Origin: Escherichia coli
GTDB lineage: Bacteria; Pseudomonadota; Gammaproteobacteria; Enterobacterales; Enterobacteriaceae
Reading direction: 5' to 3' (one strand)
Length of the DNA stretch: 64,000 nt
Assembly: GCF_044324785.1 (NCBI RefSeq)
Contig: NZ_CP172127.1
In this document: piece after piece, positions 1 through 64,000 of the stretch
How positions within the stretch are numbered: position 1 is the first letter of the stretch
How the letters are laid out: each line of letters begins with the position of its first letter
Program-made: the position numbers and the translations under genes
Notes under the pieces: model-generated
What the model was told of the DNA's origin: nothing
The model's input: the letters and a program-made list of their open reading frames with translations, nothing else
The model's database searches: none

Positions 1-797
1 CTATTCTGAACCCGTCATCACCTTTATAGCTAAGAGTATGACTTCGCCAGTGTTGATACTGTGGATAACGGTGATTAAGGAATTACTGTTAATGATCTGT
101 TCCTGCAGCTCACCTGATGAGTTTTGGTAGTAATACGTAAAAGAGTATGCCTCATGTCATTAAAAAGTCTTCCGGAGTGTTGTTTAACCCTGTACCTCTG
201 TTACTCATGTAGTACGTTGCGGAAAGCTACGTTAATTGTAATATCTGGTTATGGCGTTATGCCTTCAGTATTAAAAACATCTTTTACCGGAGAAACTGGG
301 AAGTGGAAAGGCTTTCGGGATAACGTCAGGCCATTATGACGATATTACGTTAATCACAGTACAAGATAACGAGAGGGTAATGGAATTTTAAACCAGAGTA
401 GTTCCACTGTTGTTCACTGGAAAAAGTGATTTCCCACGCGCGTTATAAGCTTACTCCAGAGGAGATGGAAGCCTTCAACTCTGCGGTCGATCACCGGCTG
501 GCAGAACTGACCATGAACAAACTTTACGATCGTGTTCCCGCTTCAGTCTGGAAATATGTTACCTGATAAATGTTTCTGATGAAGTACAGTCGTCACAATG
601 ACATCACTTCAGATATTATCTGCGCTGTGATTGACTGTCACGTATGCCGTTCTCTGTATGGTTCTGATACCCGGGTGTGGTCCCACTTTCTCTGTGGCGC
701 CCGGGGAGTTGTGAACCTGCACGTCTTCGTGTGATAACGTTTTCTTCAAAAATTACGCCAGCGCTTCTTCCTGTGTTACAGAACACGAGGAAGAAAC

Positions 798-1397
798 ATG
801 AAGACTTACAACACCAATCCCGGTTACGAAATGGATCCCCAGCTCCTGACACACTTTAACCAGCATCTGGATTCATTATTCGGGGTATATTCGAAACTGT
901 TACCGTTCAGAATGGATTTTGCTTACCGAAAAAACACCCTCAGCTACAGATGTGCCTGCAGGTACGCCATGTGCGCGGAGATACTGCGACTGATTAACGA
1001 AGTGGGAGAGAAACTGGTCGGGTATGCCTGGGTAATGGAATATACGGAACGTAAAGGGCTTCACATTCATTTTGTGGGCTATCTGAACGGTCAGAGCCAC
1101 AGGAGTTCGTATCTGGTATCCAGATTGATGGGAGATATCTGGAGGCGGGTTACCGGGGGGGATGGTTACTACCACTGGTGCCGGTTTAATAAAAATTATC
1201 CGGTAAACATTAACCACGTCATTCACTATTCAGATCACAAAGCGGTGAATGCCTTACGCTATGCCATCAGCTACCTGGCCAAACGAGAACAGAAAGAATG
1301 TGGCATCATCCTGAAATGCAGCGGGCTTCCTGAAAAAAGTAATCGGGGTCGACCGCGACTGGGCAGCCCCCTGCCGGAGACTTATTCTCTGGTGTAA
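798..1397 (+). CDS. YagK/YfjJ-family protein (inovirus Gp2-like), cryptic-prophage backbone gene
   Basis: 199-aa ORF; family resemblance including an H-x-H motif (GLHIHFVGY) and C-terminal RYAISYLAKREQ segment; paralog of ORF at 29921. Confidence 0.65.
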   Translation: MKTYNTNPGYEMDPQLLTHFNQHLDSLFGVYSKLLPFRMDFAYRKNTLSYRCACRYAMCAEILRLINEVGEKLVGYAWVMEYTERKGLHIHFVGYLNGQSHRSSYLVSRLMGDIWRRVTGGDGYYHWCRFNKNYPVNINHVIHYSDHKAVNALRYAISYLAKREQKECGIILKCSGLPEKSNRGRPRLGSPLPETYSLV

Positions 1398-1762
1398 GAC
1401 CCTGAACGACAACTACGGGCTGGCGCTAATTGTTACAGTCGGTTCCGGAGGCCACTTCAGGGACTCTGCGCATTTTTTACGACATGGCTATTCCGTATGA
1501 ACCATACGGAGATTTAACCATGGCACATTCTTTACCATTCCTTCCGGCAACCGATACAGCACATCCTCCGATGTCCATCCCTGCCTGCTGACAGTTTTTT
1601 ACGCCGGAGGGCCATTGTGTGACAACCACAGTGCTGTAACAGCAACCAGCCTGCTTTACCCAAACTCCAGTCCAGATTTTAACTGAACCGCCATTCACAC
1701 CCTGACCACACTGCCCGTACCGGGACAGCTGTTGCCTGCGTGTCGTCTGGCTGCTGAGGAAT

Positions 1763-2152
1763 ATGACGATGTACGCAAAATCCTTTATTGCATTTGATGG
1801 CAACGGGCGTCTGACGGGTGCCCGTACCGCACAGACTGCACCTTACGATCGCTACACTTGCCACCTTTGCGGCAGTGCGCTCAGATACCACCCGCAATAC
1901 GACACTGAGCGTCCCTGGTTTGAACACACTGACGACGGGCTGACGGAGCACGGTCAGCAGTGCCCTTATGTCAGACCGGAACGCAGGGAGATACAACTGA
2001 TTAAGCGTCTGCAGCAATTCGTACCGGATGCCTTACCCGTGGTGCGTAAAGCCAGCCGGCACTGCAGACAATGTCATCACGATTATTATGGGGAGCGGTA
2101 CTGCACGCACAGCCATACCGGGCACTTCAGTGAGGAGGGGGTGGCAGAATGA
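1763..2152 (+). CDS. Cys-rich putative zinc-ribbon protein (CxxCG...WFEH motif), unknown function
   Basis: 129-aa ORF; CHLCGS...PWFEH plus C-terminal CRQCHH..C..H cluster; stop overlaps start of the next paralogous ORF (ATGA at 2149-2152). Confidence 0.45.
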   Translation: MTMYAKSFIAFDGNGRLTGARTAQTAPYDRYTCHLCGSALRYHPQYDTERPWFEHTDDGLTEHGQQCPYVRPERREIQLIKRLQQFVPDALPVVRKASRHCRQCHHDYYGERYCTHSHTGHFSEEGVAE

Positions 2153-2574
2153 ACGGTATAAAAACGGGGCTGGGGATCACGCCGGGTGAACACATTATCA
2201 GTGCTGATTCTGCGCTCAGCAGAAATATCCGGCAGTGTTTCTGCCTTTCCTGTCATGGCCGGTTGATTTTGCAGACAGATGCTCAGGGGGCGTGGTTTGA
2301 GCACGATTTACATGTCCTGAGCGAGCAACAGAAGGCAGCCTGCGTGGTGCTGAATCCGGAAAAGTCCCACCCTTACATTGAGGATATGGAGATGTTTTTA
2401 TCGCCATTACCGGTCGTGCTGGAGTGGCATTGTGTGATGTGTGAGCAGTTTTTTCATGGGAAGAAATTCTGTGAGGCCTGTGGTACGGGGATTTATTGCA
2501 GAGCGGTATGTACGAAGTCTGTTTACAGCTACCAGCCAGACTTGTTTCAGGACTGCGGAGGTGCGAGTACTTAA
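2149..2574 (+). CDS. Cys-rich putative zinc-ribbon protein, paralog of the upstream ORF
   Basis: 141-aa ORF; CLSCHG...AWFEH motif and C-terminal CVMCEQ..CEACG..C cluster; 4-bp overlap with upstream gene suggests translational coupling. Confidence 0.45.
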   Translation: MNGIKTGLGITPGEHIISADSALSRNIRQCFCLSCHGRLILQTDAQGAWFEHDLHVLSEQQKAACVVLNPEKSHPYIEDMEMFLSPLPVVLEWHCVMCEQFFHGKKFCEACGTGIYCRAVCTKSVYSYQPDLFQDCGGAST

Positions 2575-2724
2575 TCCGAAATGCCCGACCTGCTCAGGGC
2601 GTTCAGAAGTATCGGAACCTGCATTTTATCTGGTGTTTCGCACCCACCCCGTTCGTGACACAAAGGCGCGACACCGGATATCCGCAGTCCTGCTTACCTG
2701 AATAAAACCCGGGGTATTGATTGT

Positions 2725-2781
2725 GTACTGTGGTGCGAAATCGCACCGTGATCGCGGATTCGCCGAATCCGCACTGTGGTG
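2725..2781. repeat. Two adjacent perfect hairpins flanked by a 9-bp direct repeat (ACTGTGGTG)
   Basis: GGTGCGAAATCGCACC (2732-2747) and GCGGATTCGCCGAATCCGC (2754-2772); ACTGTGGTG at 2727-2735 and 2773-2781. Confidence 0.5.
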
Positions 2782-3045
2782 TCAACCAACCATACGCGAG
2801 AGTCCTCTCCGTATTTATCAGTGCCTCAGGACGATTTCTGCATAGTTAATCCAGGGGGCTGCATTGTTTATTTCCCTGCTAATGGACGTGACATCCAGGA
2901 TATTCATGATCCTGATTTCCCTGAGCAGTATCAGCGCTTATTGGAGCGTCTGGATTATCAGACGATGCCCGGTACTAAAGCATCAGGCCAGCGTAACTCT
3001 GGCTACAGCGGTTTTTGACCTGTTGTAACTGTAAGGTGATTTATT

Positions 3046-3612
3046 ATGTATACAGAATCAAATGTTAAGCTTTCCTGTAACGCCCTCTGGCAAAAGTGTG
3101 TCCTTGCAACTCTGTATCGGGCTGCAGCCACACATCCTGAAATTAAATTATTACAATTTAAATTAATACCAGGGCAGGGTATTAATAAGGCCATTCCCTC
3201 TCTGATGGCTGATTTTACTGGTGAACTGCATAGACTCATTTCTGAATATTTGCAGTGTAAGCGACGTAAAGAGCAATCTGTTGAGCCCACCCCTTTATAT
3301 TATCTCTGGAGTAGGGAAGCTGTGGCTAACGATACCACTCCTTATCTTATGGTGCTGCTACTTAATAACGATGTCTGGTGTAAGAGTCGTGAGGTGGTGG
3401 TTCTCAGAAATCTGATTGAGCAGGCGTGGGGAAAAGTATTGGGTGAAGATAACTCCATTACACATCTGGTTGTGTATCCTGAAGTGCTGTCGTTGGTATT
3501 TGATGCAGCTAACACATACAACGCTGAGCCTGCTGTACTGGAACAGACGGCCCGGGCTTACATTGAATCACATGGTACCATTGAACGTCATCTTGGGTGT
3601 AGTGACTTTTAA
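3046..3612 (+). CDS. Gp2/YagK-like family paralog with degenerate H-x-H region
   Basis: 188-aa ORF; PYLMVLLLNNDVWCKS aligns with HYHVILLLNKDTWCSP of the ORF at 25669. Confidence 0.45.
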   Translation: MYTESNVKLSCNALWQKCVLATLYRAAATHPEIKLLQFKLIPGQGINKAIPSLMADFTGELHRLISEYLQCKRRKEQSVEPTPLYYLWSREAVANDTTPYLMVLLLNNDVWCKSREVVVLRNLIEQAWGKVLGEDNSITHLVVYPEVLSLVFDAANTYNAEPAVLEQTARAYIESHGTIERHLGCSDF

Positions 3613-3724
3613 CGTCAGGTGATGCATAAGGGCCTTTCGCTGAGAGGCCCTGTTTACACAATTAAATAAATCGAGCCCGACCAACAATTTTGATGTTAAC
3701 AGCAGGATTATTGAGGGGCAATCA

Positions 3725-3830
3725 ATGTGTTCTTCGGTAGCGATTACGGTAGTGAACGGACCTGCTGTCTGAATGGCATCGATCCGCAAGCGTATCGGCG
3801 CCATATTCTGAGCGTACTACTGAAATGGCT
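3725..3830 (+). pseudogene. IS66-family transposase C-terminal remnant
   Basis: Translation FFGSDYGSER..CCLNGIDPQAYRRHILSVLLKW matches the C-terminus of the IS66 transposase at 57024-57383 (FFGSDHGGERGALLYGLIGTCRLNGIDPEAYLRHILSVLPEW) with a frame disruption; approximate bounds. Confidence 0.5.
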
Positions 3831-3957
3831 AATGGCAGTAAAGAGAGACTTTACGTATATTTGCATAAAGCAGGATTTTACGACTAGTCAACATTCTTTA
3901 TAATTCTTCAGGTTCAGAGTATCTGACATATAGGGTTATGTATTGGGGAGACATTTA

Positions 3958-4659
3958 ATGTTTGGCCATCTGTTACGATACTTTAGTTTCTGTAAAAAAG
4001 ATTTATTAGTATTTCATCCTGAATCTGATTACTCAGATAATTTACATAAAGCCTTCTCTTTTACAAAAAGGCTAGGATTTAATGAAGAATGGAATGGGGT
4101 CACAAAAAACAAAGAATATGATTATCAGGATGTATTCAGTCATGTCTGTCTGCAGTCTGGTGTGACAGACTTTTCCGCTTCAGCAGGACAATGCTTAAAG
4201 TGGAGTCATTATTTTCAGCCATATTTTGAGAATATCCTTGAATGTCGGGTATGGGTTACCGTTGGACAACTCTGGAAACAGGAACGATTTATTTACAATC
4301 CGTCAGTTGCGGATTTTCAGCGCTGGTCTGAAAAAGGGATTCAGCCTGAAGATTTTAGACATCACTCGGGGTTTAACTTTCATGCGTGGTTGACGACGGA
4401 AAATGGTGTGATTGTGGATGTTTCCTTTATGAGTACGTTATCGCGGCGATTACCTGAACACCTGAGTGAAGTCAGTGGAAGTGTGATTATTGGCACGCCA
4501 GAGACGGTTCTTCCTGAGTATAAATATGTTCCCATGATTGTCGGTCAGAGGATTGTTGAGAAAATAGAAAAACGCTCTTTCATTGGTTTTCTGGCGCACG
4601 ACGATATTGATTTATATACAGTACCTGCAATCTTGGTTCCGGTATGGAAAGAATGTTAA
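3958..4659 (+). CDS. Hypothetical protein, no recognisable family; orphan cargo gene
   Basis: ORF 3943-4659; likely ATG at 3958 preceded by GGGGAG; AT-rich upstream region; flanked by IS66 and IS21 remnants. Confidence 0.5.
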   Translation: MFGHLLRYFSFCKKDLLVFHPESDYSDNLHKAFSFTKRLGFNEEWNGVTKNKEYDYQDVFSHVCLQSGVTDFSASAGQCLKWSHYFQPYFENILECRVWVTVGQLWKQERFIYNPSVADFQRWSEKGIQPEDFRHHSGFNFHAWLTTENGVIVDVSFMSTLSRRLPEHLSEVSGSVIIGTPETVLPEYKYVPMIVGQRIVEKIEKRSFIGFLAHDDIDLYTVPAILVPVWKEC

Positions 4660-4978
4660 AGCACGGAATAACACTATGCACTTACCGCTTTCCGGAACTC
4701 AGCTTGTTACCTGAGCGGTCAACAGAGCAGTCTTTCAGTGTCTGCACTTGGTTGCCACTAAACCGGAGTCATTTATCAGAAGTATATGTTCATGGAAGGA
4801 TATTGTCAGCGCCAGTGATATAAGACGGTAATGAGGATAGCCACCCCGCATGGGTTTCCTCAACACTGGTCACTGTGACAAGCGCACCATGATCGTCTTT
4901 GTATCGCTGATTGACTTTCGATAATAGAACATCTTCTGACATAAATTTTAGTACGGTAACAATTAACTAAATTTTCAT

Positions 4979-5245
4979 GTGGTAGCACTGAATCAGGAGA
5001 CTGCGTTTCCTGATGTGTGCTTCTGCAGCCGTTACCGGATACAGACTTCGATACCAGTTACTTCGACATCCGCCATGTGTCCTGGGACCCGCTATAACGA
5101 AGTTGGAGGTAATCAGTACAGCGTTCCCGAAATGCTGTGTGGTCAGCCAGTCTCGATACGAATATCGCTGAACGATGAGTTGCGGATCTACAGTAATGAG
5201 AAACTGGTGGCCTCACATCGCCTCTGCTCAGTGTCGTCTGGCTAG
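4979..5245 (+). pseudogene. Possible IS21-family IstA C-terminal fragment
   Basis: Segment YSVPEMLCGQPVSIRISLNDELRIYSNEKLVASHRL resembles IstA C-terminal region; weak, by eye. Confidence 0.3.
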
Positions 5246-5389
5246 CAGATAGTACCGGAACCTCACGCCCCGCTCTGGCAGCAGATCAGTCAGGTGGAAC
5301 ATCGACCACTGAGTGCCTATGAGGAGCTGTTGTGATGCATGTGTCAACGACGGATGAAAGTGGCTCTTCCGCAACCTGGGTGGAGATTT

Positions 5390-6816
5390 TCATGCCAGTG
5401 GACTCATTACCCTCTGCCTGAGTAGTTCAAATCCTGCTCGACCATACATCTGGCGTTTCAGCATCTTCAGGCGATTTACATGACCTTCGACAACACCATT
5501 ACTCCAGTGACTACTGATTGCCTCACATATAGCTGCAGCATCAGCTTCCATCCCCGCCGCCACGCGCCGAAATTCTGCTGAACCGCTTTCGTGGACTCGA
5601 GTGAACCAACTGCTTAGCTGTGATTTATTTTGGGTTTTCAGAATACGGTAGAACTCGAGTGCCAGTTGCTGCGCTATTTTCAGCTCAGGTTCTTTTTCAC
5701 ACATCAGACTAATAAATCGGGAAGCATAATTTTCTTCATCCCTGGTTATTCTCCAGGGCATCAACCAGCGGCTTACCCGGGACACTGAAGGAAGTCTGAC
5801 GGCAGTAGTAACCGGTGGGTTCCAGCCTTTACGCCATTTGGCAACCGCATCCCTGACGATGGTTTCACTGCCTGTAAATCCCCGGGCCACCATTTCCCGC
5901 CATATCCGGCTGGCGTTATAATTACCACTTTCTCGTTGCTCTTTTAACCACTCCCTCCATGGGTCCAGAAGCCCTCGCTTTGGCGGTCGGGTTGACATTT
6001 CAGGGAATGTTCCTGAACGCACCCAGCGACTGACTGTCACACGCGACAGGCCTGTAATACGGGATATTTCCCTGAAACTACATCCCTTGTTATGCAGGGC
6101 CATAACCTCTGTCCAACGCTGATGCCGTTTTTTGCGGGTTTGTTGTTTTAGGCGTTCCGGACGACGGAGCGATGCTGCAGGCACAGATGGTTCTGGATCA
6201 GGTGATTTCTTTGGTGACAACTCACTGGCAACAAGACGTATCAGAGGTATATGTCTATACATCATTCGTTCAGGCGCATCGCCAATATTTTTTAGCAGAT
6301 GCCATCGATCGGCCACCTGTCTGGCCTGAGGTGCACCTTCACGTGCTGCTGTCGCATAGACTCCACTGCGATCACGCGAGACAATCTGTATTTCCGGATA
6401 TTTTCTGAACCAGGTCGCCAGCGTACGCTGATCACGGCCGGGAAGCAGGACGAGGGGACGGTGAGTATCAAGATTGACGATTAACGTACCGTAACGGTGG
6501 CCCCGATGCCACGCCCACTCATCAATACCGACATGAGGCGAGCCTGACTGTTTCGTCTCCGGGGTATTGATAACCCTGCGAAGGAGAGTATCAGCACTGC
6601 AACGGAGACCCACTGCCGTTGCTGCCCGTTTCCCGGCCTCACCTCCGGCGATTAATCCCAGTTGACGTTGTAAATTTTGTAACGCCTGTGAAGACTGTTG
6701 GTGTGAACCGGCGAAGGGAGCAAGCGACTCGGCAAAAATTTTACGTGAACAAGCCGGGTTACGGCAGTACCAGTGGCGGACAGAAAATACAAGCCATAGC
6801 GTATGTCCTGAGCAGG
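5390..6816 (-). pseudogene. ISL3-family transposase, N-terminus interrupted by IS2
   Basis: C-terminal SNGVVEGHVNRLKMLKRQMYGRAGFELLRQRV signature; RHWYCRNPAC zinc knuckle and VGIDEWAWHRGHRYGTLIV DDE region; first 13 codons of track ORF 5390-6853 are encoded by the IS2 right end. Confidence 0.6.
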
Positions 6817-6827
6817 TGGATTTGCCC

Positions 6828-7733
6828 CTATATTTCCAGACACCTGTTATCACTTAACCCATTACTGGCCTGCTGCCGCAGATATTCCCGTGGCGAGCGA
6901 TAACCCAGTGCACTATGCGGATGCCATTCGTTATAATGCTCGAACGCCTCTGCAAGGTTCTTTGCTGCCGTTAACCCGTCTGGTTTAGGCATGATACTGA
7001 TGTAGTCACGCTTTATCGTTTTCACGAAGCTCTCTGCTATGCCGTTACTCTCCGGACTCCGCACCGCCGTGTTCTTCGGTTCAAGCCCCAACATCCGGGC
7101 AAACTGCCGTGTTTCATTAGCCCGGTAGCATGAACCATTATCCGTCAGCCACTCTACTGGAGACGCCGGAAGCTCGTTGCCGAAGCGGCGTTCCACCGCT
7201 CCTGGCATGACGTCCTGTACTGTTTCACTGTCGAAGCCGCCCGTAGTGACTGCCCAGTGCAGTGCCTCACGGTCACAGCAGTCCAGCGCGAACGTGACTC
7301 GCAGTTTTTCTCCGTTATCACAGCGGAACTCGAACCCGTCAGAGCACCATCGTTGATTGCTTTCTTTCACGGCCACTTTGCCAGTATGTGCCCGTTTCGA
7401 TGGCGGTACAGCGGTTTTTCGCTCAAGCAACAGCGCATTCTGGCGCATGATCCGGTAAACACGTTTGGCATTGATCGCAGGCATACCATCAAGTTCGGCC
7501 TGTCTGCGAAGCAGCGCCCATACCCGACGATAACCATACGTGGGCAGCTCTCCGATAACATGGTGTATACGGAGAAGCACATCCGTATCATCTGAGTGAC
7601 GGCTGCGGCGACCATCTTTCCAGTCATCGGTTCGTCTGAGAATTACGTGCAACTGCGCACGCGACACCCGGAGACAACGGCTGACTAAGCTTACTCCCCA
7701 TCCCCGGGCAATAAGGGCGCGTGCGCTATCCAC
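6828..7733 (-). CDS. insD: IS2 transposase OrfB (InsD)
   Basis: 301-aa ORF with rve-type DDE integrase core; recognised as IS2 InsD from memory. Confidence 0.9.
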
Positions 7734-8056
7734 TTTTTTGCACGCCCGTATTCAACGGCTTCTTTAAGGAGTTCATTTTCCATCGTTTTTTTGCCGAGCA
7801 GGCGCTGGAGTTCTTTAATCTGCTTCATGGCAGCAGCAAGTTCAGAGGCAGGAACGACCTGCTCTCCTGCGGCCACAGCAGTAAGACTTCCCTCCTGGTA
7901 TTGCTTGCGCCAGAGAAATAACTGGCTGGCTGCCACACCGTGTTGCCGGGCAACAAGGGAGACCGTCATTCCCGGTTCAAAACTCTGCTGAACAATAGCG
8001 ATCTTTTCCTGTGTAGTACGCCGTCTGCGTTTCTCCGGTCCTAAGACATCAATCAT
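7691..8056 (-). CDS. insC: IS2 OrfA (InsC)
   Basis: Starts [27 protein letters not shown] protein overlapping orfB as in IS2. Confidence 0.85.
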
Positions 8057-8613
8057 CTGCTCTCCAATGACTAGTCTAAAAACTAGTATTAAGACTATCA
8101 CTTATTTAAGTGATATTGGTTGTCTGGAGATTCATGGGGCCAGTCTAATGTGTATCCGGGATGGATGTTTACCAGAACCTTCTCTGTTCCAGTGTGTGGA
8201 GTTTTACAGAAGAGGCGACTGTATGCAACTCTTGCCCCGTAACTGTCTTTATTCGTTTCTCCACACTCTCCGGACATTGTAAATTCCAGATGTGTGGCAG
8301 TGTGTTTTTCGTAAATCGTACACAATGCATTTTTACACGGAGTTCAGCCAGTCGTATCACTGAGAGTTTTTTTCTGATTTGTACCACTCATGCAGCAGTG
8401 ATAAGGAGATATTTTCTCTGTCGGGCCAGCAGGGGCGGTGCCACCTGTTTAGTTTTCTTATGTTTGGTAAAAGAGAGGCTAAAATATATACAACAGGCGT
8501 ATGTAATGATTCATATTGTTAATCATTAACCAGTAAGAATTAATGTAGTGGATCGGTAATTCAGGACACCTCGAAATCCTGTTAATGTTAAAACAGTGAA
8601 AATGGGGTGATGC

Positions 8614-8931
8614 ATGAGCAAAACTCGTCGGACTAAACGCACCTTTTCCCCGGAGTTCAGGCTCGAAGCTATCGAGCAAGTAGTTAAATACCAGCGCGAT
8701 GTCAGAGAAGTCGCGCTGGCACTTGAGCTCAATCCTGACCATTTGCGTAAATGGATACGGTTGTATAAGCTGGAACTTCAGGGTATTGAGCCCGCTGGTA
8801 ATGCCATACCCCTGAACAGCGAGAAATTCAGCAGCTTAAAAGCGCAGATAAAGCGCCTTGAGATGGAAAAAGAAATACTAAAGCAGGCTGCCGTGCTGAT
8901 GAGCGAAATCCCCGGCAAGCTGTCGCGCTAA
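8614..8931 (+). CDS. IS3-family transposase OrfA (HTH plus leucine zipper), element truncated downstream
   Basis: 105-aa ORF MSKTRRTKRTFSPEFRLEAIEQV...LEMEKEILKQAAVLM; only the first codons of an orfB follow before the adjoining IS-like copy at about 9062. Confidence 0.65.
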   Translation: MSKTRRTKRTFSPEFRLEAIEQVVKYQRDVREVALALELNPDHLRKWIRLYKLELQGIEPAGNAIPLNSEKFSSLKAQIKRLEMEKEILKQAAVLMSEIPGKLSR

Positions 8932-9061
8932 TCACACTGCTGAAAGCAAAGCGGCCAGTGCGGATTATTTGTCATTTATTCGGTGTTCACCGTAGCGTTT
9001 ATTACGCGCAGGTGAAGCGTCCTGTTAATGTATCAGCGCCAATGATATAAGACAGTAATTA

Positions 9062-10688
9062 GGATTCGGACGATTTCCTGGACTGCTTTATTATGCCAGC
9101 CCGCATTGTTGGCGGTACATTTCAGGGATGACTGCACCCAGCGAAAATTTTATACGCCGCTCGTTATACCATCTGATGTAAGCATCCACATGCCGCATGA
9201 ATTTTTCAGGCGTGATACCCAATCATTTACGCCCATAATATATTTCAGTTTTCAGTCTGCCGAAAAAGCCTTCGCATGCAGCATTATCAGGCGAGCATCC
9301 TTTACGGGACATTGAGCGAATAAGGCCTGCTGTATTCACTCTTTCCAGCCAGGCCAGCGATAATGCCCACCTCTGTCACTGTGTATCACCGGTCGTTCGC
9401 CAGCATTTAACGTTTCGACAGCGTTATCCAGCATAGTGTTGACCAGTTCAGCATCGGGGCGTGTACTGAGAGACCAGCTCACAACTTTTCTGTCGAAGCA
9501 GTCCACCACCGGTGATAGCCAGACTTTTCCTGCAGGAAGCTGGAACTCCGTGATATCTGTCAGCCATTTCTGATTAGGTTGCTCCGCCTTAAAATCTCTG
9601 GCGATAAGGTTATCCGGAGAAGGTCCGATTTCTCCGCAATATGAGCTGTAGCGGCGATGACGGTTACGGCTGACGACAAGCTGTTCCTCCACCATAAGTC
9701 TGCGTACAACCTTTTCTGATAGCCGATCCCCCTCATGCCTGAGCATCGCATGCAGGCGACGATAGCCATAACACTGGTAATTACTGTTAAATATATCTGT
9801 CAGCATCGTACGTATCGTGGCGTATTTATCACTGGCTTTCAGTGCAGCCCGGTGATAAAAATAACTGCTACGGGCAAGGCCCAGAACATGCAGTAATTCT
9901 GTCAGGGGATATGTTTATCTCAGGGCATCAGTAATCTTTGTTTTTTCTCTGTTGTTCAGGTGACTGATGCTGATGCCCGGGTCTTTTTTTATTATTTCCT
10001 CCGCTTTTTTCAGAATATCCAGTTCCATCTGCCGGCGGCGTATTTCCTGATTCAGTCGGGCGACTTCCTCCCGCAACGCATCGCGTTCTGCCTCCAGGGA
10101 AGGGGCGTTATGTTTACGCATAGTCTGGTAAGCACTGTTGCCGATAATTTCATCTTTCCATTTATACAATACCGCGCGACTGACACCAATACGCCTGGCG
10201 ATTTCACTGGCTGATCCTTGTCGTGTACAGAGTACCATGACAGCCTGACGTTTGACTTCTGGTTCAAAGGACGCAACCGGATTGGTCTTACTGGTAAATA
10301 CACGTCGTCTGTCGGGGGAACGTTCATTAACCCAGCGAGCGAGCATATCGGTACAGGGATAACCCAGAGTCCTGCTGGTAAACGCCAGGCAGCAGCCGTG
10401 GTTAAGATAATGTTCAACGGCAACCTGTTTTTGCTCATCGGAGTAACGGTGCTTATGACGAATGGATTCTTTTGATCCGCCACCTGCTTCCCATGAACGG
10501 ATCCAACGCCGCAGATTTCTTTTCGAAGGGTAGCCCAGTTCGCGTACGACGGGGCCAGCTTCTTACCATATTTGAAATAAAGCTCAATGGTGCGAATTTT
10601 TTGTTCTTCAGTAAACATGTTTCATCTCCTGAGAGTCCAGGAAATCGTCCGCATCCCCTAACGGTCAAAAATCGTGGCGTTGATACAG
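9062..10688 (-). mobile_element. DDE (rve) IS-like element, copy 1, decayed; about 50-bp terminal inverted repeats
   Basis: Left end TGTATCAACGCCACGATTTTTGACCG (reverse complement at 10688); right IR lacks about 35 terminal bp; transposase carries a 1-bp frameshift after MFTEEQKIRTIELYFKYGKKLA, a TAA where copy 2 has CAA (Gln), and further shifts near the 3' end. Confidence 0.65.
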
Positions 10689-10868
10689 GGGAAATCCGTA
10701 GTTTTTGATGCCAGCCATAACGTGTTTGACTATAAAGTATTACGAAAGGACTTTAATGAGCCCCTGGAATAATTCATTAAAGTAATTTACTTCGCTATCC
10801 TTTTCCCAGTTACTCACAAAGAAAAATATTCATAAAATAATTCCCGGGCTGGCAGCCCGGGATGATTA

Positions 10869-12131
10869 CTATTTTAATGGATTGTTAATCTTTGCATATT
10901 CAAACGGGCTGATACATTGTTCTCTGTTCGCACCCAGAAAATCTGCCCACCACTGTAGCATCAGTCGACGTTCTTCCAGATGTTCTGCTTTATGGATATA
11001 TGCAGCACGTACACCATTACGCTCCTGATGGCTCATCTGACGTTCCACAGCATCGCGGGACCACAAACCTGATTCAATCAATGCACTGCACGCCATCGCC
11101 CGGAATCCATGACCACAGACTTCCTGGGTTGTGTCATATCCCATCACCCTCAGGGCTTTATTTACAGTATTTTCACTGATCGGTTTACGCGGGTCATGTG
11201 CTCCCGTAAAGATCAGACCATTTTCACCAGCCCATGTCTGTAGTTCTGTCAGTATGGCTACAGCCTGTTTGCTGAGTGGCACAAGATGTGGTGTTCGCAT
11301 CTTGGAGCCCCGGTGTGAGTATTTTACGCCTGGCAGAGGTTCGCGTTCGGCTGGAATAGTCCACATGGCATTGTCAATATCAATTTCAGACCAGCGGGAA
11401 TATCTGAGTTCACTGGAACGAATAAAAACCAGTAAATTCAGCATAACTGCCAGTCGGGTGACAGGCTGACCTTTATAACCGTCAATACGCGACAGAAGTT
11501 CAGGCAGGCGTGAAAGATCCAGAGCAGGGCGATGCTGGCGTTTTACCGTGGTCAATGCACCAGCCATATCCAGAGCCGGGTTATATCTGATGATGCCAGA
11601 CTGTACGGCATAACGCATTACAGCAGATATTCTTTGCTGCAGACGACTGGCGATTTCATAAATTTGTTTTGCTTCTGCAGCACGAACAGGGATAAGCAGG
11701 TCCGGGGTATTGAGTGTTGTGATATCCCGGTTGCCGATAAAGGGGAAAACGTGTGTCTCGAGGCTTTTGATTACTTTATCGCTGTGTGATTGTGCCCATT
11801 GTTTATTACTGGCATGCCAGCGTCGTGCAATATGTTCAAAAGAGAGTTGTAAATCAGGGACTACTTTTTTAGCTCTTTTTTGTTCGCAAGGGTCAATCCC
11901 CTCTGAAATCAGTTTTCGGGCCTCATCCCGTTTTGTACGAGCTTCGGAGAGAGAAACTTCTGGATATACACCAAGTGCCAGAGTCTTCTCCTTACCCAGA
12001 ATACGATAACGGAGACGCCAGTAACGGGAACCATTAGGATGAACCAGCAGGAACATGCCAGCCCCGTCAGTGAGTTTATAAGCCTTGTCAGTGTGCTTTG
12101 CAGCCCGGATTTTTGCGTCAGTCAGTGCCAT
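10869..12131 (-). CDS. P4-type tyrosine integrase (CP4-like island integrase)
   Basis: 420-aa ORF; N-terminal LTDAKIRAAK..GMFLLVHPNGSRYWRLRYR arm-binding domain and C-terminal catalytic region (HGFRAM...RAAY). Confidence 0.9.
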   Translation of the reverse strand: MALTDAKIRAAKHTDKAYKLTDGAGMFLLVHPNGSRYWRLRYRILGKEKTLALGVYPEVSLSEARTKRDEARKLISEGIDPCEQKRAKKVVPDLQLSFEHIARRWHASNKQWAQSHSDKVIKSLETHVFPFIGNRDITTLNTPDLLIPVRAAEAKQIYEIASRLQQRISAVMRYAVQSGIIRYNPALDMAGALTTVKRQHRPALDLSRLPELLSRIDGYKGQPVTRLAVMLNLLVFIRSSELRYSRWSEIDIDNAMWTIPAEREPLPGVKYSHRGSKMRTPHLVPLSKQAVAILTELQTWAGENGLIFTGAHDPRKPISENTVNKALRVMGYDTTQEVCGHGFRAMACSALIESGLWSRDAVERQMSHQERNGVRAAYIHKAEHLEERRLMLQWWADFLGANREQCISPFEYAKINNPLK

Positions 12132-12295
12132 AGTTCAGCCTTCTGAATGCGTTAAAGAGGGTACAAATTCTGTCGAACTGGGGTATACCCGCAATTATAC
12201 CCACACAATGGGGTTGATGTGGGGGGAATCTGGTTGAGTTCGGTAGAATTGATTTGGAGGCAGAACGCTTAAATTGTGGCGTTCTGAAACGAAAA

Positions 12296-12317
12296 ACGGA
12301 CCTCCGTGGAGGTCCGT
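12296..12317 (-). terminator. Rho-independent terminator hairpin downstream of the tRNA-Phe 3'-end copy
   Basis: Perfect palindrome ACGGACCTCCGTGGAGGTCCGT followed on the minus strand by TTTTCGTTTC. Confidence 0.5.
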
Positions 12318-12328
12318 TGATATGAATT

Positions 12329-12347
12329 TGGTGCCCGGACTCGGAAT
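12329..12347 (-). repeat. Copy of tRNA-Phe 3' end (att core) without tRNA body
   Basis: Minus-strand ATTCCGAGTCCGGGCACCA equals the last 19 nt of E. coli tRNA-Phe; upstream sequence does not match the tRNA body. Confidence 0.65.
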
Positions 12348-12594
12348 GAAACTGGTTGTATAACAAGTTGTTTTATATTGATTGTTTTGTGTTTGTTATT
12401 TTTGAGGCCACCAATGAGGCCCCCATGTGCAATTCGAATTCTTTTGACGCTATAATCCCTCTTTCTTGTGGTTTGTTGTAATCATTTTGTCTGGTTCGAT
12501 ATGCTGAATCGCGGAATCGAAGTGACAACAAAATACAGAGATTTATAAAATACCTGGCTACCTGTGTTAGGGAGCGTTAACGCACAGATTTTGT

Positions 12595-12921
12595 TTATGG
12601 CTGCCAGAAATGATCTGATGGTTTGTCGTCTGGCTCTGCAAGTACCCTGTTGATATCCCGGGAACCATGAACGATACGTTCGATACGAACTTCAGTATCC
12701 AGTACCCTGAACAGCAGAAGGTAACGACCATACGAACAACCTCTGATCCCAGCCCCTAACTCGGGTCTTTCTCTGTAGAGTACTGGCGATTCGGCTATCA
12801 ACAGACATTGTTGGTAAAGCTCTTCGGTAAAACTGATTGCACGGACAGGATTATCCTGAGCGATCCAGTCACCTATAGCTTCAAGATCGTGTTCTGCTAA
12901 TGGTGAAACAGTCAGTTTCAT
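12595..12921 (-). CDS. parE: ParE-family type II toxin
   Basis: 108-aa ORF; ParE/RelE-like sequence; overlaps upstream antitoxin by ATGA. Confidence 0.75.
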   Translation of the reverse strand: MKLTVSPLAEHDLEAIGDWIAQDNPVRAISFTEELYQQCLLIAESPVLYRERPELGAGIRGCSYGRYLLLFRVLDTEVRIERIVHGSRDINRVLAEPDDKPSDHFWQP

Positions 12922-13181
12922 ATTGGCTGTTCACCTTCTGCCATCTTTTTGTATTTGTGCGTCAGTCGCCCGAATACCTCTTCAGCACTTTTACTTTCAC
13001 CGCTGTTGATGCCTGCGGTCACGGCGCTCTGGAGTGATTCAAGCTTTATCTGCTGTTCCCGTTCTTCCAGAGCACGAAGTCCGGCACGAATGACTTCACT
13101 TGTATTGTTGTACCGACCACTTTCTATTTGTTCGCGGATAAACGTTTCAAAGTAAGGACTGAGGGATACACTGGTAGGCAT
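12918..13181 (-). CDS. parD: ParD-family (RHH) antitoxin
   Basis: 87-aa ORF; RHH-type segment NTSEVIRAGLRALEEREQQ; overlapping stop/start with parE. Confidence 0.75.
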   Translation of the reverse strand: MPTSVSLSPYFETFIREQIESGRYNNTSEVIRAGLRALEEREQQIKLESLQSAVTAGINSGESKSAEEVFGRLTHKYKKMAEGEQPI

Positions 13182-13252
13182 GGTTATTTTCTCGCCGATT
13201 GATCACTATCAATTAATAATAGTTAATATTCGTGAATTGTAAAATACCTCTT

Positions 13253-14122
13253 TTATGCCTTGCTGCTTTTGTTCACTGTGCTTGCCAGGGCTTCCGGGTA
13301 GTGTCTGGCAATAATATCATTAAGCCTGTCAACCAGCTCTGGTTTCCTGAACGTGATGTGCGCGGAGCCCTTCTTAAAGTATCTGATGCTGAACATCTCA
13401 TCTTCATAGTCCTCTTTACCCTGAACAGACTGGATGTGATCATCCAGATGAATGGTGATGTTTTCCCGGTTGTCGGGGATCGGTTTGCCGCTGAACAGGT
13501 GTAGCATTCTTTCCAGATCGGCAAGTCGATCTGCCTGTGGGCCGTTGTTCAGATGAAACCCCCACCGGTCCCACCTCACCAGGTTGTTGACGATAATTTT
13601 ACTGCCAAATTTGCAGGGGCAATTGGTTTTGTAATTCCAGCTCAGTCCCCTGAAGACGTTGATCACCCCTCGCTCAAACACCTCATCCTTATTCTGGTGC
13701 AGTTGTTCAAATGTGCTCAGAATGTTCGCTTCGCAGATTTCCGGAAAATTATCGTACTCCAGTGACCGGTACCATGTATCACGGGCTTGTGCATCCATTA
13801 ATGACAGCATCCCTGAACGTTGCATCAGGTCACGCCAGAGTTCGCGATCGAGATTCCGGGTGATGGCTTTCATTGCGGTTTCCGGTTTCTCCATCAGCCA
13901 GCAACCGCAGCGAAAATCCTGTTTCATGGCCCAGTCCCGGGCGGTTTTACCTCCAATACTTTCTGTCATTGCTGATATTTCAGCCAGTTGCCGGATAAGT
14001 GTGTCGATTTGCAGCAGTGTACTCTTTCGTACAGCCAGAATGTGGCGGATACTGGTTGAGCAAATAACGTCCGTATGCCCGGTGACCACTTCCGGACGGG
14101 AGGCTGTGATATCTGACATCAT
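13253..14122 (-). CDS. Hypothetical protein (DUF4942-like, as often found next to cbtA/cbeA)
   Basis: 289-aa ORF; family name recalled from context, not verified. Confidence 0.4.
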   Translation of the reverse strand: MMSDITASRPEVVTGHTDVICSTSIRHILAVRKSTLLQIDTLIRQLAEISAMTESIGGKTARDWAMKQDFRCGCWLMEKPETAMKAITRNLDRELWRDLMQRSGMLSLMDAQARDTWYRSLEYDNFPEICEANILSTFEQLHQNKDEVFERGVINVFRGLSWNYKTNCPCKFGSKIIVNNLVRWDRWGFHLNNGPQADRLADLERMLHLFSGKPIPDNRENITIHLDDHIQSVQGKEDYEDEMFSIRYFKKGSAHITFRKPELVDRLNDIIARHYPEALASTVNKSSKA

Positions 14123-14203
14123 CGTTTTTCCTTTTGGTTTATAAACGAAAACGCCAGCTGTATTCAGGCTGGCGTCAGGGGAATGAAGTATGGTGAGTGA
14201 TAT

Positions 14204-14401
14204 TCACCGGTTCTGGTGCAGAAGCTGCAGTTGGCGCAGGGTACGGATATCTTCCCTGGCCTGTTCAATGCAGGGCAGCAGTGCTGTCGAATCCGTTTTA
14301 TCCTCATCGTTGTCAAAGATAATTTCCGATTCGCAGTCAATATTGTCCTGCAGCCACGCAATCAGAATATCCAGCGCTGTTTCCGTGGTTAATGATTTCA
14401 T
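14204..14401 (-). CDS. Small acidic hypothetical protein (DUF957-like)
   Basis: Likely start MKSLTTETALDILIAWLQDN inside track ORF 14204-14446. Confidence 0.4.
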   Translation of the reverse strand: MKSLTTETALDILIAWLQDNIDCESEIIFDNDEDKTDSTALLPCIEQAREDIRTLRQLQLLHQNR

Positions 14402-14412
14402 GTTGTTCCAGG

Positions 14413-14901
14413 TTACCAGTTGAAAGTGGGTAAACCCGGCAGGCATTCAGCGCTGGCATCCAGATGAATGAGACTGACGCCATAACGTCGGGTAAGTGTG
14501 ACAACCAGACGGCGGAACGTTTTTGACAGGCCCAGGCGCTTAAGCCGCAAAACCGGGTATGACCACGCATCGGTACGTAACAGATATCCGCTACCTGTGA
14601 AATGAATCCATTCTGATTCGCCGGTGTCATTCGTCTGATGTGACAGCGAGTACAACCAGGCATTGTCCGTTTCCGTGATATGTGCGGTACTGCAGCGTAT
14701 GCCGGTAAGGGCCGCAGATGGTGGCGTGCGCTCTGCTGATGCCCGGTCAGATTCATCAACAACACGAAGGGAGTAACCGTTATCGCAGACCACGTTAATC
14801 AGTTCAGCGAGAGTAACACCATCGACGTCAACGACAATGCGCCCCATGTTCAGTGCCTGCACGTTAATGCTGTCGGCTTCCAGCGTCAGGGCCAGTTTCA
14901 T
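14413..14901 (-). CDS. Hypothetical protein downstream of cbtA (YeeW-region protein)
   Basis: 162-aa ORF immediately 3' of the toxin gene; position-based call. Confidence 0.45.
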   Translation of the reverse strand: MKLALTLEADSINVQALNMGRIVVDVDGVTLAELINVVCDNGYSLRVVDESDRASAERTPPSAALTGIRCSTAHITETDNAWLYSLSHQTNDTGESEWIHFTGSGYLLRTDAWSYPVLRLKRLGLSKTFRRLVVTLTRRYGVSLIHLDASAECLPGLPTFNW

Positions 14902-15275
14902 TGTTTCGCCCCCGGATGTTTACCCAGGGTAATGTTATTTACCGTTCTGTAATTTTCGCGGGCCATCAGGCCGGTTGCCCGGCGTGCCCGGAGGATATCA
15001 ATACTGTTTATTAACTGAGAACGGGTACAGGCGCTGAATCCCGGCTGGTCGGTACGTACCAGCGCGTATTTTTCAACGAGAAAGTTCACCGCATCACACA
15101 GTGAAATGCCCGCTTCAATATGCTGCTCAATCACACGTTCATCAGCGAACGGTGTGTCATTCAGCGCGAGGCCGTAGTGCTGGTCCAGTAACCGGGTGAG
15201 CAGTGTCTGCCAGATGGTGACGGGAGACGGGCAGCACGATGCCTCCCGTACATGCGTGTCGGGTAATGTTTTCAT
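14898..15275 (-). CDS. cbtA: CbtA/YeeV-family type IV toxin
   Basis: Start MKTLPDTHVREASCCPSPVTIWQTLLTRLLDQHYGL...; strong resemblance to YeeV/YkfI/YpjF. Confidence 0.8.
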   Translation of the reverse strand: MKTLPDTHVREASCCPSPVTIWQTLLTRLLDQHYGLALNDTPFADERVIEQHIEAGISLCDAVNFLVEKYALVRTDQPGFSACTRSQLINSIDILRARRATGLMARENYRTVNNITLGKHPGAKQ

Positions 15276-15364
15276 AATGAAGATTTTCCTGATATGCAGA
15301 GATAAAAAATGGGACAGTGGCGTGGTGAAAGCACCAGGCCGGAGCAGAAGGTTATTCTGGAGAG

Positions 15365-15733
15365 TTACTTTTTCGTTTCGGGCGTCGGATAAACAGCCAT
15401 ATAAACGTAGCCACAACTGCCGAGGGTGTCGGCTTCGCAGGTCAGCCCTTTTGCATACAGTGTCACGGTATGCTGATGGCGGGGATTCAGTTCACCGCTG
15501 GTGAGCATGAGTTCCAGTTGTTTCATCAGCAGCGGAAAGGCCTGGTCCAGGTGGTACGAATCCGCGTCGCTGAACCGCCCTCTAATACAGGCGCGGTCGG
15601 CAAGGTAATGCAACCGGTTGCCTTCCTGTACCAGACGGGCACCAAAACAGGGCGTCACGGTGCAGGGCAGTCCCCACCAGGTGCGGTCGTTATTGTCGTC
15701 GGGAAGCGTTGTCCCGGGGAGTGTGTCTGACAC
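15365..15733 (-). CDS. cbeA: CbeA/YeeU-family antitoxin
   Basis: MSDTLPGTTLPDDNNDRTWWGLPCTVTPCFGARLVQEGNRLHYLADRA... matches YeeU/YfjZ/YafW. Confidence 0.85.
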   Translation of the reverse strand: MSDTLPGTTLPDDNNDRTWWGLPCTVTPCFGARLVQEGNRLHYLADRACIRGRFSDADSYHLDQAFPLLMKQLELMLTSGELNPRHQHTVTLYAKGLTCEADTLGSCGYVYMAVYPTPETKK

Positions 15734-15812
15734 GATAAAATCCTCACAGAAAATTGGTTAAGAATGGTCCGGTGGTGGCGATAATTCTGCTCTTCTGAAT
15801 GCCCTTCCAGAC

Positions 15813-16034
15813 TCAGTTCAGGGTGACGCTCATCAGCCGGACATACGGACCAAAACTGTCCTTCCGGCGTTCTGCAAACACAGCCAGCACACCGGGAATA
15901 TCCTGTACTTCACGGCCGGTATATGTATCCGTGCTACCGTGTCAGCGGTATTTACCGGTACAGAACGGAAAAAGACGGGATGCAGGATGCTGACGGTGAA
16001 TACGCATGGCTTCACCACGGGTGATGATTTTCAT
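15813..16034 (-). pseudogene. YeeT/YpjJ-like (DUF987) gene with in-frame TGA at codon 31
   Basis: MKIITRGEAMRIHRQHPASRLFPFCTGKYR*HGSTDTYTGREVQDIPGVLAVFAERRKDSFGPYVRLMSVTLN; TGA at 15942-15944 where homologs have Trp. Confidence 0.7.
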
Positions 16035-16120
16035 GAGAATAGTCCTCCTGAATGTGAAAGTAAGAAACAGCTGAGAAAGAGAAACTGAAGTGATATGAAG
16101 GTGATTGTGACGGTGACGGG

Positions 16121-16597
16121 TTAAAGCAGACCGTGTTCCGCAAAGGAGAAAACCTGGCTGCCACCGATTATCAGATGGTCCGGTACCCGGATATCCACCA
16201 GGGCCAGTGCCTGTACCAGACGCTCGGTGATAAGGCGGTCTGCCTTGCTGGGGATGACTTCACCGGACGGGTGATTGTGCGCCAGCACCACGGCAGCGGC
16301 ATTGTGGTACAGGGCGCGTTTAATCACCTCCCGGGGATGGACTTCTGTGCGGTTGATGGTGCCAGTGAAGAGGGTTTCACCGGTAATCAGCTGATTCTGG
16401 TTATTCAGATACAGCACCCGGAATTCTTCACGCTCCAGTCCCGCCATGTTCAGAATCAGCCATTCCCGTGCCGCATGCGTGGAGGTGAAGGCCACGCCGG
16501 GTTCATGAAGATGGCGGTCCAGGGCTTTCAGGGCCCGCTGAATGAGGCTGCGCTCGCCGGGTGTCATCTCTCCGGGCAGAAAGGAAAGCTGCTGCAT
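16121..16597 (-). CDS. RadC-like JAB-domain protein (YeeS/YfjY family)
   Basis: HNHPSGEVIPSKADRLITERL JAB/MPN motif; track ORF 16121-16612, start probably MQQLSF. Confidence 0.8.
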   Translation of the reverse strand: MQQLSFLPGEMTPGERSLIQRALKALDRHLHEPGVAFTSTHAAREWLILNMAGLEREEFRVLYLNNQNQLITGETLFTGTINRTEVHPREVIKRALYHNAAAVVLAHNHPSGEVIPSKADRLITERLVQALALVDIRVPDHLIIGGSQVFSFAEHGLL

Positions 16598-16612
16598 TGT
16601 CCCTGCCTCCAT

Positions 16613-17098
16613 TCAGTCGATGATGCGCATAATGGCGCTGCATTCCGGATGCTGCAGGGCATAATCCCGCAGCCGGTAATAATGAACCGTCATGGCATAA
16701 TTCTCTGTACGACAGGCGTGATGGCTGTACGCCATCAGACAGGCGGCAATGCCGGCGGCTTCCGGGCTCATTTCAGCGCGGTTACCGTTCATGACGTTAA
16801 ACAGCACCCATGTTTCGTCATCATCGTCATCCGGTTCAGGTGCCATAAATGCGCCACCGTTGTTCAGGGTGTACAGATTCCAGATGCCCCCGCAGTAGTC
16901 TTCGCACAGACGGTCCATCCAGCCGAAGACACGGGGCTCCAGGGTCACCCACTGTGGAATGAGGCCAAAATGCTGCGGCCAGAAGCTGATGCGCTGTTCA
17001 TCAGGGACGGGAGTGGCAACCAGTTGAGACTGGTTATTCCCTGATGCAGTAGTTACGGAAACAGAAGGTGTGGTGGAGCTATGCGAAAAGGTTGTCAT
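16613..17098 (-). CDS. Antirestriction protein (ArdB/KlcA-like, YfjX/YafX family)
   Basis: 161-aa ORF with conserved core FWPQHFGLIPQWVTLEPRVFGWMDRLCEDYCGGIWNLYTL. Confidence 0.75.
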   Translation of the reverse strand: MTTFSHSSTTPSVSVTTASGNNQSQLVATPVPDEQRISFWPQHFGLIPQWVTLEPRVFGWMDRLCEDYCGGIWNLYTLNNGGAFMAPEPDDDDDETWVLFNVMNGNRAEMSPEAAGIAACLMAYSHHACRTENYAMTVHYYRLRDYALQHPECSAIMRIID

Positions 17099-17189
17099 GA
17101 GATGATTCCTTATAAAAAGTAAATGAATGGAAGAATGCCTGGGGACTGGTACAGACGTGAGTCAGGGCTGCACTTTCAGGGAAACAGCA

Positions 17190-18008
17190 TCAGCGCATGC
17201 TCTCCAGCAGCGTTTCTGCCATCACCCACAACGCCCGGTTGAGCTTAATGTCGGTATCGATGCTGTGAATGGCCCGGGTATGGATACGTTTTCCTCTGGC
17301 ACTGCGACCGGAAATCCCGCCTTTCAGCATATTTTCCTGGATGGTCTGATAAGCACTCCACAGGTCCTTACCGTAATCCTCCCGGCGTCGTGGCGTCAGA
17401 ATGTCGGTAGTGGTGACGGGCTGATGTTCATCACCATAACGGTAAGTCAGCGCCGCCTGTGCCAGCGCCTGGCGTGCCGGTGGCGGCAGGACCAGCGACT
17501 GCATGGCATCACGCTTTTCCTCAATCCGGTCAAACACGCCCACCACTTCGTAAGCACCTTCAATCACCCTGTCCACCACGTTTCCCCGGTGGGGCACCCG
17601 GACTTCTCCCAGCGACTGACCGCAGACCAAGCCATTGGTGCAGATGGCACGAAAATATCCGGGTAACATCTGATAGCTGGATGAACCGTCATGGGAGTTG
17701 AGCAGAATAATTTCAGGCACATGCTGACCGGTTATCTGTCCGGCCCGCCGCAGACGCAGCATATGTTTGGTATATTCCCGGCGGCTCTGGTCGCGCACAC
17801 GGGTCTGGCAGGCGAAGAACGGCTGAAAGCCTTCCCGCTGCAGATTTTCCAGGACGGTGATGGTGGGAATGTACGCATACCGTTCACTGCGGGAGGTGTG
17901 CCGGTCTTCTCCAAAAATACTCGGGACGTGGTACATCAGTTCTTCGCGTGTCAGTGGGCGCTCCCGACGGATCTGATTTACATGACCAAAACGACTGGCT
18001 AATTGCAT
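17190..18008 (-). CDS. DUF932-family protein (YfjQ/YafZ-like)
   Basis: 272-aa ORF in the position between the regulator block and the antirestriction gene; family recalled by eye. Confidence 0.6.
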   Translation of the reverse strand: MQLASRFGHVNQIRRERPLTREELMYHVPSIFGEDRHTSRSERYAYIPTITVLENLQREGFQPFFACQTRVRDQSRREYTKHMLRLRRAGQITGQHVPEIILLNSHDGSSSYQMLPGYFRAICTNGLVCGQSLGEVRVPHRGNVVDRVIEGAYEVVGVFDRIEEKRDAMQSLVLPPPARQALAQAALTYRYGDEHQPVTTTDILTPRRREDYGKDLWSAYQTIQENMLKGGISGRSARGKRIHTRAIHSIDTDIKLNRALWVMAETLLESMR

Positions 18009-18097
18009 ACTTTGCTCCTTATGAATGAATTAGCGGTATAAACGAAAAGGCCGCGTCTCCCGGAGAAGACGCGGCCTGATGGATGAAATGAAGACGT

Positions 18098-18331
18098 TTA
18101 TTGCCTGAGAATTCCCTCACTGGCGAGATACGAATTTAGCTGTTTTCCGGCATCAGGTTCAAAATTCCAGCACCGCCAGCGTAGCTGCCCTTCGGCATTG
18201 CGGATAACCAGCCGGAAATGCGTTCCCTGGTCATCTTCAATAAGCACATTGCGGTAAGCTGTTGTGACGGCAACCGCCTGTTCGCGTGAGAAAGGGCCTT
18301 CGGGCAATAAAACAGGGTGGCAGTCCGACAT
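18098..18331 (-). CDS. Small DUF905-like protein (YkfF-like)
   Basis: 77-aa [31 protein letters not shown]...WNFE pattern. Confidence 0.45.
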
Positions 18332-18336
18332 ACCGG

Positions 18337-19014
18337 CTATTTTCCGATAAATTCAACGCTGGCGCCGGTGGCATTACCGTCAGCACCAACCGTGACGGTC
18401 ACTTTGTCGTACGCACGGTCTTCAGGATTGAATACTTCAAACTCAACCTTATTGCCTTTTACTTCGTAAGAGCCAAAATCAGCGGTTTCTGTTGTTTCCT
18501 CGTCATATTCCCGGGCGTATGCCTGCCGGGCAGCCTGCAGGACGGAATCTTTATTAATAGTGGTCGTCTGTTTCGGGGAAAAACCGGCAAGTGATGTGAC
18601 AAATTTCGGACAGACCTTCAGCATATCACCGCGGGTGAATTCCATTCGTACACCAAATGCCTGTAAAACGGACACATCACGCTCTGCTATGGAGTGAACG
18701 GCTTTTTTGACCATTTCCGGCGCCTGTCCGATTTCCACCTCAACAGCCCTGAATCCCGTCTGCTGATTACACATTTGTGATGTGGGGATCAGGTTACCGT
18801 TAATACTGATACGGCTGCCCAGGAGCGTCTGTACGCCATTCGGGCATCCCTGCATCAGGCCGGTAATACCAATCGTGCCATTTTTCAGCATTACCAGCGC
18901 CTGACCATCTTCCGTCATGGTCTGACACCAGCCGTTTTTGACAGCCCAGTTGCCGGCGGAGGCGGAGAATGATGCCACAGTGAACAGCAGGGGAAAAAGA
19001 GCTCTGGTATTCAT
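18337..19014 (-). CDS. Secreted protein or lipoprotein, YafY/YfjS-like
   Basis: Start [20 protein letters not shown] is a signal peptide; track ORF 18337-19119. Confidence 0.5.
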
Positions 19015-19161
19015 GACTGACCTCTGAAATGAACGTACGGTGTTATTGATAATGATGGAAGGTATGCAGTGACTGTTCAGGGAATGACGTAGCCGTATAT
19101 TTAGTTTTCTGTTCAACATATTGTCTCCATACCTGTCGGGACGGCTTTGGCAGGCCGGCGA

Positions 19162-19842
19162 TCACAGGTTAAAGGTGTTGATAAGTTTATGGATGAAAGA
19201 GAAATGTGGCAGGGCGGAGATAAAACGCTCTTCAGCGACCAGACTGTGGATGTGGCCTCTCCGTTCAAACCGTTCTGATGTCAGGCTGACTGATTTGATA
19301 TCTGCCAGAGGAAAGACCTGCAGTTTTCCCTTCTGTAACGCGATCAGATACCAGCTACCGCTGTAATAAATGAGCCGGCAGGGCTCCAGTGACGGATACC
19401 ATCGCTCAGTCATCAGAGAGATGTGGATACACTGTCTTATTGCCAGGATGAGTTGCGAGAAACACTCGGGGAACGTTGCAGTGATATCCGGCGCCGGTAG
19501 CCAGATAAGGCAGGGAGAGGGCTCCTGGTTGTCGGTAAGACAGGTTATCAGTCGTCCGTTCCGGAGCGGAAGTATCCGTGCGATCCCGGTATTCTGTATA
19601 AAAGAAAGCATTTCAGGGATCGCACCCGGGCTGCTCTGTCGTCTGAGGCTGTACCTGCCATTTCTGTACTCTAAATCCAGGTGAACCAGACGCTGATGAA
19701 AATCGCGCTGTAAAGTACGTTCTGTAACGCCAAATTCATCTGACAGTGTTTTTAGTGACAGAGATTCTCCGGCCATCAGTCGGCTGATAATGAGTGATAA
19801 GCGAACCGCCAGGCGATCATGCCGGGAACGATTATCAGACAT
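19162..19842 (-). CDS. YfjR-like transcriptional regulator (HTH plus WYL-like)
   Basis: 226-aa ORF; N-terminal HTH LSLKTLSDEFGVTERTLQRDF. Confidence 0.6.
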   Translation of the reverse strand: MSDNRSRHDRLAVRLSLIISRLMAGESLSLKTLSDEFGVTERTLQRDFHQRLVHLDLEYRNGRYSLRRQSSPGAIPEMLSFIQNTGIARILPLRNGRLITCLTDNQEPSPCLIWLPAPDITATFPECFSQLILAIRQCIHISLMTERWYPSLEPCRLIYYSGSWYLIALQKGKLQVFPLADIKSVSLTSERFERRGHIHSLVAEERFISALPHFSFIHKLINTFNL

Positions 19843-20044
19843 AGATGTGCACTCCGTAAGAAAACATCTTTTATTTCATGATGTTATTATGCATCATGAT
19901 GTTGAAAGGATGTGTCGCATCCGGATAATCAGGAATAAAATGCAGCAGAAAAAATATTCTTTTAATTATCTGATTTTTAAGCATGATTTCATAAAAAGAA
20001 GAATGCTCGTTAATGCAGCGACACATCCTGTCGGCGTGAGTGTG

Positions 20045-20929
20045 TCAGAACAGACGCTCCCACAGTGTGATCAGCAGGTGGATAATGCGGTCCCGGGCTT
20101 TACGCAGAAGCTGTAACATCCAGGCCGGAAAACTGAAACGGGCAACGGCGACGTCAAAACTTTTCCCGATGGTTTCACCAAAAGTCTGTTGTGCGTGTTT
20201 CTGGGCCTGTTCAGAGCGGTTTTCTCCCCGGATATGTGAATACACCGCGCTGGTTGCCTGTGGTGGCAGTGCGTGGATCATCAGCGACACAAACGCCGGA
20301 AGGTTCCAGCCGACAGGTGCAGCAACGGAGAGTACCGGAAATGATGAAGGGAACAGGGTTGCCACCCGGGCTGTCACCGTCGCCAGTGAGAGCGACTGCT
20401 GACGGGACGGGCATTTTTCTGTGGCATTCCATTCTTCAGCAGGAAACACGCGATCGGCATGGCTGAGAACAAACAGAAAACGCGAGGGATCTGCGCCTTC
20501 ATTCAGTAAAAACTGATGCATGGCAATATCAGCAGCATACGCACGTTCATCAGCCCGCAGGATCCAGATAATCAGATCCAGTTCCGGTAGCAGCTGACGA
20601 TAAAGTGTCCGGTATTCCTGATCATGCTGCGGTGTTTCACCAATGCCGGGCAGATCGACCAGCGTCATTCTGCGTTCACCGAACTGCAGGGTAAGACGAT
20701 GAGCCTGGCGGGTGCAGCCGTTCAGAGGATGTGTGGCGCAGATACGGGACTGAAAAATGGCATTACACAGACTGCTTTTGCCTGTTCCGGATTTACCCAT
20801 AATGCCAATCACGGGCTCGTAATGAATAACACTGTGGAGATGTTCAAGGATTTTCTGGCGAATTTCTTCAGGAAGAAACGTCAGATGTGATTTCACTTGT
20901 GCGGAGAGGGAAGAATGGCTGAATGACAT
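20045..20929 (-). CDS. YeeP/YkfA/YfjP-family GTPase
   Basis: P-loop GIMGKSGTGKSS and DLPGIGE G3 motif. Confidence 0.8.
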   Translation of the reverse strand: MSFSHSSLSAQVKSHLTFLPEEIRQKILEHLHSVIHYEPVIGIMGKSGTGKSSLCNAIFQSRICATHPLNGCTRQAHRLTLQFGERRMTLVDLPGIGETPQHDQEYRTLYRQLLPELDLIIWILRADERAYAADIAMHQFLLNEGADPSRFLFVLSHADRVFPAEEWNATEKCPSRQQSLSLATVTARVATLFPSSFPVLSVAAPVGWNLPAFVSLMIHALPPQATSAVYSHIRGENRSEQAQKHAQQTFGETIGKSFDVAVARFSFPAWMLQLLRKARDRIIHLLITLWERLF

Positions 20930-21034
20930 ACCGTTATCCTGTTGATTTCGCTGAACCGGATCACACTAATCCGGCTTATCATTCAGGTAATATGGACGTG
21001 AAAAAATCTGGAGTGACAGAGTGCGGGAGGTGAG

Positions 21035-21997
21035 ATGACGGCACAACAAAGTGATGCGCTGCGTGAGATTGCTAATAAGGCCAGAGTTACCACCATTCTT
21101 CAGTGTAAGGCCTGGAAAGATACCCAGCGAATACTGAAGCGCAGCGGACTCGTGTGCAGAGAACGGTCAGAGCCGTTTGATCCGGAGAAACATTTTGACT
21201 GTTATACGGTGCGTTATCTGTACCTGCTTAACATAATGGCACTTGAGCTAAAGTCAGATACACGGATTAAGGTTGAGGTGGGGCAATGGTATCGCATGAC
21301 GGGTAAACGTTTATCACTTAATGTCCCGCCTTTTATGCTGATCCCGCGTAATATCCGGAGAAAAGTGGACGGATTCAGACAATCCAGACAATCAGAAGAT
21401 GAAGCAACCAAAAATCCGCCTCAACCGTTCACGGGCAGTTTGTATAAGGTTTTGAGCAGGGACAGCGATTCGGCTGAGCTGGACGCCTGGTTTGCTGAAC
21501 CGCCGCTGACACGGCAGGAAGTGTGGGAGGGGAGGCGTGTTACAGATTTTGATCCATGGGCGCTGTCTTCGTTTATTTGCCGTTCAGAATCCCCGACGTT
21601 TGAACTTTTTTACCAGGAATATAAGCGACTGGGATTAAAATCTCTTTTTGTATCAGGGGTAATGTTTGAACAGTTTTTAACAGGGCTAAGTTTCAGAAAA
21701 TATGGGGACTGGGTTGAATCTCAGTTACTGGAATCACTGGGAAATGTGATGTTTTTCATGCTGCTTTATGACATGGAAAATCTGGATAAGTTTATAAAAG
21801 AACTGATGGACATTAATGTTCAAAGTGAAGATTCGAAGGAAAAAGGGAAATCACGAAAAGAGAGAATGCTGGAGTATATCAACTCATATATCCGCAATGT
21901 TTATGGAAGATTCCTTTGTACGTCAAAAGAAAGGTACGAACAGCATAAACGCAAAAACAGCAGCAAAAAGAAAAACGGTTCTGGTGGAACTCATTAA
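21035..21997 (+). CDS. Hypothetical protein, no recognisable family; basic Lys/Ser-rich C-terminal tail
   Basis: 320-aa ORF; ATG at 21035 preceded by GGGAGG; stop overlaps stop of convergent ORF. Confidence 0.5.
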   Translation: MTAQQSDALREIANKARVTTILQCKAWKDTQRILKRSGLVCRERSEPFDPEKHFDCYTVRYLYLLNIMALELKSDTRIKVEVGQWYRMTGKRLSLNVPPFMLIPRNIRRKVDGFRQSRQSEDEATKNPPQPFTGSLYKVLSRDSDSAELDAWFAEPPLTRQEVWEGRRVTDFDPWALSSFICRSESPTFELFYQEYKRLGLKSLFVSGVMFEQFLTGLSFRKYGDWVESQLLESLGNVMFFMLLYDMENLDKFIKELMDINVQSEDSKEKGKSRKERMLEYINSYIRNVYGRFLCTSKERYEQHKRKNSSKKKNGSGGTH

Positions 21998-22863
21998 CGG
22001 GAATAATCCCCTGCTGTTTTCTGCATAAACAGACGATCAGCTGATAAGATGAGTTTATCCAGCATTTCAGCCTGCGTCAGATTATTCTTTTTTGCCATTT
22101 TCCGGAGTGCATTCCTGGCTTCCGGAGAAATCAGGGCACTTATCTGTACCCGGGAATCGGTTTTCTCATACCGGAACATTTTCTGGTATGAGCACTTCAT
22201 GCGCCTGAGAAAATCATTCTGCTGATAAACTAATTCTTTTAACTTTTGAGGTTCAGTACCGACAGAATAGATTTTCATGAAGACACGGCGCACATAAGCT
22301 ATTATGAACAGACGTGACTCCCCTGAAGCTTTAAATTCTGAAATATCAGGACAGTGACGTTCTTCGTCAGTGCAATGTTTTTGCAGATACGCCCATGCCC
22401 ATTTGATATGTATCCGCCGGGAACCAAGCCATGTCATGGGGTTCACTTTTTCAGCATATGACCATAAAAAATGAACGACATACAAGAAGTCAGATACATT
22501 TTCTGTCCCGGTTAGCCTTATAAGCTCCTGTAGCCATTTTCTCGTCACACGAATCCTTGCCTGATGATTAGCTGGAGCTGCTTCTGTGGCAAACAGTCTG
22601 GCATACAGACAGGAAGTTCCGTAATCTGCATATTGCTCACCTGAGAGTCGGACAATACTGTCAGGAACATGATATATAAACATCCATACCCAGAATGCGG
22701 CTACAGGGTCTTTTTGCACCCACTCCGGAACAACGTCTCTGCCTGCATTATCAGCATTAACAGAAGGTGATTTATCGTTATGTCGGTAATATTCATATTC
22801 CATCCGACTAAAAACATGATCAGATTCATCTGGTGAATGCACAGACATGAACTCCCTGGGCAT
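21994..22863 (-). CDS. Hypothetical protein with C-terminal RHH-like segment
   Basis: 289-aa ORF; C-terminal SPEARNALRKMAKKNNLTQAEMLDKLI; alternative start at Met6 (22848) preceded by AGGGAG. Confidence 0.5.
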   Translation of the reverse strand: MPREFMSVHSPDESDHVFSRMEYEYYRHNDKSPSVNADNAGRDVVPEWVQKDPVAAFWVWMFIYHVPDSIVRLSGEQYADYGTSCLYARLFATEAAPANHQARIRVTRKWLQELIRLTGTENVSDFLYVVHFLWSYAEKVNPMTWLGSRRIHIKWAWAYLQKHCTDEERHCPDISEFKASGESRLFIIAYVRRVFMKIYSVGTEPQKLKELVYQQNDFLRRMKCSYQKMFRYEKTDSRVQISALISPEARNALRKMAKKNNLTQAEMLDKLILSADRLFMQKTAGDYSR

Positions 22864-23810
22864 AAATGCACAACCAACTCTATAGAACTCTTTACCCCCC
22901 CTCTTATCACCTCTGTCAGTAAATTTCGCCTGAATCCCCTTTTATCCATACATCAGAAAAAATGCAATAACGTTCATGGACTCTTTTCTCTGATTTACAT
23001 AAAAACACAGAAAATTACAATGTGATTAATATCGCGTTTTTTTAAAAAATTATATTGACATCATGTTATTTCCTGTAGTTTGCAATAAAAAATTTTCTTA
23101 AAATATTTATATGAATATTTTTGATGCCTCAACATGCTGTCGTTATATAGAGTGTCTTCTCATCATTTATGGTTATTTCTCTCAATGCGCATACGCTCTG
23201 TCAGGGCATGTCTGTAGCTGCCATGATGGGGAATGAGAACTCAGCAAAAGGATTTTGGATGCAGTGAAGTTCTCCCGGAGACGGTTCTTCTGAGGTGGGG
23301 GTGGCATCATATCCTCTTACATAAGATGATGGCGTGCGCGGGAAAGCTTTCTTCTGTACTCAGGTTGTTGTTGGTTATCCCCGGTCGTCATTGTTTTCCT
23401 GACATTAAGATCCTGATTCCAGGATCTATAGCACAGTCGTTTCCTTGTGTGCTGTTATGCTTCTGCTCAGTTCAGAACAATTGCTTCATCCGGCATGGAG
23501 AATTCCGGTGAGTGAGGCAGTAAGAAATGACTGACATGAATGTTATATGTGAAGGGGCCGGAGAGACGTCATAATCAGTATGGCTGTCATTCTGGCTGGA
23601 AAATGCGATCACTTTCCGGGGTAAAAGACAACATGGAAGCTGACGAACGGGATGCTCCGGATGGTCTTTTCAGGGAGGCCTGGGTAAATAATTTCAGAGT
23701 AAATCTGTATGTTTTTTAAACAGTAAAGATCCATGCTGGCCGTGAAAAACTGAAATCAACACTCAGTCTGCATGGATGTCTGAAGATGTTGAGAATGTCG
23801 GGAATGGTAC

Positions 23811-23954
23811 TATACACGTATTTTACTAAGTATTTTTACTAAGCATTTCAGTAAGTGTTATACACGTATTTTCTACTAAGTGTTTTACCAGACATACACG
23901 TATTTTCATAAACACTTCTACAAGTGTTTTCGTTAAGCATTGCTATACACATCC
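23811..23954. repeat. Iteron-like direct repeats in a 1.6 kb AT-rich non-coding region
   Basis: TATACACGTATTTT at 23811 and 23859, ATACACGTATTTT at 23894, degenerate CTATACACATCC at 23943; interspersed ACTAAG and AAGTGTT motifs. Confidence 0.6.
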
Positions 23955-24468
23955 AGTTTAGTAAATCTTTACGTTAACTAAATCAGTTTAATGCTGCTGT
24001 AAAACCTTTCTGTTTAAGCAATCAATCTGCTATTCGATTTTACTGATGTTACGTTTAACCTTTCCTTAGATTTCGAGTTTCGACGTTAGCTTGAGAAAAG
24101 TATCTTTACGTAAAGCCCAGTGAATTAACTCAAATCCGATTGAGGTAACCTGATGCGATTTACTGTGAGTTTGCGATAACACTGTTAAATGGCTTATGGA
24201 TGATTTTGTAACGGCGAGATTGATAAGGTGATTAACTGGCCCTGGTGTTTTTTCTCAGCGTAAGGTGATTATCTTCATCATAAGGCTCTTTTCAGAAAAA
24301 GTGTGATGATTGGTTGTGGTGTTTTGATTCAGATGAGGATCTGCCAATGATTATGATGTATTGTAAGAAATAACGCCTTCAGAATGTTGGAGCATGCACT
24401 TACACAAACTGTTTTTCTAAAATTAAGGGAACAGTTTAAAGAGTATAAACTGTTCATCTTCTTCAGGA

Positions 24469-24999
24469 TTAAGCTACATTGTTGTTATGACTGACAGGAT
24501 TGTTTTCTTCCCCTGACTCTGGGCTTAACAGTCCCTGGCGTTGTAGATATTCACTGACTGACATTCCAGAACTACGGATCCTGTCAGAGATTTTACGAAA
24601 TTGATCCTTCCATTCTGCAGGTAATTTCTTAATTTGTCTGACTTTACAGGCTACACTGTACGGGGTTCGCCCTAGTTTCTCTGCCAGCCAGAAAAGGTGT
24701 TTACCAATTTCATCGTCCGGTACATCCTCCAGAACATCTCGCAATAAACTCTCGTCTGCCTCATTCCATGCCACACCAGCATTTGGGAAACGAGGATCGA
24801 TCTCTCTTTCCTTCTTCTCCTTCTTACTTTGCTCTTTTCGGGATGATACAGATACGACAGAACGTTCTTTTACCGCTGTAATTGCCATAACTGCATTGAG
24901 CAGAGATCTGCGCTCCACATCGTTCAGCATTTTTCCTTCACAGATCAAATCATTCAGGATGTCAATGACTAGATTCAGACTTTCTTCTGTTAGCTTCAT
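24469..24999 (-). CDS. Hypothetical protein, possible DNA-binding (helix-rich, acidic and basic patches)
   Basis: 176-aa ORF; ATG at 24999 with AAGG upstream; 10-bp perfect inverted repeat just 3' of the gene. Confidence 0.5.
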   Translation of the reverse strand: MKLTEESLNLVIDILNDLICEGKMLNDVERRSLLNAVMAITAVKERSVVSVSSRKEQSKKEKKEREIDPRFPNAGVAWNEADESLLRDVLEDVPDDEIGKHLFWLAEKLGRTPYSVACKVRQIKKLPAEWKDQFRKISDRIRSSGMSVSEYLQRQGLLSPESGEENNPVSHNNNVA

Positions 25000-25668
25000 A
25001 TTTCAGACCTTGAAGTATGTAGATAATCAGCACAATTACTAATGTGATAAATATCAGAAGATAATTTACAGGTAAACCGGAAAATACATCTGAAGAATAA
25101 AGGCCTCAGCTTAACGTTTCAGCCAGTTTGTGAGCTGATTGAGGTACGGCGATGACATTAACGGGAATTACTCCCCTATAGCTCTGAGCTTATTTTTCAC
25201 CCTGGCAACATATGGTGGCTACTGCGCATGGTTTTGGAGTAGATATCTTACTACTCGTAGAATTGTGCTTACTGGTCAGGCCAGCGCACAGGCATTCCGT
25301 GCAATCAATAGAACACTGGTTTTTTAGTCTTCCGTTACCCATCAGGATGTTAGTGCAGATTCCGGTGTATTCGATCAGTTGTTCGGCGAATCAGCGATCG
25401 ATCACGATGCGATTTCGTATGTTAGGGATGCTGGTATGATTACTCGCTGAAAAATAATGTGAAAAGGCAGTTTTTCTTTAGACATTTAGCTCATTCATGC
25501 TGTTGTTTTACGTTTTGCTGTCGTGTGCAGGATTATCTTTTCGTTACGGGACGATTCATTCCGTTTTAATCAGGAGCTATTGGCGTTGCTCATTGGTGGG
25601 ATGCCGTAAAGTTTTACCGCGGCGATTAATGATGTGAAGTCAATCCAAATCAACGGAGATCTCTCATC

Positions 25669-26400
25669 ATGAATCAACCAATACACAATGATTACTGGTT
25701 ATCCCGTTTTGAAAGTATTCTCAACAGTGCCCTGGTGCAACACCGTGCCGTCTCGTTAATCCGGGTGGATTTACGTTTCCCTGAGCATATGCCTGTCACC
25801 ATCATGGATCCCGATCCGGATTCAGCGGTGATTTCTCGTTTTTTCGAATCCCTGAAAGCCAAAATTCAGGCTTACCAGCGGAAAAAACGACGTACCAACA
25901 AGCGTGTGCGTGCAACCACCCTGCATTATTTCTGGTGTCGGGAGTTTGGCAAGGAAAAAGGCAGGAAACATTATCACGTGATATTACTGCTCAACAAAGA
26001 TACCTGGTGCTCGCCAGGGGATTTCACCGTTCCTTCTTCGCTGGCGACGCTGATCCAACTGGCATGGTGTAGCGCTCTGCATCTTGAGCCCTGGCAGGGT
26101 AATGGACTGGTTCATTTTTCCAGGCGGACGCCTTTCCGTAAACCGGCATCATCTGATGCTCGCCCTTCTTCCGATGATACGCCTTTGTCGGGTGGATGTT
26201 CTGAAACCAGGAAGGCTTCAGACAAAAAGCCGGGTGAAGCCGCTGTTCTCTGGATCAAGCGTGGTGATGTGGAAGCGATGCAGAAAGCCATGGAGAGAGC
26301 CCGTTATCTCGTGAAGTATGAGACGAAGCAGCATGACGGTTCTGGTCAACGTAATTATGGTTGCAGCCGTGGAGCGGGGCGTCTACTGGATGGCAGGTGA
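25669..26400 (+). CDS. Gp2/YagK-like family paralog (HYHV motif)
   Basis: 243-aa ORF; RKHYHVILLLNKDTWCSPGD; ACGGAGAT upstream of ATG. Confidence 0.5.
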   Translation: MNQPIHNDYWLSRFESILNSALVQHRAVSLIRVDLRFPEHMPVTIMDPDPDSAVISRFFESLKAKIQAYQRKKRRTNKRVRATTLHYFWCREFGKEKGRKHYHVILLLNKDTWCSPGDFTVPSSLATLIQLAWCSALHLEPWQGNGLVHFSRRTPFRKPASSDARPSSDDTPLSGGCSETRKASDKKPGEAAVLWIKRGDVEAMQKAMERARYLVKYETKQHDGSGQRNYGCSRGAGRLLDGR

Positions 26401-26726
26401 ACCCTGTAAAAAGGCATCCGGTGCCAGAGTATATGTCACAGTAAGGGCGTGGTTGACGCCCTTAGCTCGTTTTCTGAAAAAGTCGTCCTGAAGTCATGCA
26501 ATGTTTCCTGGTTTTCATGCATCCATCATTTGTCGCTGCGATGCCAGACTTCTGGATGCACACATGTTGTTTTACTTTTGTCAGCATCATAAATGCGCCG
26601 GGACTGGTGAATGGAGATAAGCCATTTTATTATCGACGTCAGCGAACATACTCACCATGCCGGTATGTTCCTGAACTGAACAATAAGTTTTGCGCTGATT
26701 ACAGTATGTGAAGGAGGTCCGTTACA

Positions 26727-28331
26727 ATGAATTCCGCTTATATGCAATCCTTGCAGACATCCCACCACTTCCCAGCTGATTTAACCTACAGATTATTTCC
26801 TAGTGAGCTTGCATATCTCATTGACGACTTATATGAAAGTACCCAACTTCCGCTGGAGCTCATTTTTAATACTGTACTGGCAACGCTCTCACTCTCCTGT
26901 CAGTCACTGGTTGACGTTGTTCATCCTCACACCAACATGCCGGAACCCTGCTCACTTTATCTGTTGGCAATCGCAGAGCCAGGCGCGGGAAAAACAACGA
27001 TAAACAGACTGGTGATGAACCCCTGTTACGAATTTGCCGATCGACTCATTCAACAATACGAAGAGAGAAACAAAGATTATAAGACTGAACTACAGATCTG
27101 GAATACCCGGCAGAAAGCGCTTGCTGCCAATTTAAGAAAGGCTGTTAACCGGGGGTATCCGGGGGAACAGGAAGAAGAGGCGCTGCGTAATCACGAAAGA
27201 AATAAACCGACACGTCCGGTTCGACCGAATTTTATCTATGAAGATGTTTCGCTTAAAGCGCTTGTGGAAGGGCTCAATGAACATCCTGAGGCAGGGGTTA
27301 TTTCTGACGAGGCGGTCACTTTTTTCAGAAGCTATCTGAAAAATTATCCGGGCCTGTTGAATAAAGCATGGAGTGGACAACCGTTTGATTTTGGACGGGC
27401 TGACGAGAAATACCATATCACGCCACGTCTGACATTTTCGTTAATGTCCCAGCCGGATGTCTTTACGAATTATATAAATAAAAATGACGTACTGGCGTGG
27501 GGAAGCGGATTTCTTTCCCGGTTTCTGTTCAGTCAGACCGGAAGTCCTTCCCGGGTACGGGATTATACGAGAGGCGAGTTCAGAACAAAACCAACCCTGG
27601 AGAAGTTTCATAAAAAGATTAACGGATTTCTGTTAAGCCATAACATTAATTCCCCCGGTATGAGCACCGAAAGGAAAACATTAAAACTTGCAAAGAAAGC
27701 GTTGGGGGAGTGGCAGGAAAACCAGATTAAGATTGAAAGAAAAGCGCTTGCAGGAGGGGAGTGGGAACACATCAGAGATATTGTTCTGAAAGCAGGTTCT
27801 AATATACTGAGGATAGCTGGAATATTCACCTGCTATTGCTATAAAGATGCTGAGGAAATTGAATCAATTGCGCTTTTTAAAGCTATGCATCTCATGGACT
27901 GGTATCTGGAGGAGGCGAGCACAATATTTTATCCCATGTCTGCACGATGCCAGTTTGAACAGGATGCCTGTGAACTGTATGCATGGATTATGACCCGAAT
28001 AAGGCAGAATAATTGGCGTGCTATCAGGAAAACAGACATTGAAAGATATGGTCCCAATCGTCTGAGAAGAGCAGAAAAACTTACACCTGTACTCAATCAG
28101 TTAATCGCTCAAAATTATTTCCGTATCATCAAGATGCGATCGCATCAGGCACTTTATGTTTCTGCTCTTGATAATAATGGTTACATCCTTCCTTTCGGCG
28201 CAATGTCTTACGAACCGTTTGATATTGTTCCACCCCAGTATAACCATAATGCGAAAACATATTCCGTTGTTATTCCACCGGCATTAATTCAGTCATTTAC
28301 ACCTGATTCCTCAGCTTACACCTTATTTTAA
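26727..28331 (+). CDS. YfjI-like P-loop protein (DUF3987-like), putative NTPase
   Basis: 534-aa ORF; Walker A AEPGAGKTT; strong SD GAAGGAGG. Confidence 0.6.
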   Translation: MNSAYMQSLQTSHHFPADLTYRLFPSELAYLIDDLYESTQLPLELIFNTVLATLSLSCQSLVDVVHPHTNMPEPCSLYLLAIAEPGAGKTTINRLVMNPCYEFADRLIQQYEERNKDYKTELQIWNTRQKALAANLRKAVNRGYPGEQEEEALRNHERNKPTRPVRPNFIYEDVSLKALVEGLNEHPEAGVISDEAVTFFRSYLKNYPGLLNKAWSGQPFDFGRADEKYHITPRLTFSLMSQPDVFTNYINKNDVLAWGSGFLSRFLFSQTGSPSRVRDYTRGEFRTKPTLEKFHKKINGFLLSHNINSPGMSTERKTLKLAKKALGEWQENQIKIERKALAGGEWEHIRDIVLKAGSNILRIAGIFTCYCYKDAEEIESIALFKAMHLMDWYLEEASTIFYPMSARCQFEQDACELYAWIMTRIRQNNWRAIRKTDIERYGPNRLRRAEKLTPVLNQLIAQNYFRIIKMRSHQALYVSALDNNGYILPFGAMSYEPFDIVPPQYNHNAKTYSVVIPPALIQSFTPDSSAYTLF

Positions 28332-28930
28332 AACAATTTTGTGAGTAGAAAACGAAAATCATAATCCTTCGAATGAAGGTTGATGATAAGGTGTGTTGCA
28401 TATCCTGCACCTGTGCAAATATTCACCAATTATTGGGTGTGAATGAAAATTTCTCTGAAAAAATCGCTATGGTAGCAACAGTAGCAGCACATACACTACA
28501 TCTGTGATTTGGTTTTGTTTTCATAATGACCTGCTGTCAGAGCTGATTGAATGCTGGGATGTGCGCACTGGTGGAAGAGTGGTTTTCGTTTCAGATATAA
28601 CGAAAGGCAATCGAAAGATTGTTTTAAACATGGATTAAAGCTAATCATTAACCATATTGTGTGAGTTTTTATATATAAGTTTGTTTGATTCTTGCCGTGA
28701 TGAGTGCTGGGGTATATGACGATGTCGCTCTCTTTCTGAATAACAAATTATTATTCGTCTGTTACTGATAAGGGATGCGATTCATGTTTTAATAGATGGT
28801 TGAAGAAAATTAATTTGATATTTTTTTTGTAAGGGAATGGAACTGTCCGGAATATGTTCAGAACGGCGGATTTCTCATTTCCATTCATTAAACATGGATA
28901 ATTTTAATTTAGGTTTATTACTATTATTAT

Positions 28931-29047
28931 ACTCACTCCCTTTTTGATATAATCTCTATTGTTATTTACTTCCTGTCTTTACTCACTCCCTTTTTCATAC
29001 AATCTCTATTGTTATTTACTTCCTGTCTTTACTCACTCTCTATCTTT
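28931..29047. repeat. Tandem 50-bp direct repeat: two copies plus a partial third
   Basis: 28931-28980 and 28981-29030 differ at 2 positions; partial third copy ACTCACTCTCTATCTTT. Confidence 0.7.
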
Positions 29048-29920
29048 ACGATTATATTCACTCTATCGTTACACATTCCATTAGTATTACTCTTGTTATC
29101 GTATTCATTCCATCCCTCAATCATATTTACTGTAACTCATATGATGTTCAGGTAAGTTATTCTCTACCATTCTACTGATGATATTCATCTGTTCTCATTT
29201 TCACTGAAACAGCAATTAATTTTAATCTTATCCATCATGAGCTGTATTTTCTTAACAATGGTTGTTTATCTGAAGTGTTTTAACTATTCTGATGAACATC
29301 AATTCTTTTGTCATTACTGATTAACCGAATGTTTACTTTTTGATAAGGTATCCATGATTCTGTAACGATTAACAGAGCTGGATAAACAATGGAATTGACA
29401 GGAGAGATTCCTGATTATGTTTGTTCTGGGTTGTATTATCTAAGATGCAGGATGAAAATCATGTCAGTGGTATTTTTTATTCTGCTATCGTGAGCCGTGA
29501 ATGTTCATGTCCTTAAGAACAGATTGAATGAGCGCATATAAGTTTATTGCATTGGCCTTGTACACAGTTTTTACAACCACTGAGAGCAAGTTTGTAGTTT
29601 ATGATGTGATTGGTCGCAATATGTTTCTTAACCTTCTGGACGTGGTGTTTTATCGCGTATTTACAGTATTTCGTGATGTTTTATTGAGTCTGTATTTTCT
29701 TTACTCCTCGTTTATCTCATCTCTTTAGCTAATACCATCAGATAATCCATTTCTTTCTGCATAATGCTGCGTATCGTTAATAACCCGTCGTATCCATTCT
29801 GCTACAGCATGCCTGATAAATACCATCTGTAAGTTATTACCGTTTTAGATCTGATTATGAGCGAAAGCATTAATTCGTTCACAGAGCTTAAAACATCATT
29901 AACTTTCAGGAGTCATCAAC

Positions 29921-30487
29921 ATGCCTAAATCTTACACACCAAACTGGTTTTTTACCGCTTTACTTGACAATCACATCAATCAAATGATGGCACGCTATTC
30001 CTGCCTGCGGGCCTTACGGATGGATTTCTTCTACAGGAAAGATACGCCTGATTTCTTACAACCTGATCATCGCTGGCTTGAATTGCAGTTGCGTATGCTG
30101 CTGGAGCAGGTGGAACAATTTGAAAATATCGTTGGTTTCTTCTGGGTGATTGAATGGACGGCTGATCATGGTTTTCATGCGCATGTGGTTTTCTGGATCG
30201 ATCGTCAGAGGGTTAAAAAAATATATCCCTTTGCGGAGCGGATAGCGGAATGCTGGCGGTCTATTACGCATAACAGCGGTTCGGCACACCGCTGTACATA
30301 TCAGCCGCATTATACATACAACATCAACATTCCTGTGCGCCACAACGATCCTGAAAGCATCGATAATATTCGCGGTGCCCTGCATTATCTGGCAAAAGAA
30401 GAGCAAAAAGACGGGCTGTGTGCCTACGGCTGCAATGAAGTTCCTGAACGTCCTGCTGCAGGGCGTCCTCGTAAGCCTCACTTCTGA
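29921..30487 (+). CDS. YagK/YfjJ-family protein (inovirus Gp2-like)
   Basis: 188-aa ORF; HGFHAHVVFWIDRQ H-x-H motif; paralog of ORF at 798. Confidence 0.65.
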   Translation: MPKSYTPNWFFTALLDNHINQMMARYSCLRALRMDFFYRKDTPDFLQPDHRWLELQLRMLLEQVEQFENIVGFFWVIEWTADHGFHAHVVFWIDRQRVKKIYPFAERIAECWRSITHNSGSAHRCTYQPHYTYNINIPVRHNDPESIDNIRGALHYLAKEEQKDGLCAYGCNEVPERPAAGRPRKPHF

Positions 30488-30744
30488 AGCTTAAATCCTG
30501 AGCTTCCTGTCCTGGAAACACTCCGTCGGTAAAAACTTACCGCCTTGCTTAATGATGTGAACTGAAGTCAACGGAGATCATTCACTCTGAACCACATCCG
30601 GTGTTCTGTCCCTTGTCGGTGACCTGATCTTCCCGTTCTGCCCCGGTTCTTCACTTATTCCATCAACCCCATCCGCAAACCATAACACGTCAGCTTATTC
30701 ACGGGCAGGACGCATTGTGGGCTGCGCATAACGGAGCATATCTT

Positions 30745-31305
30745 ATGAATGCTATCCCTTATTTCGACTATAGCCTGGCCCCCTTCTGGCCATCTTATCA
30801 GAACAAAGTCATCGGCGTCCTTGAGCGTGCGCTGCGTGAGCAGTCCGGCTCACGGATACGGCGGATCCTGCTTCGTCTGCCGTGTGAATATGACAATACC
30901 TTCAACAGCAGAACGACCTGGTTTGGTATGGATTTTATCGAAACCGTCAGTGCGCTGATGAATGCAACACCCGGACGTGACCTTTGCTGGCTCCTGACCC
31001 GTCATCCTGAAAAACCGGAATACCATGTGGTGCTGTGCGTCAGACAGGAGTATTTCGACGGCCCCGAACTGGATCGGTTGATTCTGGATGCCTGGAGTAA
31101 CGTGCTGGGTTTCGCGTCACCAGGTGAAGCAAAGCCGTACCAGAAGCAGATCACCCGGGATGTGGTACTGGATCGCCGGTCACCGGACTGCGAAGCCCTG
31201 TTTAAGGACCTTATCTGGGCGTTCAGTGATTTCGCCCGCGATCGCCGTGGAGTGCGCGATCCGGAAGCCCGTTGCCTCGCCGGTAATCCCGGTTGGCAGT
31301 GCTGA
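30745..31305 (+). CDS. Gp2/YagK-like family paralog
   Basis: Track ORF 30715-31305; PEYHVVLCVRQEYFDGPEL aligns to the H-x-H region of the 25669 paralog; start Met uncertain. Confidence 0.45.
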   Translation: MNAIPYFDYSLAPFWPSYQNKVIGVLERALREQSGSRIRRILLRLPCEYDNTFNSRTTWFGMDFIETVSALMNATPGRDLCWLLTRHPEKPEYHVVLCVRQEYFDGPELDRLILDAWSNVLGFASPGEAKPYQKQITRDVVLDRRSPDCEALFKDLIWAFSDFARDRRGVRDPEARCLAGNPGWQC

Positions 31306-31373
31306 AAGCAGCATTCCATCCCATACCTCGTATTACCCCATTCTTCATCAATCTCACAGAGGATATTCTGACC

Positions 31374-31607
31374 ATGTTGACCACAATAAGCCACGACAGC
31401 GTGTTGCTGCGTGCCGACGATCCCCTGATCGACATGAACTACATCACCAGTTTCACCGGCATGACCGATAAATGGTTTTACAGGCTGATCAGTGAAGGTC
31501 ATTTCCCTAAACCCATCAAACTGGGGCGCAGCAGCCGCTGGTACAAAAGTGAAGTGGAGCAGTGGATGCAGCAGCGAATTGAGGAATCACGAGGAGCAGC
31601 AGCATGA
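31374..31607 (+). CDS. alpA: AlpA-family transcriptional regulator / excisionase-like HTH protein
   Basis: Internal start of track ORF 31293-31607; MTDKWFYRLISEGHFPKPIKLGRSSRWYKSEVEQWMQQR matches the AlpA pattern. Confidence 0.7.
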   Translation: MLTTISHDSVLLRADDPLIDMNYITSFTGMTDKWFYRLISEGHFPKPIKLGRSSRWYKSEVEQWMQQRIEESRGAAA

Positions 31608-31696
31608 AACGTGTTGTAATGCCAGTACGCTGGCAATGTGCGAAATGCCGGCGCTGGTATTGTGGAAATCAGCCCTGTCCCTGGTGCTGGCGCTGA
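31604..31696 (+). CDS. Unannotated 30-aa Cys-rich putative zinc-ribbon peptide
   Basis: MKRVVMPVRWQCAKCRRWYCGNQPCPWCWR; ATG overlaps the alpA stop (ATGA); below the 60-aa ORF-track cutoff. Confidence 0.35.
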   Translation: MKRVVMPVRWQCAKCRRWYCGNQPCPWCWR

Positions 31697-31836
31697 CAAC
31701 TCCCGCTCATCTTTCTGCTGGCACCCTCTGGCCAGCCAACTGTTTGTCATCATTTCCTGACTGATTCGTCATTCCCTTCGTCCCGCCAGTCACTGGTGTT
31801 TGTATCGTACCGTGCCGGTGTCGATGTGCGCTTTCC

Positions 31837-32433
31837 GTGTGTCTGGTCTGCACCGGCTTAACAAAATTCAACGGGGATAAAATAGTGCAAATAACCGAAG
31901 CCTTACTTTCAGCGCCGGGGGAAATCCGGCGTTTTGTTCAGCAGGCGGTGGACCACTGGCCAAATCTGTTGGCATTTCACTTCACGCTCCATTCGGCAGA
32001 AGGAAACATCAACGGACAACAGATTCATGCATTCTGTACTTCCTTTTACCGACAGGTGCACGAGCGTATTACTGAACGTAATCACACGGCCAGTCCAGCA
32101 CCACCGGTGGTATTACGCTGGTTGCGGGAACAACATGGAGGAGCAACAATGCGATGCCTGTTGCTGCTCAGCCAGACGAGCATTTGCCATCCACGGGTCA
32201 GTGCCACGGTTGATGAAGAATGTTCGCAACGGGTGGATTTATTGCAACAGACATGGCGGGTGATAAGTGCTGACGGACAATGCCGGGTGGAAAGGTGTTT
32301 TCAGGCTGCCCGGGGTGATACATCCGGCCAGTATATTGCGTTAAAAACAGTTGCATTGTCTCTGGGGTTACCGGTTGTGACCGGTATTACCCATCGCCCG
32401 GTACAGCGCTGTACATTGATTACAGCTCAGTGA
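31837..32433 (+). CDS. Hypothetical protein, possibly a further divergent Gp2/YagK-like paralog
   Basis: 198-aa ORF; LLAFHFTLHS and MRCLLLLSQ segments loosely align with other paralogs; start may be GTG at 31885. Confidence 0.35.
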   Translation: MCLVCTGLTKFNGDKIVQITEALLSAPGEIRRFVQQAVDHWPNLLAFHFTLHSAEGNINGQQIHAFCTSFYRQVHERITERNHTASPAPPVVLRWLREQHGGATMRCLLLLSQTSICHPRVSATVDEECSQRVDLLQQTWRVISADGQCRVERCFQAARGDTSGQYIALKTVALSLGLPVVTGITHRPVQRCTLITAQ

Positions 32434-32450
32434 ACAGCGCTGTTGTGCAG

Positions 32451-32753
32451 TCAACGAGGTTTTCTGTCTTTTCGTCGGTCATTCAGCATCATTAAACGGG
32501 TCTCTGCCTCTTTCTGTTCCTGTGGTGTCACTTCCCCGCACGGCTGACCGTTCAGGTTGTAACGGGCGCCACCTGCTATTAACGCACGGTAATAGCGCGG
32601 AGACTGCACATAAGACGCCACTGCTGCATGTAATGTACCAGCGCCAAACGCCAGTTCTCGGATGGCGATATCCTGTATCAGGTCGTCAGGTATCCCCACT
32701 TTAAGTGGTTTTGTTTTTTTCCCGGTTGAATGACTCAGGCCAGAGTTCCACAA
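32451..32753 (-). CDS. Hypothetical protein
   Basis: 100-aa ORF; no family recognised; may be one frame-disrupted gene with 32768-32962. Confidence 0.3.
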   Translation of the reverse strand: MWNSGLSHSTGKKTKPLKVGIPDDLIQDIAIRELAFGAGTLHAAVASYVQSPRYYRALIAGGARYNLNGQPCGEVTPQEQKEAETRLMMLNDRRKDRKPR

Positions 32754-32767
32754 GACGAATAATGCGC

Positions 32768-32962
32768 TTACGGTTTTTGCTCTGGCGTTTTGTCATGTCG
32801 CCACGGTGTTTTATCAGCAGGTTTCTGTTTATCGTTCAACTGTGGTATCTGGTCACCGGCCTTCATTTTGTATGCTGTGTCCGTTTTATTCTGCAGCGGC
32901 GTTGCCGGTGATTTACTGAAAATACCCTGCGGTTTACGGTTAATGGTCAGAGTTACCATCAA
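32768..32962 (-). CDS. Hypothetical small protein
   Basis: 64-aa ORF directly upstream of 32451-32753 on the same strand. Confidence 0.25.
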   Translation of the reverse strand: MMVTLTINRKPQGIFSKSPATPLQNKTDTAYKMKAGDQIPQLNDKQKPADKTPWRHDKTPEQKP

Positions 32963-33554
32963 TTTTGTTACCTCGCGCTGTCAATGGAAGTAGTACCTCA
33001 TCCGATATCTGAAAATGTTTTCCGGTGGATGTTACAGCGAATTTCATGTAAGACATGTTGTTGTCGGTATTGTTCAGTACTGTGCGTTGTGAGCGTATTC
33101 GTTATCAGACAGAGGGGCAGGGAACAAACGTCAGAGGTTAAGGATATCCGGGAACAAATGGCGTAAACGGACATCTCAGTGCCTGAGAAACAGTACAGGT
33201 CAGGCCATCATGGCCTGCAAACAGAGCCCTGGCGACCCCGTGGCCGAAAACGAAACAATAACCCGCGCGCAGTGCGAGGAATCCGGATGTGAAGCAATCA
33301 GCAGGTAATATTAATGGCAGGACCAGCAGGTTCTTTAAACAAACGAACATGCTGTAATTGATATTTTGCTTATTGTATTTTCTTTTTAGTTATTAAATTA
33401 ATTTATTTACGAAAAATTTTCTGCAGATACAGGATGGGAATTCAGGGTGTCATCACGCCTTATGATGACACCCTTCCCCTGGTTGTGGAAAACCGAAGGA
33501 TATATCAGGTTCAGCAACAAAATCAGTGAGCTGAAAGATACCAGTCCCCCAGCT

Positions 33555-34574
33555 TCAGCAGCTTTCACGTAAACATAAACAGGGCTCAATGAATATCTGA
33601 TTGCTCCAGTTACCTTCTTTAATTCGTTCCAGCAAAACATTTCCTGCTTCCAGACCAATTTTCCTGTGAGGAACGGCCATTGTTGTTAATGATGGTTGGC
33701 AAACTTTGCTGACGTCACTGTCACCAAATCCTACTACGGCGAGCTCGTCTGGAACTTTGATCCGTCTTCGTTGACATTCATAGAGAACACCGCAGGCTAA
33801 CTCATCTGACACACATACCAGGGCATCCAGTTCCGGCCATGCGAGCAAAAATTCCGGTAGTTGTGATGCTCCGGTGGAAAAAACAGGTGGCAGAGCAGCG
33901 TTAATAACACGGTTGGGAGACATATGATGGCGTAACATAGCTTTATACCATCCCTGTAAATGCTGCTGAAAGATCCACTGTTCCTGGTTAGCGCATAGCA
34001 AACCGATATTCTGATAACCACGTTGTACCAGCATATCCGTCAGCTCGAACATTGCTGCAACATTATCAATACCAATGTTGATATCTATCGGATCAGTACG
34101 AATGGCACCGATTTCTATAACAGGAATCGAGGCATTTTTGAGCAAGTGACGCACGGTACTATTATGCTCAACACTAAGCAAAATTGCTGCAGCGATATTA
34201 GAAGCCAGCAGGGTTTCCAGCAGTTTTTCTTCTTGTTCCAGACGATGGCGTGACTCAGCCAGGATTATTTGATACCCCGCTGGTTGTAGCACATGTTGCA
34301 GCCCGGCAAACATTTCCGTGCATCCCGCTTCAGCCAGGTTTGGCACGACCATTGCGATCGTGTGTGAAGATGCCGATGCCAGTGCGCTTGCAGTGAGGTT
34401 GGGCATATACCCTAATTCATTAACTGCGGCTTCAATCTTCTCCCTCAATTTATCTGAAACTTGTTCGGGAGTGCGTAACGCTCTGGATACAGTCATTGTG
34501 CCAACTCCCGCGAGTTGCGCGACATCAGCAATAGTGACTTTACCTGTACTACGACGTTTTCGGGTTATTGCCAT
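33555..34574 (-). CDS. LacI/GalR-family transcriptional regulator
   Basis: N-terminal HTH VTIADVAQLAGVGTMTVSRALR followed by a periplasmic-binding-like sugar domain. Confidence 0.8.
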   Translation of the reverse strand: MAITRKRRSTGKVTIADVAQLAGVGTMTVSRALRTPEQVSDKLREKIEAAVNELGYMPNLTASALASASSHTIAMVVPNLAEAGCTEMFAGLQHVLQPAGYQIILAESRHRLEQEEKLLETLLASNIAAAILLSVEHNSTVRHLLKNASIPVIEIGAIRTDPIDINIGIDNVAAMFELTDMLVQRGYQNIGLLCANQEQWIFQQHLQGWYKAMLRHHMSPNRVINAALPPVFSTGASQLPEFLLAWPELDALVCVSDELACGVLYECQRRRIKVPDELAVVGFGDSDVSKVCQPSLTTMAVPHRKIGLEAGNVLLERIKEGNWSNQIFIEPCLCLRESC

Positions 34575-34706
34575 ACAAAATCCTGCTCAGCGACTACATA
34601 TGGAGATCTTTTATTACTTATCATCAACGGCTTCCTGCACTGCCAGTAGCAGAGTATACCTCTTAATATCTGCCATAAGTCTGGATTTAATCAGTGAAAT
34701 CTATTT

Positions 34707-34754
34707 TGATAGCGCTATCACAAATTCGAACAATACCTCCTGATAGCGCTATCT
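34707..34754. promoter_or_regulatory. Two LacI-type palindromic operator candidates in the divergent intergenic region
   Basis: Perfect palindrome TGATAGCGCTATCA at 34707-34720; near-copy TGATAGCGCTATCT at 34741-34754. Confidence 0.5.
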
Positions 34755-34825
34755 TTGTGATATTGATCGCAGATATACCGTCGTTACTTGAATACATTCT
34801 GGTCATATAAATAAGAAATTAGGGG

Positions 34826-35275
34826 GTGGGAGTGCTTAATATCTGGCTTTCTGATTCAACAATCGCATTACGAAAGAATGCCGCAACCTGGCAGCAGGCA
34901 TTAGATATCTGTGCCAGACCGTTACTGGATGCAGAGATAATTACGACGGATTATCTCAGTGCGATAAAGACACAACATGAAAAACTGGGGCCTTATTATG
35001 TCCTGGCACCCGGGCTGGCCATGCCGCATGCCCGACCAGAAGAAGGGGCAAAAGGATTAGGTTTATCATTATTAAAACTTGAAGAAGGTGTCAGTTTTCA
35101 TACAGAGGAATTTGATCCTGTAGATGTTATCATTTTACTTGCCGCACCAGACAAACACAGTCATATCGAAATGATATCTGCACTGGCTGAGTTATTCTCC
35201 AGCGAAAAAGATTTACATGAATTGCATCAGGCTCGCAATGTGGAGGAAATAAAAAAGATAATTTCACGGTTCTGA
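34826..35275 (+). CDS. PTS EIIA component (ascorbate/mannitol-type EIIA-2)
   Basis: 149-aa ORF; LAMPHARPE active-site region. Confidence 0.75.
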   Translation: MGVLNIWLSDSTIALRKNAATWQQALDICARPLLDAEIITTDYLSAIKTQHEKLGPYYVLAPGLAMPHARPEEGAKGLGLSLLKLEEGVSFHTEEFDPVDVIILLAAPDKHSHIEMISALAELFSSEKDLHELHQARNVEEIKKIISRF

Positions 35276-35353
35276 TTACATTATAAATTCAGTCTTTTCA
35301 CAACATTGCGCCGTTGCGTGATGGGACTTCTTCAACTTAAAATGGTGAATATA

Positions 35354-35626
35354 ATGAAAATTATGGCTATTTGTGGCTCAGGGCTTGGTAGTAGTTTTAT
35401 GGTCGAAATGAATATTAAAAAAGTTCTGAAAAAAATGGATATAGAGGCGGAAGTGGAACATTCCGATCTCTCATCAGCAACGCCAGGGGCTGCCGATTTA
35501 TTTGTGATGGCCAAAGATATTGCTGCCAGTGCCAGCGTACCGGAAAGTCAGTTGGTGGTTATCAACAACATCATTGATATTAATGAACTCGAAACGCAAC
35601 TGCGTAACTGGTTAGCAAAACAATAA
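35354..35626 (+). CDS. PTS EIIB component (UlaB/SgaB-like)
   Basis: MKIMAICGSGLGSSFM catalytic Cys motif; internal start of track ORF 35306-35626. Confidence 0.75.
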   Translation: MKIMAICGSGLGSSFMVEMNIKKVLKKMDIEAEVEHSDLSSATPGAADLFVMAKDIAASASVPESQLVVINNIIDINELETQLRNWLAKQ

Positions 35627-35642
35627 CCTTAATTGAAGCGAG

Positions 35643-37037
35643 GTGGATATGTTTATCCTTGAAACGCTGAATTTTGTTGTTGATATACTTAAAGTGCCCG
35701 CGATACTGGTCGGCTTGATTGCCTTAATTGGTCTGGTTGCCCAGAAAAAATCTTTTTCAGATGTTGTTAAAGGTACAATTAAAACTATTCTCGGCTTTAT
35801 TGTACTGGGCGGTGGTGCCACTGTTTTGGTTGGTTCGTTAAATCCTCTTGGGAGTATGTTTGAACATGCCTTTAATATTCAGGGCATCATTCCGAATAAT
35901 GAGGCTATTGTTTCTATTGCGCTGGAAAAATATGGCGCATCGACGGCCCTTATTATGGCATTTGGTATGGTGGCGAATATTATTGTTGCCCGCTTTACCC
36001 GCCTTAAATATATCTTCCTGACCGGACACCACACATTTTACATGGCCTGCATGATTGGTGTGATTCTGACAGTGGCTGGTTTTGAAGGTATATCACTGGT
36101 CTTTACCGGTTCTCTTATTCTGGGACTTGTGATGGCATTTTTCCCGGCATTAGCACAACGCTATATGAAGCGTATTACGGGGAATGATGACATTGCTTTT
36201 GGTCACTTTGGCACTCTGGGATATGTACTTTCTGGCTGGATTGGCAGCGTGTGCGGTAAAGGTTCCCGCTCCACCGAAGAGATGAATTTGCCCAAAAATC
36301 TGAGCTTCCTGCGCGACAGTTCCATCTCTATTTCTCTTACGATGATGGTGATTTATCTGATCATGGCGATCAGTGCTGGTCGTGAGTTCGTTGAAAGCCA
36401 GTTCAGTGGTGGTCAAAACTACCTTGTCTACGCCATCATAATGGCCATCACCTTCGCTGCTGGTGTATTTATTATTCTGCAAGGCGTGCGTTTAATCCTT
36501 GCTGAAATAGTTCCGGCATTTACCGGGTTTTCAGAAAAGCTGGTGCCGAATGCCCGTCCGGCCCTCGATTGCCCGGTTGTGTATCCGTATGCGCCAAACG
36601 CAGTGTTAGTTGGTTTCTTGTTTAGCTTTTTTGGCGGTCTGGTAGGGCTATTTTTGTTGGGACAGATGAAACTGGTGTTGATTCTTCCGGGTGTCGTTCC
36701 TCACTTTTTTACCGGGGCGGCTGCTGGCGTATTTGGTAACGCTACGGGGGGACGTCGTGGCGCAATGATTGGTGCTTTTGCGAATGGCTTATTGATTACC
36801 TTCCTGCCAGTACTGTTATTGCCGGTTCTTGGGGCGATAGGCTTTGCTAATACGACCTTTTCCGATGCAGATTTTGGTGCTGTCGGCATCGTCCTCGGAA
36901 ACCTGGCACGTTATCTCTCACCTTTTGCCATCACCGGACTTGTAGTAGCGCTATTTGTGCTGCTGGTTGCCTGGAACATTTTCGCCAGTAACAAAATCGC
37001 TGCCAAAGCGCAGAAGAAGAGTGGAGCCAAATCATGA
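35643..37037 (+). CDS. PTS EIIC permease (UlaA/SgaT family)
   Basis: 464-aa polytopic membrane protein immediately after EIIB. Confidence 0.8.
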   Translation: MDMFILETLNFVVDILKVPAILVGLIALIGLVAQKKSFSDVVKGTIKTILGFIVLGGGATVLVGSLNPLGSMFEHAFNIQGIIPNNEAIVSIALEKYGASTALIMAFGMVANIIVARFTRLKYIFLTGHHTFYMACMIGVILTVAGFEGISLVFTGSLILGLVMAFFPALAQRYMKRITGNDDIAFGHFGTLGYVLSGWIGSVCGKGSRSTEEMNLPKNLSFLRDSSISISLTMMVIYLIMAISAGREFVESQFSGGQNYLVYAIIMAITFAAGVFIILQGVRLILAEIVPAFTGFSEKLVPNARPALDCPVVYPYAPNAVLVGFLFSFFGGLVGLFLLGQMKLVLILPGVVPHFFTGAAAGVFGNATGGRRGAMIGAFANGLLITFLPVLLLPVLGAIGFANTTFSDADFGAVGIVLGNLARYLSPFAITGLVVALFVLLVAWNIFASNKIAAKAQKKSGAKS

Positions 37038-37864
37038 ATGTTAAAGAATTGACTCAATTTGCACGGGATATACGTATCCAGACGCTTAAATCATTAACTC
37101 ATCTCGGCTTCGGTCATTATGGTGGCAGCATGTCGGTTGTGGAAACGCTGGCAGTGCTTTATGGCGCTGTAATGAAAATTGATCCTGCTGCTCCCGACTG
37201 GCCTGAGCGTGACTATTTTATCCTGTCCAAAGGACATGCCGGACCTGCTCTCTACAGTACTCTGGCGCTGAAAGGCTACTTTCCACTGGAAGAATTAAGC
37301 ACCTTAAATCAGAACGGAACCCGCTTACCAAGTCATCCGGATCGGCTAAAAACGTGTGGTGTTGATAGCACCACAGGATCGCTGGGGCAGGGGATATCCA
37401 TTGCCGGAGGGATGGCGCTGTCGCATAAACTGGCGGGGCGCAAGAATCGGGTTTTTTGTATTGTCGGCGATGGCGAACTTAATGAAGGCCAATGTTGGGA
37501 AGCTTTCCAGTTTATCGCGCATCATCGTTTGAATAACCTCACTGTGTTTGTGGACTGGAACAAACAGCAGCTTGATGGTCAACTGGATGAAATTATTAAT
37601 CCATTTGATTTGGAAGGAAAATTCCGGGCTTTCGGTTTTGATGTCGTGACAGTGAAGGGCGATGATATTGAGGGCTTGTTGAATGTAGTTAAACCTGTCC
37701 TGCCAGCTGAGGCCAGACCGAGAGTGGTCATTCTCGATAGCATTAAAGGGCAGGGGGTGCCGTGTCTCGAGCAACTCAGTAATTCTCATCACTTACGCCT
37801 CACAGAAGAGATGAAGGGGACGCTAAACGAAACAATTCGCCAACTGGAGGCTATGCATGATTAA
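37034..37864 (+). CDS. Transketolase, N-terminal (TPP-binding) subunit
   Basis: GHAGPALY and CIVGDGELNEGQCWEA TPP-binding motifs; stop overlaps next gene. Confidence 0.85.
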   Translation: MNVKELTQFARDIRIQTLKSLTHLGFGHYGGSMSVVETLAVLYGAVMKIDPAAPDWPERDYFILSKGHAGPALYSTLALKGYFPLEELSTLNQNGTRLPSHPDRLKTCGVDSTTGSLGQGISIAGGMALSHKLAGRKNRVFCIVGDGELNEGQCWEAFQFIAHHRLNNLTVFVDWNKQQLDGQLDEIINPFDLEGKFRAFGFDVVTVKGDDIEGLLNVVKPVLPAEARPRVVILDSIKGQGVPCLEQLSNSHHLRLTEEMKGTLNETIRQLEAMHD

Positions 37865-38810
37865 TCTCGCACCGGCAGGACAAAAAGACAGCATTGAAAT
37901 GCGCAAAGTTTATGCAGATTTTATCGCGCAACAGAGTAAAAACGTCAGTTCTGTCATTGCTCTTGAGGCTGATTTAATGAGTTCCATGGCAATGGACAGC
38001 GTGGCGCAGGATTATCCAGATCACGTCATTAATTGCGGCATTATGGAAGCCAATGTTATCGGCACAGCTGCAGGGCTGGCCTTAACCGGGCGCAAGCCAT
38101 TCGTGCATACCTTTACCGCATTTGCCAGTCGTCGCTGTTTTGATCAACTCTTTATGTCGCTTGATTACCAGGGCGCTAACGTCAAAGTTATAGCTTCTGA
38201 TGCGGGTGTTGCTGCTTGCCACAATGGCGGAACACATATGTCATTTGAAGATATGGGAATTGTGCGCGGGCTGGCGCATTCGGTGGTGATGGAGATGACA
38301 GATGCCGTAATGTTCAGCGATATCTTGCGTCAACTCGTTGCACTGGAAGGATTTTATTGGATTCGTACCATTCGGAAGCAAGCAGCGAGTATTTACGCAC
38401 CAGGTACAACCTTTACAATTGGCAAAGGGCAGGTATTACGTGAAGGTACGGATGTCACCTTAATTGCTAATGGCATTATGGTGGTGGAAGCCCTGGAGGC
38501 CGCACGTCAACTTGAGCTGGCTGGGGTAAGTGTAGCGGTGATTGATATGTTTACGCTCAAACCCGTTGATCGGATGTTAATTAAAAATTATGCCGAAAAA
38601 ACAGGACGGATCGTAACATGTGAAAACCATAGTATTCATAATGGATTAGGTTCAGCGGTTGCTGAAGTGCTTGTAGAAACTTGTCCTGTGCCCATGCGTC
38701 GGGTGGGGGTTAAAGAGCGGTATGGCCAGGTTGGAGCTCAGGACTTTTTACAGAGAGAGTACGGGTTAACCGCGCAAGATATTGTGGCGGCAGCCAGAGA
38801 GCTATTGTAA
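37857..38810 (+). CDS. Transketolase, C-terminal subunit
   Basis: 317-aa ORF; transketolase pyrimidine-binding and C-terminal domains; 8-bp overlap with the N-terminal subunit gene. Confidence 0.85.
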   Translation: MINLAPAGQKDSIEMRKVYADFIAQQSKNVSSVIALEADLMSSMAMDSVAQDYPDHVINCGIMEANVIGTAAGLALTGRKPFVHTFTAFASRRCFDQLFMSLDYQGANVKVIASDAGVAACHNGGTHMSFEDMGIVRGLAHSVVMEMTDAVMFSDILRQLVALEGFYWIRTIRKQAASIYAPGTTFTIGKGQVLREGTDVTLIANGIMVVEALEAARQLELAGVSVAVIDMFTLKPVDRMLIKNYAEKTGRIVTCENHSIHNGLGSAVAEVLVETCPVPMRRVGVKERYGQVGAQDFLQREYGLTAQDIVAAARELL

Positions 38811-39080
38811 TTCATGGAGTTTGTTTACCATTCTGTTTTTCTTAAAAGTGAGTGTCTGTGCGGTCACTAAACTCGGTAATAAAGCAGTTCATTGCAGGAT
38901 AAGAAGCGTTTGGTTGTGTCGTTTTACCGTAAGAACCGACCGCCGTATGTAGCCATTAAGCCAGTATTGGTAACGTAGGTGCCCACCTTTTCAAACTGGT
39001 GGACGCCTGTTATGGAGCAAAAACATTATCCGCAGAACCCCGCAGATCATTTTCAAATGAGTTAAACTTCAAATGGTTAA

Positions 39081-39185
39081 ACTGGTTTTGCAACCAGGAG
39101 CCTCTGTTGCCCGTATTGCCCGGGAACACGATATCAATGATAACCTCCTGTTCAAATGGCTCAGACTCTGGCAGAACGTAAGGTA
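39081..39185 (+). pseudogene. IS66-family OrfA remnant
   Basis: LVLQPGASVARIAREHDINDNLLFKWLRLWQN matches the IS66 orfA at 58994-59419 (ASQPGACVAQIARENGVNDNVIFKWLRLWQNEG). Confidence 0.45.
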
Positions 39186-39272
39186 AAGGGAGATGAAAAA
39201 GGCAATAGCAGAACTGAGTGACAGTGAAACCATTCTGGCGTACAGGGTTGGATGGTGAAACTGATAAAAAAC

Positions 39273-39300
39273 CCCCTCTGAAATTCTGTCAGAGGGGCTA
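39273..39300 (-). terminator. Terminator-like GC hairpin with T-tract on the minus strand
   Basis: CCCCTCTGA..TCAGAGGGG stem; minus strand continues GTTTTTTATC. Confidence 0.35.
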
Positions 39301-40036
39301 GTCAATAAGGGAATAATATTCAACATGAAGATGTCTTCTGGGAATGTTTATATAGCAAATGCTTTCACTCCGGTAATTAATTTCCGTGATTAACTGCTTT
39401 CGATCAATAAAGGAATTGCAAAAGTGTGATCTTGTTCACGACATCGTGGATAATAATATGCCTGATGTCTGAATCCGGAAACAGTGCTCTGGCGGGTTTC
39501 ATGTGAAGTTGACGGATAAAAAATCCGCACGACCAGACAGACGTGCGGTTTACGAAATTCGTAACAAGAGGCTTTTCTACGGATCACGTGGTGCGTGCCA
39601 CGTGAAATTTTTGTAGCGCAAAATGTGTGATGTGTAAATACAAGGAAGGAAAAAAGTTAAATCGGTGGAAGTCCATACCTGCCACGTGTACGTCTGCATT
39701 CCTCGTTTTGAACAGAATTCTCACCAGACATCGTGAATTTCTCATTCAATCATCAGAGATATTAACCAGGATTTTTATTGTTTTGTGATATCAGCAGTGC
39801 AGGTATACAGACATTAAAGTAATCAGGTTTATTATAACCACCTTTACAAAGTTGTATGTGTTTATAATTTAAGGATTTTAATGCCAGTCGTTTTCTGCTG
39901 CTTAAATTGAGGTCGCATATTATACACAATAATATTCCTGGCATTATTAAATTAATAAAAGAGGATTCTTATCACTGTATTTTTGCTCCGCACTACCGTT
40001 CTGGCTGGTGAAGTAATAATACAGGAGAATAACAGA

Positions 40037-41233
<1,197 letters not shown>

Positions 41234-41294
41234 CAGGTCAGGATTTAGATATCTGTCCCGGGGGGAGTCCCCCGGGATATAATGAGGTACAGAG

Positions 41295-41750
41295 ATGCTG
41301 GATATAATCCTGGCGACGAGAGATATTTATTTTGAAAAAGCCCTGCGAGAGATATTTGGAACCGTAAGCAGTCGAATCAGATATATAGAAGATGCCATAT
41401 CAGACAGAAGAAGGGTGCAGTCAGGCAGGTCATTCAGATATTATTTTGTATTCTGTGATGATGAGTATACAGATATTGTTCGTATTCTTTTTACCGGAGA
41501 GGCCTGCTGTATTCTGAATAAGTCGATGCTGAATCTGAGAGCGGCCGGAGGTGTGTTGACGCTGGAAGAGCGCAGAGCGGTACTGAACCGGTATTACAGA
41601 GGTTTAAGTATTGCGGAGATTACAGAAGAGACGGGGCAGAATGACAAGACGGTATACGGTCATCTTCGTCGTGCACTGCAGCGGTCTGGATTCCGGAAGG
41701 GGCGTTTTATAAAGGGGAGAGAAGCGGCGGGGGATTCAGGTGTTGAATAA
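41295..41750 (+). CDS. Small LuxR-type HTH regulator, tentative
   Basis: C-terminal LTLEERRAVLNRYYRGLSIAEITEETGQNDKTVYGHLRRALQR; preceded by GC hairpin TCCCGGGGG..CCCCCGGGA. Confidence 0.4.
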   Translation: MLDIILATRDIYFEKALREIFGTVSSRIRYIEDAISDRRRVQSGRSFRYYFVFCDDEYTDIVRILFTGEACCILNKSMLNLRAAGGVLTLEERRAVLNRYYRGLSIAEITEETGQNDKTVYGHLRRALQRSGFRKGRFIKGREAAGDSGVE

Positions 41751-41862
41751 TGTATCTTATATTGTGATATCGGTGCTGCTGCTGTTATTTTTTGTTGTAT
41801 TTGTGACGAATGGTTAAGAATAAAACATGAGCTGGTGATTATCAGGACAGGTTGCTTGTATA

Positions 41863-52843: not shown

Positions 52844-54814
52844 ATGTATATGAATGTAATCAGAACTGTCATTTGTACATTAATTATAGTCCCGGTGGGA
52901 CTACAGGCAGCGACCAGTCATTCTTCTATGGCTAAAGATACAATCACCATTGTCGCGACAGGAAATCAGAACACGGTATTTGAAACGCCGTCGATGGTCA
53001 GTGTCGTCACGAATGACACACCGTGGAGTCAGAATGCGGTTACATCGGCCGGCATGCTGAAAGGTGTTGCCGGTCTCAGCCAGACTGGTGCAGGACGGAC
53101 CAATGGGCAGACCTTTAATCTACGCGGCTATGACAAAAGCGGGGTACTTGTTCTTGTTGACGGCGTCCGCCAACTCAGTGACATGGCAAAAAGCAGTGGC
53201 ACTTATCTGGATCCGGCTCTTGTCAAACGTATCGAAGTTGTCCGCGGGCCAAACTCCAGTCTGTACGGCAGTGGCGGGCTGGGAGGTGTAGTGGACTTCA
53301 GAACTGCCGATGCAGCAGATTTCCTTCCCCCCGGAGAGACAAACGGTTTAAGTCTGTGGGGAAATATTGCCAGTGGTGACCACAGCACAGGCTCGGGGCT
53401 CACCTGGTTCGGTAAAACCGGAAAAACAGATGCGCTCCTTTCTGTCATTATGCGTAAAAGAGGTAATATCTATCAAAGTGATGGTGAGCGCGCACCTAAC
53501 AAGGAAAAACCTGCAGCCCTGTTTGCGAAAGGCTCTGTCGGTATAACAGACAGTAACAAAGCAGGTGCCAGCTTGCGTCTCTACCGGAATAACACCACTG
53601 AACCGGGCAATCCCACTCAGACACATGGTGACAGCGGCCTGCGTGACAGAAAAACAGTACAAAATGACGTACAGTTCTGGTACCAGTACGCTCCTGTGGA
53701 TAACAGCCTCATCAATGTAAAGTCAACGTTATATCTCAGTGATATCACTATCAAGACAAACGGTCACAACAAAACGGCAGAATGGAGAAACAACAGAACC
53801 TCCGGTGTTAATGTTGTCAACAGGAGTCATACTCTGATTTTTCCGGGAGCCCATCAGTTAAGTTATGGCGCTGAATATTACCGTCAGCAGCAGAAGCCAG
53901 AAGGCTCTGCCACACTATATCCGGAAGGAAATATTGACTTTACATCGTTGTATTTCCAGGATGAAATGACAATGAAAAGCTACCCTGTTAACATTATCGT
54001 CGGTTCCCGCTATGACCGGTACAAGAGCTTCAATCCCCGTGCCGGAGAACTGAAAGCCGAACGCCTGTCCCCAAGGGCGGCGATTTCAGTCTCACCGACA
54101 GACTGGCTGATGATGTACGGCTCCATATCCTCTGCATTCCGAGCGCCCACAATGGCAGAAATGTACAGGGATGATGTACATTTTTACCGCAAGGGTAAAC
54201 CCAATTACTGGGTTCCTAACCTTAATCTGAAACCAGAAAATAACATCACCCGTGAGATTGGCGCAGGTATTCAACTGGATGGCCTGCTTACAGACAATGA
54301 CCGGCTGCAGTTAAAAGGCGGATATTTCGGAACGGATGCCAGAAACTATATTGCCACACGCGTGGATATGAAACGGATGCGTTCTTATTCTTATAATGTA
54401 TCCCGGGCCCGTATCTGGGGATGGGATATGCAGGGAAATTACCAGTCTGATTATGTTGACTGGGTGCTTTCTTATAACCGGACGGAAAGTATGGATGCCA
54501 GCAGCAGGGAATGGCTGGGCTCCGGCAATCCTGACACACTTATCAGTGACATCAGCATACCTGTTGGTCATAGAGGCGTTTATGCCGGATGGCGTGCTGA
54601 ACTTTCAGCATCAGCCACGCATGTGAAAAAAGGCGACTCCTATCAGGCTGGCTATGCCATACATTCCTTTTCACTGTCTTATAAGCCTGTAAGTGTTAAA
54701 GGCTTTGAGGCGTCAGTAACTCTGGATAATGCCTTCAACAAGCTTGCCATGAATGGCAAAGGTGTGCCGCTTTCAGGCCGAACTGTCAGTCTTTATACCC
54801 GTTATCAGTGGTAA
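52844..54814 (+). CDS. TonB-dependent outer-membrane haem/haemoglobin receptor (ChuA/ShuA-like)
   Basis: 656-aa ORF; signal peptide, plug-domain GYDKSGVLVLVDGVRQ, C-terminal beta-barrel ending YQW. Confidence 0.8.
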   Translation: MYMNVIRTVICTLIIVPVGLQAATSHSSMAKDTITIVATGNQNTVFETPSMVSVVTNDTPWSQNAVTSAGMLKGVAGLSQTGAGRTNGQTFNLRGYDKSGVLVLVDGVRQLSDMAKSSGTYLDPALVKRIEVVRGPNSSLYGSGGLGGVVDFRTADAADFLPPGETNGLSLWGNIASGDHSTGSGLTWFGKTGKTDALLSVIMRKRGNIYQSDGERAPNKEKPAALFAKGSVGITDSNKAGASLRLYRNNTTEPGNPTQTHGDSGLRDRKTVQNDVQFWYQYAPVDNSLINVKSTLYLSDITIKTNGHNKTAEWRNNRTSGVNVVNRSHTLIFPGAHQLSYGAEYYRQQQKPEGSATLYPEGNIDFTSLYFQDEMTMKSYPVNIIVGSRYDRYKSFNPRAGELKAERLSPRAAISVSPTDWLMMYGSISSAFRAPTMAEMYRDDVHFYRKGKPNYWVPNLNLKPENNITREIGAGIQLDGLLTDNDRLQLKGGYFGTDARNYIATRVDMKRMRSYSYNVSRARIWGWDMQGNYQSDYVDWVLSYNRTESMDASSREWLGSGNPDTLISDISIPVGHRGVYAGWRAELSASATHVKKGDSYQAGYAIHSFSLSYKPVSVKGFEASVTLDNAFNKLAMNGKGVPLSGRTVSLYTRYQW

Positions 54815-54832
54815 CCTCTCAGGAAATAAATC

Positions 54833-55624
54833 ATGATGAAAAATACAGGCTATATCTTAGCTCTTTGTCTGACAGCATCGGGGCATGTCCTGGCCCATGA
54901 TGTCTGGATTACCGGCAAACAGGCAGAGAACAACGTTATCGCAGAGATTGGTTATGGTCATAATTTCCCCTCAAAGGGCACGATTCCTGACAGAAGGGAT
55001 TTCTTTGAAACTCCCCGGCTTTATAACGGGAAAGAGACAATAACGCTGAAGCCAACATCCACGGATTATGTCTATAAAATTGAGTCTGCAGGCAACGGTA
55101 ATAGCTACGTTCTGTCAACGAAAATGAAACCGGGATACTGGTCGAGAACCTCGTCAGGATGGAAGCCTGTCAGCCGGGAGGGCAGAAATGATGTGGCATA
55201 CTGTGAGTTTGTGACTAAATATGCAAAATCTTTTATTCCTGGTGAACAGCAGATGCCAGCACAACTCTATCAGTATCCAATAGGGGATGAGCTTGAAATC
55301 ATTCCGTTATCCGATATCAGTCGTTTCGGTGAAGATGTGAAGCTGAAAGTTCTGTATAAAACTTCCCCGCTTGCCGGAGCCACTCTGGAGCTTGACTCTG
55401 TCAGTTATCTGAAATCATCCCGCCATACTCATGCGGCAGAGCATAAACATTCGGCTCATAAAGCAGAACTTACCTTTGTAAGTAATGAGGACGGTATCAT
55501 CACTGTACCCTCCCTTCATGTCGGGCAATGGCTAGCTAAAGTCAAAAATAAGAAAGTATTTCAGGACAAAAACCTGTGTGATGAAACTGTCGATGTGGCA
55601 ACCTTAAGCTTCTCCCGAAATTAA
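54833..55624 (+). CDS. Periplasmic DUF4198-like protein adjacent to the haem receptor
   Basis: 263-aa ORF; signal peptide followed by AHDVWI; 18 bp downstream of the receptor gene. Confidence 0.5.
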   Translation: MMKNTGYILALCLTASGHVLAHDVWITGKQAENNVIAEIGYGHNFPSKGTIPDRRDFFETPRLYNGKETITLKPTSTDYVYKIESAGNGNSYVLSTKMKPGYWSRTSSGWKPVSREGRNDVAYCEFVTKYAKSFIPGEQQMPAQLYQYPIGDELEIIPLSDISRFGEDVKLKVLYKTSPLAGATLELDSVSYLKSSRHTHAAEHKHSAHKAELTFVSNEDGIITVPSLHVGQWLAKVKNKKVFQDKNLCDETVDVATLSFSRN

Positions 55625-56038
55625 TAATACTATTCCTGCCCTGTAATTTACGGGCAGGGTATATCAACCGGAAATAGCCTACTGACATCCATGTATAAAG
55701 CCACATAATTATTTTGTTGATGTATCTTACCTAATACGTAAGCGTAAAGCCAATGCCGTCTGTAACTCCTGATCCTTGCAGACTAAATGTAAGCGCTCCT
55801 TCTGTGCCGTCTTGTGGTGGTTGTCCTGTCTGGCAACAATCGCGTCCATCTATTGATGGACACGAATGATGAATTCTCAGACAACAAAAGATATCACCGG
55901 CTTTCGCTCTTATTTTCCAGATGTATTGCGACTAATATTCGAAGAGCAATTATCTGTTCGGGCTATCGCACTGGAGCAGTTAGGCCTCAGTCATTCCACC
56001 GTTCATAATATCTTTCAACGGTTTAATGCCTCTGGCAT

Positions 56039-56111
56039 GTAAGCGTAAACCGACCGTTGTATTGACGCTTATTTATAGGGGAGAACTACGTTCCATGGCA
56101 GGAGTTCGTCA
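56039..56111 (-). repeat. Isolated 73-bp IS66-family terminal fragment
   Basis: GTAAGCGTAAACCGACCGTTGTATTGACGCTTATTTATAGGGGAGAACTACGTTCCATGGCAGGAGTTCGTCA, near-identical to the end of the IS66 copy at 56994. Confidence 0.55.
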
Positions 56112-56182
56112 GTAAGCGTACAGCCTGAACCGTCTGGTCAGAATCTGACGCATTAGACAAAGTGGTGTCCACAAAATAAGTA

Positions 56183-56584
56183 GTGGGAACCAAAGTGTCA
56201 GATATGCAGAAAAATGTGACTCCCGGCAGGCGAAAAGGCTGCCCTAATTATCCTCCCGAATTTAAACAGCTGCTCGTTGCTGCCTCCTGTGAACCCGGGA
56301 TATCCATCTCAAAACTTGCTCTTGAAAATGGCATTAACGCCAATCTGTTGTTCAAATGGCGACAACAATGGCGCGAGGGAAAGCTGCTATTACCTTCTTC
56401 AGAGAGCCCCCAGCTACTTCCTGTGACTCTCGATGCAGCTGCCGAACAGCCAGAATCGCTCGCAGAGGACCCGGAAACCCTCAGTATCAGCTGTGAGGTA
56501 ACGTTCCGGCACGGGACGCTCCGCTTCAATGGCAATGTCAGCGAAAAGCTCCTGACTCTGCTGATACAGGAACTGAAACGATGA
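56183..56584 (+). CDS. IS66-family OrfA
   Basis: 133-aa ORF; homologous to the orfA at 58994-59419. Confidence 0.7.
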   Translation: MGTKVSDMQKNVTPGRRKGCPNYPPEFKQLLVAASCEPGISISKLALENGINANLLFKWRQQWREGKLLLPSSESPQLLPVTLDAAAEQPESLAEDPETLSISCEVTFRHGTLRFNGNVSEKLLTLLIQELKR

Positions 56585-56928
56585 TCCCGTTACCTTCCGG
56601 GACCAAAATTTGGCTGGTTGCCGGTATCACCGATATGAGAAATGGCTTCAACGGCCTGGCTGCGAAAGTACAGACGGCGCTGAAAGACGATCCCATATCC
56701 GGCCATGTTTTCATTTTCCGGGGCCGCAGCGGCAGTCAGGTTAAACTGCTGTGGTCCACCGGTGACGGGCTGTGCCTCCTGACCAAGCGGCTGGAGCGTG
56801 GGCGCTTCGCCTGGCCGTCAGCCCGTGATGGCAAAGTGTTCCTTACGCAGGCGCAGCTGGCGATGCTGCTGGAAGGTATCGACTGGCGACAGCCTAAGCG
56901 GCTGCTGACCTCCCTGACCATGCTGTAA
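56581..56928 (+). CDS. IS66-family OrfB
   Basis: 115-aa ORF; LPSGTKIWLVAGITDMRNGFNGLA; homologous to orfB at 58647-58997. Confidence 0.75.
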   Translation: MIPLPSGTKIWLVAGITDMRNGFNGLAAKVQTALKDDPISGHVFIFRGRSGSQVKLLWSTGDGLCLLTKRLERGRFAWPSARDGKVFLTQAQLAMLLEGIDWRQPKRLLTSLTML

Positions 56929-57023
56929 ATCTCTTTATCCTGGTTGTCACAGAATAAGCCCGGTAAAATACGGGCTTATGAACGACATCTCTTGTAAGCG
57001 TCAACGGAGCACCGTATTGACGC

Positions 57024-58616
57024 TTATTTATTGGTGAGTACTACGTTCCATGGCAGGAGTTCGTCAACACAGTTGGAGGGCCATTCCGGCAGTACGCTCA
57101 GAATATGGCGCAGATACGCTTCCGGATCGATACCGTTCAGACGGCAGGTGCCGATCAGCCCGTACAGCAGTGCTCCACGCTCGCCGCCGTGATCGCTACC
57201 GAAGAACACGTAATTTTTCTTTCCGAGACAGACTGCACGAAGCGCTCTTTCCGCTGTGTTATTGTCCGCTTCTGCCAAACCATCATCACTGTAATAACAG
57301 AGGGCGTCCCACTGATTCAGTACATAGCTGAACGCTTCGCCCAGTCTGGATTTTTTCGACAGCGTGCCATTCTTCTCCACCATCCATTCATGCAGCGACG
57401 TCAGTAACGCTTTGCTTCGCTGCTGCCTGGCTGCAAGACGCTCTGACTCTGGTAATCCCCGTATTTCATCCTCGATGGCGTACAGTTCACTGATTCACTT
57501 CAGGGCTTCTTCTGCCGTCGCACTTTTGCTGCTGATGTATACATCGTGGATTTTTCGCCGGGCATGGGCCCAGCACGCAACTTCTGTCAGTGCACCACCT
57601 TCACGTTCTGCACTGAACAACCTGTCGTAACCTGTGAACGCATCCGCCTGCAGGATACCCCGGAAGGGGCGAAGGTGTTGCTCCGGGTGTTTCCCCTGCC
57701 GGTTCGGCGAGTACGCGAACCAGACCGCTGGAGGAGATGACGAACCCACATTGCGATCATCCCGGACATACGTCCAGATACGCCCTGTTTTCGCCTTTTT
57801 CTGACCCGGTGCCAGTACCTTTACCGGTGTGTCATCAGTGTGAACCTTGCGGGTGTTCATTACATAACGGTACAGGGCATCATTCACCGGTGTCATTAAC
57901 TGGCAGCACGCGTCAACCCAGTTGGAGAGTAAGGCCCGGCTCAGTTCGACACCCTGGCGGGCAAAGATTTCACTCTGACGATACAGTGGCAGATGTTCGC
58001 AGTATTTTCCCGTTAACACGCGGGCAAGTAATCCGGGGCCCGCGATACCACGCTCTATCGGGCGGGACGGCGCCGGTGCTTCAACAATACAGTCACATTT
58101 TGTACAGGCTTTTTTTACCCGTTCTGTGCGGATCACTTTCAGGGCACTGCTCACCAGTTCCAGCTGTTCAGCGCTGACTTCCCCCAGATAATCCAGCTCA
58201 CCGCCACACTCCGGGCAACAGCTTTCTTCTGGCTCCAGGCGGTGTATTTCACGGGGAAGGTGTGCCGGTAACGGACGACGATGGCGCGACTGTCGCAACT
58301 GGCGGGGAACCTGAGGATCGTCTTCCCGCCCACTGTAACGATCGCTGTCCTGTTCACGTTGTTTCAGCAGAGCCTCAGCCAGTTCAACTTCACGACGCAG
58401 TTTTTCAGAACGGGTACCGAACAGCATCCGGTGCAGTTTTTCTATCTGAGCCCGCAGATGTTCTATTTCCCGTTCATCTTCTTCGATCTTTTCTTCGGCA
58501 CGTGCCAGTGCAGAGCGCAGGAAGGCCTCCGTCTCTTCAACCAGACTCAGTTGCTGGTCTTTCTGACGGAGCTGGCTTTCCAGTTCTGCAATGCGAATGA
58601 GGTATTTCTGACTCAT
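57024..58616 (-). pseudogene. IS66-family transposase (OrfC) with in-frame TGA nonsense codon
   Basis: Track ORFs 57495-58616 and 57024-57383 share one frame; TGA at 57495-57497; reading through gives ...TAEEALK*ISELYAIEDEIRGL... Confidence 0.75.
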
Positions 58617-58646
58617 GGCCGTTTTTATAATGCGGCCAGGCGTTTT

Positions 58647-58997
58647 TTACAACATTGTCAGTGCGTTAAGGCGGAATGTTTTTGGCTGACGCCAGTCCAG
58701 CTTATCGAGGAGCATTGCCAGTTGCGAGCGGGTAATGGATACCTTGCCGTCACGTACCGCAGGCCAGATAAACTGGCCTTCCTCCAGGCGTTTGGTGAAC
58801 AGGCACAGACCATCAGCATCAGCCCAAAGAATTTTGACGGTGTCACCCCGTCGGCCACGGAAGATAAACAGGTGACCGGAGAAGGGATTATCATTCAGCA
58901 CATGTTGTACCTGTTCTCCCAGTCCGTTGAAGGATTTACGCATATCGGTAACGCCGGCAACGAGCCAGATACGGGTACCTGATGGGAGTGAGATCAT
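58647..58997 (-). CDS. IS66-family OrfB
   Basis: 116-aa ORF; LPSGTRIWLVAGVTDMRKSFNGLG. Confidence 0.8.
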   Translation of the reverse strand: MISLPSGTRIWLVAGVTDMRKSFNGLGEQVQHVLNDNPFSGHLFIFRGRRGDTVKILWADADGLCLFTKRLEEGQFIWPAVRDGKVSITRSQLAMLLDKLDWRQPKTFRLNALTML

Positions 58998-59419
58998 CTT
59001 CCCCTCCCGGTCAGTTCACGGATCAACACTGTGAGCAGCTCTGGCGATGGATTTTCCAGCGTCATGTTACCGTGACGGAATTCCACCTTGCAGGAACTGG
59101 CACTGACTCTGGTCTGAGTGGAAGTGGATAAAGACGGCGCAATGGCCGCCACAGGTTCTTTCTGCTCATCCGGCGTTATTTCTACAGGTAATAATTCAAC
59201 GCCAGTGTCAGAAGAGGTCGTTACCGGAAGACGCCGCGAAACACGCCCTTCGTTCTGCCAGAGCCTGAGCCATTTGAAAATAACATTATCATTGACGCCA
59301 TTTTCACGTGCAATCTGTGCAACACAAGCTCCAGGTTGTGATGCCAGTTCCACCATACGAAGTTTGAATTCATTCGAATAGTTTTTACGAGGTTCTTTTC
59401 GCCAGTCCTGTAATTCCAT
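58994..59419 (-). CDS. IS66-family OrfA
   Basis: 141-aa ORF; ASQPGACVAQIARENGVNDNVIFKWLRLWQ. Confidence 0.75.
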   Translation of the reverse strand: MELQDWRKEPRKNYSNEFKLRMVELASQPGACVAQIARENGVNDNVIFKWLRLWQNEGRVSRRLPVTTSSDTGVELLPVEITPDEQKEPVAAIAPSLSTSTQTRVSASSCKVEFRHGNMTLENPSPELLTVLIRELTGRGR

Positions 59420-59504
59420 ACTTAGATGTCCGTCTATATCAGATGGGCGTCTAAGTTACCAATTCTCGTCTGATGGCTACATACGGCGGTCAGTTTACGC
59501 TTAC

Positions 59505-60797
59505 CTTTATCCCGACAGACGACGTATATTTACCAGTAAGGCCAACCCGGTTGCGCCCTTTGAACCAGAAGTCAAACGTCAGGCTGTCATGGCACTCTGT
59601 ACACGACAAGTATCAGCCAGTGAAATCGCCAGGCGTATTGGTGTCAGTCGTGCGGTATTGTATAAATGGAAAGATAAAATTATCGGCAACAGTGCTTACC
59701 AGACTATGCGTAAACATAACGAACCTTCCCTGGAGGCAGAACGCGATGCGTTGCGGGAGGAAGTCGCCCGACTGAATCAGGAAATACGCCGCCGGCAGAT
59801 GGAGCTGGATATTCTGAAAAAGGCGGAGGAAATCATAAAAAAAGACCCGGGCATCAGTATCAGTCACCTGAACAACAGAGAGAAAACGAAGATCGCTGAT
59901 GCCCTGAGACAAACATATCCCCTGACAGAATTACTGCATGTTCTGGGCCTTGCCCGTAGCAGTTATTTTTATCACCGGGCTGCACTGAAAGCCGGTGATA
60001 AATACGCCACGATACGTACGATGCTGACAGATATATTTAACAGTAATTACCAGTGTTATGGCTATCGTCGCCTGCATGCGATGCTCAGGCATGAGGGGGG
60101 GCGGCTATCAGAAAAGGTTGTACGCAGACTTATGGTGGAAGAACAGCTTGTCGTCAGCCGTAACCGTCGTCGCCGCTACAGCTCATATTGCGGAGAAATC
60201 GGACCGGCTCCGGATAACCTTATCGCCAGAGATTTTAAGGCGGAGCAACCTAATCAGAAATGGCTGACAGATATCACGGAGTTCCACCTCCCTGCAGGTA
60301 AAGTCTGGCTATCATCGGTGGTGGACTGCTTCGATGGAAAAGTTGTGAGCTGGTCTCTCAGTACACGCCCCGATGCTGAACTGGTCAACACTATGCTGGA
60401 TAGCGCTGTCGAAACGTTAAATGCTGGCGAACGACCGGTGATACACAGTGACAGAGGTGGGCATTATCGCTGGTCAGGCTGGCTGGAAAGAGTGAATGCA
60501 GAAGGTCTTATTCGCTCAATGTCCCGCAAAGGATGTTCACCTGATAATGCGGCATGCGAAGGCTTTTTCGGCAGACTGAAAACGGAAATGTATCATGGGC
60601 GTAAATGGTCGGGCATCACGCCAGAAAAGTTCATGCAGCAAGTGGATACTTACATCAGATGGTATAACGAGCGGCGTATAAAATTATCGCCGGGTGCAGT
60701 CAGCCCCAAAATGTACCGCCAACAATGCGGGCTGGAATGATAAAGCAGTCCAGGAAATCGTCCGCATCCCCAGAACGGTCAAACATCGTGGCGTTGA
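59505..60797 (+). mobile_element. DDE (rve) IS-like element, copy 2, 5'-truncated by the IS66 insertion
   Basis: Begins mid-gene directly after the IS66 end at 59504; right inverted repeat ends ...CGTGGCGTTGACA at 60797. Confidence 0.65.
59589..60740 (+). pseudogene. Single-ORF HTH plus rve (DDE) transposase, N-terminally truncated
   Basis: 383-aa ORF; HTH SASEIARRIGVSRAVLYKWK, coiled coil, DDE core ...WLTDITEF..HSDRGGHYRW..; lacks the MFTEEQK N-terminal region seen in copy 1. Confidence 0.6.
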
Positions 60798-61631
60798 CAA
60801 CGGGTTCCTGAGTCCGGTGAAGCGCCGGTTACTGGAAAATGTTGTGTACGTCATAACAGAAACGGAGAGAAAAACGGCGATGCAAATCAGGCGGAGAAGG
60901 GTGTATCAGCGGTTACTGAAGGTTGACCCGCTGAAGTGCATCCTGTGCGGAGGTCAGATGCGGTTTACGGGGCTGAAGCGGGGCTACCGTCTGGCAGAGC
61001 TGGTCATGATGCATGAGCCACTGGCACGACAGCGGGTATACAGCTGAGAGCCGCAGAGGGGAAGTTGCGTCCATTTTTTGAGGAATGGAGCAAAAAATCA
61101 TCACAGATATAAAAAATCAATCAATGAAAGCCATTTAATTGCCGGTGCATTGTGGATGCAGTCCTCATGGTACGTAACCAGAGTTGAATAAACATCCATT
61201 TTTTTGTGTTTTTTTAACCTCCCCGGGTTTTTAATTCCTGTCGATTAAAAGTGTTAGATTATTTGGTTAAGAGTTCTCTCGTCCTATTTATTCAGGCGTT
61301 ATCACGGATATGCAGATCGCTAAGTCAGTTGTAAGAAAACCAGACAGTGCACATCATTATACCTAGGTCTTCTCTGGAAAAATACTTAGGAATAATTTAT
61401 GTAAAACAGGTTGTCGTCTTCATGATTTAAACGCAGTACATATATATACTCTATAATAAATACAGGGAGTATCACGAGACGTCTGGATAAGAGGAATAAC
61501 CAGAATAAATTGGTAAGGAATAAAGACACTTATTTCTATTGAGAAAAAACATTCATCCTGATGTGATTAGTATCAATGAAATAATGTGCTTGTATGGTTG
61601 ATAAAAAATGCATCACTAAAGAAAAAACAGT

Positions 61632-64000: not shown

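Follow-up and report, generated by a model that had tools for sequence, protein, structure and literature searches.

A fast-diversifying, orphan-fold protein family in one lineage of enterobacterial YeeP-GTPase islands forms, in Escherichia coli, a bounded allelic cassette with a putative RHH-type partner gene

The gene described here, hereafter the focal gene, lies between a GTPase operon and a convergent partner gene in an Escherichia coli genomic island of the YeeP-GTPase (CP4-like) type. Positions refer to the window, the whole 64,000-nucleotide stretch of DNA that was analysed, and the features that frame the locus are the following.

20045–20929, − strand: YeeP/YfjP-type (Era/MMR_HSR1-like) GTPase gene, divergent from the focal gene
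20930–20996, − strand: conserved control region upstream of the GTPase gene, defined by alignment
21000–23760, no strand assigned: hypervariable allelic cassette, made up of the focal gene, the partner gene and the partner's upstream non-coding region, delimited by sliding nucleotide identity
21025–21030, + strand: Shine–Dalgarno sequence GGGAGG, 4 nt 5′ of the focal ATG, read from the sequence
21035–21997, + strand: focal coding sequence, 320 aa, an ATG-started ORF with homologues, a structural model and dN/dS below 1
21994–22863, − strand: partner coding sequence, 289 aa by ORF (the RefSeq start at 22848 gives 284 aa)
22864–23230, no strand assigned: AT-rich region upstream of the partner gene, a candidate promoter/operator region
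23811–23937, no strand assigned: iteron-like direct repeats TATACACGTATTTT, three copies starting at 23811, 23859 and 23893

The GTPase gene is the first of a string that continues with genes for a WYL regulator, DUF905, DUF932, antirestriction, RadC and CbeA/CbtA. A reading made earlier from the sequence alone had the focal gene adjoining a GTPase of the YeeP/YfjP type; the neighbour was named correctly, but the two genes are divergently transcribed, with 105 bp between them. On its other side the focal gene converges with its partner, and the two 3′ ends overlap by 4 nt, an overlap also present at locus L009, in a homologue 32% identical. The start signals given in the sequence-only reading are in place, an ATG preceded at 4 nt by a strong Shine–Dalgarno sequence and opening a 320-aa ORF, and so is the Lys/Ser-rich, basic C-terminal tail that it described, which reads ...HKRKNSSKKKNGSGGTH. 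In the control region upstream of the GTPase gene, a −10-like box, ATATTA, occupies 20993–20988 on the − strand, only 42 nt from the focal ATG, so that the predicted promoter of the focal gene must overlap it. The same region contains a hairpin, CCGG-N11-CCGG (20956–20974), and an outer stem in which 20919–20933 pairs with 20972–20986 and which covers the GTPase start codon.

The focal ORF is a genuine coding gene, as the conservation of its homologues, its dN/dS below 1 (0.39–0.64) and a confident alignment-based model together demonstrate. Full-length homologues keep length and motifs down to 21% identity. E. coli 55989, 2/0 and NCTC9064 carry an identical coding sequence, annotated in RefSeq as hypothetical protein WP_000126799.1, and DNA similarity to the gene is found in 741 of 5,426 complete E. 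coli genomes, extending over at least 80% of the gene length in 187 of them. That the RefSeq label says merely 'hypothetical' is the one point in favour of a spurious ORF or a decaying pseudogene; homologue conservation, the dN/dS values and the AlphaFold model rule this reading out, the identical protein is present in many genomes, and we give the reading next to no credence.

The protein belongs to a previously undescribed family that has an orphan fold and no described relatives. Pfam matches neither the focal protein nor any of 24 aligned members, NCBIfam, PADLOC and the PDB (searched by sequence and by profile) contain no match to it, and its sole annotation match, a weak one (E 0.0015), is to a PHROG without assigned function. 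The sequence-only reading had recognised no motif in the protein, regarded the gene as uncharacterised and proposed profile and structure searches. Those searches bear it out, returning no match to a characterised family, no known family and no known fold. A profile search of 1.84 billion cluster-representative proteins retrieves 48 family representatives, many of which are fragments, and the named members are all enterobacterial 'hypothetical proteins'. Relatives at 21–37% identity to the focal protein come from several enterobacterial genera and from gut metagenomes. Word-indexed profile searches add no further distant members of the focal or the partner family, and a search of the open-access literature by accession numbers and gene-set terms finds no description of the focal family. 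Distant full-length members (22–30% identity) have in common the motifs AWxNTQxxLKRSG, FxFxxVRxLYxL and I(V/I)PxxIRRKxDxFxQ, as well as GSLYxxL, SPTFxLxxLECxRLG, LGxALFFxxLY and a basic tail. Residues W27, P104, K110, L136, Y137, E195 and F241 are invariant in the family and form no recognisable catalytic motif, and no conserved membrane-disrupting features are visible in its members.

The AlphaFold model of the focal protein, with a pLDDT of 87.2 and a pTM of 0.85, depends on an alignment that contains distant homologues; with close homologues alone, the pLDDT is 44.8. The model is mostly alpha-helical, with a small beta-hairpin at residues 80–84 and 100–104 and a basic C-terminal tail, and it matches no solved, viral or annotated predicted fold. 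A search of AFDB50 with the model returns solely uncharacterised relatives, from Escherichia, Hafnia, Citrobacter, Salmonella and Serratia. No winged-helix Rep-like fold (the WH1–WH2 arrangement of the RepE/RepA/pi type) is detected, and the focal protein is rejected on this ground as an iteron-type Rep protein. The family is hydrophilic and basic throughout. The pI is 9.34 for the focal protein and 9.1–9.9 in 24 of 24 members examined, with net charges from +8 to +25, and the tail carries a net charge of at least +2 in 22 of the 24. With all members basic and nearly all tails positively charged, the nucleic-acid binding suggested in the sequence-only reading is plausible.

The partner consists of an N-terminal domain of ~230 aa without known relatives and a C-terminal segment resembling a ribbon-helix-helix (RHH) at approximately residues 235–274. 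The match of this segment to NCBIfam RepA PRK13702 is sub-threshold (E 7.5e-5, 22.7 bits against a cutoff of 87), and the same ~40 residues weakly match an Arc-like repressor PHROG (5.7e-3), Pfam RHH_1 (8.9e-3) and Pfam RepB-RCR_reg (best 1.1e-3); precomputed PF10723 matches are found on E. coli relatives of the partner. Across loci the partner measures about 256–320 aa, and its dN/dS is 0.3–0.5. Searched with HMMs built here, all 12 loci that have a family member of ~300 aa contain a homologous convergent partner, and the family is almost always paired with this small, DNA-binding-type gene. In relatives, the partner is divergent from the AlpA and Gp2-like genes. In E. coli 2/0 (L002 20963–24614), an IS66-family element (ISCro1) splits the partner while the focal gene is intact, and the leftover C-terminal partner fragment is listed in RefSeq as 'replication regulatory RepB family protein'.

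Only one lineage of enterobacterial YeeP-GTPase (CP4-like) islands carries the focal family, which lies there in inverted orientation between the RHH-type partner gene and the GTPase operon. Seven distant homologues were located in public assemblies for gene context, and wherever enough DNA is available the order is uniform: a divergent GTPase gene ~100 bp away, the family gene, a convergent gene for 256–320 aa and, beyond it, AlpA, Gp2-like (YagK/YfjJ) and Zn-ribbon genes. Beside a closely related GTPase, the slot holds the same one family in every occupant inspected, comprising 10 E. coli loci, 8 metagenomic contexts and loci from Citrobacter, Klebsiella and Trabulsiella. None of 50,697 phage genomes contains the family, and among 72,556 plasmids it occurs in two, both from E. 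coli.

A scan that started from the GTPase, with one genome per species, gave 80 loci across Enterobacterales, 72 of them with usable upstream sequence. The slot upstream of the GTPase gene contains the focal family in 4 of these 72. Where the GTPase is at least 51% identical to that of the window, four of five scanned loci have the family, and the slot of the fifth, L086, holds a partner-family gene alone. In 23 of the 72 loci there is no focal-family gene, and a co-directional partner-family gene immediately precedes that of the GTPase; among them are loci of Providencia, Proteus, Morganella, Serratia, Yersinia, Hafnia, Kluyvera, Salmonella diarizonae and Pectobacterium. The remaining 45 have other genes in the slot. 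The partner-like genes lie as follows, with L numbers denoting the loci compared.

About 5800–6950 in L027, L029, L030, L039, L045, L047 and L059: partner-like gene of about 285–400 aa, upstream of the GTPase gene
L076–L086, L091, L096 and others, likewise at about 5800–6950: partner-like gene of the same size range, upstream of the GTPase gene

Their occurrence upstream of the GTPase gene in 23 of 72 loci suggests an ancestral partner–GTPase operon.

Position and orientation in the island backbone are kept where the GTPase is at least about 51% identical (the window, ten E. coli loci, L007–L015 and L021–L024) and fail in CP4-57 and in loci whose GTPase is 45% identical or less. In CP4-57 of K-12, YfjP is 36% identical to the window GTPase, the interval contains abpAB, yfjM and rnlAB, and none of the ORFs, YfjH and YfjM included, matches the focal or the partner HMM. 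The gene is therefore largely a conserved backbone gene in the island lineage with a GTPase of at least about 51% identity and not universally, as CP4-57 and the count of 4 in 72 loci indicate. The sequence-only reading had taken it for exchangeable cargo in a variable slot, a view that the single family, its fixed position and its near-absence elsewhere contradict; the varied contexts expected of mobile accessory cargo are not found, and all recovered contexts share one synteny. Its statement that the locus differs between E. coli islands is correct, in that variants exist, all of them alleles of one family.

In E. coli, the focal gene and its partner make up an allelic cassette with sharp boundaries. 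In comparison with four other E. coli islands, a nucleotide identity of 94–100% falls to background at about 21000 and is back at 84–100% at about 23500–23760. Inside the cassette dS ranges from 0.36 to above 1, compared with 0.06–0.18 in the GTPase gene, for which dN/dS is 0.13–0.18. Between genera, protein identity is 21–37% for the focal family and 20–37% for the partner, compared with 51–71% for the GTPase, 65–79% for DUF932 and about 50–72% for the WYL regulator. Within E. coli, it is 95–98% for the GTPase and 26–28% for the partner, and in the focal protein 64–85% for the N-terminal part and 34–37% for the C-terminal part. The focal gene thus co-diversifies with its partner at a pace well above that of the remaining island genes.

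E. coli islands with GTPases 95–98% identical include divergent short alleles with a partner at L016 and L018, which are 80% identical to each other in the C-terminal part of the focal protein and 70% in the partner. Alleles group by the C-terminal part as they do by the partner, and unlike their grouping by the N-terminal part; this difference implies a recombination breakpoint inside the focal gene, with the C-terminal part travelling together with the partner. The association of the C-terminal part with the partner could reflect physical adjacency alone, since recombination breakpoints give an identical pattern. The cassette variants are old allelic lineages kept between recombining conserved flanks. 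As to their origin, the likeliest history is that the partner–GTPase arrangement is ancestral and that the focal gene came to lie inverted between the two in one sub-lineage, the Escherichia-like one, to which the focal family is limited and in which it was then inherited and diversified with the partner. Very different cassette alleles are accompanied by the same Gp2 allele, by shared iteron-like repeats and by a GTPase that is nearly identical, so that the specificity of the cassette is unmatched to any visible island-encoded target; it suits an external target, such as a phage, a plasmid or another island, at least as well.

Some alleles of the family are longer, at 376–417 aa, and have no partner. 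They are located as follows.

L005, 4869–6092: long allele
L017, 4453–5583: long allele
L022 and L024, about 5720–6890: long alleles
L023, 5451–6704: long allele

Six of six long alleles carry an N-terminal C-x4-C...LC-x2-HY, in full C-x4-C-x15–17-LC-x2-HY, which matches no Pfam family and is probably a zinc finger. The motif is common to the long E. coli proteins and their relatives in Citrobacter freundii, Klebsiella oxytoca and Trabulsiella, and in Trabulsiella (L023) the long allele is co-directional with the GTPase gene, not divergent from it. The long proteins match the family HMM at E 1e-11 to 1e-17 in a three-sequence test and at about 1e-8 among a few thousand ORFs. Pfam returns nothing useful for the 407-aa variant of UTI89, and the idea that this protein is a fusion of the focal protein and its partner is rejected, as the partner HMM finds no match in it. 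With the Cys/His motif in all six long alleles and a partner in none, the core domain appears to be paired either with an RHH segment in trans or with a finger in cis; no locus seen combines the two.

In the AT-rich region upstream of the partner gene, a sigma-70-like site (TTTACA, 16 nt, TACAAT; 22994–23021, + strand) points away from the partner, and beside it is a near-perfect AT-rich palindrome at 23100–23121, AAAATATTTAT/ATGAATATTTT. Site and palindrome are candidates for a divergent promoter and its operator. The iteron-like repeats lie in the non-coding, conserved right flank of the cassette, where 23811–23937 also includes TACTAAG sub-repeats. They recur in UTI89 (L005 6607 and 6639) despite its different cassette allele, and may mark an origin or another cis site.

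We tentatively propose that the focal protein is not an enzyme, that it associates with nucleic acid and that, together with its partner, it makes up a module for allele-specific control of the island. Association with nucleic acid without catalysis is suggested by the pI of 9.1–9.9 in all 24 members and by the invariant residues, which form no catalytic motif. The protein would act on DNA together with a DNA-binding module, either the RHH partner in trans or the Cys/His finger in cis, and its C-terminal half would provide the contact to the RHH partner. The two would constitute an allele-specific control, or 'immunity-like', module placed between the excision/replication genes (Gp2-like YfjJ, YfjI and, in relatives, AlpA) and the GTPase/antirestriction/RadC/toxin–antitoxin operon. 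Transcription of the focal gene would oppose expression of both the partner and the GTPase operon, given its convergence with the one without a terminator and its promoter overlap with the other. Consistent with an immunity module, hypervariability is confined to the candidate regulator genes and the adjacent non-coding region, between conserved flanks; that no operator repeats were identified counts against the control-module reading.

The main rival is a conflict system, in which the pair, or the single gene with its fused zinc finger, would serve in anti-phage defence, in anti-defence or in the exclusion of competing islands or helper elements, and the hypervariability would be the outcome of an arms race with an external target. 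We consider this a real possibility, though not a probable one. Deeply divergent alleles between near-identical flanks argue for it, as do the dN/dS of 0.39–0.64 compared with 0.13–0.18 for the GTPase, the lack of coupling between cassette alleles and those of neighbouring island genes, the presence in the equivalent interval of K-12 CP4-57 of abpAB and rnlAB, both known to act against phages, and the abundance of defence genes in related island classes (PMC12595487). However, PADLOC-DB 2.0, searched at E ≤ 0.1, has no family for the focal protein, the partner or the neighbouring 176-aa, Gp2-like and YfjI-like proteins, the WYL regulator being the sole match among the proteins tested. Moreover, the family is confined to one syntenic position and absent from the phage collection, whereas defence systems usually change contexts; conserved catalytic or membrane-disrupting features are not visible; and a convergent arrangement is unusual for a two-gene defence operon. 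A more specific form of the idea, which we rate as rather unlikely, is that the cassette is a previously unrecognised allele-specific conflict/immunity system built into the island backbone, with the RHH partner or the fused finger recruiting the orphan-fold protein. The DNA-associated protein would then sense or block an external element, whether helper phage, conjugative plasmid or rival island, and frequency-dependent selection would keep the divergent alleles.

Less likely than both the control module and the conflict system are the spurious ORF dealt with above and two further readings. An accessory role in replication or segregation of the excised island, with the focal protein as an origin- or iteron-binding or copy-number control factor that works with the RepB/CopG-like partner and a Gp2-like rolling-circle initiator, would agree with the resemblance of the partner C terminus to RepA/RepB copy-control RHH proteins, with the nearby genes for the Gp2-like initiator and a YfjI helicase-like protein, and with the iteron-like repeats that adjoin the cassette. 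It is improbable all the same: unrelated cassette alleles share a Gp2 allele and the repeats, the model shows no winged-helix Rep-like fold, and across the wider family of islands the gene linked to the partner is that of the GTPase, not the Gp2-like one. We attach very little probability to a toxin–antitoxin-like addiction pair that stabilises the island, with the RHH protein as antitoxin and regulator. RHH domains are common in antitoxins, and the two genes strictly co-occur and co-evolve, but they are convergent rather than co-transcribed, both proteins are large (320 and 289 aa) with the RHH segment at the C terminus, and long alleles exist without any partner. In addition, strain 2/0 retains an intact focal gene beside a partner split by IS66, which is unexpected if the partner were an essential antitoxin. 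A type II toxin–antitoxin pair in particular is rejected by the convergent genes, the large proteins and the lack of any match to a toxin family or fold.

By functional analogy and not by membership, the cassette most resembles the immunity or master-repressor regions that temperate phages and satellites carry, such as lambdoid cI–cro and SaPI Stl/Str. The likeness lies in deeply divergent homologous alleles flanked by a conserved backbone, and in a DNA-binding-type gene at a divergent promoter region beside excision/replication genes. The cassette differs in having no sequence or fold relationship to these regions, in that a weak RHH at the C terminus, or else a Cys/His motif, takes the place of an HTH as DNA-binding element, and in its second, convergent orphan-fold gene; repression by the cassette is putative. 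The last ~40 residues of the partner match the CopG/RepB-RCR_reg/RepA(CopB) regulators weakly and concordantly (PF10723, PF01402, PRK13702), but those regulators are stand-alone proteins of about 45–85 aa, whereas the partner has 256–320 aa with an extra N-terminal domain, and the focal protein itself shows no similarity to them.

Comparison with other islands separates position from homology. The yfjJ–yfjP cargo of CP4-57 (abpAB, yfjM and rnlAB) occupies the same general interval, between the Gp2-like and GTPase genes, with no homology to the focal family and beside a GTPase 36% identical; that cargo consists of known defence and toxin–antitoxin systems that occur in other contexts, whereas the focal family is confined to its slot. 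The Shigella SRL pathogenicity island contains orf42–45 between its AlpA/Vis and YeeP genes, listed as having 'no similarity' (PMC6980539); these share interval and island type with the focal gene and its partner, a comparison made by position and listing alone (PMC6980539). Islands of the intY–alpA–Gp2–RadC type in Pseudomonas, which integrate at tmRNA and are moved by jumbo-phage transduction, have many uncharacterised core ORFs (PMC12595487). They share integrase, AlpA, inovirus Gp2-like, RadC and HTH proteins with the island studied here, but belong to another genus, with no YeeP-type GTPase mentioned and no homologue of the focal family reported (PMC12595487).

Islands with the WYL regulator–GTPase segment are present in 1889 of 5426 complete E. 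coli genomes, about a third. To our knowledge, almost nothing is known of how these islands are controlled. The analysis adds an undescribed, orphan-fold protein family together with its obligate partner, maps the sharply bounded hypervariable cassette that the two occupy, and corrects the assumption that the gene beside the GTPase is interchangeable cargo. The cassette offers a handle on allele-specific island behaviour, be it activation, exclusion or defence.

Both an RHH-type partner and a structured GTPase leader recur widely in the broader family of islands. More than 60 loci of other Enterobacterales (L021–L100) have a box and a hairpin of variable sequence upstream of the GTPase gene. 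The order is a (G/T)ATAT(T/C)A(T/C)C box, GTGAA(T), the hairpin, TTCAC, a Shine–Dalgarno sequence and the ATG; the hairpin varies in sequence and keeps its position, and in many cases it is GC-rich and leads into a U-run, as in a terminator or attenuator. Hairpins of unrelated sequence are not alignable, and the leaders were folded one by one; about half of them fold with z below −2. Rfam has no match to the leader element and gives nothing convincing over 14000–30000 of the window. The element looks like an undescribed promoter joined to a structured leader.

Follow-up and report, generated by a model that had tools for sequence, protein, structure and literature searches.

Within a window of 64,000 nucleotides of Escherichia coli DNA (contig NZ_CP172127.1), in which a genomic island takes up the part from about 13 to at least 40 kb, a cluster of short direct repeats lies in non-coding DNA upstream of a gene for a Gp2/YagJ-type protein. 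An earlier note on this sequence had likened these repeats to the binding-site arrays of replication initiators or regulators. The locus raises the question of whether the repeats belong to an origin, to a regulatory region or to DNA that has no function. The array begins at a motif that many bacteria have kept upstream of a replication gene of the rolling-circle type, and it therefore probably marks the start of the island's own replication or transfer.

The repeat array and its non-coding block

The array extends from 23811 to 23954 on the + strand. As the earlier note had claimed, the 13-mer ATACACGTATTTT is present three times without mismatch (23812-23824, 23860-23872 and 23894-23906); its chance expectation is 0, no match having been obtained in any of 100 dinucleotide-preserving shuffles of the window. 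The degenerate fourth copy that had also been reported is TATACACATCC, at 23944-23954. Among longer forms, the 14-mer TATACACGTATTTT occurs twice exactly in the array and CATACACGTATTTT once. ACTAAG (at 23825, 23838 and 23875, with AGTAAG at 23850) and AAGTGTT are each found three times; these two motifs, which the earlier note had listed, are variants of a single 12-13-nt unit, TAC(T)A[A/C]GT[A/G]TTTT. Tandem Repeats Finder (TRF) read the array either with a period of 13 (5.2 copies, consensus TTTTACTAAGTAT) or with a period of 25 (3.2 copies). The units are irregularly spaced (13, 12, 25, 34 and 48 nt; 48 and 34 nt for the exact 13-mers), out of phase with the helix, and do not follow a 22-nt phasing. 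Only three TRF arrays scoring at least 60 were detected in the window, two of which lie upstream of its two Gp2-family genes. An 8-bp perfect hairpin within the array (23909-23928) is not conserved in alignment A1.

When the window was compared by blastn with 11 related E. coli loci, core element and array were found to be contained in a conserved non-coding block (23686-24337) that travels with the Gp2 gene. Homology begins at 23683-23686 (at 23487-23517 in one island type) and stops at 24337 in the loci where the module carrying a 176-aa gene is missing. Among 5,426 complete E. coli genomes, 1,864 contain this block of 650 bp, often several times, which makes about 2,500 sites altogether; at least 80% of the stretch 23700-24100 is covered in 1,839 genomes. 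In each of the 14 sequenced contexts that were inspected, the block adjoins a Gp2/YagJ-type gene. The array itself, measured between invariant flanks, varies from 138 to 241 bp among 10 distinct E. coli alleles, which amounts to a copy-number polymorphism, and the arrays of related E. coli islands hold 1-5 ATACAC units and 1-6 A[CGT]TAAG units. Absence of the repeats from homologous islands had been put forward as grounds for giving up the initial reading; as they are present there, with varying copy number and in about one-third of complete E. coli genomes, it is not refuted in this way. The right part of the block (23955-24337) shows short invariant stretches in alignment A1, for example ACATCCAGTTT, CTGTTTAAG and GTTTAACCTTT. 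Another micro-expansion, of GAGTTTT, is seen outside the array in the L016 copy of the block.

The non-coding nature of the tract was borne out. No CDS is annotated between 22864 and 24468 in RefSeq genomes that are 99.9% identical, and a small protein gene was rejected: of the ATG-started ORFs of at least 20 aa in 23650-24360, none is preserved intact throughout a set of eight relatives. A small RNA was likewise rejected, as the tract matched no Rfam family at E values up to 1 and gave no structure signal. The weak Rfam matches outside the tract, PhotoRC-I at 26092 (inside the Gp2 gene) and STnc410 at 22932, were below the gathering scores. Taken alone, the block 23686-24337 folds as a single strand no better than its shuffles (z -1.3 and -1.7), and a separate structured single-strand origin was not found in it. 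The description of the tract as 1.6 kb of AT-rich DNA applies to part of it only: the GC content is 26-29% at 22900-23200 and 31-39% from 23700 onwards, repeats included, whereas it reaches 42-50% at 23100-23700. A remnant of the leftward gene of Morganellaceae islands was sought in the tract by tblastn without a match there. E. coli K-12 was rejected as a test bed, as its CP4-57 and CP4-6 elements are devoid of the block and IS1 precedes yagJ.

Gp2, YfjI and the neighbouring genes

The candidate initiator is the Gp2/YagJ-type protein of 243 aa encoded at 25669-26400 on the + strand, which belongs to the Gp2/YagJ/YagK/YfjJ family. Judged from its motifs and its fold, which resembles that of parvovirus NS1/AAV Rep, Gp2 is a member of the Rep class of the HUH endonuclease superfamily. 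The HUH motif is H101-Y102-H103 in KHYHV(I/L)LLLN; among 16 diverse homologues H101 and H103 are invariant and Y102 nearly so. The tyrosine motif, Y213-L-V-K216 (YxxK type), lies 110 residues C-terminal of it and reads YLxK in all full-length homologues. The order HUH-Tyr is that of Reps and not of relaxases. Similarly, the HUH nuclease/origin-binding fold was matched by Reps and not by MOB relaxases, and the family bears the Pfam domain and name REP_ORF2-G2P. A search by sequence against solved structures gave no match. Relatives of Gp2 were absent from viral contigs in a protein scan, and a phage database yielded a single match, on an unverified 4.5-kb contig. Since homologues are also rare on plasmids, there is no independently replicating relative with which an origin could be compared.

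Downstream, at 26727-28331 (+), a YfjI family protein of 534 aa is encoded. This protein is named so in RefSeq and, by its matches to Pfam DUF3987 (2.1e-74) and to a PHROG annotated 'DNA helicase' (5.6e-43), is a DUF3987 protein of helicase-like type. The neighbouring proteins that had been proposed as binders are thus upheld as candidates, Gp2 being by sequence a Rep-class HUH protein of the origin-binding and nicking type and YfjI a helicase-like DUF3987 protein.

Between block and Gp2 gene lies an optional module (24338-25491), which consists of the 176-aa gene (24469-24999, - strand) and a hairpin terminator detected by a terminator scan (24429-24455). The 176-aa protein belongs to no confident family; a NikA-like match had an E value of 0.025 only. 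The module is missing from five related loci (L004, L006, L008, L011 and L012), where the sequence runs from 24337 straight into the homologue of 25492.

On the other side, the first gene beyond the intergenic region encodes a protein of 289 aa (21994-22863, - strand). By synteny and tblastn it is possibly the counterpart of a leftward gene of about 320 aa in Morganellaceae islands; the 319-aa protein of one of these (L018) matched it in tblastn with 21% identity over 145 aa (E 0.014). The leftward backbone starts with a YfjP/YeeP-type GTPase gene (20045-20929, - strand), identified by NCBIfam GTPase matches and by the RefSeq annotation of near-identical genomes, and comprises GTPase, HTH, DUF905, DUF932, antirestriction, RadC and YeeU/CbtA genes. 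The HTH/WYL protein is encoded at 19162-19842, and an AlpA-like protein at about 31.4 kb of the window. A MobH relaxase module is found nearby in some relatives of the island.

A family-wide core element at the edge of the array

Chief among the new findings is a family-wide core element that lies at the left edge of the array and is situated upstream of Gp2 homologues. In the window it occupies 23795-23817 on the + strand as the variant AATGTCGGGAATGGTACTATACAC, whose orthologue in other E. coli islands is GAATGTCGGTATGATACTATATAC; the first ATACAC unit of the array overlaps the core in E. coli. The family consensus, about 18 nt long, is TGT(C/T)GGTATAGTAATATA, and TTGAGAATGTC-GG is invariant in alignment A1. 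In lineages of Gamma- and Betaproteobacteria whose Gp2 proteins are 27-55% identical, the core precedes the gene of the Gp2 homologue by 125-530 nt and lies on the same strand as that gene.

This position is specific. In 83 loci, GT[CT]GGTATAG was counted 21 times on the Gp2 strand between -700 and -60, against three times in the remaining 1.26 Mb on both strands. After related loci had been collapsed into 47 clusters, the strict core was present 8 times in this zone and once elsewhere (0.04 expected, P 2.5e-16), and its relaxed form gave 22 matches for 1.15 expected. Furthermore, an HMM of the core built from non-E. coli lineages only had its best match at the left edge of the array, on the TATGATAC variant, in 8 of 8 E. 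coli loci (9.3 bits; runner-up 5.3 bits). The window's own copy (GTCGGGAATGGTAC..) is diverged and was missed by the family HMM and PWM. Core alleles include the window variant AATGTCGGGAATGGTACTATACAC and a GTCGGTATGATAC allele, and both accompany the identical Gp2 protein, WP_001075491.

The surroundings of the core are not kept in the same way. The sequence 5' of it could not be aligned between lineages, and no hairpin or stem is conserved at the core (alignment A3). Short dyads of the GGTATA..TATACC type are seen near it in some lineages only (GGTATAGT..ACTATACC in L036, GGTATAGTAATATACC in L050). The idea that the array is, family-wide, a repetition of the 3' half of the core was rejected, because matches to each lineage's own probe downstream numbered 13 for 13.7 expected. 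When viral contigs were scanned with the core pattern, the 36 matches were close to a rough chance estimate, and only two had a Gp2 gene 206-281 nt downstream. The conserved core, which the earlier note had missed, is on this sequence evidence a stronger candidate than the array for the specific recognition site.

Arrays upstream of other Gp2 homologues

Tandem arrays with periods of 8-36 are present in the Gp2-upstream non-coding DNA of many lineages; they are AT-rich and unrelated in sequence. Often, for example in L030, L045, L047, L089 and L027, the array follows directly after the core. The density of arrays was 0.71 per kb in Gp2-upstream DNA, compared with 0.17 per kb in the rest of the non-coding DNA of these loci (P 1.6e-9), and 0.54 versus 0.23 per kb after removal of redundancy (P 0.005). 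A TRF-detectable array was obtained in only 12 of 47 non-redundant clusters and is thus not obligatory. In about half of the array-bearing lineages the array is not beside the core: it lies 70-450 nt 5' of it. In Budviciaceae, Gp2 proteins that are 73-92% identical have the core in common and arrays that are unrelated. The units differ between lineages, except that those of E. coli and Morganellaceae are alike although the Gp2 proteins are 35% identical: Proteus and Providencia carry three to four copies of a 12-nt unit, ACGTAGTATTTT, which is nearly the E. coli unit ACTAAGTATTTT. After multiple comparisons this resemblance could be due to chance (rough estimate, P about 0.1). AGT[AG]TT was rejected as a motif common to all lineages, as it is enriched in only 6 loci.

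A proposed origin-like site of the Rep-class protein

The reading that we prefer, and to which we would give slightly less than an even chance, is that the array forms the repeat-rich, AT-rich arm of an origin-like cis site of the island's Rep-class HUH protein Gp2, this site being composed of the core and of fast-evolving repeats. Gp2 would recognise the core of about 18 nt at the left edge of the array and would probably nick it, the core thus being the putative nick site. The adjoining tract, evolving fast by slippage and duplication, may offer additional binding sites of low specificity or a region that is easily bent or melted, comparable to the AT-rich enhancer or 'bind' region that adjoins the nick site in the origins of filamentous phages and rolling-circle plasmids. 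The proposed sequence of events would start with excision of the island by integrase and AlpA; the core would then be nicked by Gp2 and the DNA unwound by a helicase, either YfjI/DUF3987 or a host enzyme. Rolling-circle synthesis would finally amplify the circle, or deliver single strands or concatemers for packaging or transfer.

Several observations are in agreement with this proposal. The block is adjacent to Gp2 in every sampled island and abuts the Gp2 upstream region where the optional module is missing. A conserved cis sequence common to a Rep family, as is expected of a rolling-circle origin, is found in the core. The geometry would also suit an origin: the conserved site, which is on the rep-coding strand, comes first, then an AT-rich region and, 0.1-0.5 kb downstream, the rep gene. 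The Ff phage (+) origin and the pMV158 double-strand origin (dso) have such a layout. Moreover, core and array are conserved in spite of the 1.15 kb, including an opposing gene and a terminator, that may precede Gp2, which fits a distance-independent site better than a Gp2 promoter.

Against this reading, the array units show no clean co-variation with Gp2 relatedness, the window's copy of the core is diverged, and the position of the array relative to the core is inconsistent between lineages. The absence of a detectable array from most clusters, of a conserved hairpin at the core and of a structured single-strand origin in the block, and the rarity of Gp2 homologues on plasmids and phages, also count against it. 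No paper was found on the site or on the replication of such islands. The original comparison with initiator-binding arrays stands in part. It agrees with the fixed linkage to Gp2, the Rep class of this protein, the arrays upstream of Gp2 in other genera and the adjoining family core; the classical hallmarks of iterons (unit length, phasing, DnaA boxes) are lacking, and the arrays do not cleanly track Gp2 relatedness.

A wider proposal, which we advance tentatively, is that Gp2, the YfjI/DUF3987 helicase and the core with its array constitute an unrecognised module for rolling-circle replication or replication-coupled transfer. This module would be common to the integrase/AlpA islands of Proteobacteria (CP4-like islands, SRL, many pathogenicity and defence islands of E. 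coli, and Pseudomonas islands transduced by jumbo phages), with the core as nick site. Rolling-circle amplification after excision would supply concatemers or single strands to helper phages or conjugative elements, and the array would either set the strength or specificity of the origin or be a scar of initiation and termination.

Alternative explanations

Core and array might instead be operator and promoter DNA, cooperatively bound, between two divergent backbone operons; we regard this as possible and on the whole unlikely. The leftward operon would hold the 289-aa gene and the GTPase, HTH/WYL, DUF932, antirestriction, RadC and toxin-antitoxin genes, and the rightward one Gp2-(YfjI)-AlpA, the proposed binders being an AlpA/Xis-like protein, the HTH/WYL protein, Gp2 as a mere autorepressor, or H-NS. 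In E. coli, Brenneria and Morganellaceae, the backbone modules on either side of the site are indeed transcribed divergently, and the ACGTAGTATTTT array of Proteus and Providencia directly adjoins the leftward gene at its Shine-Dalgarno sequence and start. A period of 12-13 nt in short direct repeats is typical of proteins which form polymers on DNA, such as Xis/Cox, ParR, TubR and omega, and the region, with 31-34% GC, has the AT-richness of an H-NS target. Within the core, the hexamer TATAGT closely resembles a -10 element, and in the GTTGG variants a TG stands before it; however, neither a -35 element nor the sequence upstream of the core is conserved, and a promoter scan of 23700-24260 returned no promoter-like site. 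Core and Gp2 start may be as little as 125 nt or as much as about 1,870 nt apart, and many islands of E. coli have the opposing gene and its terminator in between. In addition, the retention of 18 nt across Beta- and Gammaproteobacteria, at 27-40% Gp2 identity, exceeds the usual conservation of promoters, and the likeness of the E. coli and Morganellaceae units, as noted, may be fortuitous.

It is doubtful that the array is merely a neutral minisatellite, that is, functionless, slippage-prone AT-rich DNA that sits beside a conserved site and travels with the island as a passenger. Closely related islands differ in the number of copies and in the make-up of the units (138-241 bp), GAGTTTT has undergone a micro-expansion elsewhere in the L016 block, closely related Budviciaceae islands have unrelated arrays, and 35 of the 47 Gp2 clusters show no detectable array. 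The block is also less conserved (75-80% identity) than the Gp2 region (90-93%) in the same pairs of loci. All this would suit neutral DNA, but arrays are 2.3- to 4-fold enriched upstream of Gp2, and in the window two of three are upstream of Gp2 paralogues. The exact 13-mer ATACACGTATTTT is retained three times and a similar 12-nt unit recurs in Morganellaceae. Were the enrichment a side effect of errors in nicking or termination beside the core, the location would be a functional one all the same.

A conjugative oriT, nicked by Gp2 as a Rep-type relaxase or by the relaxase of a helper element, with the leftward genes as leading region, appears improbable. MOBT relaxases are Rep-type relaxases, and conjugative plasmids have a layout of leading region, oriT and relaxase gene that resembles the gene order of the island, in which anti-restriction and related genes are followed by the non-coding site and by an HUH gene that points away from this site. 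According to a preprint (10.64898/2026.01.13.699239), many genomic islands have an oriT only, and genes for defence and anti-defence are concentrated in the neighbourhood of oriTs; the MobH module near some relatives of the island points in the same direction. On the other hand, Gp2 has the arrangement of Reps (HUH before Tyr), its fold matches Reps and it falls into no MOB family, and the inverted repeat that usually accompanies nic sites was not found conserved in the flanks of the core. Related Pseudomonas islands that encode Gp2-like proteins are, moreover, spread by phage transduction and not by conjugation (PMC12595487).

Finally, a classical theta-type origin, in which iterons titrate a plasmid-like initiator next to DnaA boxes and an unwinding element, is hardly credible: direct repeats do adjoin replication-type genes, but the units are of 12-13 nt, degenerate and irregularly spaced instead of 17-22 nt, regular and helically phased, the initiator-like neighbour Gp2 is an HUH nickase and not a winged-helix Rep, and Gp2 homologues occur on only 64 of 72,556 plasmids, mostly large ones. 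A cluster of DnaA boxes was also rejected, for although the ATACAC units resemble box R2 (TTATACACA), the array in the window has two one-mismatch matches and no perfect one, over a background of 161 per 64 kb (1 per 400 nt). A perfect R2-like box is present in some other array alleles.

Significance

Islands of such a backbone are present in about one-third of complete E. coli genomes, and their cargo includes genes for virulence, resistance and defence against phages. A candidate cis site of about 20 nt and a repeat tract, together with a Rep-class nickase and a helicase, make the persistence and movement of these islands accessible to simple experiments. If the origin-like reading is true, it would provide a sequence signature for the replication or transfer origins of related islands in Gamma- and Betaproteobacteria, and could account for the 'circular or concatenated' excised forms of Gp2-encoding Pseudomonas satellites (PMC12595487). 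Should the locus be a regulatory region or a minisatellite, the finding would be an ordinary one.

Comparison with known systems

As in plasmids with iterons (P1, F, RK2, pSC101), direct repeats are clustered near replication genes; repeat length, regularity of spacing, DnaA boxes and type of initiator are all different. The origins served by parvovirus NS1 and AAV Rep have a Rep-binding element of tandem tetranucleotides beside the nick site. These are, however, eukaryotic viruses with hairpin telomeres and with another repeat unit and length, and AAV Rep has its own SF3 helicase domain, whereas the island encodes a separate DUF3987 protein.

The double-strand origin of pMV158, recognised by RepB, consists of a nic locus and a bind locus of 11-bp direct repeats. 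In contrast to this type of dso, the core of the island has no demonstrated hairpin and its repeats are degenerate and polymorphic in number. It also differs from rolling-circle plasmids in that no single-strand origin was found in the block and Gp2 homologues are almost absent from plasmids.

A similar layout is that of the plus-strand origin of Ff phages and the gene II protein. In both cases the gene of a Rep-type nickase lies just downstream of the site, the core or its equivalent is on the rep-coding strand, and an AT-rich auxiliary region comes next, a few hundred nt before the rep start. We know of no sequence similarity between the core and the Ff nick region. Unlike the 6-kb single-stranded phage, the element is a chromosomal island of tens of kb that is devoid of morphogenesis genes, its auxiliary region is a variable tandem array, and its origin role is that of a candidate.

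Elements of the ICEBs1 type undergo rolling-circle replication from oriT after excision, with NicK and HelP. They differ in that they are Gram-positive, use the Rep_trans family and possess their own type IV secretion, whereas the island has no mating-pair genes in the window. Like ICEBs1, the island is an integrated element with a Rep-type nickase and an accessory helicase, and one and the same site could serve both its replication and its transfer.

Repeat array and neighbouring genes

The window covers part of a genomic island of E. coli, of the type present in strain 55989. To the left of the intergenic tract holding the repeat array, the leftward genes encode an HTH regulator, DUF905, DUF932, an antirestriction protein, RadC, a YeeU/CbtA toxin-antitoxin pair and a YfjP-type GTPase (20045-20929, - strand), and after the GTPase come two uncharacterised genes (21035-21997, +; 21994-22863, -, 289 aa). 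On the right, a bidirectional-looking hairpin terminator (24429-24455) adjoins a 176-aa gene (24469-24999, -), followed by an "inovirus Gp2 family" gene (25669-26400, +; hereafter Gp2), a YfjI family gene (26727-28331, +) and, farther right, a second Gp2-type gene (29921-30487) and an AlpA-like gene. The 176-aa protein was assigned to no confident family; its residues 132-157 gave a weak NikA-like (ribbon-helix-helix relaxosome protein) match (E 0.025).

The earlier note described the tract as 1.6 kb of AT-rich non-coding DNA. In agreement with this, RefSeq genomes 99.9% identical to it carry no annotated gene in 22864-24468; the AT-richness holds from about 23700 onwards (31-39% GC), where the repeats lie, but not for the whole tract, whose GC content is uneven. 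A GC-richer segment (23100-23700, 42-50% GC) contains ORFs of 92 aa (23233-23511) and 59 aa (23540-23719) and could represent either the remains of a gene or one that has escaped annotation; most of it, left of about 23490-23520, is common only to the 69 genomes sharing the whole tract.

The three repeat copies reported in the array (23811-23954) were recovered when the motif was searched across the 64-kb window: ATACACGTATTTT occurs exactly at 23812, 23860 and 23894 on the + strand, a single extra match with up to two mismatches lies far from the array, and no match appeared in any of 100 dinucleotide-preserving shuffles. The fourth, degenerate copy (TATACACATCC) lies at 23944-23954. The repeat finder returned TATACACGTATTTT twice, CATACACGTATTTT once and further families based on TTTTACTAAG(T/C)AT, and Tandem Repeats Finder (TRF) described 23811-23888 as a degenerate array, either of period 13 (5.2 copies, consensus TTTTACTAAGTAT) or of period 25. 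Both motifs singled out in the note represent variant forms of a single 12-13-nt unit, TAC(T)A[A/C]GT[A/G]TTTT, with the T-run at its end. Within the array, a perfect 8-bp inverted repeat with a 4-nt loop (23909-23928, AAACACTT CTAC AAGTGTTT) was also observed, which is disrupted in most related alleles.

A polymorphic non-coding block linked to Gp2

Absence of the repeats from homologous islands, which the earlier note would have held against its own reading, was not seen: the 401 nt around the array had 2,524 matches (71-100% identity), distributed over 1,864 of the 5,426 complete E. coli genomes and none of them annotated, and the full 1.57-kb tract was common to only 69 genomes. Fourteen contexts at differing identity levels were inspected (12 from complete genomes, two via Gp2 homologues), and all had the same gene order of GTPase, one or two variable genes, non-coding block and Gp2, the left side being out of sight in locus L016, whose contig begins inside the array. 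Pairwise blastn set the block limits at 23686-24337, with a left edge at 23487-23517 in one island type. The adjoining 1.15 kb (24338-25491), including the 176-aa gene, is present or absent depending on the island, and where it is missing the Gp2 upstream region directly meets the block; therefore, the array belongs with Gp2 and not with the 176-aa gene. The block is less conserved than the Gp2 region (75-80% versus 90-93% identity in the same pairs).

Among ten distinct E. coli alleles, the array measured 138 to 241 bp between the invariant flanks GAGAATGTC and CACATCCAGTTT and held 1-5 ATACAC(G/A)(T/C) and 1-6 A[CGT]TAAG units, and the flanks contained the invariant column runs TTGAGAATGTC, ACATCCAGTTT, CTGTTTAAG and GTTTAACCTTT. 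In L016, an island with a Gp2 67% identical, about nine units of a GAGTTTT/GTGGTTT heptamer have expanded at a second position in the block (L016 251-314, corresponding to about 24069-24085 of the window), so repeat expansion is a general tendency of the block. No structured region was found in 23686-24337, nor were a conserved small ORF or an RNA family match.

A conserved core upstream of Gp2 genes

The left edge of the array carries a conserved core that had escaped the earlier note. In 79 Gp2 loci sampled from one-genome-per-species contigs, a motif search located it 125-530 nt ahead of the Gp2 start codon, on the Gp2-coding strand, with the consensus TGT(C/T)GGTATAGTAATATA. It occurs in Enterobacterales, Morganellaceae, Budviciaceae, Vibrio, Psychromonas, Alcanivorax, Hydrogenovibrio, Thiomicrorhabdus, Alcaligenes and others, in lineages whose Gp2 proteins share 27-55% identity. 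Its strict form, GT[CT]GGTATAG, was found 21 times in the Gp2-upstream zone versus three times in the other 1.26 Mb (both strands). After related loci had been collapsed to 47 clusters, eight strict matches remained in the zone (0.04 expected, P 2.5e-16) versus one elsewhere, and a relaxed form gave 22 matches versus 1.15 expected, in 20 of the 47 clusters. An alignment of 31 lineages contained no conserved sequence upstream of the core, and no conserved hairpin was found at it.

A core HMM built from non-E. coli rows only had its best match at the array left edge, on the Gp2 strand, in eight of eight E. coli loci (9.3 bits versus 5.3 bits for the runner-up); as its E-value of 0.39 is not significant alone, the position of the match carries the weight. 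The copy in the window (23795-23817, +) is a diverged allele, GTCGGGAATGGTAC--TATACAC, shared with four other loci at orthologous columns and not recovered by this HMM; both variants were found with one and the same Gp2 protein accession. In E. coli, the core 3' end overlaps the first TATACAC unit of the array. As a general downstream repeat unit, the core 3' half was rejected, since it is not generally reiterated. In Morganellaceae islands (L018, L027, L028, L031, L033 and L046), the core is followed on its 3' side, after about 55-70 nt, by a second conserved motif, TTACC(C/T)TGTCAC.

Layout and arrays at other Gp2 loci

Around Gp2 homologues of 35-40% identity in Brenneria, Proteus, Providencia and Morganella, the same layout was observed, in which leftward RadC, DUF932, antirestriction, GTPase and ~320-aa genes lie opposite a rightward Gp2-AlpA pair, across an intergenic region of 400-750 bp. 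The 289-aa leftward protein of the window is faintly similar to the 319-aa Morganellaceae protein (E 0.014); the C-terminus of the 289-aa protein (residues 235-274) weakly matches the NCBIfam "replication regulatory protein RepA" (E 7.5e-5, 22.7 bits versus a cutoff of 87). In two IMG/VR contigs of 50-55 kb predicted as "viral", L117 (1663-2447) and L137 (3213-4072), the core likewise lies 206-281 nt ahead of a gene for a Gp2 homologue, which is 45-49% identical to its best match in the family; these contigs could be islands wrongly called as prophages or genuine relatives associated with phages.

Over all loci, TRF arrays of period 8-36 cluster 200-500 nt upstream of Gp2, at 0.71 per kb of Gp2-upstream non-coding DNA versus 0.17 in the remaining non-coding DNA of these loci (P 1.6e-9), or 0.54 versus 0.23 with one locus per cluster (P 0.005). 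They include a 36-nt unit (4.4 copies) in Limnobaculum, TAATACTG (17 copies) and a 16-nt unit in Budvicia, an 8-nt unit (17 copies) in a Myxococcales MAG, 25-nt and 31-nt units in Hydrogenovibrio and Nitratidesulfovibrio, ACACATTTTA (three copies) in Brenneria, and ACGTAGTATTTT (3-4 copies) and TTACGTAGCATT (three copies) in Proteus/Providencia (L036 3577-3625; L028, L033, L035 and L037 at -425 to -379 from Gp2). Among the array-bearing lineages, roughly half, E. coli included, have the start of the array no more than 50 nt 3' of the core; in the others the array lies 70-450 nt 5' of it. The sequence directly before the array in Budvicia and Limnobaculum, ..(A/T)TGTCGGTTTGTTTA.., is similar to the E. 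coli flank GAATGTCGGTATGATAC.

Only three arrays in the window, that at 23811-23954 among them, reached a TRF score of 60. Another is a 50-nt repeat (28930-29038, 2.2 copies, 96% match) that lies some 900 nt before the second Gp2 paralogue. The sequence ahead of this repeat, AGGTTTATTACTATTATTATAC (28905-28930), is loosely like the Budviciaceae core form CGGTTTGTTTATTATTTATAC and was given no score by a PWM of the core. The only other strong tandem repeat is a perfect CTCAGG hexanucleotide (40107-40152, 7.7 copies).

A candidate origin-like site

Gp2 matches the Pfam families YagK_YfjJ_C (5.9e-36) and REP_ORF2-G2P (1e-7). In an alignment of 16 homologues, the most distant about 41% identical (35% in the local alignment of the search), RVDLR is invariant, the HUH motif is H101-Y102-H103 in KHYHVxLLLN, and YLxK (Y213, K216) follows 110 residues later, which by sequence is the order of Rep proteins and not of relaxases. 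YfjI is a DUF3987 protein (2.1e-74) matching a PHROG "DNA helicase" family (5.6e-43). Thus, the pair looks like an initiator plus a helicase.

We tentatively favour a reading of the array as the variable, AT-rich arm of an origin-like site that would act in cis for the Rep-class HUH protein of the island. In favour of this are the fixed Gp2 linkage, the kinds of protein that Gp2 and YfjI are, a core conserved by strand and position in very distant lineages, the recurrent arrays, and the tolerance of the E. coli site to a 1.15-kb insertion between it and Gp2. On this reading the core would be the specific recognition site and probable nick site of Gp2, and the outcome may be rolling-circle (vegetative) replication of the island after excision, the making of concatemers that phages package, or transfer by conjugation. 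Related Pseudomonas islands with Gp2-like proteins are transduced by a jumbo phage, and their excised forms are "circular or concatenated" (PMC12595487).

A regulatory hub is a rather doubtful alternative, towards which one set of arrays points: the 12-nt array of Proteus/Providencia sits 200 nt from the core, right next to the leftward ~310-320-aa gene's Shine-Dalgarno sequence, and by this position may look more like an operator. It is unlikely that the array is a functionless minisatellite beside a functional core. For the iteron reading it is a limitation that array units do not cleanly track Gp2 relatedness, those of Budviciaceae being unrelated where Gp2 is 73-92% identical and the core is shared; the E. 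coli unit agrees with that of Morganellaceae at all but 2 of 12 positions with Gp2 35% identical, a resemblance that we estimate could arise by chance about once in ten after multiple comparisons. An oriT appears more improbable still; many islands have been argued to carry only an oriT (preprint, 10.64898/2026.01.13.699239), and the motif order of Gp2 points away from a relaxase. Neither this preprint nor the Pseudomonas island study describes the present site. The array of binding sites for a replication initiator or regulator suggested in the earlier note is supported in part, by the recurrence of arrays near Rep-class Gp2 genes, but a classical iteron origin is very improbable, the 12-13-nt units being too short and too irregularly spaced, with no DnaA-box cluster.

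No description of the block, core or arrays was found in the searchable literature. HUH Rep origins with a conserved core and adjacent repeats are a well-known kind of site; what would be new, if the origin-like reading is correct, is that chromosomal integrase/AlpA islands share such an origin, paired with a DUF3987 helicase, as a signature of the whole family. By analogy, the core-plus-array layout appears similar to that of the Ff (+) origin and resembles the nic-plus-bind organisation of rolling-circle plasmid origins.

Follow-up and report, generated by a model that had tools for sequence, protein, structure and literature searches.

Diverged copies of a rolling-circle-Rep-like protein family in two adjoining tRNA-Phe-type islands of Escherichia coli

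The YagK/YfjJ-type proteins are an already known family, for whose members literature searches found no functional study. The closest described relatives of the genes analyzed here are E. coli K-12 yfjJ in CP4-57 and yagK in CP4-6, both encoding the long type of protein. The protein that we call C shares 30% identity with YfjJ (E = 1.5e-26) and 32% with YagK. It has H-Y-H and Y-x-x-K in common with both, but differs from them in having a 38-aa insert (residues 154-191, modeled with low confidence). The context is also similar, with YfjI, AlpA and an integrase nearby; in K-12 alpA-yfjI-yfjJ adjoins intA. However, the K-12 islands have one copy each, whereas in the window (the whole stretch of 64,000 nucleotides analyzed) each island has several, among them members of a second, short subtype (A and D) and derivatives without the HUH motif (B, E and F). 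In Pseudomonas, inovirus Gp2-like proteins are frequent core genes of intY-alpA islands (PMC12595487).

More distant comparisons can be made with the HUH initiators of single-stranded DNA phages and viruses (PF23343, microvirus VP4/Rep, parvovirus NS1/Rep). Unlike these, the window proteins have no fused helicase domain and their genes do not lie in a phage genome, and the structural scores are moderate. A tblastn search with C matched only one of 50,697 phage records, an unannotated 4.5-kb sequence, and a sequence search of the PDB gave no match even at an E of 10. The annotation name comes from the inovirus gene II protein, which the Pfam family name REP_ORF2-G2P places with the window family in one broad HUH Rep superfamily. 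Yet that protein is about 400 aa long where the window proteins have about 200, the filamentous-phage gene set is absent near the window copies, and tblastn of C at E ≤1e-3 matched no inovirus genome. The name 'inovirus Gp2 family' is historical and does not denote close kinship. NicK of ICEBs1 is a Rep-related nickase or relaxase of an integrative mobilizable or conjugative element. NicK-like relaxases are HUH-type nickases from integrase-bearing islands that work on the excised circle, helped by a separate helicase. Their likeness to the window family is one of functional analogy only, and the window module lacks an oriT and genes for a coupling protein or T4SS.

Two adjoining islands and their gene order

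The window contains members of a family of small rolling-circle-Rep-like (HUH) proteins, namely six diverged copies (A to F) and a broken one (Table 1). The six open reading frames listed in a preliminary description are all present on the + strand, and the motif strings that it quoted are found in their translations.

Table 1. Positions of the family members, neighboring genes and non-coding elements in the window
Feature	Position	Strand	Basis
A, short-type, 199 aa, 'inovirus-type Gp2' / YagK-YfjJ domain protein	798..1397	+	Pfam, BLASTP
Two adjacent zinc-ribbon genes	1763..2574 (1763-2152, 2149-2574)	+	PGAP 'putative zinc ribbon protein'
Decayed 3' fragment of long-type (YagK-like) gene, seventh copy	2776..3018	+	C-family HMM
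B, long-type, 188 aa, degenerate active site	3046..3612	+	PF11726, C-family HMM
Integrase of island 1	10869-12131	-	
att remnant, 19-nt copy of tRNA-Phe 3' end	12331..12349	-	Marks island 1/island 2 junction
Leader element upstream of C, palindrome CGGTAAA-GT-TTTACCG	25606..25668	+	
C, long-type YagK/YfjJ member, 243 aa, 'inovirus Gp2 family protein'	25669..26400	+	
YfjI homolog, 534 aa, DUF3987 P-loop, Walker A GAGKT	26727..28331	+	Pfam DUF3987 2.1e-74
AT-rich stretch, about 1.6 kb, 30-37% GC, without long ORF	28332..29920		
D, short-type, 188 aa	29921..30487	+	PF11726, PF23343, hhalign
E, divergent long-type derivative, 186 aa	30745..31305	+	hhalign vs C-family
AlpA-type excision regulator, 78 aa, between E and F	31371..31607	+	TIGR01764 excisionase domain 3e-4
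F, HUH-less long-type derivative, 198 aa, Pfam UCP030791 (PF27752) member	31837..32433	+	hhalign

The copies belong to two islands lying side by side. Island 1 has the order A, zinc ribbon, zinc ribbon, fragment, B and reaches to about 12350; island 2 has the order C, YfjI, AT-rich spacer, D, E, AlpA, F. They abut at the att remnant TGGTGCCCGGACTCGGAAT, which is the 3' end of the annotated TUM9803 tRNA in reverse complement. Identity between the window and strain TUM9803 stops at position 12350. ARAGORN found no complete tRNA in the window.

The preliminary description had regarded such a density of copies as unusual. This view was not borne out among 5426 complete E. coli genomes. The 8-kb query spanning the C-YfjI-D-E-AlpA-F module is covered to 80% or more in 290 of them, and parts of the module occur in 2999. 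Homologs of E are found in 1985 genomes (up to five copies in one genome) and those of F in 2464 (up to six), while region 2700-3612, comprising the fragment and B, has matches in 1618. Enterobacter also has the order short-type, AlpA, long-type, zinc ribbon, and long-type genes adjoin AlpA and an integrase in further loci. The YagK/YfjJ ('inovirus Gp2-like') copies are fixed parts of a conserved tRNA-Phe-type (CP4-57/CP4-6-like) integrase-AlpA island backbone, and the six-copy set is the usual make-up of that common backbone, not an unusual local expansion.

Other genes recur with the family. The zinc-ribbon genes are recurrent neighbors; the pair here is 29-30% identical to a Zn_ribbon_11 (PF11682) protein encoded after a long-type gene in an Enterobacter locus (L013), and a zinc ribbon-UCP030791 fusion is present in the database (P0099). 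Homologs of the AlpA-type gene are recorded with PF05930 (Phage_AlpA), and its PGAP name is 'helix-turn-helix transcriptional regulator'. The YfjI homolog is 31% identical to K-12 YfjI (E = 2e-59). A DUF3987 protein has been demonstrated to be a 5'-3' helicase in MGE replication (PMC11724360), and the YfjI homolog is a candidate helicase partner of the HUH copies. The link is not universal, since in three loci (L005, L009 and L011) the genes next to the long-type gene do not resemble YfjI and lack a Walker A motif, and in strain TUM9754 IS elements and ireA stand in the place of YfjI.

Two non-coding elements are found in island 2. A second copy of the leader lies upstream of E (30529-30594), the repeat families D2 and D3 having 71-74% identity. 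Exact matches to the leader motif TTAATGATGTGAASTSAA occur only upstream of C and E, with 0.29 expected by chance, and other E. coli loci have conserved counterparts of both. The AT-rich stretch contains a 50-nt tandem repeat (2.2 copies, 28930-29038) and its + strand is strongly pyrimidine-rich. It matched no family in Rfam, and strain 23CRST013 has no annotation at the equivalent place.

Subtypes, active sites and predicted fold

The proposal of two subtypes holds: by sequence the short type comprises A and D, and the long type C and B together with the derived E and F. The H-x-H motif and the tyrosine of YxxK are invariant or nearly so in both, in agreement with the suggested family-wide conservation of the histidine pair. 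Among cluster representatives of the long type both histidines are present in 114/114, the tyrosine in 111/113 and the lysine in 111/114; the corresponding values for the short type are 76/81, 71/80 and 79/81. Judged from these alignments, the catalytic motifs of the family are under selection.

A, C and D keep both the metal-binding His-hydrophobic-His and the YxxK tyrosine. A has H-I-H (LHIHF) and Y-L-A-K with a C-terminal GRPR tail, C has H101-Y-H103 (KHYHV) and Y213-L-V-K216, and D has H86-A-H88 (FHAHV) and Y156-L-A-K159 with a GRPRK tail. The remaining three are degenerate, as had been noted for some of the copies. B has P-Y-L (TPYLMV) where H-Y-H is expected, so that both histidines are gone, and its motif III is AYIES, without the lysine. 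E has E92-Y-H94 (EYHVV) in the HUH place and Phe163 for the catalytic tyrosine, and F has T-M-R-C (TMRCLL) where H-Y-H is expected, with WLRE and a second tryptophan kept. These replacements are themselves conserved: E-Y-H and the phenylalanine vary little or not at all within the E family, and T-I/M-R-C is constant within that of F. Purifying selection acts on every copy, with dN/dS = 0.34 for B (against strain ABW_A19), 0.18-0.25 for D, 0.13-0.19 for E and 0.26-0.27 for F. B, E and F belong to stable lineages in which catalytic residues were lost yet purifying selection persists. It is reasonable to infer from the motifs that intact and degenerate copies may differ in activity.

The decayed fragment has motif III mutated to RLDYQTMPGTK. 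It is 78% identical over 51 aa (E = 3.5e-25) to the C-terminus of an intact 204-aa gene of strain ABW_A19, with 91.7% DNA identity over 180 nt, and 40% identical to K-12 YagK over 67 aa (E = 1.6e-9). In ABW_A19 the B-type gene follows the intact YagK-like gene after 27 nt, forming a pair of one intact and one dead copy.

Structure prediction had been suggested as a check for a Rep-like fold. The AF2 model of C (pLDDT 84.5) resembles HUH nucleases, namely parvovirus NS1, AAV Rep, Helraiser and microvirus Rep. Foldseek with this model gave 109 BFVD matches at E ≤1e-3; most are unnamed, and every named one is a microvirus replication initiator or VP4 replication protein. PHROG 'replication initiation protein' families also match C. 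The modeled fold and the motifs place the family among small proteins, of about 190-240 aa, of the HUH rolling-circle Rep nuclease type.

A possible role in island processing

The best explanation, which we hold to be somewhat better than an even proposition, is that the Rep-like family is part of the island backbone, with intact copies nicking the excised island and dead copies acting as non-catalytic partners. Excision driven by Int and AlpA would generate a circular island. Copies of the A, C and D type would bind the circle and nick one strand at a specific putative site, leaving a 5'-phosphotyrosine link; this step would initiate replication of the rolling-circle type or else a relaxase-like processing that leads to transfer. 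Unwinding would be performed by the adjacent DUF3987 YfjI where present, and otherwise by a host helicase. The catalytically dead paralogs might be non-catalytic DNA-binding partners or regulators of the nicking reaction; they lie directly beside intact ones, as D-E here and as YagK-like-B in other strains. Against this explanation, CP4-type islands are usually seen as non-replicative cryptic elements.

Alternatively the proteins might be domesticated HUH-fold regulators that bind DNA and control island transcription or excision with AlpA, cleaving no DNA. On this view the 'degenerate' copies would be plain regulators for which the ancestral active site is not required any more. AlpA is the immediate neighbor of family genes in many loci, half of the six copies are without catalytic residues but remain under purifying selection, the palindromic leader is common to C and E, and the GRPR tail that ends the short-type proteins is AT-hook-like. 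However, the near-invariance of the histidine pair, tyrosine and lysine in the 114 long-type representatives and about 94% of the short type implies that catalysis is not dispensable, and we consider a regulatory role without cleavage unlikely.

A role in defence or interference, in which HUH nucleases attack the replication intermediates of invading single-stranded DNA phages, plasmids or rival islands, or titrate their origins, seems to us more doubtful still. Cargo with defence genes borders the module in several genomes, such as dnd/dpt, with abpAB and rnlAB in K-12 and SNF2/AAA/S8 genes in Enterobacter, and the Pseudomonas intY-alpA islands bear defence systems (PMC12595487). Yet the genes occupy fixed backbone positions by AlpA and the integrase and do not vary with the cargo, and no PADLOC model matches the six proteins, YfjI or the zinc-ribbon proteins.

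Kinship and origin of the copies

That the copies are homologous, as first proposed, is supported by Pfam, BLASTP and hhalign with negative controls. PF11726 (YagK_YfjJ_C) matches A, B, C and D, and PF23343 matches A, C and D. For A the values are 9.9e-5 (PF23343) and 4.3e-4 (PF11726), and its homolog in TUM9803 is annotated as a YagK/YfjJ domain-containing protein; for B they are 9.1e-10 (PF11726) and 1.6e-18 (C-family HMM, six-frame scan). BLASTP aligns A with D (32% identity, E = 1e-32) and B with C (E = 8e-11), and hhalign aligns the D and C families with a probability of 97.1% (E = 6.6e-11). Reversed and column-shuffled controls gave probabilities ≤0.8% and E ≥0.066. When the 1029 window segments of the six-frame scan were ranked with the C-family HMM, exactly A to F came out on top, followed by a seventh match at 2752-3015 covering model positions 163-213.

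E and F are the most divergent, and could in principle be unrelated ORFs that resemble the family by chance. Neither matches the Pfam library used (nor E the NCBIfam or PADLOC models), direct HMM-to-sequence scores are weak at about 15-16 bits, and the AF2 model of E, made from its own shallow alignment, is uninformative (pLDDT 38). E is annotated everywhere as a hypothetical protein. On the other hand, hhalign against the C family gave 96.5% for the E family (E = 7.9e-10, 163 columns) and 91.6% for the F family (E = 8e-7), over 111-163 columns with the motif blocks all in register, against ≤0.7% in 22 control comparisons with E and F. K-12 YfjJ finds E by BLASTP with E = 1.4e-5 over 182 aa, in a database of six sequences only. 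Some homologs of F are named YagK/YfjJ or inovirus Gp2 family (PGAP, nr), and in Enterobacter an intact long-type gene holds the position of F. A chance resemblance is thus very improbable, and F, initially listed as a possible member only, belongs to the family. PGAP homologs of F begin at a GTG at 31885, giving 182 aa, and carry PF27752:UCP030791; the labels for the same protein vary between 'hypothetical', 'UCP030791 family' and 'YagK/YfjJ domain-containing'.

The six paralogs are anciently diverged; they share 15-31% pairwise protein identity, and each has its own widespread orthologous family. A recent, strain-specific tandem expansion of one gene, for which six copies inside 32 kb and the leader of about 70 nt common to C and E might speak, is contradicted by this low identity, by the lack of DNA similarity between 1-5000 and 24000-33500, by the separate orthologous families and by the same arrangement in hundreds of genomes and another genus, and is scarcely credible. 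Of the earlier suggestion of repeated acquisition or duplication, recent duplication thus falls, while acquisition stands in the limited sense that two adjacent islands are joined at the tRNA-Phe att remnant.

Six related genes of two subtypes

Translation of the window recovered all six open reading frames named in the preliminary description, on the plus strand and with the quoted motif strings. They are called A to F here, and are listed with neighbouring features in the table. The Pfam profile PF11726 (YagK_YfjJ_C) matches A (E = 4.3e-4), B (9.1e-10) and D, and its best match (5.9e-36) was attributed to C by elimination. A, C and D match PF23343 (REP_ORF2-G2P) in addition. F gives no Pfam match even at E of 10 and protein E none at E of 0.1, and NCBIfam gives no meaningful match to any of the six proteins.

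Coordinates of the family members and associated features
Feature	Position	Strand	Description
A, short type	798-1397	+	199 aa; LHIHF
Zinc-ribbon genes	1763-2574	+	two copies between A and B; Zn_ribbon_11, PF11682
Long-type (YagK-like) remnant	2776-3018	+	truncated, 80-aa ORF; C-family HMM, six-frame scan
B, long type	3046-3612	+	188 aa; TPYLMV
P4-type integrase gene	10869-12131		adjoins tRNA-Phe copy
tRNA-Phe 3'-end copy	12331-12349		19 nt
Leader, C copy	25606-25676	+	about 70 nt
C, long type	25669-26400	+	243 aa; KHYHV
YfjI homolog	26727-28331	+	DUF3987 protein
Spacer, yfjI to D	28332-29920		1.6 kb, 30-37% GC, no long ORF
Tandem repeat in spacer	28930-29038		50-nt unit, 2.2 copies
D, short type	29921-30487	+	188 aa; FHAHV
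Leader, D-E intergenic copy	30529-30594	+	about 70 nt
E, divergent long-type offshoot	30745-31305	+	186 aa; EYHVV
AlpA, excision regulator	31371-31607	+	
F, divergent long-type offshoot	31837-32433	+	198 aa; TMRCLL at equivalent position; 182 aa from GTG at 31885, the start in RefSeq homologs

BLASTP among the six proteins pairs A with D at 32% identity (E = 1e-32) and B with C at 32% (E = 8e-11), and detects no other significant pair. Profile-profile comparison (hhalign) with the C family, the database homologs of C, gave a probability of 97.1% for the D family (E = 6.6e-11, 179 columns), 96.5% for the E family (E = 7.9e-10, 163 columns) and 91.6% for the F family (E = 8e-7, 111 columns). E and F are tied to the YagK/YfjJ family at this level only. 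Chance similarity is, for these two alone, an unlikely alternative. The same alignments reversed or column-shuffled reached a probability of at most 0.8% and a best E-value of 0.066. Scanning 1029 six-frame segments of the window with the C-family HMM placed C, B, A, D, F and E, in that order, as the top six. Together the Pfam, BLASTP, profile-profile and HMM-scan results therefore show that all six are homologous, as had been proposed. The division into two subtypes also stands, with A and D forming the short type, and C and B the long type together with K-12 YfjJ and YagK. E and F are long-type offshoots that have diverged further.

Database homologs differ in number and spread. C has 583 cluster representatives at E ≤ 1e-3 in a full HMMER scan. 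D has 121 matches across the Enterobacterales, under names such as 'inovirus-type Gp2 protein', 'YagK/YfjJ domain-containing protein' and 'rolling circle replication-associated protein'. The 63 matches to E are nearly all from E. coli, and none carries a relevant Pfam domain. F has 331 matches, and all 120 of the 120 listed (74-100% identical) carry the precomputed domain PF27752 (UCP030791), placing F in that family through its homologs.

The same six-frame scan revealed a seventh, truncated copy just upstream of B, which matches the long-type profile at its C-terminal 50 positions alone. Strain ABW_A19 has an intact YagK-like gene of 204 aa (HYH, YLTK) 27 nt upstream of its B-type gene. Over the final 51 residues of the YagK-like product the remnant shows 78% identity (E = 3.5e-25), and its DNA is 91.7% identical to ABW_A19 over 180 nt. 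Its motif III is mutated to RLDYQTMPGTK, and the segment is unannotated in the identical sequence of strain TUM9803. It is the decaying 3' end of a YagK-like gene that is intact in other strains.

Active-site motifs and predicted fold

In the long type both histidines of H101-Y-H103, the His-hydrophobic-His (HUH) motif, are present in 114/114 sequences (C plus 113 full-length cluster representatives), and W89, E92 and W133 are likewise invariant. Y213 is found in 111/113, K216 in 111/114 and K220 in at least 90%; the representatives were the best-scoring ones, so that the sample is biased toward C-like sequences. Of the short-type (D-family) sequences 76/81 have His86 and 76/81 have His88, while Tyr156 is kept in 71/80 and Lys159 in 79/81. 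The signature of HUH and YxxK (motif III, with the catalytic Tyr) is thus family-wide, and the preliminary description is therefore not refuted by the condition it had named, a lack of H-x-H conservation across the family.

That description had also suggested that some copies are degenerate. This is so for B, the one cited (PYLMV), and extends to E and F, while A, C and D are intact. The HUH motif reads HIH in A, HYH in C and HAH in D, PYL in B and T-M-R in F; E retains half of it as EYH. Motif III is YLAK in A and D and YLVK in C, and only these three proteins have both motifs. In B it is AYIES, with the Tyr kept and the Lys absent. Throughout the E family E-Y-H is invariant, and Phe163 aligns with the catalytic Tyr (hhalign). 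The F family has an invariant T-M/I-R-C at the HUH position and a conserved Y-V/I-A-L-K, where hhalign gives no confident alignment to motif III. Against diverged E. coli alleles dN/dS is 0.13-0.19 for E, 0.26-0.27 for F, 0.34 for B, 0.18-0.25 for D and 0.33 for C. The motif losses in B, E and F are old and stable. Five database homologs of E (P0021, P0034, P0056, P0061 and P0063) look frameshifted, as if the E gene were decaying in certain genomes despite the low dN/dS among intact alleles.

An AF2 model of C from the 114-sequence alignment (pLDDT 84.5, pTM 0.80) predicts a Rep-type alpha/beta fold built on a central antiparallel sheet, as in the HUH superfamily. Low confidence is limited to residues 154-191 (26128-26241), a 38-aa insert rich in Ser, Pro, Asp and Lys, with predicted disorder, that none of the 113 aligned representatives has. 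Structural matches at lower Z include B19 NS1, AAV5 Rep, TnpA-REP and RepB, with generic ferredoxin-like domains interspersed. Foldseek found 109 matches among viral models at E ≤ 1e-3; most are nameless, and all the named ones are microvirus replication initiators or VP4 replication proteins. C is also matched by PHROG 'replication initiation protein' families. The PDB holds nothing detectably similar in sequence to the C-family profile. The Rep-like reading of the preliminary description thus finds moderate support. The model of E reached a pLDDT of 38 with its own shallow alignment (14 sequences, each at least 62% identical), which was kept free of C-family sequences because padding would have made the result circular.

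The short type ends in a G-R-P-R(K) tail (1370-1385 in A, 30458-30475 in D). Among 79 D-family members Gly181 is present in 76, and Arg182, Pro183 and Arg184 each in 66-67. The tail resembles an AT-hook, and could bind the minor groove where DNA is AT-rich, for example in the spacer that precedes D.

Two islands and their spread

The genes lie in two islands. Positions 1-12000 are 100% identical to TUM9803, and the identity stops at 12350, beside the 19-nt tRNA-Phe copy and integrase gene. No complete tRNA is found anywhere in the window, and the tRNA-Phe remnant is the junction of the two islands. Within island 1 (1 to about 12350) are A, a pair of zinc-ribbon genes, the truncated copy, B and IS debris. 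Island 2 begins on the minus strand with the backbone usual for such islands, CbtA/YeeU, antirestriction, DUF932 and GTPase genes, followed by C, YfjI, the AT-rich spacer, D, E, AlpA and F. Next to F comes a ProQ/FinO-like gene, and then cargo made up of genes for PTS components, transketolase, a YadA-like adhesin and TonB receptors. Its right-hand end and integrase fall beyond the window. These are tRNA-associated integrase-AlpA islands like CP4-57 and CP4-6, judged by P4-type integrase, AlpA, tRNA-derived att, backbone GTPase, DUF932, antirestriction, RadC-like and CbtA/YeeU genes. Backbone genes were taken from the annotation of the near-identical 23CRST013 locus, and the layout was compared with K-12 CP4-57.

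Zinc-ribbon genes recur beside family members; a comparison locus from Enterobacter (L013) has one (9529-10017) after the long-type gene, and one database protein (P0099) fuses a zinc ribbon to UCP030791. A DUF3987 family member, of the family to which YfjI belongs, is a demonstrated 5'-3' helicase working with a primase-polymerase of mobile genetic elements (PMC11724360). A PDB sequence search with YfjI gave no match. A universal pairing of C-type genes with YfjI was rejected, as the neighbours in three comparison loci (L005, L009 and L011) are unrelated to it. YfjI is replaceable, and cargo genes turn over in a hot spot between C and D (26400-29921 here, 4167-7037 in L005 and 5533-12374 in L012). 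YfjI occupies it here, 511-aa and 274-aa proteins in one E. coli, and IS2, ireA, IS1 and further IS elements in TUM9754; other strains have different cargo genes in place of the spacer. The plus strand of the spacer is strongly pyrimidine-rich (GC skew -0.47), and Rfam gave no match over the whole window, spacer included.

The preliminary description regarded the density of copies as unusual, which it is not. The 8-kb module is covered to at least 80% in 290 complete E. coli genomes, and parts of it occur in 2999/5426, at a median of 2 and a maximum of 10 places per genome; 1985 genomes have E and 2464 have F, at up to 5-6 copies per genome. The multi-paralog layout is also found in Enterobacter, where the order is short-type, AlpA, long-type and zinc ribbon with both family genes intact, and the design is therefore older than E. 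coli. Expansion by recent duplication is rejected, because A to F share 15-31% pairwise identity and the two paralog regions have no DNA similarity. The observation itself thus survives, enlarged to six copies plus a remnant, as does its Rep-like interpretation through the motif counts and fold; the impression of local expansion is corrected by the divergence and the spread of the module.

The proteins are not inovirus gene II protein proper. Inovirus gpII calls for a filamentous-phage genome, whereas these genes sit among island backbone genes. Of 50,697 phage records searched by tblastn, C matched one, a 4.5-kb 'Escherichia phage' record without annotation; inovirus genomes gave no match. 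Plasmid records with the family number 64/72,556, mostly large plasmids. The family is one of islands, and its 'inovirus Gp2' label is historical and misleading.

Possible roles of intact and inactivated copies

Literature searches covering YagK, YfjJ, YfjI, inovirus Gp2 and PF11726 turned up no functional study or assay of any family member; one apparent mention of 'YagK' proved to be the Rep motif string 'YAGK'. The family and its resemblance to Rep are already in Pfam and NCBI names. The E family and UCP030791 as HUH-dead relatives of the YagK/YfjJ family may be new; we found no source linking the E family to YagK/YfjJ, and some PGAP and nr records already name F homologs as family members. 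The recurring adjacency of intact and dead copies and the truncated seventh copy may also be new. YagK/YfjJ-type genes lie in the backbone of islands that roughly half of the complete E. coli genomes contain and that carry virulence and anti-phage cargo. The conserved HUH/Tyr site, the inactivated relatives, the intact-dead adjacency and the helicase-family partner, taken together, replace a vague annotation with a hypothesis, open to testing, on island replication or movement after excision.

A purely regulatory role is the leading alternative. The metal-binding His pair and the Tyr/Lys are strictly conserved, which argues for the intact proteins being enzymes rather than mere DNA binders. 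A role in defence or interference is another; PADLOC matched none of the six proteins, and neither YfjI, the zinc-ribbon proteins nor a 176-aa neighbour (24469-24999). In the most likely mechanism the intact proteins would nick the excised circular island, leading to rolling-circle-type replication or relaxase-like processing. This is suggested by the proximity of AlpA and integrase, the frequent helicase-family neighbour, and the listing of inovirus Gp2-like proteins among frequent core genes of Pseudomonas intY-alpA islands (PMC12595487). The dead paralogs adjoining intact ones (D-E, and the YagK-like protein with B) would be non-catalytic partners or regulators.

A more specific proposal, which as a whole we think unlikely, is that the backbone of such widespread islands, associated with pathogenicity and defence, encodes a dedicated HUH nickase system of active and dead pairs, enabling autonomous rolling-circle replication or mobilisation. 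The pairs would be D and E, a YagK-like protein and B, and C and F/UCP030791. Origin recognition or control would fall to the dead subunit, and the active subunit would act with the DUF3987 helicase YfjI after AlpA-induced excision of the supposedly cryptic CP4-type islands. On the same proposal, both the orphan E family and UCP030791 of Pfam would count as inactivated HUH proteins.

A conserved nick site or origin was sought and none was found. C and the D-E intergenic region have a leader in common, with the palindrome CGGTAAA-N2-TTTACCG at C and CGGTAA-N4-TTACCG upstream of E, followed by TTAATGATGTGAA and then GGAG. The copy upstream of E has CTG where C has ATG, with an in-frame stop afterwards. 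Conservation of the two copies extends to other E. coli, and the palindrome is not recognisable across genera. An operator, a promoter or a nick site are possibilities for this element. Elsewhere in the window, a 289-aa ORF on the minus strand (21994-22863) shows a weak likeness at its C-terminus (residues 235-274) to plasmid replication regulatory protein RepA (NF010256, E = 7.5e-5, well under the curated cut-off).

Follow-up and report, generated by a model that had tools for sequence, protein, structure and literature searches.

An island-borne yfjI gene of Escherichia coli for a putative helicase, and the AT-rich, promoter-like upstream region of the neighbouring Gp2-type operon

The yfjI-family gene studied here belongs to an E. 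coli CP4-57-type genomic island and lies in a 64,000-nucleotide stretch of contig NZ_CP172127.1 (assembly GCF_044324785.1), the whole of which we refer to as the window. Alongside it are the island genes alpA, YagK/YfjJ, GTPase, antirestriction, RadC and CbtA/CbeA, and the local order is Gp2, yfjI, a gap, Gp2-type and then alpA-like (Table 1). DNA matching this locus is seen in 1661 of 5426 complete genomes, and in many E. coli genomes 99.9% identical DNA with the same ORF coordinates is annotated as the RefSeq 'YfjI family protein' WP_001083417.1. Directly upstream of yfjI, the 243-aa HUH-type protein is recognized by the Pfam models PF11726 (E 1.8e-36) and PF23343 (E 4.4e-9), and its translation contains the motifs HYHVILLL and YLVKY. 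A PF11726 gene adjoins yfjI or its homologue in four genera (E. coli, Pluralibacter, Klebsiella and Yersinia), and we regard the 243-aa protein as a probable partner of the YfjI helicase. On the far side of the gap, the downstream operon comprises a Gp2-type HUH gene, a hypothetical gene, an AlpA-like regulator and another hypothetical gene. The 188-aa Gp2-type protein matches PF23343 and PF11726 below their cutoffs; it contains HAH at residues 86-88 and Y156xxK159, with H86, H88, Y156 and K159 being invariant in 23 homologues. The 78-aa AlpA-like protein falls in the PHROG 'excisionase and transcriptional regulator'. A ProQ/FinO-domain gene, frameshifted in several genomes, is situated 2.5 kb downstream of the gap.

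Table 1. Features of the yfjI locus, numbered from the first nucleotide of the window.
Feature	Position	Strand	Basis
YagK/YfjJ ('inovirus Gp2 family') HUH-type protein, 243 aa, directly 5' of yfjI	25669-26400	+	Pfam
Ribosome-binding site AAGGAGGT, ending 8 nt short of the yfjI ATG	26711-26718	+	direct reading
yfjI-family gene, 534-aa DUF3987 protein (stand-alone MCM-like AAA+ helicase type)	26727-28331	+	ORF list
Walker A codons, AEPGAGKTT, residues 83-91	26973-26999	+	translation; G86/K89 conservation
Walker B codons, D194 E195	27306-27311	+	conservation
C-terminal helix/beta-hairpin domain, about residues 406-481, winged-helix-like	27942-28169	+	
yfjI 3' flank, AT-rich, no conserved ORF, RNA family or repeat array	28332-28800	.	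alignment, divergence, Rfam
Weak terminator candidate, short GC-containing hairpin CCTTCGAATGAAGG, 35 nt past the yfjI stop	28366-28379	.	terminator-like scan
Conserved 26-bp element TTAATTTAGGTTTATTACTATTATTA, consensus TTAATTTnGGTTwwTTAmTATwATTA	28904-28929	+	cross-genus comparison
-10-like hexamer inside the 26-bp element	28922-28927	+	TATTAT in window
CACTCCCTTTTT, conserved few nt past the -10-like hexamer; putative transcript start	28934-28945	+	CACTCC(C)T recurrence
50-bp tandem duplication, 2.2 copies, strain-specific	28930-29038	+	TRF score 204, 96% matches
Hypervariable pyrimidine-rich tract, C 24-30%, G 4-6%	28930-29130	+	composition, alignment
Middle of the expanded upstream region, near-neutral rate with indels	29131-29682	+	divergence
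Constrained proximal 240 bp, including ribosome-binding site AGGAG at 29908-29912	29683-29920	+	divergence, column identity
'Inovirus-type Gp2' HUH protein, 188 aa, first operon gene	29921-30487	+	RefSeq name
AlpA-like HTH/excisionase-family gene, 78 aa, same operon	31371-31607	+	PF05930 E 2.4e-10

The initial annotation described the yfjI product as a P-loop protein with a Walker A motif in its N-terminal third and a strong Shine-Dalgarno sequence before its gene. All of this is borne out, the Walker A motif lying within the first sixth of the protein and an NTPase fold of the AAA+ type being recognizable. YfjI matches nearly the entire Pfam DUF3987 model (PF13148) with 251.6 bits (E 1.7e-74, profile positions 1-362 of 364; gathering cutoff 27 bits) and displays the motifs expected of the family, GxGK[ST] for Walker A and hhhhDE for Walker B; in a family alignment of 48 sequences G86, K89, D194 and E195 are each at least 90% conserved. 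The closest likeness of its ATPase fold is to MCM, which places it in superfamily 6. DUF3987 has been described as a family within SF6 that is related to MCM and whose members, putative replicative helicases, bear a C-terminal wHTH (PMC4889955). The Walker A and B motifs of the family have also been described, and a distant member, the PriCT-DUF3987 protein AgaPH, needs both of them for its 5'-3' helicase activity (PMC11724360). YfjI is of a known MCM-like DNA helicase type, here on an E. coli genomic island. By analogy with its family it is a putative hexameric DNA helicase.

The same searches separate the two halves of the earlier proposal that YfjI might be a primase or helicase relative. 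The helicase half stands, with the DUF3987 domain and a match to the PHROG 'DNA helicase' (E 5.6e-43); the primase half does not, as Pfam finds DUF3987 alone and no Toprim/DnaG, AEP/Prim-Pol or PriCT domain. Matches to the PHROG 'DNA primase' span residues 229-462, which is the helicase part, and Toprim or Prim-Pol domains are confined to distant homologues of 630-880 aa (P0115, P0117). A sequence search of the PDB detects no relative of solved structure. In the E. coli comparison the dN/dS of yfjI is 0.5-0.57, a value that indicates weak constraint, and hence this copy of the gene may be decaying.

The gap between yfjI and the Gp2-type gene (28332-29920) is 1589 bp long and has a GC content of 0.339 as against 0.473 for the window, of which it is the lowest-GC 1.5-kb stretch. 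It was originally noted as AT-rich DNA lacking a convincing ORF, and this is correct: its longest ORF has 66 aa, compared with a shuffle expectation of 69 +/- 17. Every ORF of at least 20 aa was checked, and indels or stops break all of them in homologous loci; the minus-strand 33-aa ORF at 29725-29826, for example, carries a TAG in two of these (L003 and L007). No RefSeq feature or PGAP pseudogene covers the tract among the matches listed, of 1572 matching genomes. Six-frame fragments were searched by tblastn for a decayed pseudogene; neither the related loci nor the remainder of the window yielded a match below E 0.01. No Rfam family or tRNA reaches its gathering score anywhere in the 64-kb window, and within the tract there are only two sub-threshold matches at chance level, to a Bacteroides sRNA and a snoRNA model. 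A phage or plasmid source was considered and rejected: none of 50,697 phage records matches the tract, and the E. coli plasmids that do number 12, the examined example (H76) carrying an IS66-truncated fragment that adjoins ireA.

These results also bear on whether annotation has missed a small RNA or small protein in the tract, such as an RNA partner of the island ProQ/FinO-domain protein. The downstream position of the gene for that protein would suit such a role, as would the sigma-70-like matches of the tract, which number three and lie without exception on the minus strand. Against it stand the empty Rfam search, the absence in the tract scan of any terminator-like site paired with these three matches, the lack of excess folding stability, the failure of any ORF to be preserved across loci and the frameshifts in the ProQ gene itself. 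We regard an RNA or small-protein product as highly improbable.

Comparison of related loci divides the tract into two parts, one from 28332 to about 28800 that goes with yfjI, and another from about 28800 to 29920 that goes with the downstream operon. The first part aligns in yfjI-bearing loci only (L001, L003 and L006). Relative to L003 its divergence is 0.135-0.228, against a dS of 0.075 for yfjI, and the slightly longer interval 28332-28900 likewise outpaces the synonymous sites of the gene. The hairpin CCTTCGAATGAAGG near the yfjI stop was flagged by the terminator-like scan on the minus strand, and its tail on the plus strand is not T-rich. Judged from these alignments, 28332 to about 28800 is an unconstrained 3' flank that travels only with yfjI.

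It is against this background that the suggestion of a replication region has to be judged, whereby the tract or its yfjI-side half would be the island origin, melted and loaded by YfjI in the manner of SaPI/PICI elements, in which the origin is 3' of the primase-helicase gene. The tract is AT-rich as an iteron origin would be, but repeat arrays flanking the AT-rich segment are lacking. No iteron arrays were detected near yfjI, nor in the DNA that separates the Gp2 and yfjI genes or precedes them; there are only scattered two-copy repeats of 10-14 nt with irregular spacing, and locus L003, which is 79% identical, does not share them. Nor is the tract conserved and linked to a cognate helicase gene, as expected of such origins: the yfjI-side half diverges faster than yfjI synonymous sites, and the conserved half segregates with the downstream operon and is kept where yfjI is absent. 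Moreover, the yfjI homologues of Pluralibacter, Klebsiella and Yersinia have no comparable AT-rich tract and are followed by alpA after about 340-430 bp. An origin of this kind is thus very unlikely, and the proposal of a replication region was not upheld.

The second part of the tract has a different distribution. From about 28800 or 28903 to 29920 it is kept in loci without yfjI, beside dsdA, a sugar kinase gene, IS remnants or a DUF6530 gene. In other species yfjI is absent from all 31 Gp2-type loci, and 29 of these 31 have an AlpA-family gene in the same orientation no more than 1.6 kb from the Gp2-type gene. By this synteny the DNA from about 28800 to 29920 is the upstream region of the Gp2-type operon and not of yfjI. 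A site-specific recombination junction at 28903 was tried as a candidate and rejected; the left ends of homology vary by locus (28800, 28872, 28877, 28886 and 28903).

The most widely conserved feature of this region is the 26-bp element, which occurs once in the window. Among the Gp2-type genes examined with enough upstream sequence, it is present once per locus, 5' of the gene and on its strand, the exception being one locus with a partial match (L050). The genera covered number at least 15 and include Klebsiella, Citrobacter, Serratia, Salmonella, Kluyvera, Mixta, Buttiauxella, Photorhabdus, Yersinia, Erwinia and Budvicia. The loci that share it include some with Gp2-type protein identities down to 35-58% and with unalignable surrounding DNA. 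Its divergence is 0.029 as against 0.10-0.13 at 4-fold sites. The distance from element to gene is usually 140-330 nt in other genera versus about 1 kb here. In some genomes (H66, H68 and H69) the element is missing and what remains of the region is its proximal 256-790 bp. Nearly every locus reads TATAAT or TATTAT at the -10-like hexamer, most genera having TATAAT, and CACTCC(C)T recurs at the same offset after it in most genera. No -35 match is present at a spacing of 16-18 bp, and because of this the consensus promoter scan missed the element. The conserved block instead fills the spacer/-35 position, and for these reasons we infer that the element is a factor-dependent, regulated promoter of putative activity.

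Composition changes at the same point. The C/G ratio is 0.4-0.7 upstream of the element and 4-8 at 28970-29129, and downstream of the element in loci of other genera it is 1.5-5 in 16 of 17 cases. The hypervariable pyrimidine-rich tract that follows the element shows column identities of 0.20-0.40, with length and repeats varying by locus; L004, for instance, has a different, CCACCTTCT repeat. As RNA it is essentially unstructured (MFE -21 kcal/mol per 300 nt, z 0.15). The interval 28970-29129 thus has the long, C-rich, G-poor and weakly structured character of rut-type sequences, and if it is transcribed as predicted, the C-rich leader is likely to be a loading site for Rho. The same tract contains the one array behind the earlier mention of tandem repeats, 50 bp in 2.2 copies; no further arrays were found. 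Its copies are 96% identical, the other eight aligned loci hold a single copy, so that the duplication is strain-specific, and the best full-length genome matches are 49-50 bp shorter than the query. It is a recent duplication within the pyrimidine-rich tract. A translational lock, in which the 5' CACUCCC would pair with the ribosome-binding site, was also considered and rejected, being predicted in only a minority of 21 putative leaders.

Further downstream, the middle region (29131-29682) diverges at 0.125-0.184, compared with 0.096-0.134 at 4-fold degenerate sites of adjacent genes, and the putative leader holds one terminator-like site, weak and non-conserved, at 29399-29413. The 1-kb leader may not be a single transcription unit, a second promoter nearer the gene being possible. 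The last 240 bp before the Gp2-type gene are constrained, with a divergence of 0.055 (about half the neutral rate) and column identities of 0.90-0.98; the folding z-score of these 240 nt is -1.59, which is not significant for a stable RNA structure, and variation in them is too low for covariation. Over about 1.2 of the 1.6 kb of the whole tract divergence is neutral or faster, with many indels, the exceptions being 28904-28929 and 29683-29920. By this measure the tract is mostly unconstrained spacer. The earlier notion of a regulatory region is supported in part, for the next operon and not for yfjI, given the 26-bp element and the constrained 240 bp.

Two other readings of the conserved part deserve consideration. 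According to the first, everything beyond a short ordinary promoter is AT-biased, decayed filler of acquired DNA, possibly H-NS-silenced and kept by linkage. The divergence and indels just described agree with this, as do the hypervariable repeats, a count of promoter-like sites below that of shuffled sequence and the 140-330 bp with which more distant relatives manage; however, it leaves unexplained both the cross-genus conservation of the 26-bp element and the consistently C-rich, G-poor composition after it in sequences that cannot be aligned, and no trace of a former coding sequence is seen. As a complete explanation filler seems doubtful, and it is largely compatible with, rather than opposed to, the account that we favour.

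The second reading takes the element as the nick site, or double-strand origin, of the Gp2-type HUH endonuclease, with rolling-circle replication or transfer starting from 28904-28929, and the data on the element are compatible with it too. The protein has the invariant HUH and YxxK motifs, its relatives are called rolling-circle replication proteins in some sources, and in all genera the AT-rich element occurs once, a short way 5' of the gene and in its orientation. A single AT-rich, co-oriented upstream site is typical of rolling-circle rep genes. In one clade the element even lies in the loop of a GGGAGTG...CACTCCC inverted repeat, in which one variant (L026) is apparently compensatory. A universal hairpin had to be rejected, however, since the E. 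coli lineage lacks the flanking repeat, as do at least three further clades (window fold z-score 0.26). Also against a nick site, the core that is conserved best reads as a canonical TATAAT and is placed as in a promoter, and the strand-asymmetric, C-rich composition begins exactly at the element, which suggests transcription. We consider a nick site unlikely.

Our preferred account, which we hold to be moderately probable, is that the flagged interval joins two separate things that are adjacent by chance, an island helicase gene and the expanded upstream region of the next operon, with the element as a regulated promoter. YfjI and the upstream HUH (YagK/YfjJ) protein would probably replicate the island after its excision. 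The AT-rich tract would be no accessory of yfjI. Its last ~1 kb would start at the 26-bp element, which is conserved ahead of this gene family across Enterobacterales and, with its TATAAT-like -10 hexamer, would act as a factor-dependent promoter, and the C-rich, G-poor, unstructured sequence after it would be a transcribed leader and a likely Rho loading site. In the E. coli lineage this leader appears to have grown from about 0.2 kb to about 1 kb through the hypervariable pyrimidine-rich tract and neutrally drifting DNA. AlpA could conceivably be the factor that acts at the element.

A bolder and, in our view, improbable extension makes the element and the C-rich leader together the control point of a widespread class of enterobacterial islands that carry defence and virulence genes. 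In one version the element is an AlpA antitermination loading site, where the linked AlpA-family protein would render RNA polymerase termination-resistant and so switch on the HUH gene; in the other it is a nick site, where the HUH protein would start rolling-circle replication of the excised island, with YfjI as the helicase where it is carried. Were either version true, the CP4-57-type 'cryptic prophages' would gain a defined and testable mechanism of activation or replication.

YfjI-type genes sit in islands of a large share of E. coli genomes, with virulence, metabolic and anti-phage cargo. The pairing of an MCM-like YfjI with an HUH protein supports the idea that 'cryptic' islands replicate after excision, as SCCmec, SaPI and PICMI do, which would affect how these islands spread. 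For the AT-rich tract the results are mostly negative, in that it contains no demonstrable origin and the majority of it drifts neutrally. The only new, testable item at the locus is the promoter-like element conserved across genera before the Gp2-type/AlpA module, which offers a handle for studying how such islands switch on.

Among known systems, YfjI of the E. coli K-12 cryptic prophage CP4-57 belongs to the same family and has the same island context; its gene order, which we take to be alpA-yfjI-yfjJ, differs from that in the window. AgaPH, from a Seonamhaeicola mobile element, resembles YfjI in its DUF3987 domain, Walker A/B motifs and small C-terminal domain; it is an oligomer that unwinds DNA 5'-3' at the expense of ATP, and it has been proposed to replicate its own element (PMC11724360). 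In contrast to AgaPH, YfjI has neither a PriCT domain nor an adjoining AEP primase-polymerase, its neighbour being an HUH protein. The archaeal and eukaryotic MCM helicases share only 10-15% identity with YfjI and give global TM-scores of 0.3-0.39, indicating that the overall domain arrangement differs. The proteins of staphylococcal islands, namely the MCM-like SCCmec Cch (5dgk) and the SaPI5 primase-helicase (7ola), are further from YfjI than MCM. SaPI proteins contain a primase domain and have a defined iteron origin next to them, neither of which was found at the YfjI locus. The PICMI satellites of Vibrionaceae share with the present island an integrase, AlpA and a DUF3987-type replication gene. 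The SatelliteFinder model detects their prim gene through the HMMs of DUF3987 and DUF5906. The satellites need prim to replicate, and replication drops when it is deleted; alpA triggers their activation (PMC10803314). PICMIs are tiny, with six genes, and integrate beside fis, whereas the island here spans tens of kb on a CP4-type backbone, is without a known helper phage and has no detected primase domain.

For the element itself, the nearest parallel to a promoter is in Pseudomonas aeruginosa, where AlpA acts as an antiterminator and has its loading site between -35 and -10 (PMC7969949). At the AlpA-dependent promoters of alpB and PA0807 a conserved protein-binding block occupies that interval and a terminator-containing leader follows; the position of the conserved block and the linked AlpA-family gene would fit such an arrangement here. 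The site sequences are unrelated (GGGACGN5GGTA there, TTAATTTnGGTTwwTTA here), and unlike those promoters the present locus has no convincing predicted intrinsic terminator. The other parallel is with filamentous-phage gpII and rolling-circle rep-dso modules, from which the locus differs in lacking a conserved hairpin at the E. coli site and phage structural genes, and with which it shares the HUH and Tyr motifs, a match to the G2P Pfam family and, as at the gpII plus-strand origin, a single conserved AT-rich site upstream of the gene.

The region 26400-30000 lies in the E. coli chromosome and has 99.9%-identical counterparts in many complete genomes. There yfjI carries the annotation 'YfjI family protein' (WP_001083417.1) and sits between genes annotated as 'inovirus Gp2 family protein' and 'inovirus-type Gp2 protein'. 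This neighborhood is a CP4-57-type island backbone. The 534-aa ORF and its Walker A motif (AEPGAGKTT, residues 83-91) were confirmed, as was its strong Shine-Dalgarno sequence, with the ribosome-binding site AAGGAGGT located 8 nt before the ATG. The initial annotation had proposed a primase or helicase relative. The helicase part of this proposal holds, as YfjI is recovered as DUF3987 in Pfam (251.6 bits) and as 'DNA helicase' in PHROGs (E 5.6e-43); the primase part does not, since Pfam, PHROGs and homolog comparisons reveal no primase domain in YfjI itself, with Toprim and Prim-Pol domains being confined to distant, longer homologs. A PDB sequence search with YfjI recovered no relative. An AlphaFold model based on a family alignment of 48 sequences is confident (pLDDT 86.4, pTM 0.85), and G86/K89 of Walker A and D194/E195 of Walker B are conserved throughout that alignment. 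These results agree with the literature on DUF3987, which has been assigned to superfamily 6 as an MCM-related family that has a winged helix at the C-terminus and comprises putative replicative helicases (PMC4889955); a PriCT-DUF3987 protein is a Walker-dependent 5'-3' helicase (PMC11724360), and the 'prim' gene of PICMI satellites, found by their detection model via DUF3987 and DUF5906 HMMs, is needed for efficient replication (PMC10803314). Close relatives of YfjI (40-57% identity) occur throughout Enterobacterales, and in E. coli, Pluralibacter, Klebsiella and Yersinia the gene always adjoins alpA and a PF11726 YagK/YfjJ gene, whose product displays HUH-type motifs. The dN/dS of 0.5-0.57 among E. 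coli alleles points to weak constraint on yfjI.

Features of the two islands and of the non-coding tract
Feature	Position	Strand	Remark
Inovirus-type Gp2 gene, more distant	798-1397		Second island, left end; without the 26-bp element
DUF7828 and zinc-ribbon genes	1763-2574		Second island, left end
Another YagK/YfjJ gene	3046-3612		Second island, left end
ISL3 and IS3 copies	within 1-13300		Second island, left end
Tyrosine integrase	10869-12131	-	Second island, left end
DUF4942, CbtA/CbeA, RadC/JAB, antirestriction, DUF932 and GTPase genes			Left-side island backbone
Hypothetical protein, 289 aa	21994-22863	-	
YagK/YfjJ gene, 243 aa	25669-26400	+	Upstream of yfjI
yfjI	26727-28331	+	
Non-coding tract	28332-29920		
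26-bp element	28904-28929	+	
Pyrimidine-rich tract	28930-29130		
50-bp repeat array	28930-29038		2.2 copies
Gp2-type gene, 188 aa	29921-30487	+	
AlpA-like gene	31371-31607	+	Right side of island
ProQ/FinO-domain gene	32451-32753	-	Right side; border of backbone and cargo

Parts of a second island, including an Hha/YmoA gene, lie within 1-13300 at the left end of the window, and in the closest matching genome a ParDE-type toxin-antitoxin pair is annotated next to its integrase. The 289-aa protein has at its C-terminus a weak match to NF010256, the model for the plasmid 'replication regulatory protein RepA' (E 7.5e-5, far short of the cutoff). Several genomes that are otherwise nearly identical carry a frameshift in the ProQ/FinO-domain gene. 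In other genera (L016-L019, L021-L049) the Gp2-type gene is the final backbone gene, followed by variable, defence-rich cargo, such as type I restriction-modification systems and OLD/AAA_15 ATPases; cargo of the E. coli relatives includes dnd/dpt phosphorothioation systems.

The gap following yfjI is indeed AT-rich (1589 bp, 33.9% GC; no other 1.5-kb stretch of the window is as GC-poor) and devoid of convincing ORFs, the longest (66 aa) being as expected from shuffled sequence and none being preserved across nine aligned loci. The tandem repeats attributed to it are real, and amount to a single array representing one of the changes in length and repeat content that the pyrimidine-rich tract has undergone in every lineage; the unit is single-copy in all other aligned loci. 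Matching DNA is present in 1572 of 5426 complete E. coli genomes, with no annotated feature beneath it among the matches listed. Sigma-70 consensus matches in 28200-30000 number three, all on the minus strand, versus 8.3 +/- 2.3 in shuffles, a scarcity unexpected given the AT-richness.

In the nine-locus alignment, 28332 to ~28800 is alignable only in loci with yfjI, while sequence from 28800-28903 onward is kept upstream of the Gp2-type gene even without yfjI, the DNA further upstream then being dsdA, a sugar kinase gene, IS remnants or a DUF6530 gene. The alignment thus indicates a composite of a yfjI-linked and a Gp2-type-linked part. A single recombination junction was ruled out because the left ends of homology vary among loci. 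Against a 79%-identical counterpart, the yfjI-proximal part shows 0.135-0.228 differences per site (yfjI dS 0.075). Judged against 4-fold degenerate sites of adjacent genes (0.096-0.134), 29128-29682 evolves neutrally (0.125-0.184); divergence is lower in 29683-29920, the final 240 bp (0.055), and lowest at 28903-28929 (0.029). The replication region suggested by the initial annotation, read as an origin served by YfjI, is supported by nothing more than AT-richness and adjacency, and we consider it very improbable: the tract contains no iterons, the sequence beside yfjI lacks constraint, the conserved part is unlinked to yfjI, and no comparable tract follows yfjI in other genera.

Sensitive blastn searches of the tract against loci of other genera yielded one small match (28900-28947), defining a 26-bp element, TTAATTTnGGTTwwTTAmTATwATTA, which occurs once in the window. 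We studied 31 loci encoding Gp2-type relatives, one genome per species, and four more obtained via individual proteins. Wherever a locus extends far enough upstream, the element occurs once, co-oriented, ahead of the Gp2-type gene (only partially in L050); it is conserved in at least 15 enterobacterial genera (window; L016-L049): Klebsiella, Citrobacter, Atlantibacter, Kluyvera, Serratia, Salmonella, Mixta, Buttiauxella, Enterobacter, Enterobacillus, Photorhabdus, Cedecea, Budvicia, Yersinia and Erwinia. Across these the Gp2-type proteins are only 35-58% identical and the DNA around the element is unalignable; its distance to the gene is usually 140-330 nt, and ~1000 nt in the E. coli lineage. 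None of the 31 loci has yfjI, and 29 have a co-oriented AlpA-family gene within 1.6 kb, up- or downstream of the Gp2-type gene. The first ~390 bp of the conserved upstream region, including the element, also occur on E. coli plasmids, mostly conjugative (NZ_CP075655.1 and seven similar ones); in the one examined, NZ_CP075655.1, truncation by an IS66-family element and proximity to ireA make the copy look like a transposed island fragment.

Nearly all loci have TATAAT or TATTAT at positions 19-24 of the element, and CACTCC(C)T lies a few nucleotides beyond. No -35 hexamer was found, a conserved block filling that space, and a consensus scan called no promoter at the element. Starting at the element, the plus strand is C-rich and G-poor (C/G 4-8 at 28970-29129 versus 0.4-0.7 upstream), as it is in 16 of 17 unalignable sequences that follow the element in other genera (C/G 1.5-5), and the pyrimidine-rich tract is predicted to be almost unstructured as RNA. 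The simplest reading of these sequence features would make the element the promoter from which the Gp2-type operon is transcribed, with a regulator site embedded in it, and the C-rich sequence a transcribed leader of a type that Rho loads onto. The main rival, a nick site of the HUH protein, draws on an inverted repeat, GGGAGTG...CACTCCC, followed by a T-run, that places the element in its loop in one clade (L024, L025, L027-L030, L033, L042, L043, L049), one arm lying ~11 nt ahead of the element and the other 5 nt past it; at the same place L026 has GAGTAA...TTACTC, apparently a compensatory pair. This repeat is, however, missing from the E. coli lineage and several other clades.

Overall, yfjI is an ordinary island helicase gene, correctly recognized, beside a mostly neutral spacer; none of the protein, its family or the island type is new. 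We found no annotation of the 26-bp element, and no description of it or of the long upstream region in the open-access papers searched; it is a modest, testable cis-element that emerged as a by-product of this analysis. Related Pseudomonas islands with an integrase, AlpA, a Gp2-like protein and RadC were recently reported as phage-transduced elements. Under the promoter reading, a candidate for the regulator that would act at the element is the linked AlpA-family protein, by analogy to P. aeruginosa AlpA, which suppresses termination after loading onto RNA polymerase at a site between -35 and -10 (PMC7969949), although that site is unrelated in sequence to the 26-bp element.

Follow-up and report, generated by a model that had tools for sequence, protein, structure and literature searches.

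Repeats and base-composition tracts in bacterial intergenic DNA can be compared with several kinds of described systems. Slipped-strand VNTRs and intergenic tandem duplications consist of head-to-tail copies whose number varies between strains, with a short repeat flanking the one-copy form and many small duplications nearby. The iteron arrays of SaPI/PICI satellites and plasmids are also direct repeats, with units of ∼6–22 bp in AT-rich non-coding DNA beside replication-type genes. Extended −10 (TGnTATAAT) sigma-70 promoters can function even without a good −35 element. Finally, rut sites, at which Rho is loaded, are C-rich, G-poor stretches of unstructured RNA of ∼70–80 nt or more with little sequence conservation, and Rho together with H-NS silences foreign DNA in E. 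coli. Here we describe a 50-bp repeat in the spacer of a CP4-57-like island of E. coli and set it against each of these systems.

The repeat lies in a contiguous 64-kb stretch of E. coli DNA, which is referred to below as the window. Between positions 27000 and 31000, TRF reports a single array at 28930–29038 with a period of 50, 2.2 copies, 96% matches, no indels, and a score of 204. The two complete units are identical at 48/50 positions in a repeat search, the two mismatches being G at 28946 versus C at 28996 and T at 28950 versus C at 29000. The junction between the copies reads CTGTCTTTACTCACTCCCTTTTT, and the nine bases directly 3′ of copy 2 (29030–29038) are TACTCACTC. By a rough estimate, the chance of adjacent 48/50 identity in a 64-kb window is below 1e-10, so the array is far beyond chance. 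The ATG of the yfjJ-like gene (29921) lies 883 bp downstream of the array, and the GC content around it is 0.275–0.315 in 200-nt windows. These values bear out the initial annotation, which had placed a tandem 50-bp duplication at 28931–29047, in AT-rich DNA about 0.9 kb upstream of a yfjJ-like gene; its coordinates deviate from the computed array by just 1–9 bases. We read the repeat as a recent, lineage-specific 50-bp tandem duplication and not a conserved array, most likely near-neutral and located in a composition-constrained tract, and we put the probability of this reading at about 0.72. The features discussed below are collected in Table 1.

Table 1. Positions in the window of the repeat units, the surrounding tract and leader, and the neighboring genes
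Feature	Coordinates	Strand	Basis
YfjI-family gene, DUF3987, predicted replicative helicase, 534 aa	26727–28331	+	PF13148, E 1.7e-74
Sharp left boundary of the conserved module	28872–28886	.	local blastn, 95 loci against the window
Conserved AT-rich left anchor, GATAATTTTAATTTAGGTTTATTAC	28897–28921	.	mean column conservation 0.97, no gaps, 54 alleles
Hypervariable tract, pyrimidine-rich and G-poor, holding the repeat	28922–29121	+	54-allele alignment
Repeat copy 1	28930–28979	+	extra unit relative to all close relatives; repeat search and alignments
Repeat copy 2	28980–29029	+	same as the single unit of the closest relatives; YJ4 alignment
Old decayed third unit	29030–29084	+	MAFFT of unit variants; aligns along the whole unit
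Conserved non-coding leader	29122–29920	+	conservation 0.73–0.99, few gaps, 54 alleles
188-aa YfjJ/YagK-like HUH protein, RefSeq "inovirus-type Gp2"	29921–30487	+	PF23343, E 1.6e-5, and PF11726, E 1.3e-4; both slightly under the gathering score

The copy number was compared across relatives. Used as a query, the 1,589-bp gap between yfjI and the yfjJ-like gene has matches in 1,571 of 5,426 complete E. coli genomes, 328 of which match at least 80% of the gap. The best 30 matches are 99.4–99.8% identical and span 1538–1541 bp in two pieces, which means that 50 bp, and hence one copy, is missing. When strain YJ4 is aligned with the window, the missing 50 bp correspond to exactly one unit, so that copy number is 2 in the window versus 1 in the YJ4-type form at 99.8% flank identity; a 421-bp query gave the one-copy result again, further down the ranking. 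Two junction-specific queries found the copy 1/copy 2 junction in none of the 5,426 complete E. coli genomes. All best matches to a 71-nt junction query fall into two pieces over 59 bp, while the best matches to a 42-nt query that excludes the polymorphic site described below are 95.2% identical and represent alleles with a unit followed by a degenerate second unit.

One intact unit each is present in the 474–519 unit-carrying complete E. coli genomes and in ∼45 metagenome alleles, and some alleles have no unit; taken over the 5,426 complete E. coli genomes and ∼75 metagenome or MAG relatives, the maximum is one intact unit. Scanning metagenomes for the conserved left anchor recovered 80 loci, and 75 metagenome and fetched genome loci reduced to 42 unique tracts, among which two intact units occur in the window alone. 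The same anchor was found in 2 MAG contigs among 100,044 species-representative genomes and had 0 matches in a scan of viral contigs; in its exact anchor form, the element is essentially restricted to E. coli. The strain comparison proposed in the initial annotation therefore does reveal variation in copy number, both between the window and YJ4-type strains and through the older birth, decay, and loss of units described below. This variation is unlike that of a working array, since two intact units are confined to the window. Conserved number and spacing would be expected among relatives if the units formed a regulator-binding array, as had been suggested; the relatives carry one unit or none, and the reading as such an array is accordingly not supported.

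The same comparison weighs on an iteron or binding array of a replication origin, in which the units would be bound by the DUF3987 helicase or by the HUH Gp2-like protein, as at the SaPI/PICI origins downstream of rep or in the Ff intergenic region upstream of gene II. The location is suggestive. The gene order is a 243-aa YagK/YfjJ HUH gene (25669–26400), yfjI, the 1,589 bp without genes, and the 188-aa yfjJ-like gene, so that the array sits between a predicted replicative helicase and a HUH Rep-like gene with intact motifs (HUH, HAHVVF; Tyr, HYLAK, both in the translation). The YJ4 homologue of the former is annotated as "YfjI family protein" in RefSeq, and DUF3987 proteins have been predicted to be replicative helicases (PMC4889955, PMC5862659). 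The recurrence of the motif TCACTC (∼2.8 occurrences per allele) and the AT-rich region would also suit an origin, and with iteron arrays the locus shares direct repeats in AT-rich non-coding DNA beside replication-type genes. However, the unit is 50 bp long, there are two copies in this strain only, and number, spacing, and sequence are not conserved among relatives; within the region, conservation is lowest in the tract. Moreover, the linkage of yfjI and the repeat does not extend to other islands, and most contexts of the module are without yfjI. A pC194/phiX-like TTGATA motif is preceded by a variable base (G, C, or T), and inspection of the window allele's sequence gave no conserved DnaA-box-like element. 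We consider an origin array very unlikely.

The single units of relatives indicate where the two copies came from. Copy 1 carries what we call the G allele, with TGATATAAT at 28945–28953, and is found neither in YJ4 nor in any other best match; copy 2 carries the C allele, TCATACAAT, which is the form in most genomes. Variation in the unit centers on an 8-bp polymorphic site with the linked haplotypes CATACAAT (most alleles), GATATAAT, and TATATGAT or ATATGAT, and the remainder of the unit is nearly invariant. As a single copy, the G allele (65 nt) is present at ≥99% identity in at least 95 complete genomes, including O157:H7 86-24, and all 60 matches listed in that search are 100% identical. 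Both copies thus match old, widespread alleles, from which we infer that the array is not a duplication that later acquired two new mutations. The modules most similar to that of the window (YJ4, L030, and L022, with at most 5 differences per ∼800 nt) all have a single C allele, and among alleles complete enough for a leader comparison the G-form modules differ from the window at 86 or more positions. In one locus, L061, the G form occurs next to a left flank that matches that of the window at 99.5% identity. Single-copy natural alleles of both parental types with the same flanks therefore exist: L061 represents the left parent and YJ4 the right. We note that, besides the 50-bp copy, the only YJ4 differences in the module are at 29659–29663, a single-base deletion within a T run and, 4 bp from it, an A/G change, and that the leader alignment consists of block-wise haplotype mosaics, which are typical of recombination.

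In the one-copy form of YJ4 and other alleles, TACTCACTC stands at the start of the unit and again directly after it. Mispairing of these 9-bp repeats would yield exactly a 50-bp head-to-tail duplication. The event was probably slippage or unequal exchange, in either case with recombination between two alleles or paralogous island copies, and the window would then represent an L061-type left parent and a YJ4-type right parent joined out of register. Alternatively, a slippage duplication may have formed first, one half of which was later replaced through allelic recombination. A 9-bp microhomology is short for an exchange between two molecules, so two or more steps, slippage and then allelic recombination, may have been involved. 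High-identity head-to-tail copies, a short flanking repeat, a difference in number between near-identical strains, and many small duplications nearby are all features of slippage-made tandem duplications and are all found here. The locus is unlike slipped-strand VNTRs in that the array is not multi-allelic, with two intact copies in one source only, and in that the copies carry different pre-existing alleles, which implies recombination besides slippage.

The correspondence of the two copies to two natural alleles, in an arrangement found nowhere else, could also reflect an assembly artefact in which reads from a G-allele island and from a paralogous C-allele island were joined into a spurious tandem; an E. 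coli genome can hold up to 5 copies of the module. Collapsed paralogues would, however, be expected to produce bubbles or chimeras and not a clean in-register 50-bp insertion with perfect flanks. Outside the array, the region matches YJ4 at 99.8% identity and contains no further anomaly, and the tract is prone to genuine duplications in other alleles. We regard an artefact as the least probable of the readings weighed here.

Behind the two intact copies lies an older unit. The partial third unit of the initial annotation is present, and it proves to be the beginning of a decayed full-length unit reaching to about 29084. It opens with the 9-bp TACTCACTC, the same 9 bp that flanks the one-copy form, and a repeat search finds within it an imperfect 23-bp duplication (CTCTATCTTTAC / CTCTATCGTTAC) belonging to the window/YJ4 lineage; STEC388 and MSB1_8B are without these 23 bp. 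Alleles of the PRO_A type have a better preserved, though degenerate, second unit, and in some alleles only that second unit remains. Taken together, the decayed third unit and the PRO_A-type second units indicate that units have been repeatedly duplicated, decayed, and deleted in this tract.

The tract itself is prone to such changes. A conservation profile from a MAFFT alignment of 54 unique module alleles gives it a gap fraction of 0.33–0.98 and a conservation of 0.0–0.5, the unit itself excepted, which makes the 200 bp holding the repeat the part of the region most prone to indels. Over 42 unique alleles the anchor-to-anchor length ranges from 127 to 256 bp, and other alleles contain small tandem duplications of their own (11 bp × 2.1–2.3, 6 bp × 2, 7 bp × 2, and 13- and 18-bp units). 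A coding reading of the tract was rejected, as its short ORFs are disrupted by indels of 11, 13, 23, and 50 bp among alleles, in agreement with the non-coding location first assigned to the repeat.

Composition is retained where sequence is not. Across alleles the tract is 22% A, 28% C, 4% G, and 45% T, and all 42 alleles have a C/G ratio of at least 4.5, with a core of 74–203 nt. In the 64-kb window, the tract has the strongest C>G skew of any 200 nt on the + strand and ranks second in absolute skew (99.7th percentile). The minimum free energy of its RNA is −5.8 kcal/mol over 201 nt, equal to that of shuffled sequences, so the lack of structure follows from composition. These observations suggest to us a tract constrained in composition (C-rich, G-poor, and unstructured on the coding strand over at least 74 nt) and not in sequence. 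With composition kept and sequence not, the extra copy is most likely a near-neutral change in length; this is our best guess, drawn from the non-conservation of the tract. Even in the absence of selection, repeated duplication of CT-rich seeds could lead to this composition.

Any function of the tract would most likely depend on its composition, and could be that of a Rho-loading (rut-like) insulator between variable cargo and the yfjJ-like leader. A C-rich, G-poor stretch of at least ∼70–80 nt and little RNA structure are both found, the composition persists in 42/42 alleles while sequence and length change, and, as in rut sites, the flanking genes are encoded on the strand that is rich in C. 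The likeness is a resemblance read from sequence; the tract could be rut-like by its composition, and an insulator role could follow.

A different kind of function is raised by the 8-mer. Copy 1 may add a consensus extended −10 element (TGATATAAT, 28945–28953) with a start at ∼28960 directed toward the leader and the yfjJ-like gene, in which case the two-copy allele would have tandem −10-like hexamers, TATAAT and TACAAT, 50 bp apart and an altered expression; such a gain of a promoter is compatible with an origin by slippage too. The match is perfect over 9 bp, and TGNTATAAT in copy 1 is the only perfect extended −10 consensus within the 64-kb window. Most unit alleles have a −10-like hexamer at the site (TACAAT, TATAAT, or TATGAT), and the polymorphism is focused on precisely this 8-mer. 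On the other hand, the one match observed in the window compares with 2.36 expected by chance, no acceptable −35 accompanies the copy 1 element, and a consensus promoter and terminator scan of 28300–29950 returned no + strand promoter, with a count under the shuffle expectation. At least one allele has TGTAAT, missing the key A, the distance from the left anchor to the 8-mer varies among alleles, and, with the G allele already common as a single copy, the duplication brings nothing new to nature. Judged from sequence, a gain of promoter function is unlikely, though it deserves weight beside the preferred reading of a near-neutral duplication.

The repeat belongs to a module with its own borders. 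In local blastn comparisons of 95 loci with the window, homology starts at 28872–28899 in more than 60, whose upstream 1.6 kb differs from that of the window, and at least 10 distinct contexts precede the module. The sharp start of homology below unrelated upstream DNA indicates that the repeat is part of the leader of the 188-aa gene, not of yfjI. This leader of ∼1 kb is always together with the 188-aa YfjJ-like HUH gene, irrespective of upstream content, and its last 125 bp before the gene are almost invariant (conservation ≥95%). Indels in the leader are not multiples of 3. A structured non-coding RNA in the leader was considered and rejected: RNAalifold on 31 leader alleles found compensatory changes in 6/155 pairs, with a covariation term of −4.6 kcal/mol, and a search of 24000–34000 against Rfam at E up to 1 gave three sub-threshold chance matches, none within the tract. 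For the 188-aa protein, searches that also covered its neighbors found no PDB structure and no NCBIfam model match. Downstream, homology to the window continues to ∼33349 in many loci, at least 4 times the leader length, as based on loci whose blast matches chained cleanly. The backbone block was also considered as a mobile element and rejected; its borders (∼28877 and ∼33349) are sharp and have no terminal direct or inverted repeats.

Several further elements of the module were observed. A 23-codon uORF at 29857–29928 (ATGAGCGAA...CATGCCTAA) lies in another frame, ends 5 nt past the ATG start of the yfjJ-like gene, and includes the AGGAG ribosome-binding site of that gene. The segment is nearly invariant in 31 alleles, with an in-frame TAG in one (L096), and could encode a leader peptide or simply be conserved 5′ UTR. 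The 10-mer GTAAGTTATT occurs exactly at 29152–29161 and 29829–29838, in the two stretches of the leader where conservation is highest: one copy falls within a conserved hairpin-like segment just after the tract and the other lies ∼90 bp before the gene; by a rough estimate, the recurrence is not significant for 1.6 kb of AT-rich DNA. A second short sequence, TTAAACATGGAT, is present exactly at 28624–28635 and 28888–28899 and in inverted form (11/13) at 28780–28792. The third of these copies, at 28888–28899, falls on the conserved left border of the module, and the sequence could be a protein site or a short homology that joined modules.

The module is set in an island whose backbone, according to the annotation of a relative, comprises an integrase, CbtA/CbeA, RadC, an antirestriction gene, and a GTPase. 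The two distinct HUH genes (YagK/YfjJ, Gp2-like) on either side of yfjI have the same orientation; the 243-aa protein (25669–26400) has the motifs HYHVIL and RYLVKY and no NCBIfam model match. Upstream of the leader, the slot is variable (26727–28870 in the window, with a counterpart in loci L012, L046, L103, and L004) and elsewhere holds a TIR-domain gene, remnants of IS481, IS21, and IS256, dsdA, or an H-NS paralogue beside a restriction enzyme. The slot resembles a hotspot for cargo or defence genes, and its border at ∼28877 is sharp. A second cargo border is at ∼33349 (compared with loci L001, 14022–19540, and L103, 9288–10065). Past it, YJ4 and O157:H7 86-24 have a dndBCDE phosphorothioation cluster, and the window has a LacI-family regulator (33555–34574) and other genes. 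In K-12, the yfjI–yfjJ gap is ∼150 bp and the yagL–yagK gap ∼270 bp, with no counterpart of the long gap; these short gaps indicate that the leader is missing in K-12, and that K-12 transcript maps are not transferable. The literature on yfjI, yfjJ, yagK, and Gp2 yielded no functional study of this region.

Overall, the repeat is most likely an unremarkable tandem duplication, private to this strain, in an E. coli island spacer that is prone to slippage. By itself, the duplication is minor, a private 50-bp indel that can be used as a strain marker. As a pointer, it marks a hypervariable, composition-constrained tract exactly between variable cargo and conserved backbone, and the spacer and the conserved leader behind the repeat are more interesting objects than the repeat. 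It is conceivable, though improbable, that the ∼1-kb leader and the small HUH gene in the backbone block, with the G-poor tract at their opening, form an undescribed cis-element in which the birth and death of units and switching among TGATATAAT, TCATACAAT, and TATATGAT tune the entry of transcription or Rho termination, or on which the HUH protein acts on single-stranded DNA; if so, the two-copy allele would be a functional expression variant. The backbone block occurs in ∼29% of complete E. coli genomes. Should the tract control transcription into the backbone, it would help to explain how these common islands are silenced or switched on.

Follow-up and report, generated by a model that had tools for sequence, protein, structure and literature searches.

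AlpA proteins have been described in two settings that bear on the locus studied here. The AlpA of the E. coli CP4-57 element activates intA and excision, and the AlpA of P. aeruginosa is a processive antiterminator; we know of no small zinc-ribbon partner described for either protein. Small zinc proteins that control element transcription come from phage P2 and its satellite P4, whose Ogr and Delta are late-gene activators of ~70 aa with four Cys. To our knowledge the Ogr/Delta genes are never sited after an AlpA gene. The closest described protein family is Pfam Zn_ribbon_11 (PF11682, 'Probable zinc-ribbon'), which forms the C-terminus of DUF7828 proteins (PGAP labels these 'putative zinc ribbon protein') and carries the motif W-x-C-x2-C-x3-[YF]-x-G-x3-C-x2-C. 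Finally, there is a general bacterial pattern in which a small protein is coupled to the gene before it by an ATGA or TGATG overlap, with the Shine-Dalgarno (SD) motif inside the upstream gene. Our literature searches found no paper mentioning PF11682, DUF3279 or the peptide sequence described below, and nothing relevant on DUF7828/YagK/YfjJ or on AlpA together with a zinc ribbon.

The locus lies in an E. coli sequence, all 64,000 nt of which are called the window here. An earlier note, made from the letters alone, had pointed to an ORF at 31604-31696 whose ATG overlaps the stop codon of an alpA-like gene as ATGA; both the ORF and the overlap are present in the sequence. On the comparisons set out below, we consider this ORF to be probably a genuine conserved protein-coding gene, encoding a basic four-Cys zinc-ribbon peptide and belonging to an alpA-linked cassette. 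The features of the locus are as follows.

10869-12131: P4-type integrase, 19 kb from the alpA-like gene
29921..30487, + strand: YagK/YfjJ (inovirus Gp2, Rep-like) gene, upstream, after PGAP names in near-identical loci
30715..31305, + strand: hypothetical protein, upstream, 196 aa from a TTG start; no family found
31374..31607, + strand: alpA-like gene, 77 aa, Phage_AlpA / excisionase-type winged HTH, after TIGR01764, PHROG and PGAP names
31591..31596, + strand: Shine-Dalgarno-like GAGGAG within the alpA 3' end, 7 nt 5' of the small-ORF ATG
31604..31607, + strand: ATGA overlap of the small-ORF start codon and the alpA stop codon (TGA 31605-31607)
31604..31696, + strand: 30-aa small ORF, predicted product MKRVVMPVRWQCAKCRRWYCGNQPCPWCWR, ATG 31604-31606, TGA 31694-31696
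31622..31693, + strand: conserved 24-codon zinc-ribbon core, P7-R30, from alignments A2 and A4, HHalign and AlphaFold strands
31637-31639, 31646-31648, 31676-31678 and 31685-31687, + strand: putative Zn ligands C12, C15, C25 and C28
31661-31663, + strand: C20, a semi-conserved Cys of the small ORF
31885..32433, + strand: 'UCP030791 family putative phage-derived protein' (Gp2-like), 188 nt past the small ORF

The likeness to the described AlpA systems lies in the neighbouring gene, an excisionase-type HTH of the Phage_AlpA kind, and in the distant P4-type integrase. The alpA-like product is hit by TIGR01764 ('excise', E 3e-4) and by a PHROG 'excisionase and transcriptional regulator' model (E 5e-10), and PGAP names the gene 'helix-turn-helix / AlpA family transcriptional regulator'. 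In CP4-57 of K-12, alpA is followed by yfjI, and our profile finds no such small ORF there; because CP4-57 has no homologue by profile, small-protein and Ribo-seq studies of K-12 have no bearing on the gene.

The predicted peptide has five Cys (positions 12, 15, 20, 25 and 28), as had been counted before, but four Trp (W10, W18, W27 and W29) rather than the three given in the earlier note. It is strongly basic, with 7 K+R and 0 D/E, and has a mass of roughly 3.7 kDa. The pattern CxxC-x5-20-CxxC occurs in one of the 605 window ORFs of 25-60 aa, namely this one; block shuffles of the window nevertheless yield a mean of 0.3 such double-CxxC ORFs per window (maximum 3), so that by composition alone the small ORF is unremarkable. 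The case beyond chance comes from the sequences of its relatives and not from its composition.

Relatives were collected with the AlpA protein as scan query, taking one genome per species, and 44 loci were returned; because the scan was anchored on AlpA, the sample was not selected for the small ORF. Among the 15 AlpA loci most similar to the query (66-100% identity), which come from other species, 13 show this Cys-rich frame shortly downstream of alpA. Frame-bearing taxa include Citrobacter, Yokenella, Siccibacter, Hafnia paralvei, Superficieibacter, Kosakonia, Rosenbergiella and Tenebrionibacter. The remaining two of the 15 (L007 and L014) hold degraded remains of the frame, and L012 and L013 have the frame without a canonical start codon. 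Seven extra E. coli copies (83-90% DNA identity) were added, six of which have the frame intact at 37-51 aa. In the E. coli L050 lineage (HS13-1 type) the frame was destroyed by a 26-nt deletion, and the Cys and Trp codons 3' of the deletion have since been replaced, as expected if selection was lifted after frame loss. The earlier note had proposed conservation of the frame downstream of alpA homologues as a check, and its loss in close homologs as grounds for rejecting the ORF. The check comes out in favour of the gene at the 13 loci that keep the frame; loss in close homologs also occurs, in the L050 lineage, in the degraded L007 and L014 and in the startless L012 and L013.

The family core reads P-x-R-W-x-C-x2-C-x-R-x-[YF]-C-G-x2-P-C-P-x-C, with the spacing C-x2-C-x9-C-x2-C. 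In the 17 sequences of alignment A4, W10, C12, C15, G21, C25, P26 and C28 are invariant; in the 16 sequences of A2, W10, C12, C25 and C28 are invariant, C15 is found in 15 of 16 and G21 in at least 90%. In L028 and L060 position 20 holds G or S instead of Cys, and the tail past the last CxxC varies between genera. The more distant stand-alone members P0040 and P0057 occupy the same position after alpA.

We calculated Nei-Gojobori pN/pS on the 24-codon core for 19 unique sequences. In the Cys-rich frame (+0) the ratio is 0.16 for the E. coli type, 0.32 for other genera and 0.36 for all, with 0 stops, values to be read as biased toward conservation in this frame since the cores were located by protein motif. 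Frames +1, +2, -0 and -2 are mostly open and give about 1.0-2.5 (1.06-1.14 in +2, the PGAP frame; about 1.0 in -2, the XECs134 frame; 1.8-1.9 in -0). The -1 antisense mirror frame gives 0.21-0.46, but with stops in 4/8 and 5/11 sequences. Substitutions favour third codon positions, both in the E. coli type (12/19, p = 0.007) and in the other genera (39/76, p = 0.0009). The frame is thus kept in relatives under purifying selection specific to it, with L050, L007, L014, L012 and L013 as exceptions.

The start signal is also widespread. Nearly all loci have an SD motif (GAGGAG, GGAGG, GAGG or AAGGA) 7-9 nt 5' of the start; in the window it is GAGGAG, 7 nt before an ATG. The distance from the alpA stop to the small ORF runs from -4 (overlap) to +115 nt. 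Most loci have an ATGA/TGATG overlap or a gap of 6-33 nt, with the SD inside alpA or just past it, and the ATGA overlap is preserved in seven loci (L001-L004, L049, L051 and L052) despite a 3-nt alpA deletion in L003. Together with an in-frame AlpA::Zn-ribbon fusion on one metagenomic contig, a single case, this bears out the linkage to alpA that had been proposed from the window. The locus shares with the general pattern of coupled small proteins the four-base overlap and an SD inside the upstream gene; it differs in that some family members are not coupled in this way, with gaps of 6-115 nt between the two genes. We infer that the small gene would be co-transcribed with the alpA-like regulator and that in the window it would be translated by termination-reinitiation: ribosomes finishing alpA would start again on the ATG that overlaps its stop codon, with help from the GAGGAG.

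The predicted protein finds its relatives within its own cassette. We compared the small-ORF profile (A2) with a profile (A3) built from the C-terminal domains of DUF7828 proteins encoded nearby; one of these matches PF11682 at E 2.7e-17. HHalign aligned the two profiles with a probability of 94.9% and E 4.2e-8 over 28 columns, and the signature W-x-C-x2-C...[YF]-x-G...C-x2-C with its four Cys is found in the small ORF, with the same columns invariant in A3. Because the profiles align in this way, we take the small ORF, at the level of sequence profiles, to be a divergent stand-alone relative of Zn_ribbon_11; it adds a member to an existing uncharacterised Pfam family. Zn_ribbon_11/DUF7828 and the small ORF occur in the same mobile-element cassette and in the same taxa. 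They differ in that the small ORF stands alone at 30-55 aa, whereas Zn_ribbon_11 is otherwise the tail of a ~140-aa DUF7828 protein, and in two details of the small ORF, an N-terminal arm that is basic and a second knuckle that reads 'PCP'.

Direct model matches fade with divergence from the Pfam family. Among 16 family members, three match PF11682 at E<=1e-3 and 10 at E<=0.1. The 52-aa Tenebrionibacter protein of L028, which PGAP calls 'putative zinc ribbon protein' (WP_451923538.1), reaches E 2.3e-7; P0057 carries a precomputed PF11682 hit, and P0004 also passes the Pfam model. The E. coli form falls short of the model, and the window peptide gives no match to the PF11682 HMM even at E<=10, nor does it reach any NCBIfam, PHROG, PADLOC or other Pfam model. 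A PDB sequence search with the peptide gave nothing below E 0.2. Searching 1.84 billion cluster representatives with the profile, we obtained just 26 hits, including stand-alone members of 46-61 aa. Several of the 26 are frameshift or read-through artefacts.

AlphaFold predicts for the peptide a beta-hairpin (pLDDT 77) with strands at residues 9-11 and 18-20. Foldseek found no significant match to this model in the PDB, the weak top matches being zinc-ribbon ribosomal proteins and RING domains. The reading as a small zinc ribbon, made at first from the CxxC...CxxC pattern, gains from the Zn_ribbon_11 homology and from this predicted hairpin: C12, C15, C25 and C28 (CxxC-x9-CPxC) most likely bind one zinc, forming a single zinc-ribbon hairpin. 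The resemblance to Ogr/Delta is one of functional analogy only; the Ogr Cys spacing is C-x2-C-x22-C-x4-C, which the family does not have, and none of 16 family members matched Ogr_Delta (PF04606).

In divergent members the gene order is YagK/YfjJ (Rep_ORF2-G2P-like), Phage_AlpA, small Zn ribbon, DUF7828 with or without Zn_ribbon_11, and Gp2-like; the same YagK/YfjJ family is found upstream of alpA in L059, L060 and L062, and the same elements encode the ~140-aa DUF7828 + Zn_ribbon_11 proteins. We found the cassette in chromosomal islands as well as in Klebsiella plasmids of the IncHI1B/IncFIB type. Sixteen large plasmids of Klebsiella, Raoultella, Citrobacter and E. coli have it, and 14 of these are conjugative. 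In Enterobacterales, the conserved cassette is part of integrative islands of the P4/CP4-57 type and of large conjugative plasmids. As to a phage origin, tblastn against 50,697 phage records gave 0 matches, and one IMG/VR contig matched. The small gene marks a conserved, uncharacterised cassette (Rep-like, AlpA, Zn ribbon, DUF7828) of pathogenicity islands and conjugative plasmids.

What the peptide might do is suggested by its charge and its place. Given its strongly positive charge, its binding target would be nucleic acid or a partner protein. Its most likely role would be that of an accessory factor, stabilised by zinc, that binds nucleic acid or protein, is produced at a constant ratio to AlpA and acts in AlpA's regulatory step, be it AlpA-dependent transcription, antitermination of island genes or excision. 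The role with AlpA, which we infer from synteny, coupling and one natural fusion, is the weakest step of the argument. If the peptide does act with AlpA, it would be a missing component of island switch-on or excision. A bolder version would make the ribbon an obligatory partner of this AlpA clade, perhaps an adaptor through which AlpA contacts RNA polymerase or DNA. Together, ribbon and AlpA would make a two-component switch over read-through, excision or replication of the Rep-like cassette, itself widespread and uncharacterised, on pathogenicity islands of enterobacteria and on NDM-type megaplasmids; in that full form we think the proposal unlikely.

A serious rival to the AlpA link, though an unlikely one in our estimate, is that the ribbon is independent of AlpA. 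In that case it might help the element to replicate or mobilise, alongside the Rep-like (YagK/YfjJ, Gp2) or DUF7828 proteins, or serve some unrelated task, and it would neighbour alpA only through a shared operon. The homology to the C-terminal domain of DUF7828 proteins from the same cassette fits this, as does the cassette's abundance of Rep-like genes. The small ORF is intact beside a truncated alpA in O157 (L053/L054) and beside a frameshifted alpA in EC958 (L055), which argues against strict AlpA dependence. The natural AlpA::ribbon fusion was also modelled with AlphaFold, a weak test (paired 17-sequence alignment, no PAE, no zinc); the model had a pTM of 0.43 and a disordered linker, showed no defined AlpA-ribbon interface and did not raise the confidence of the ribbon. 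Against independence, the small ORF remains directly behind alpA even when peptide identity has fallen to about 40%, whereas the presence of the other cassette genes is variable, its start codon overlaps the alpA stop codon in several lineages, and the fusion exists.

A second objection accepts the family as real but takes the window copy to be a decaying remnant, a truncated 30-aa allele with no current function in a degenerate mosaic island. The window allele is C-terminally short, the shortest form of all, where E. coli copies mostly have 37-51 aa; the 30-aa and 37-aa alleles are separated by a 4-nt difference directly before the stop, which gives the early stop. The surroundings are also worn. 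The island in the window is of the ExPEC/APEC type, mosaic and in part decayed, with IS elements, a PTS/transketolase operon and a frameshifted ProQ/FinO gene (ireA is present on the island in a close relative); the DUF7828 genes of fuller cassettes are missing from it, and other lineages have lost the small gene, by the L050 deletion or by decay (L007 and L014). However, the window copy keeps all four conserved Cys and the full core, the tail past the last CxxC is in any case unconserved between genera, the alpA gene and the SD motif are intact, and the 93-nt allele is found at >=99% identity in 182 complete genomes. We regard decay of the window copy as distinctly unlikely.

Much less probable still is that the small ORF serves only as a coupling or leader device, in which the passage of ribosomes sets downstream expression or RNA structure and the peptide itself is functionless. 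The ATGA overlap would suit such a device, as would the conserved 188-nt spacer ahead of the next gene, which holds a weak terminator-like hairpin; this spacer folds only modestly more stably than its shuffles (z = -1.8), Rfam gave no match, and we saw no notable promoters or terminators at the locus. What speaks against it is that the four Cys, W10, G21 and P26 are kept across genera at the amino-acid level amid heavy synonymous turnover, that the peptide is homologous to a protein domain, and that the distance to alpA is so variable.

It is scarcely credible that the real gene is another overlapping frame (WP_001317565.1, WP_000335228.1 or the antisense XECs134) or that the ORF is noncoding and due to chance: PGAP does call such frames in some genomes, XECs134, which has been reported translated in O157:H7 strain Sakai, has a weak Ribo-seq signal there (PMC5597208) and shuffles do produce the occasional double-CxxC ORF, but the ratios in +2, -2 and -0 are those given above, the sole other low-ratio frame (-1) carries stops in about half of the sequences, and the lengths and ends of alternative-frame ORFs shift with each indel. 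None of the frames that PGAP calls or the Sakai study lists bears the mark of coding constraint, and with pN/pS and stop codons as grounds we rejected the alternative-frame and antisense ORFs as candidates for the real gene.

A point against the gene is that the Cys-rich ORF is absent from the list of 465 novel small genes in the Sakai Ribo-seq survey (PMC5597208), which has the antisense XECs134 instead, with a translatome RPKM of 19.9 and a coverage of 0.68 (Hücker et al. 2017, PMC5597208). The Sakai alpA (ECs5414) has a translatome RPKM of 4.7 and a coverage of 0.35, alpA RPKM in the dataset being 5-10 (PMC5597208); on the ECs5414 values the alpA operon was nearly silent there.

Of 5426 complete E. 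coli genomes, 1176, about a fifth, have a match to the 93-nt sequence. Several other genera and large Klebsiella resistance plasmids carry it as well, and the gene would be a clear, selection-supported addition to the bacterial small-protein catalogue. The earlier note had called the ORF unannotated, which is nearly right: in those 1176 genomes the feature under the match is nearly always the neighbouring HTH regulator only, and GenBank has the exact 30-aa sequence a single time, under ELI19972.1 ('hypothetical protein, partial'). Recognising the gene would correct records that now hold a spurious alternative-frame or antisense 'hypothetical protein'. PGAP mostly leaves the gene out; it sometimes calls the +2-frame ORF (the two WP entries named above), calls an antisense ORF on a Klebsiella plasmid, and in the deletion (L050) lineage calls a frameshift chimera, WP_000831909.1.

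The alpA-like protein and the small zinc ribbon are joined in-frame, as a 96-aa product, at positions 30-320 of comparison locus L058 (JGI metagenome 3300045721, contig Ga0487874_00184); this fusion was found on one contig only and could be a sequencing error. DUF7828/Zn_ribbon_11 genes, encoding the larger zinc ribbon proteins of the cassette, come after the fusion gene. The fusion protein begins at a Met equivalent to Met21 of the alpA-like protein (window 31434, within ...LIDMNYITSF...), a residue invariant among 17 aligned AlpA sequences, and this internal ATG may be the true alpA start, giving a product of ~57 aa versus the annotated 77 aa.

In some genomes RefSeq/PGAP "hypothetical proteins" overlie the small ORF in an alternative frame or antisense, and an antisense ORF at this site, XECs134, was reported by the Sakai Ribo-seq study (PMC5597208). 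The overlying ORFs are:
Window 31636-31764, +2 frame, alternative-frame ORF
Window 31499-31753, (-), antisense ORF
L002 3294-3422, alternative-frame or antisense ORF
L003 3334-3573, alternative-frame or antisense ORF
L062 4021-4200, (-), antisense ORF
We rejected these alternative-frame and antisense ORFs as coding, since none showed coding constraint (pN/pS ~1 or higher).

A 188-nt spacer (31697-31884) separates the small ORF from the next gene, and among the E. coli copies its conservation nearly equals that of the coding parts. It holds a weak terminator-like hairpin (31784-31798), with an RNA fold z-score for the spacer of only -1.8; AlpA-type antitermination might act on this spacer.

Several paralogous Rep-like genes ("inovirus Gp2 / YagK-YfjJ / UCP030791") are clustered in a 7-kb part of the window, possibly including the gene at 30715-31305. 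These and other genes of the window are:
25669-26400, Rep-like (inovirus Gp2 / YagK-YfjJ / UCP030791 set)
26727-28331, helicase/primase-like, adjoining the Rep-like genes
29921-30487, Rep-like (YagK/YfjJ)
31885-32433, Rep-like (UCP030791/Gp2-like)
32451-32960, (-), ProQ/FinO family
10869-12131, (-), P4/CP4-57-type integrase
5390-7733, (-), ISL3- and IS2-family transposases, beside the integrase gene
Just upstream of the YagK/YfjJ gene, a 50-bp tandem repeat (28930-29038; 2.2 copies, 96% matches) sits in a stretch of 30-34% GC (about 28400-29800). The 98.6%-identical relative L002/L056 has the ProQ/FinO gene annotated as a pseudogene with a frameshift; in other cassette copies (L051) the gene is unbroken. 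The integrase gene precedes alpA by ~19 kb and is encoded on the other strand, and no tRNA genes were found within the whole 64,000-nt window.

The entire cassette is also present on the Klebsiella pneumoniae IncFIB/IncHI1B plasmid p_dm600b_NDM1 (L062 3022-6420), in the order Gp2, AlpA, small Zn ribbon, two "putative zinc ribbon proteins", Gp2-type and DUF2913. Sixteen large plasmids carry the whole cassette, mostly from Klebsiella and with NDM-1 plasmids among them; 14 of the 16 are conjugative.
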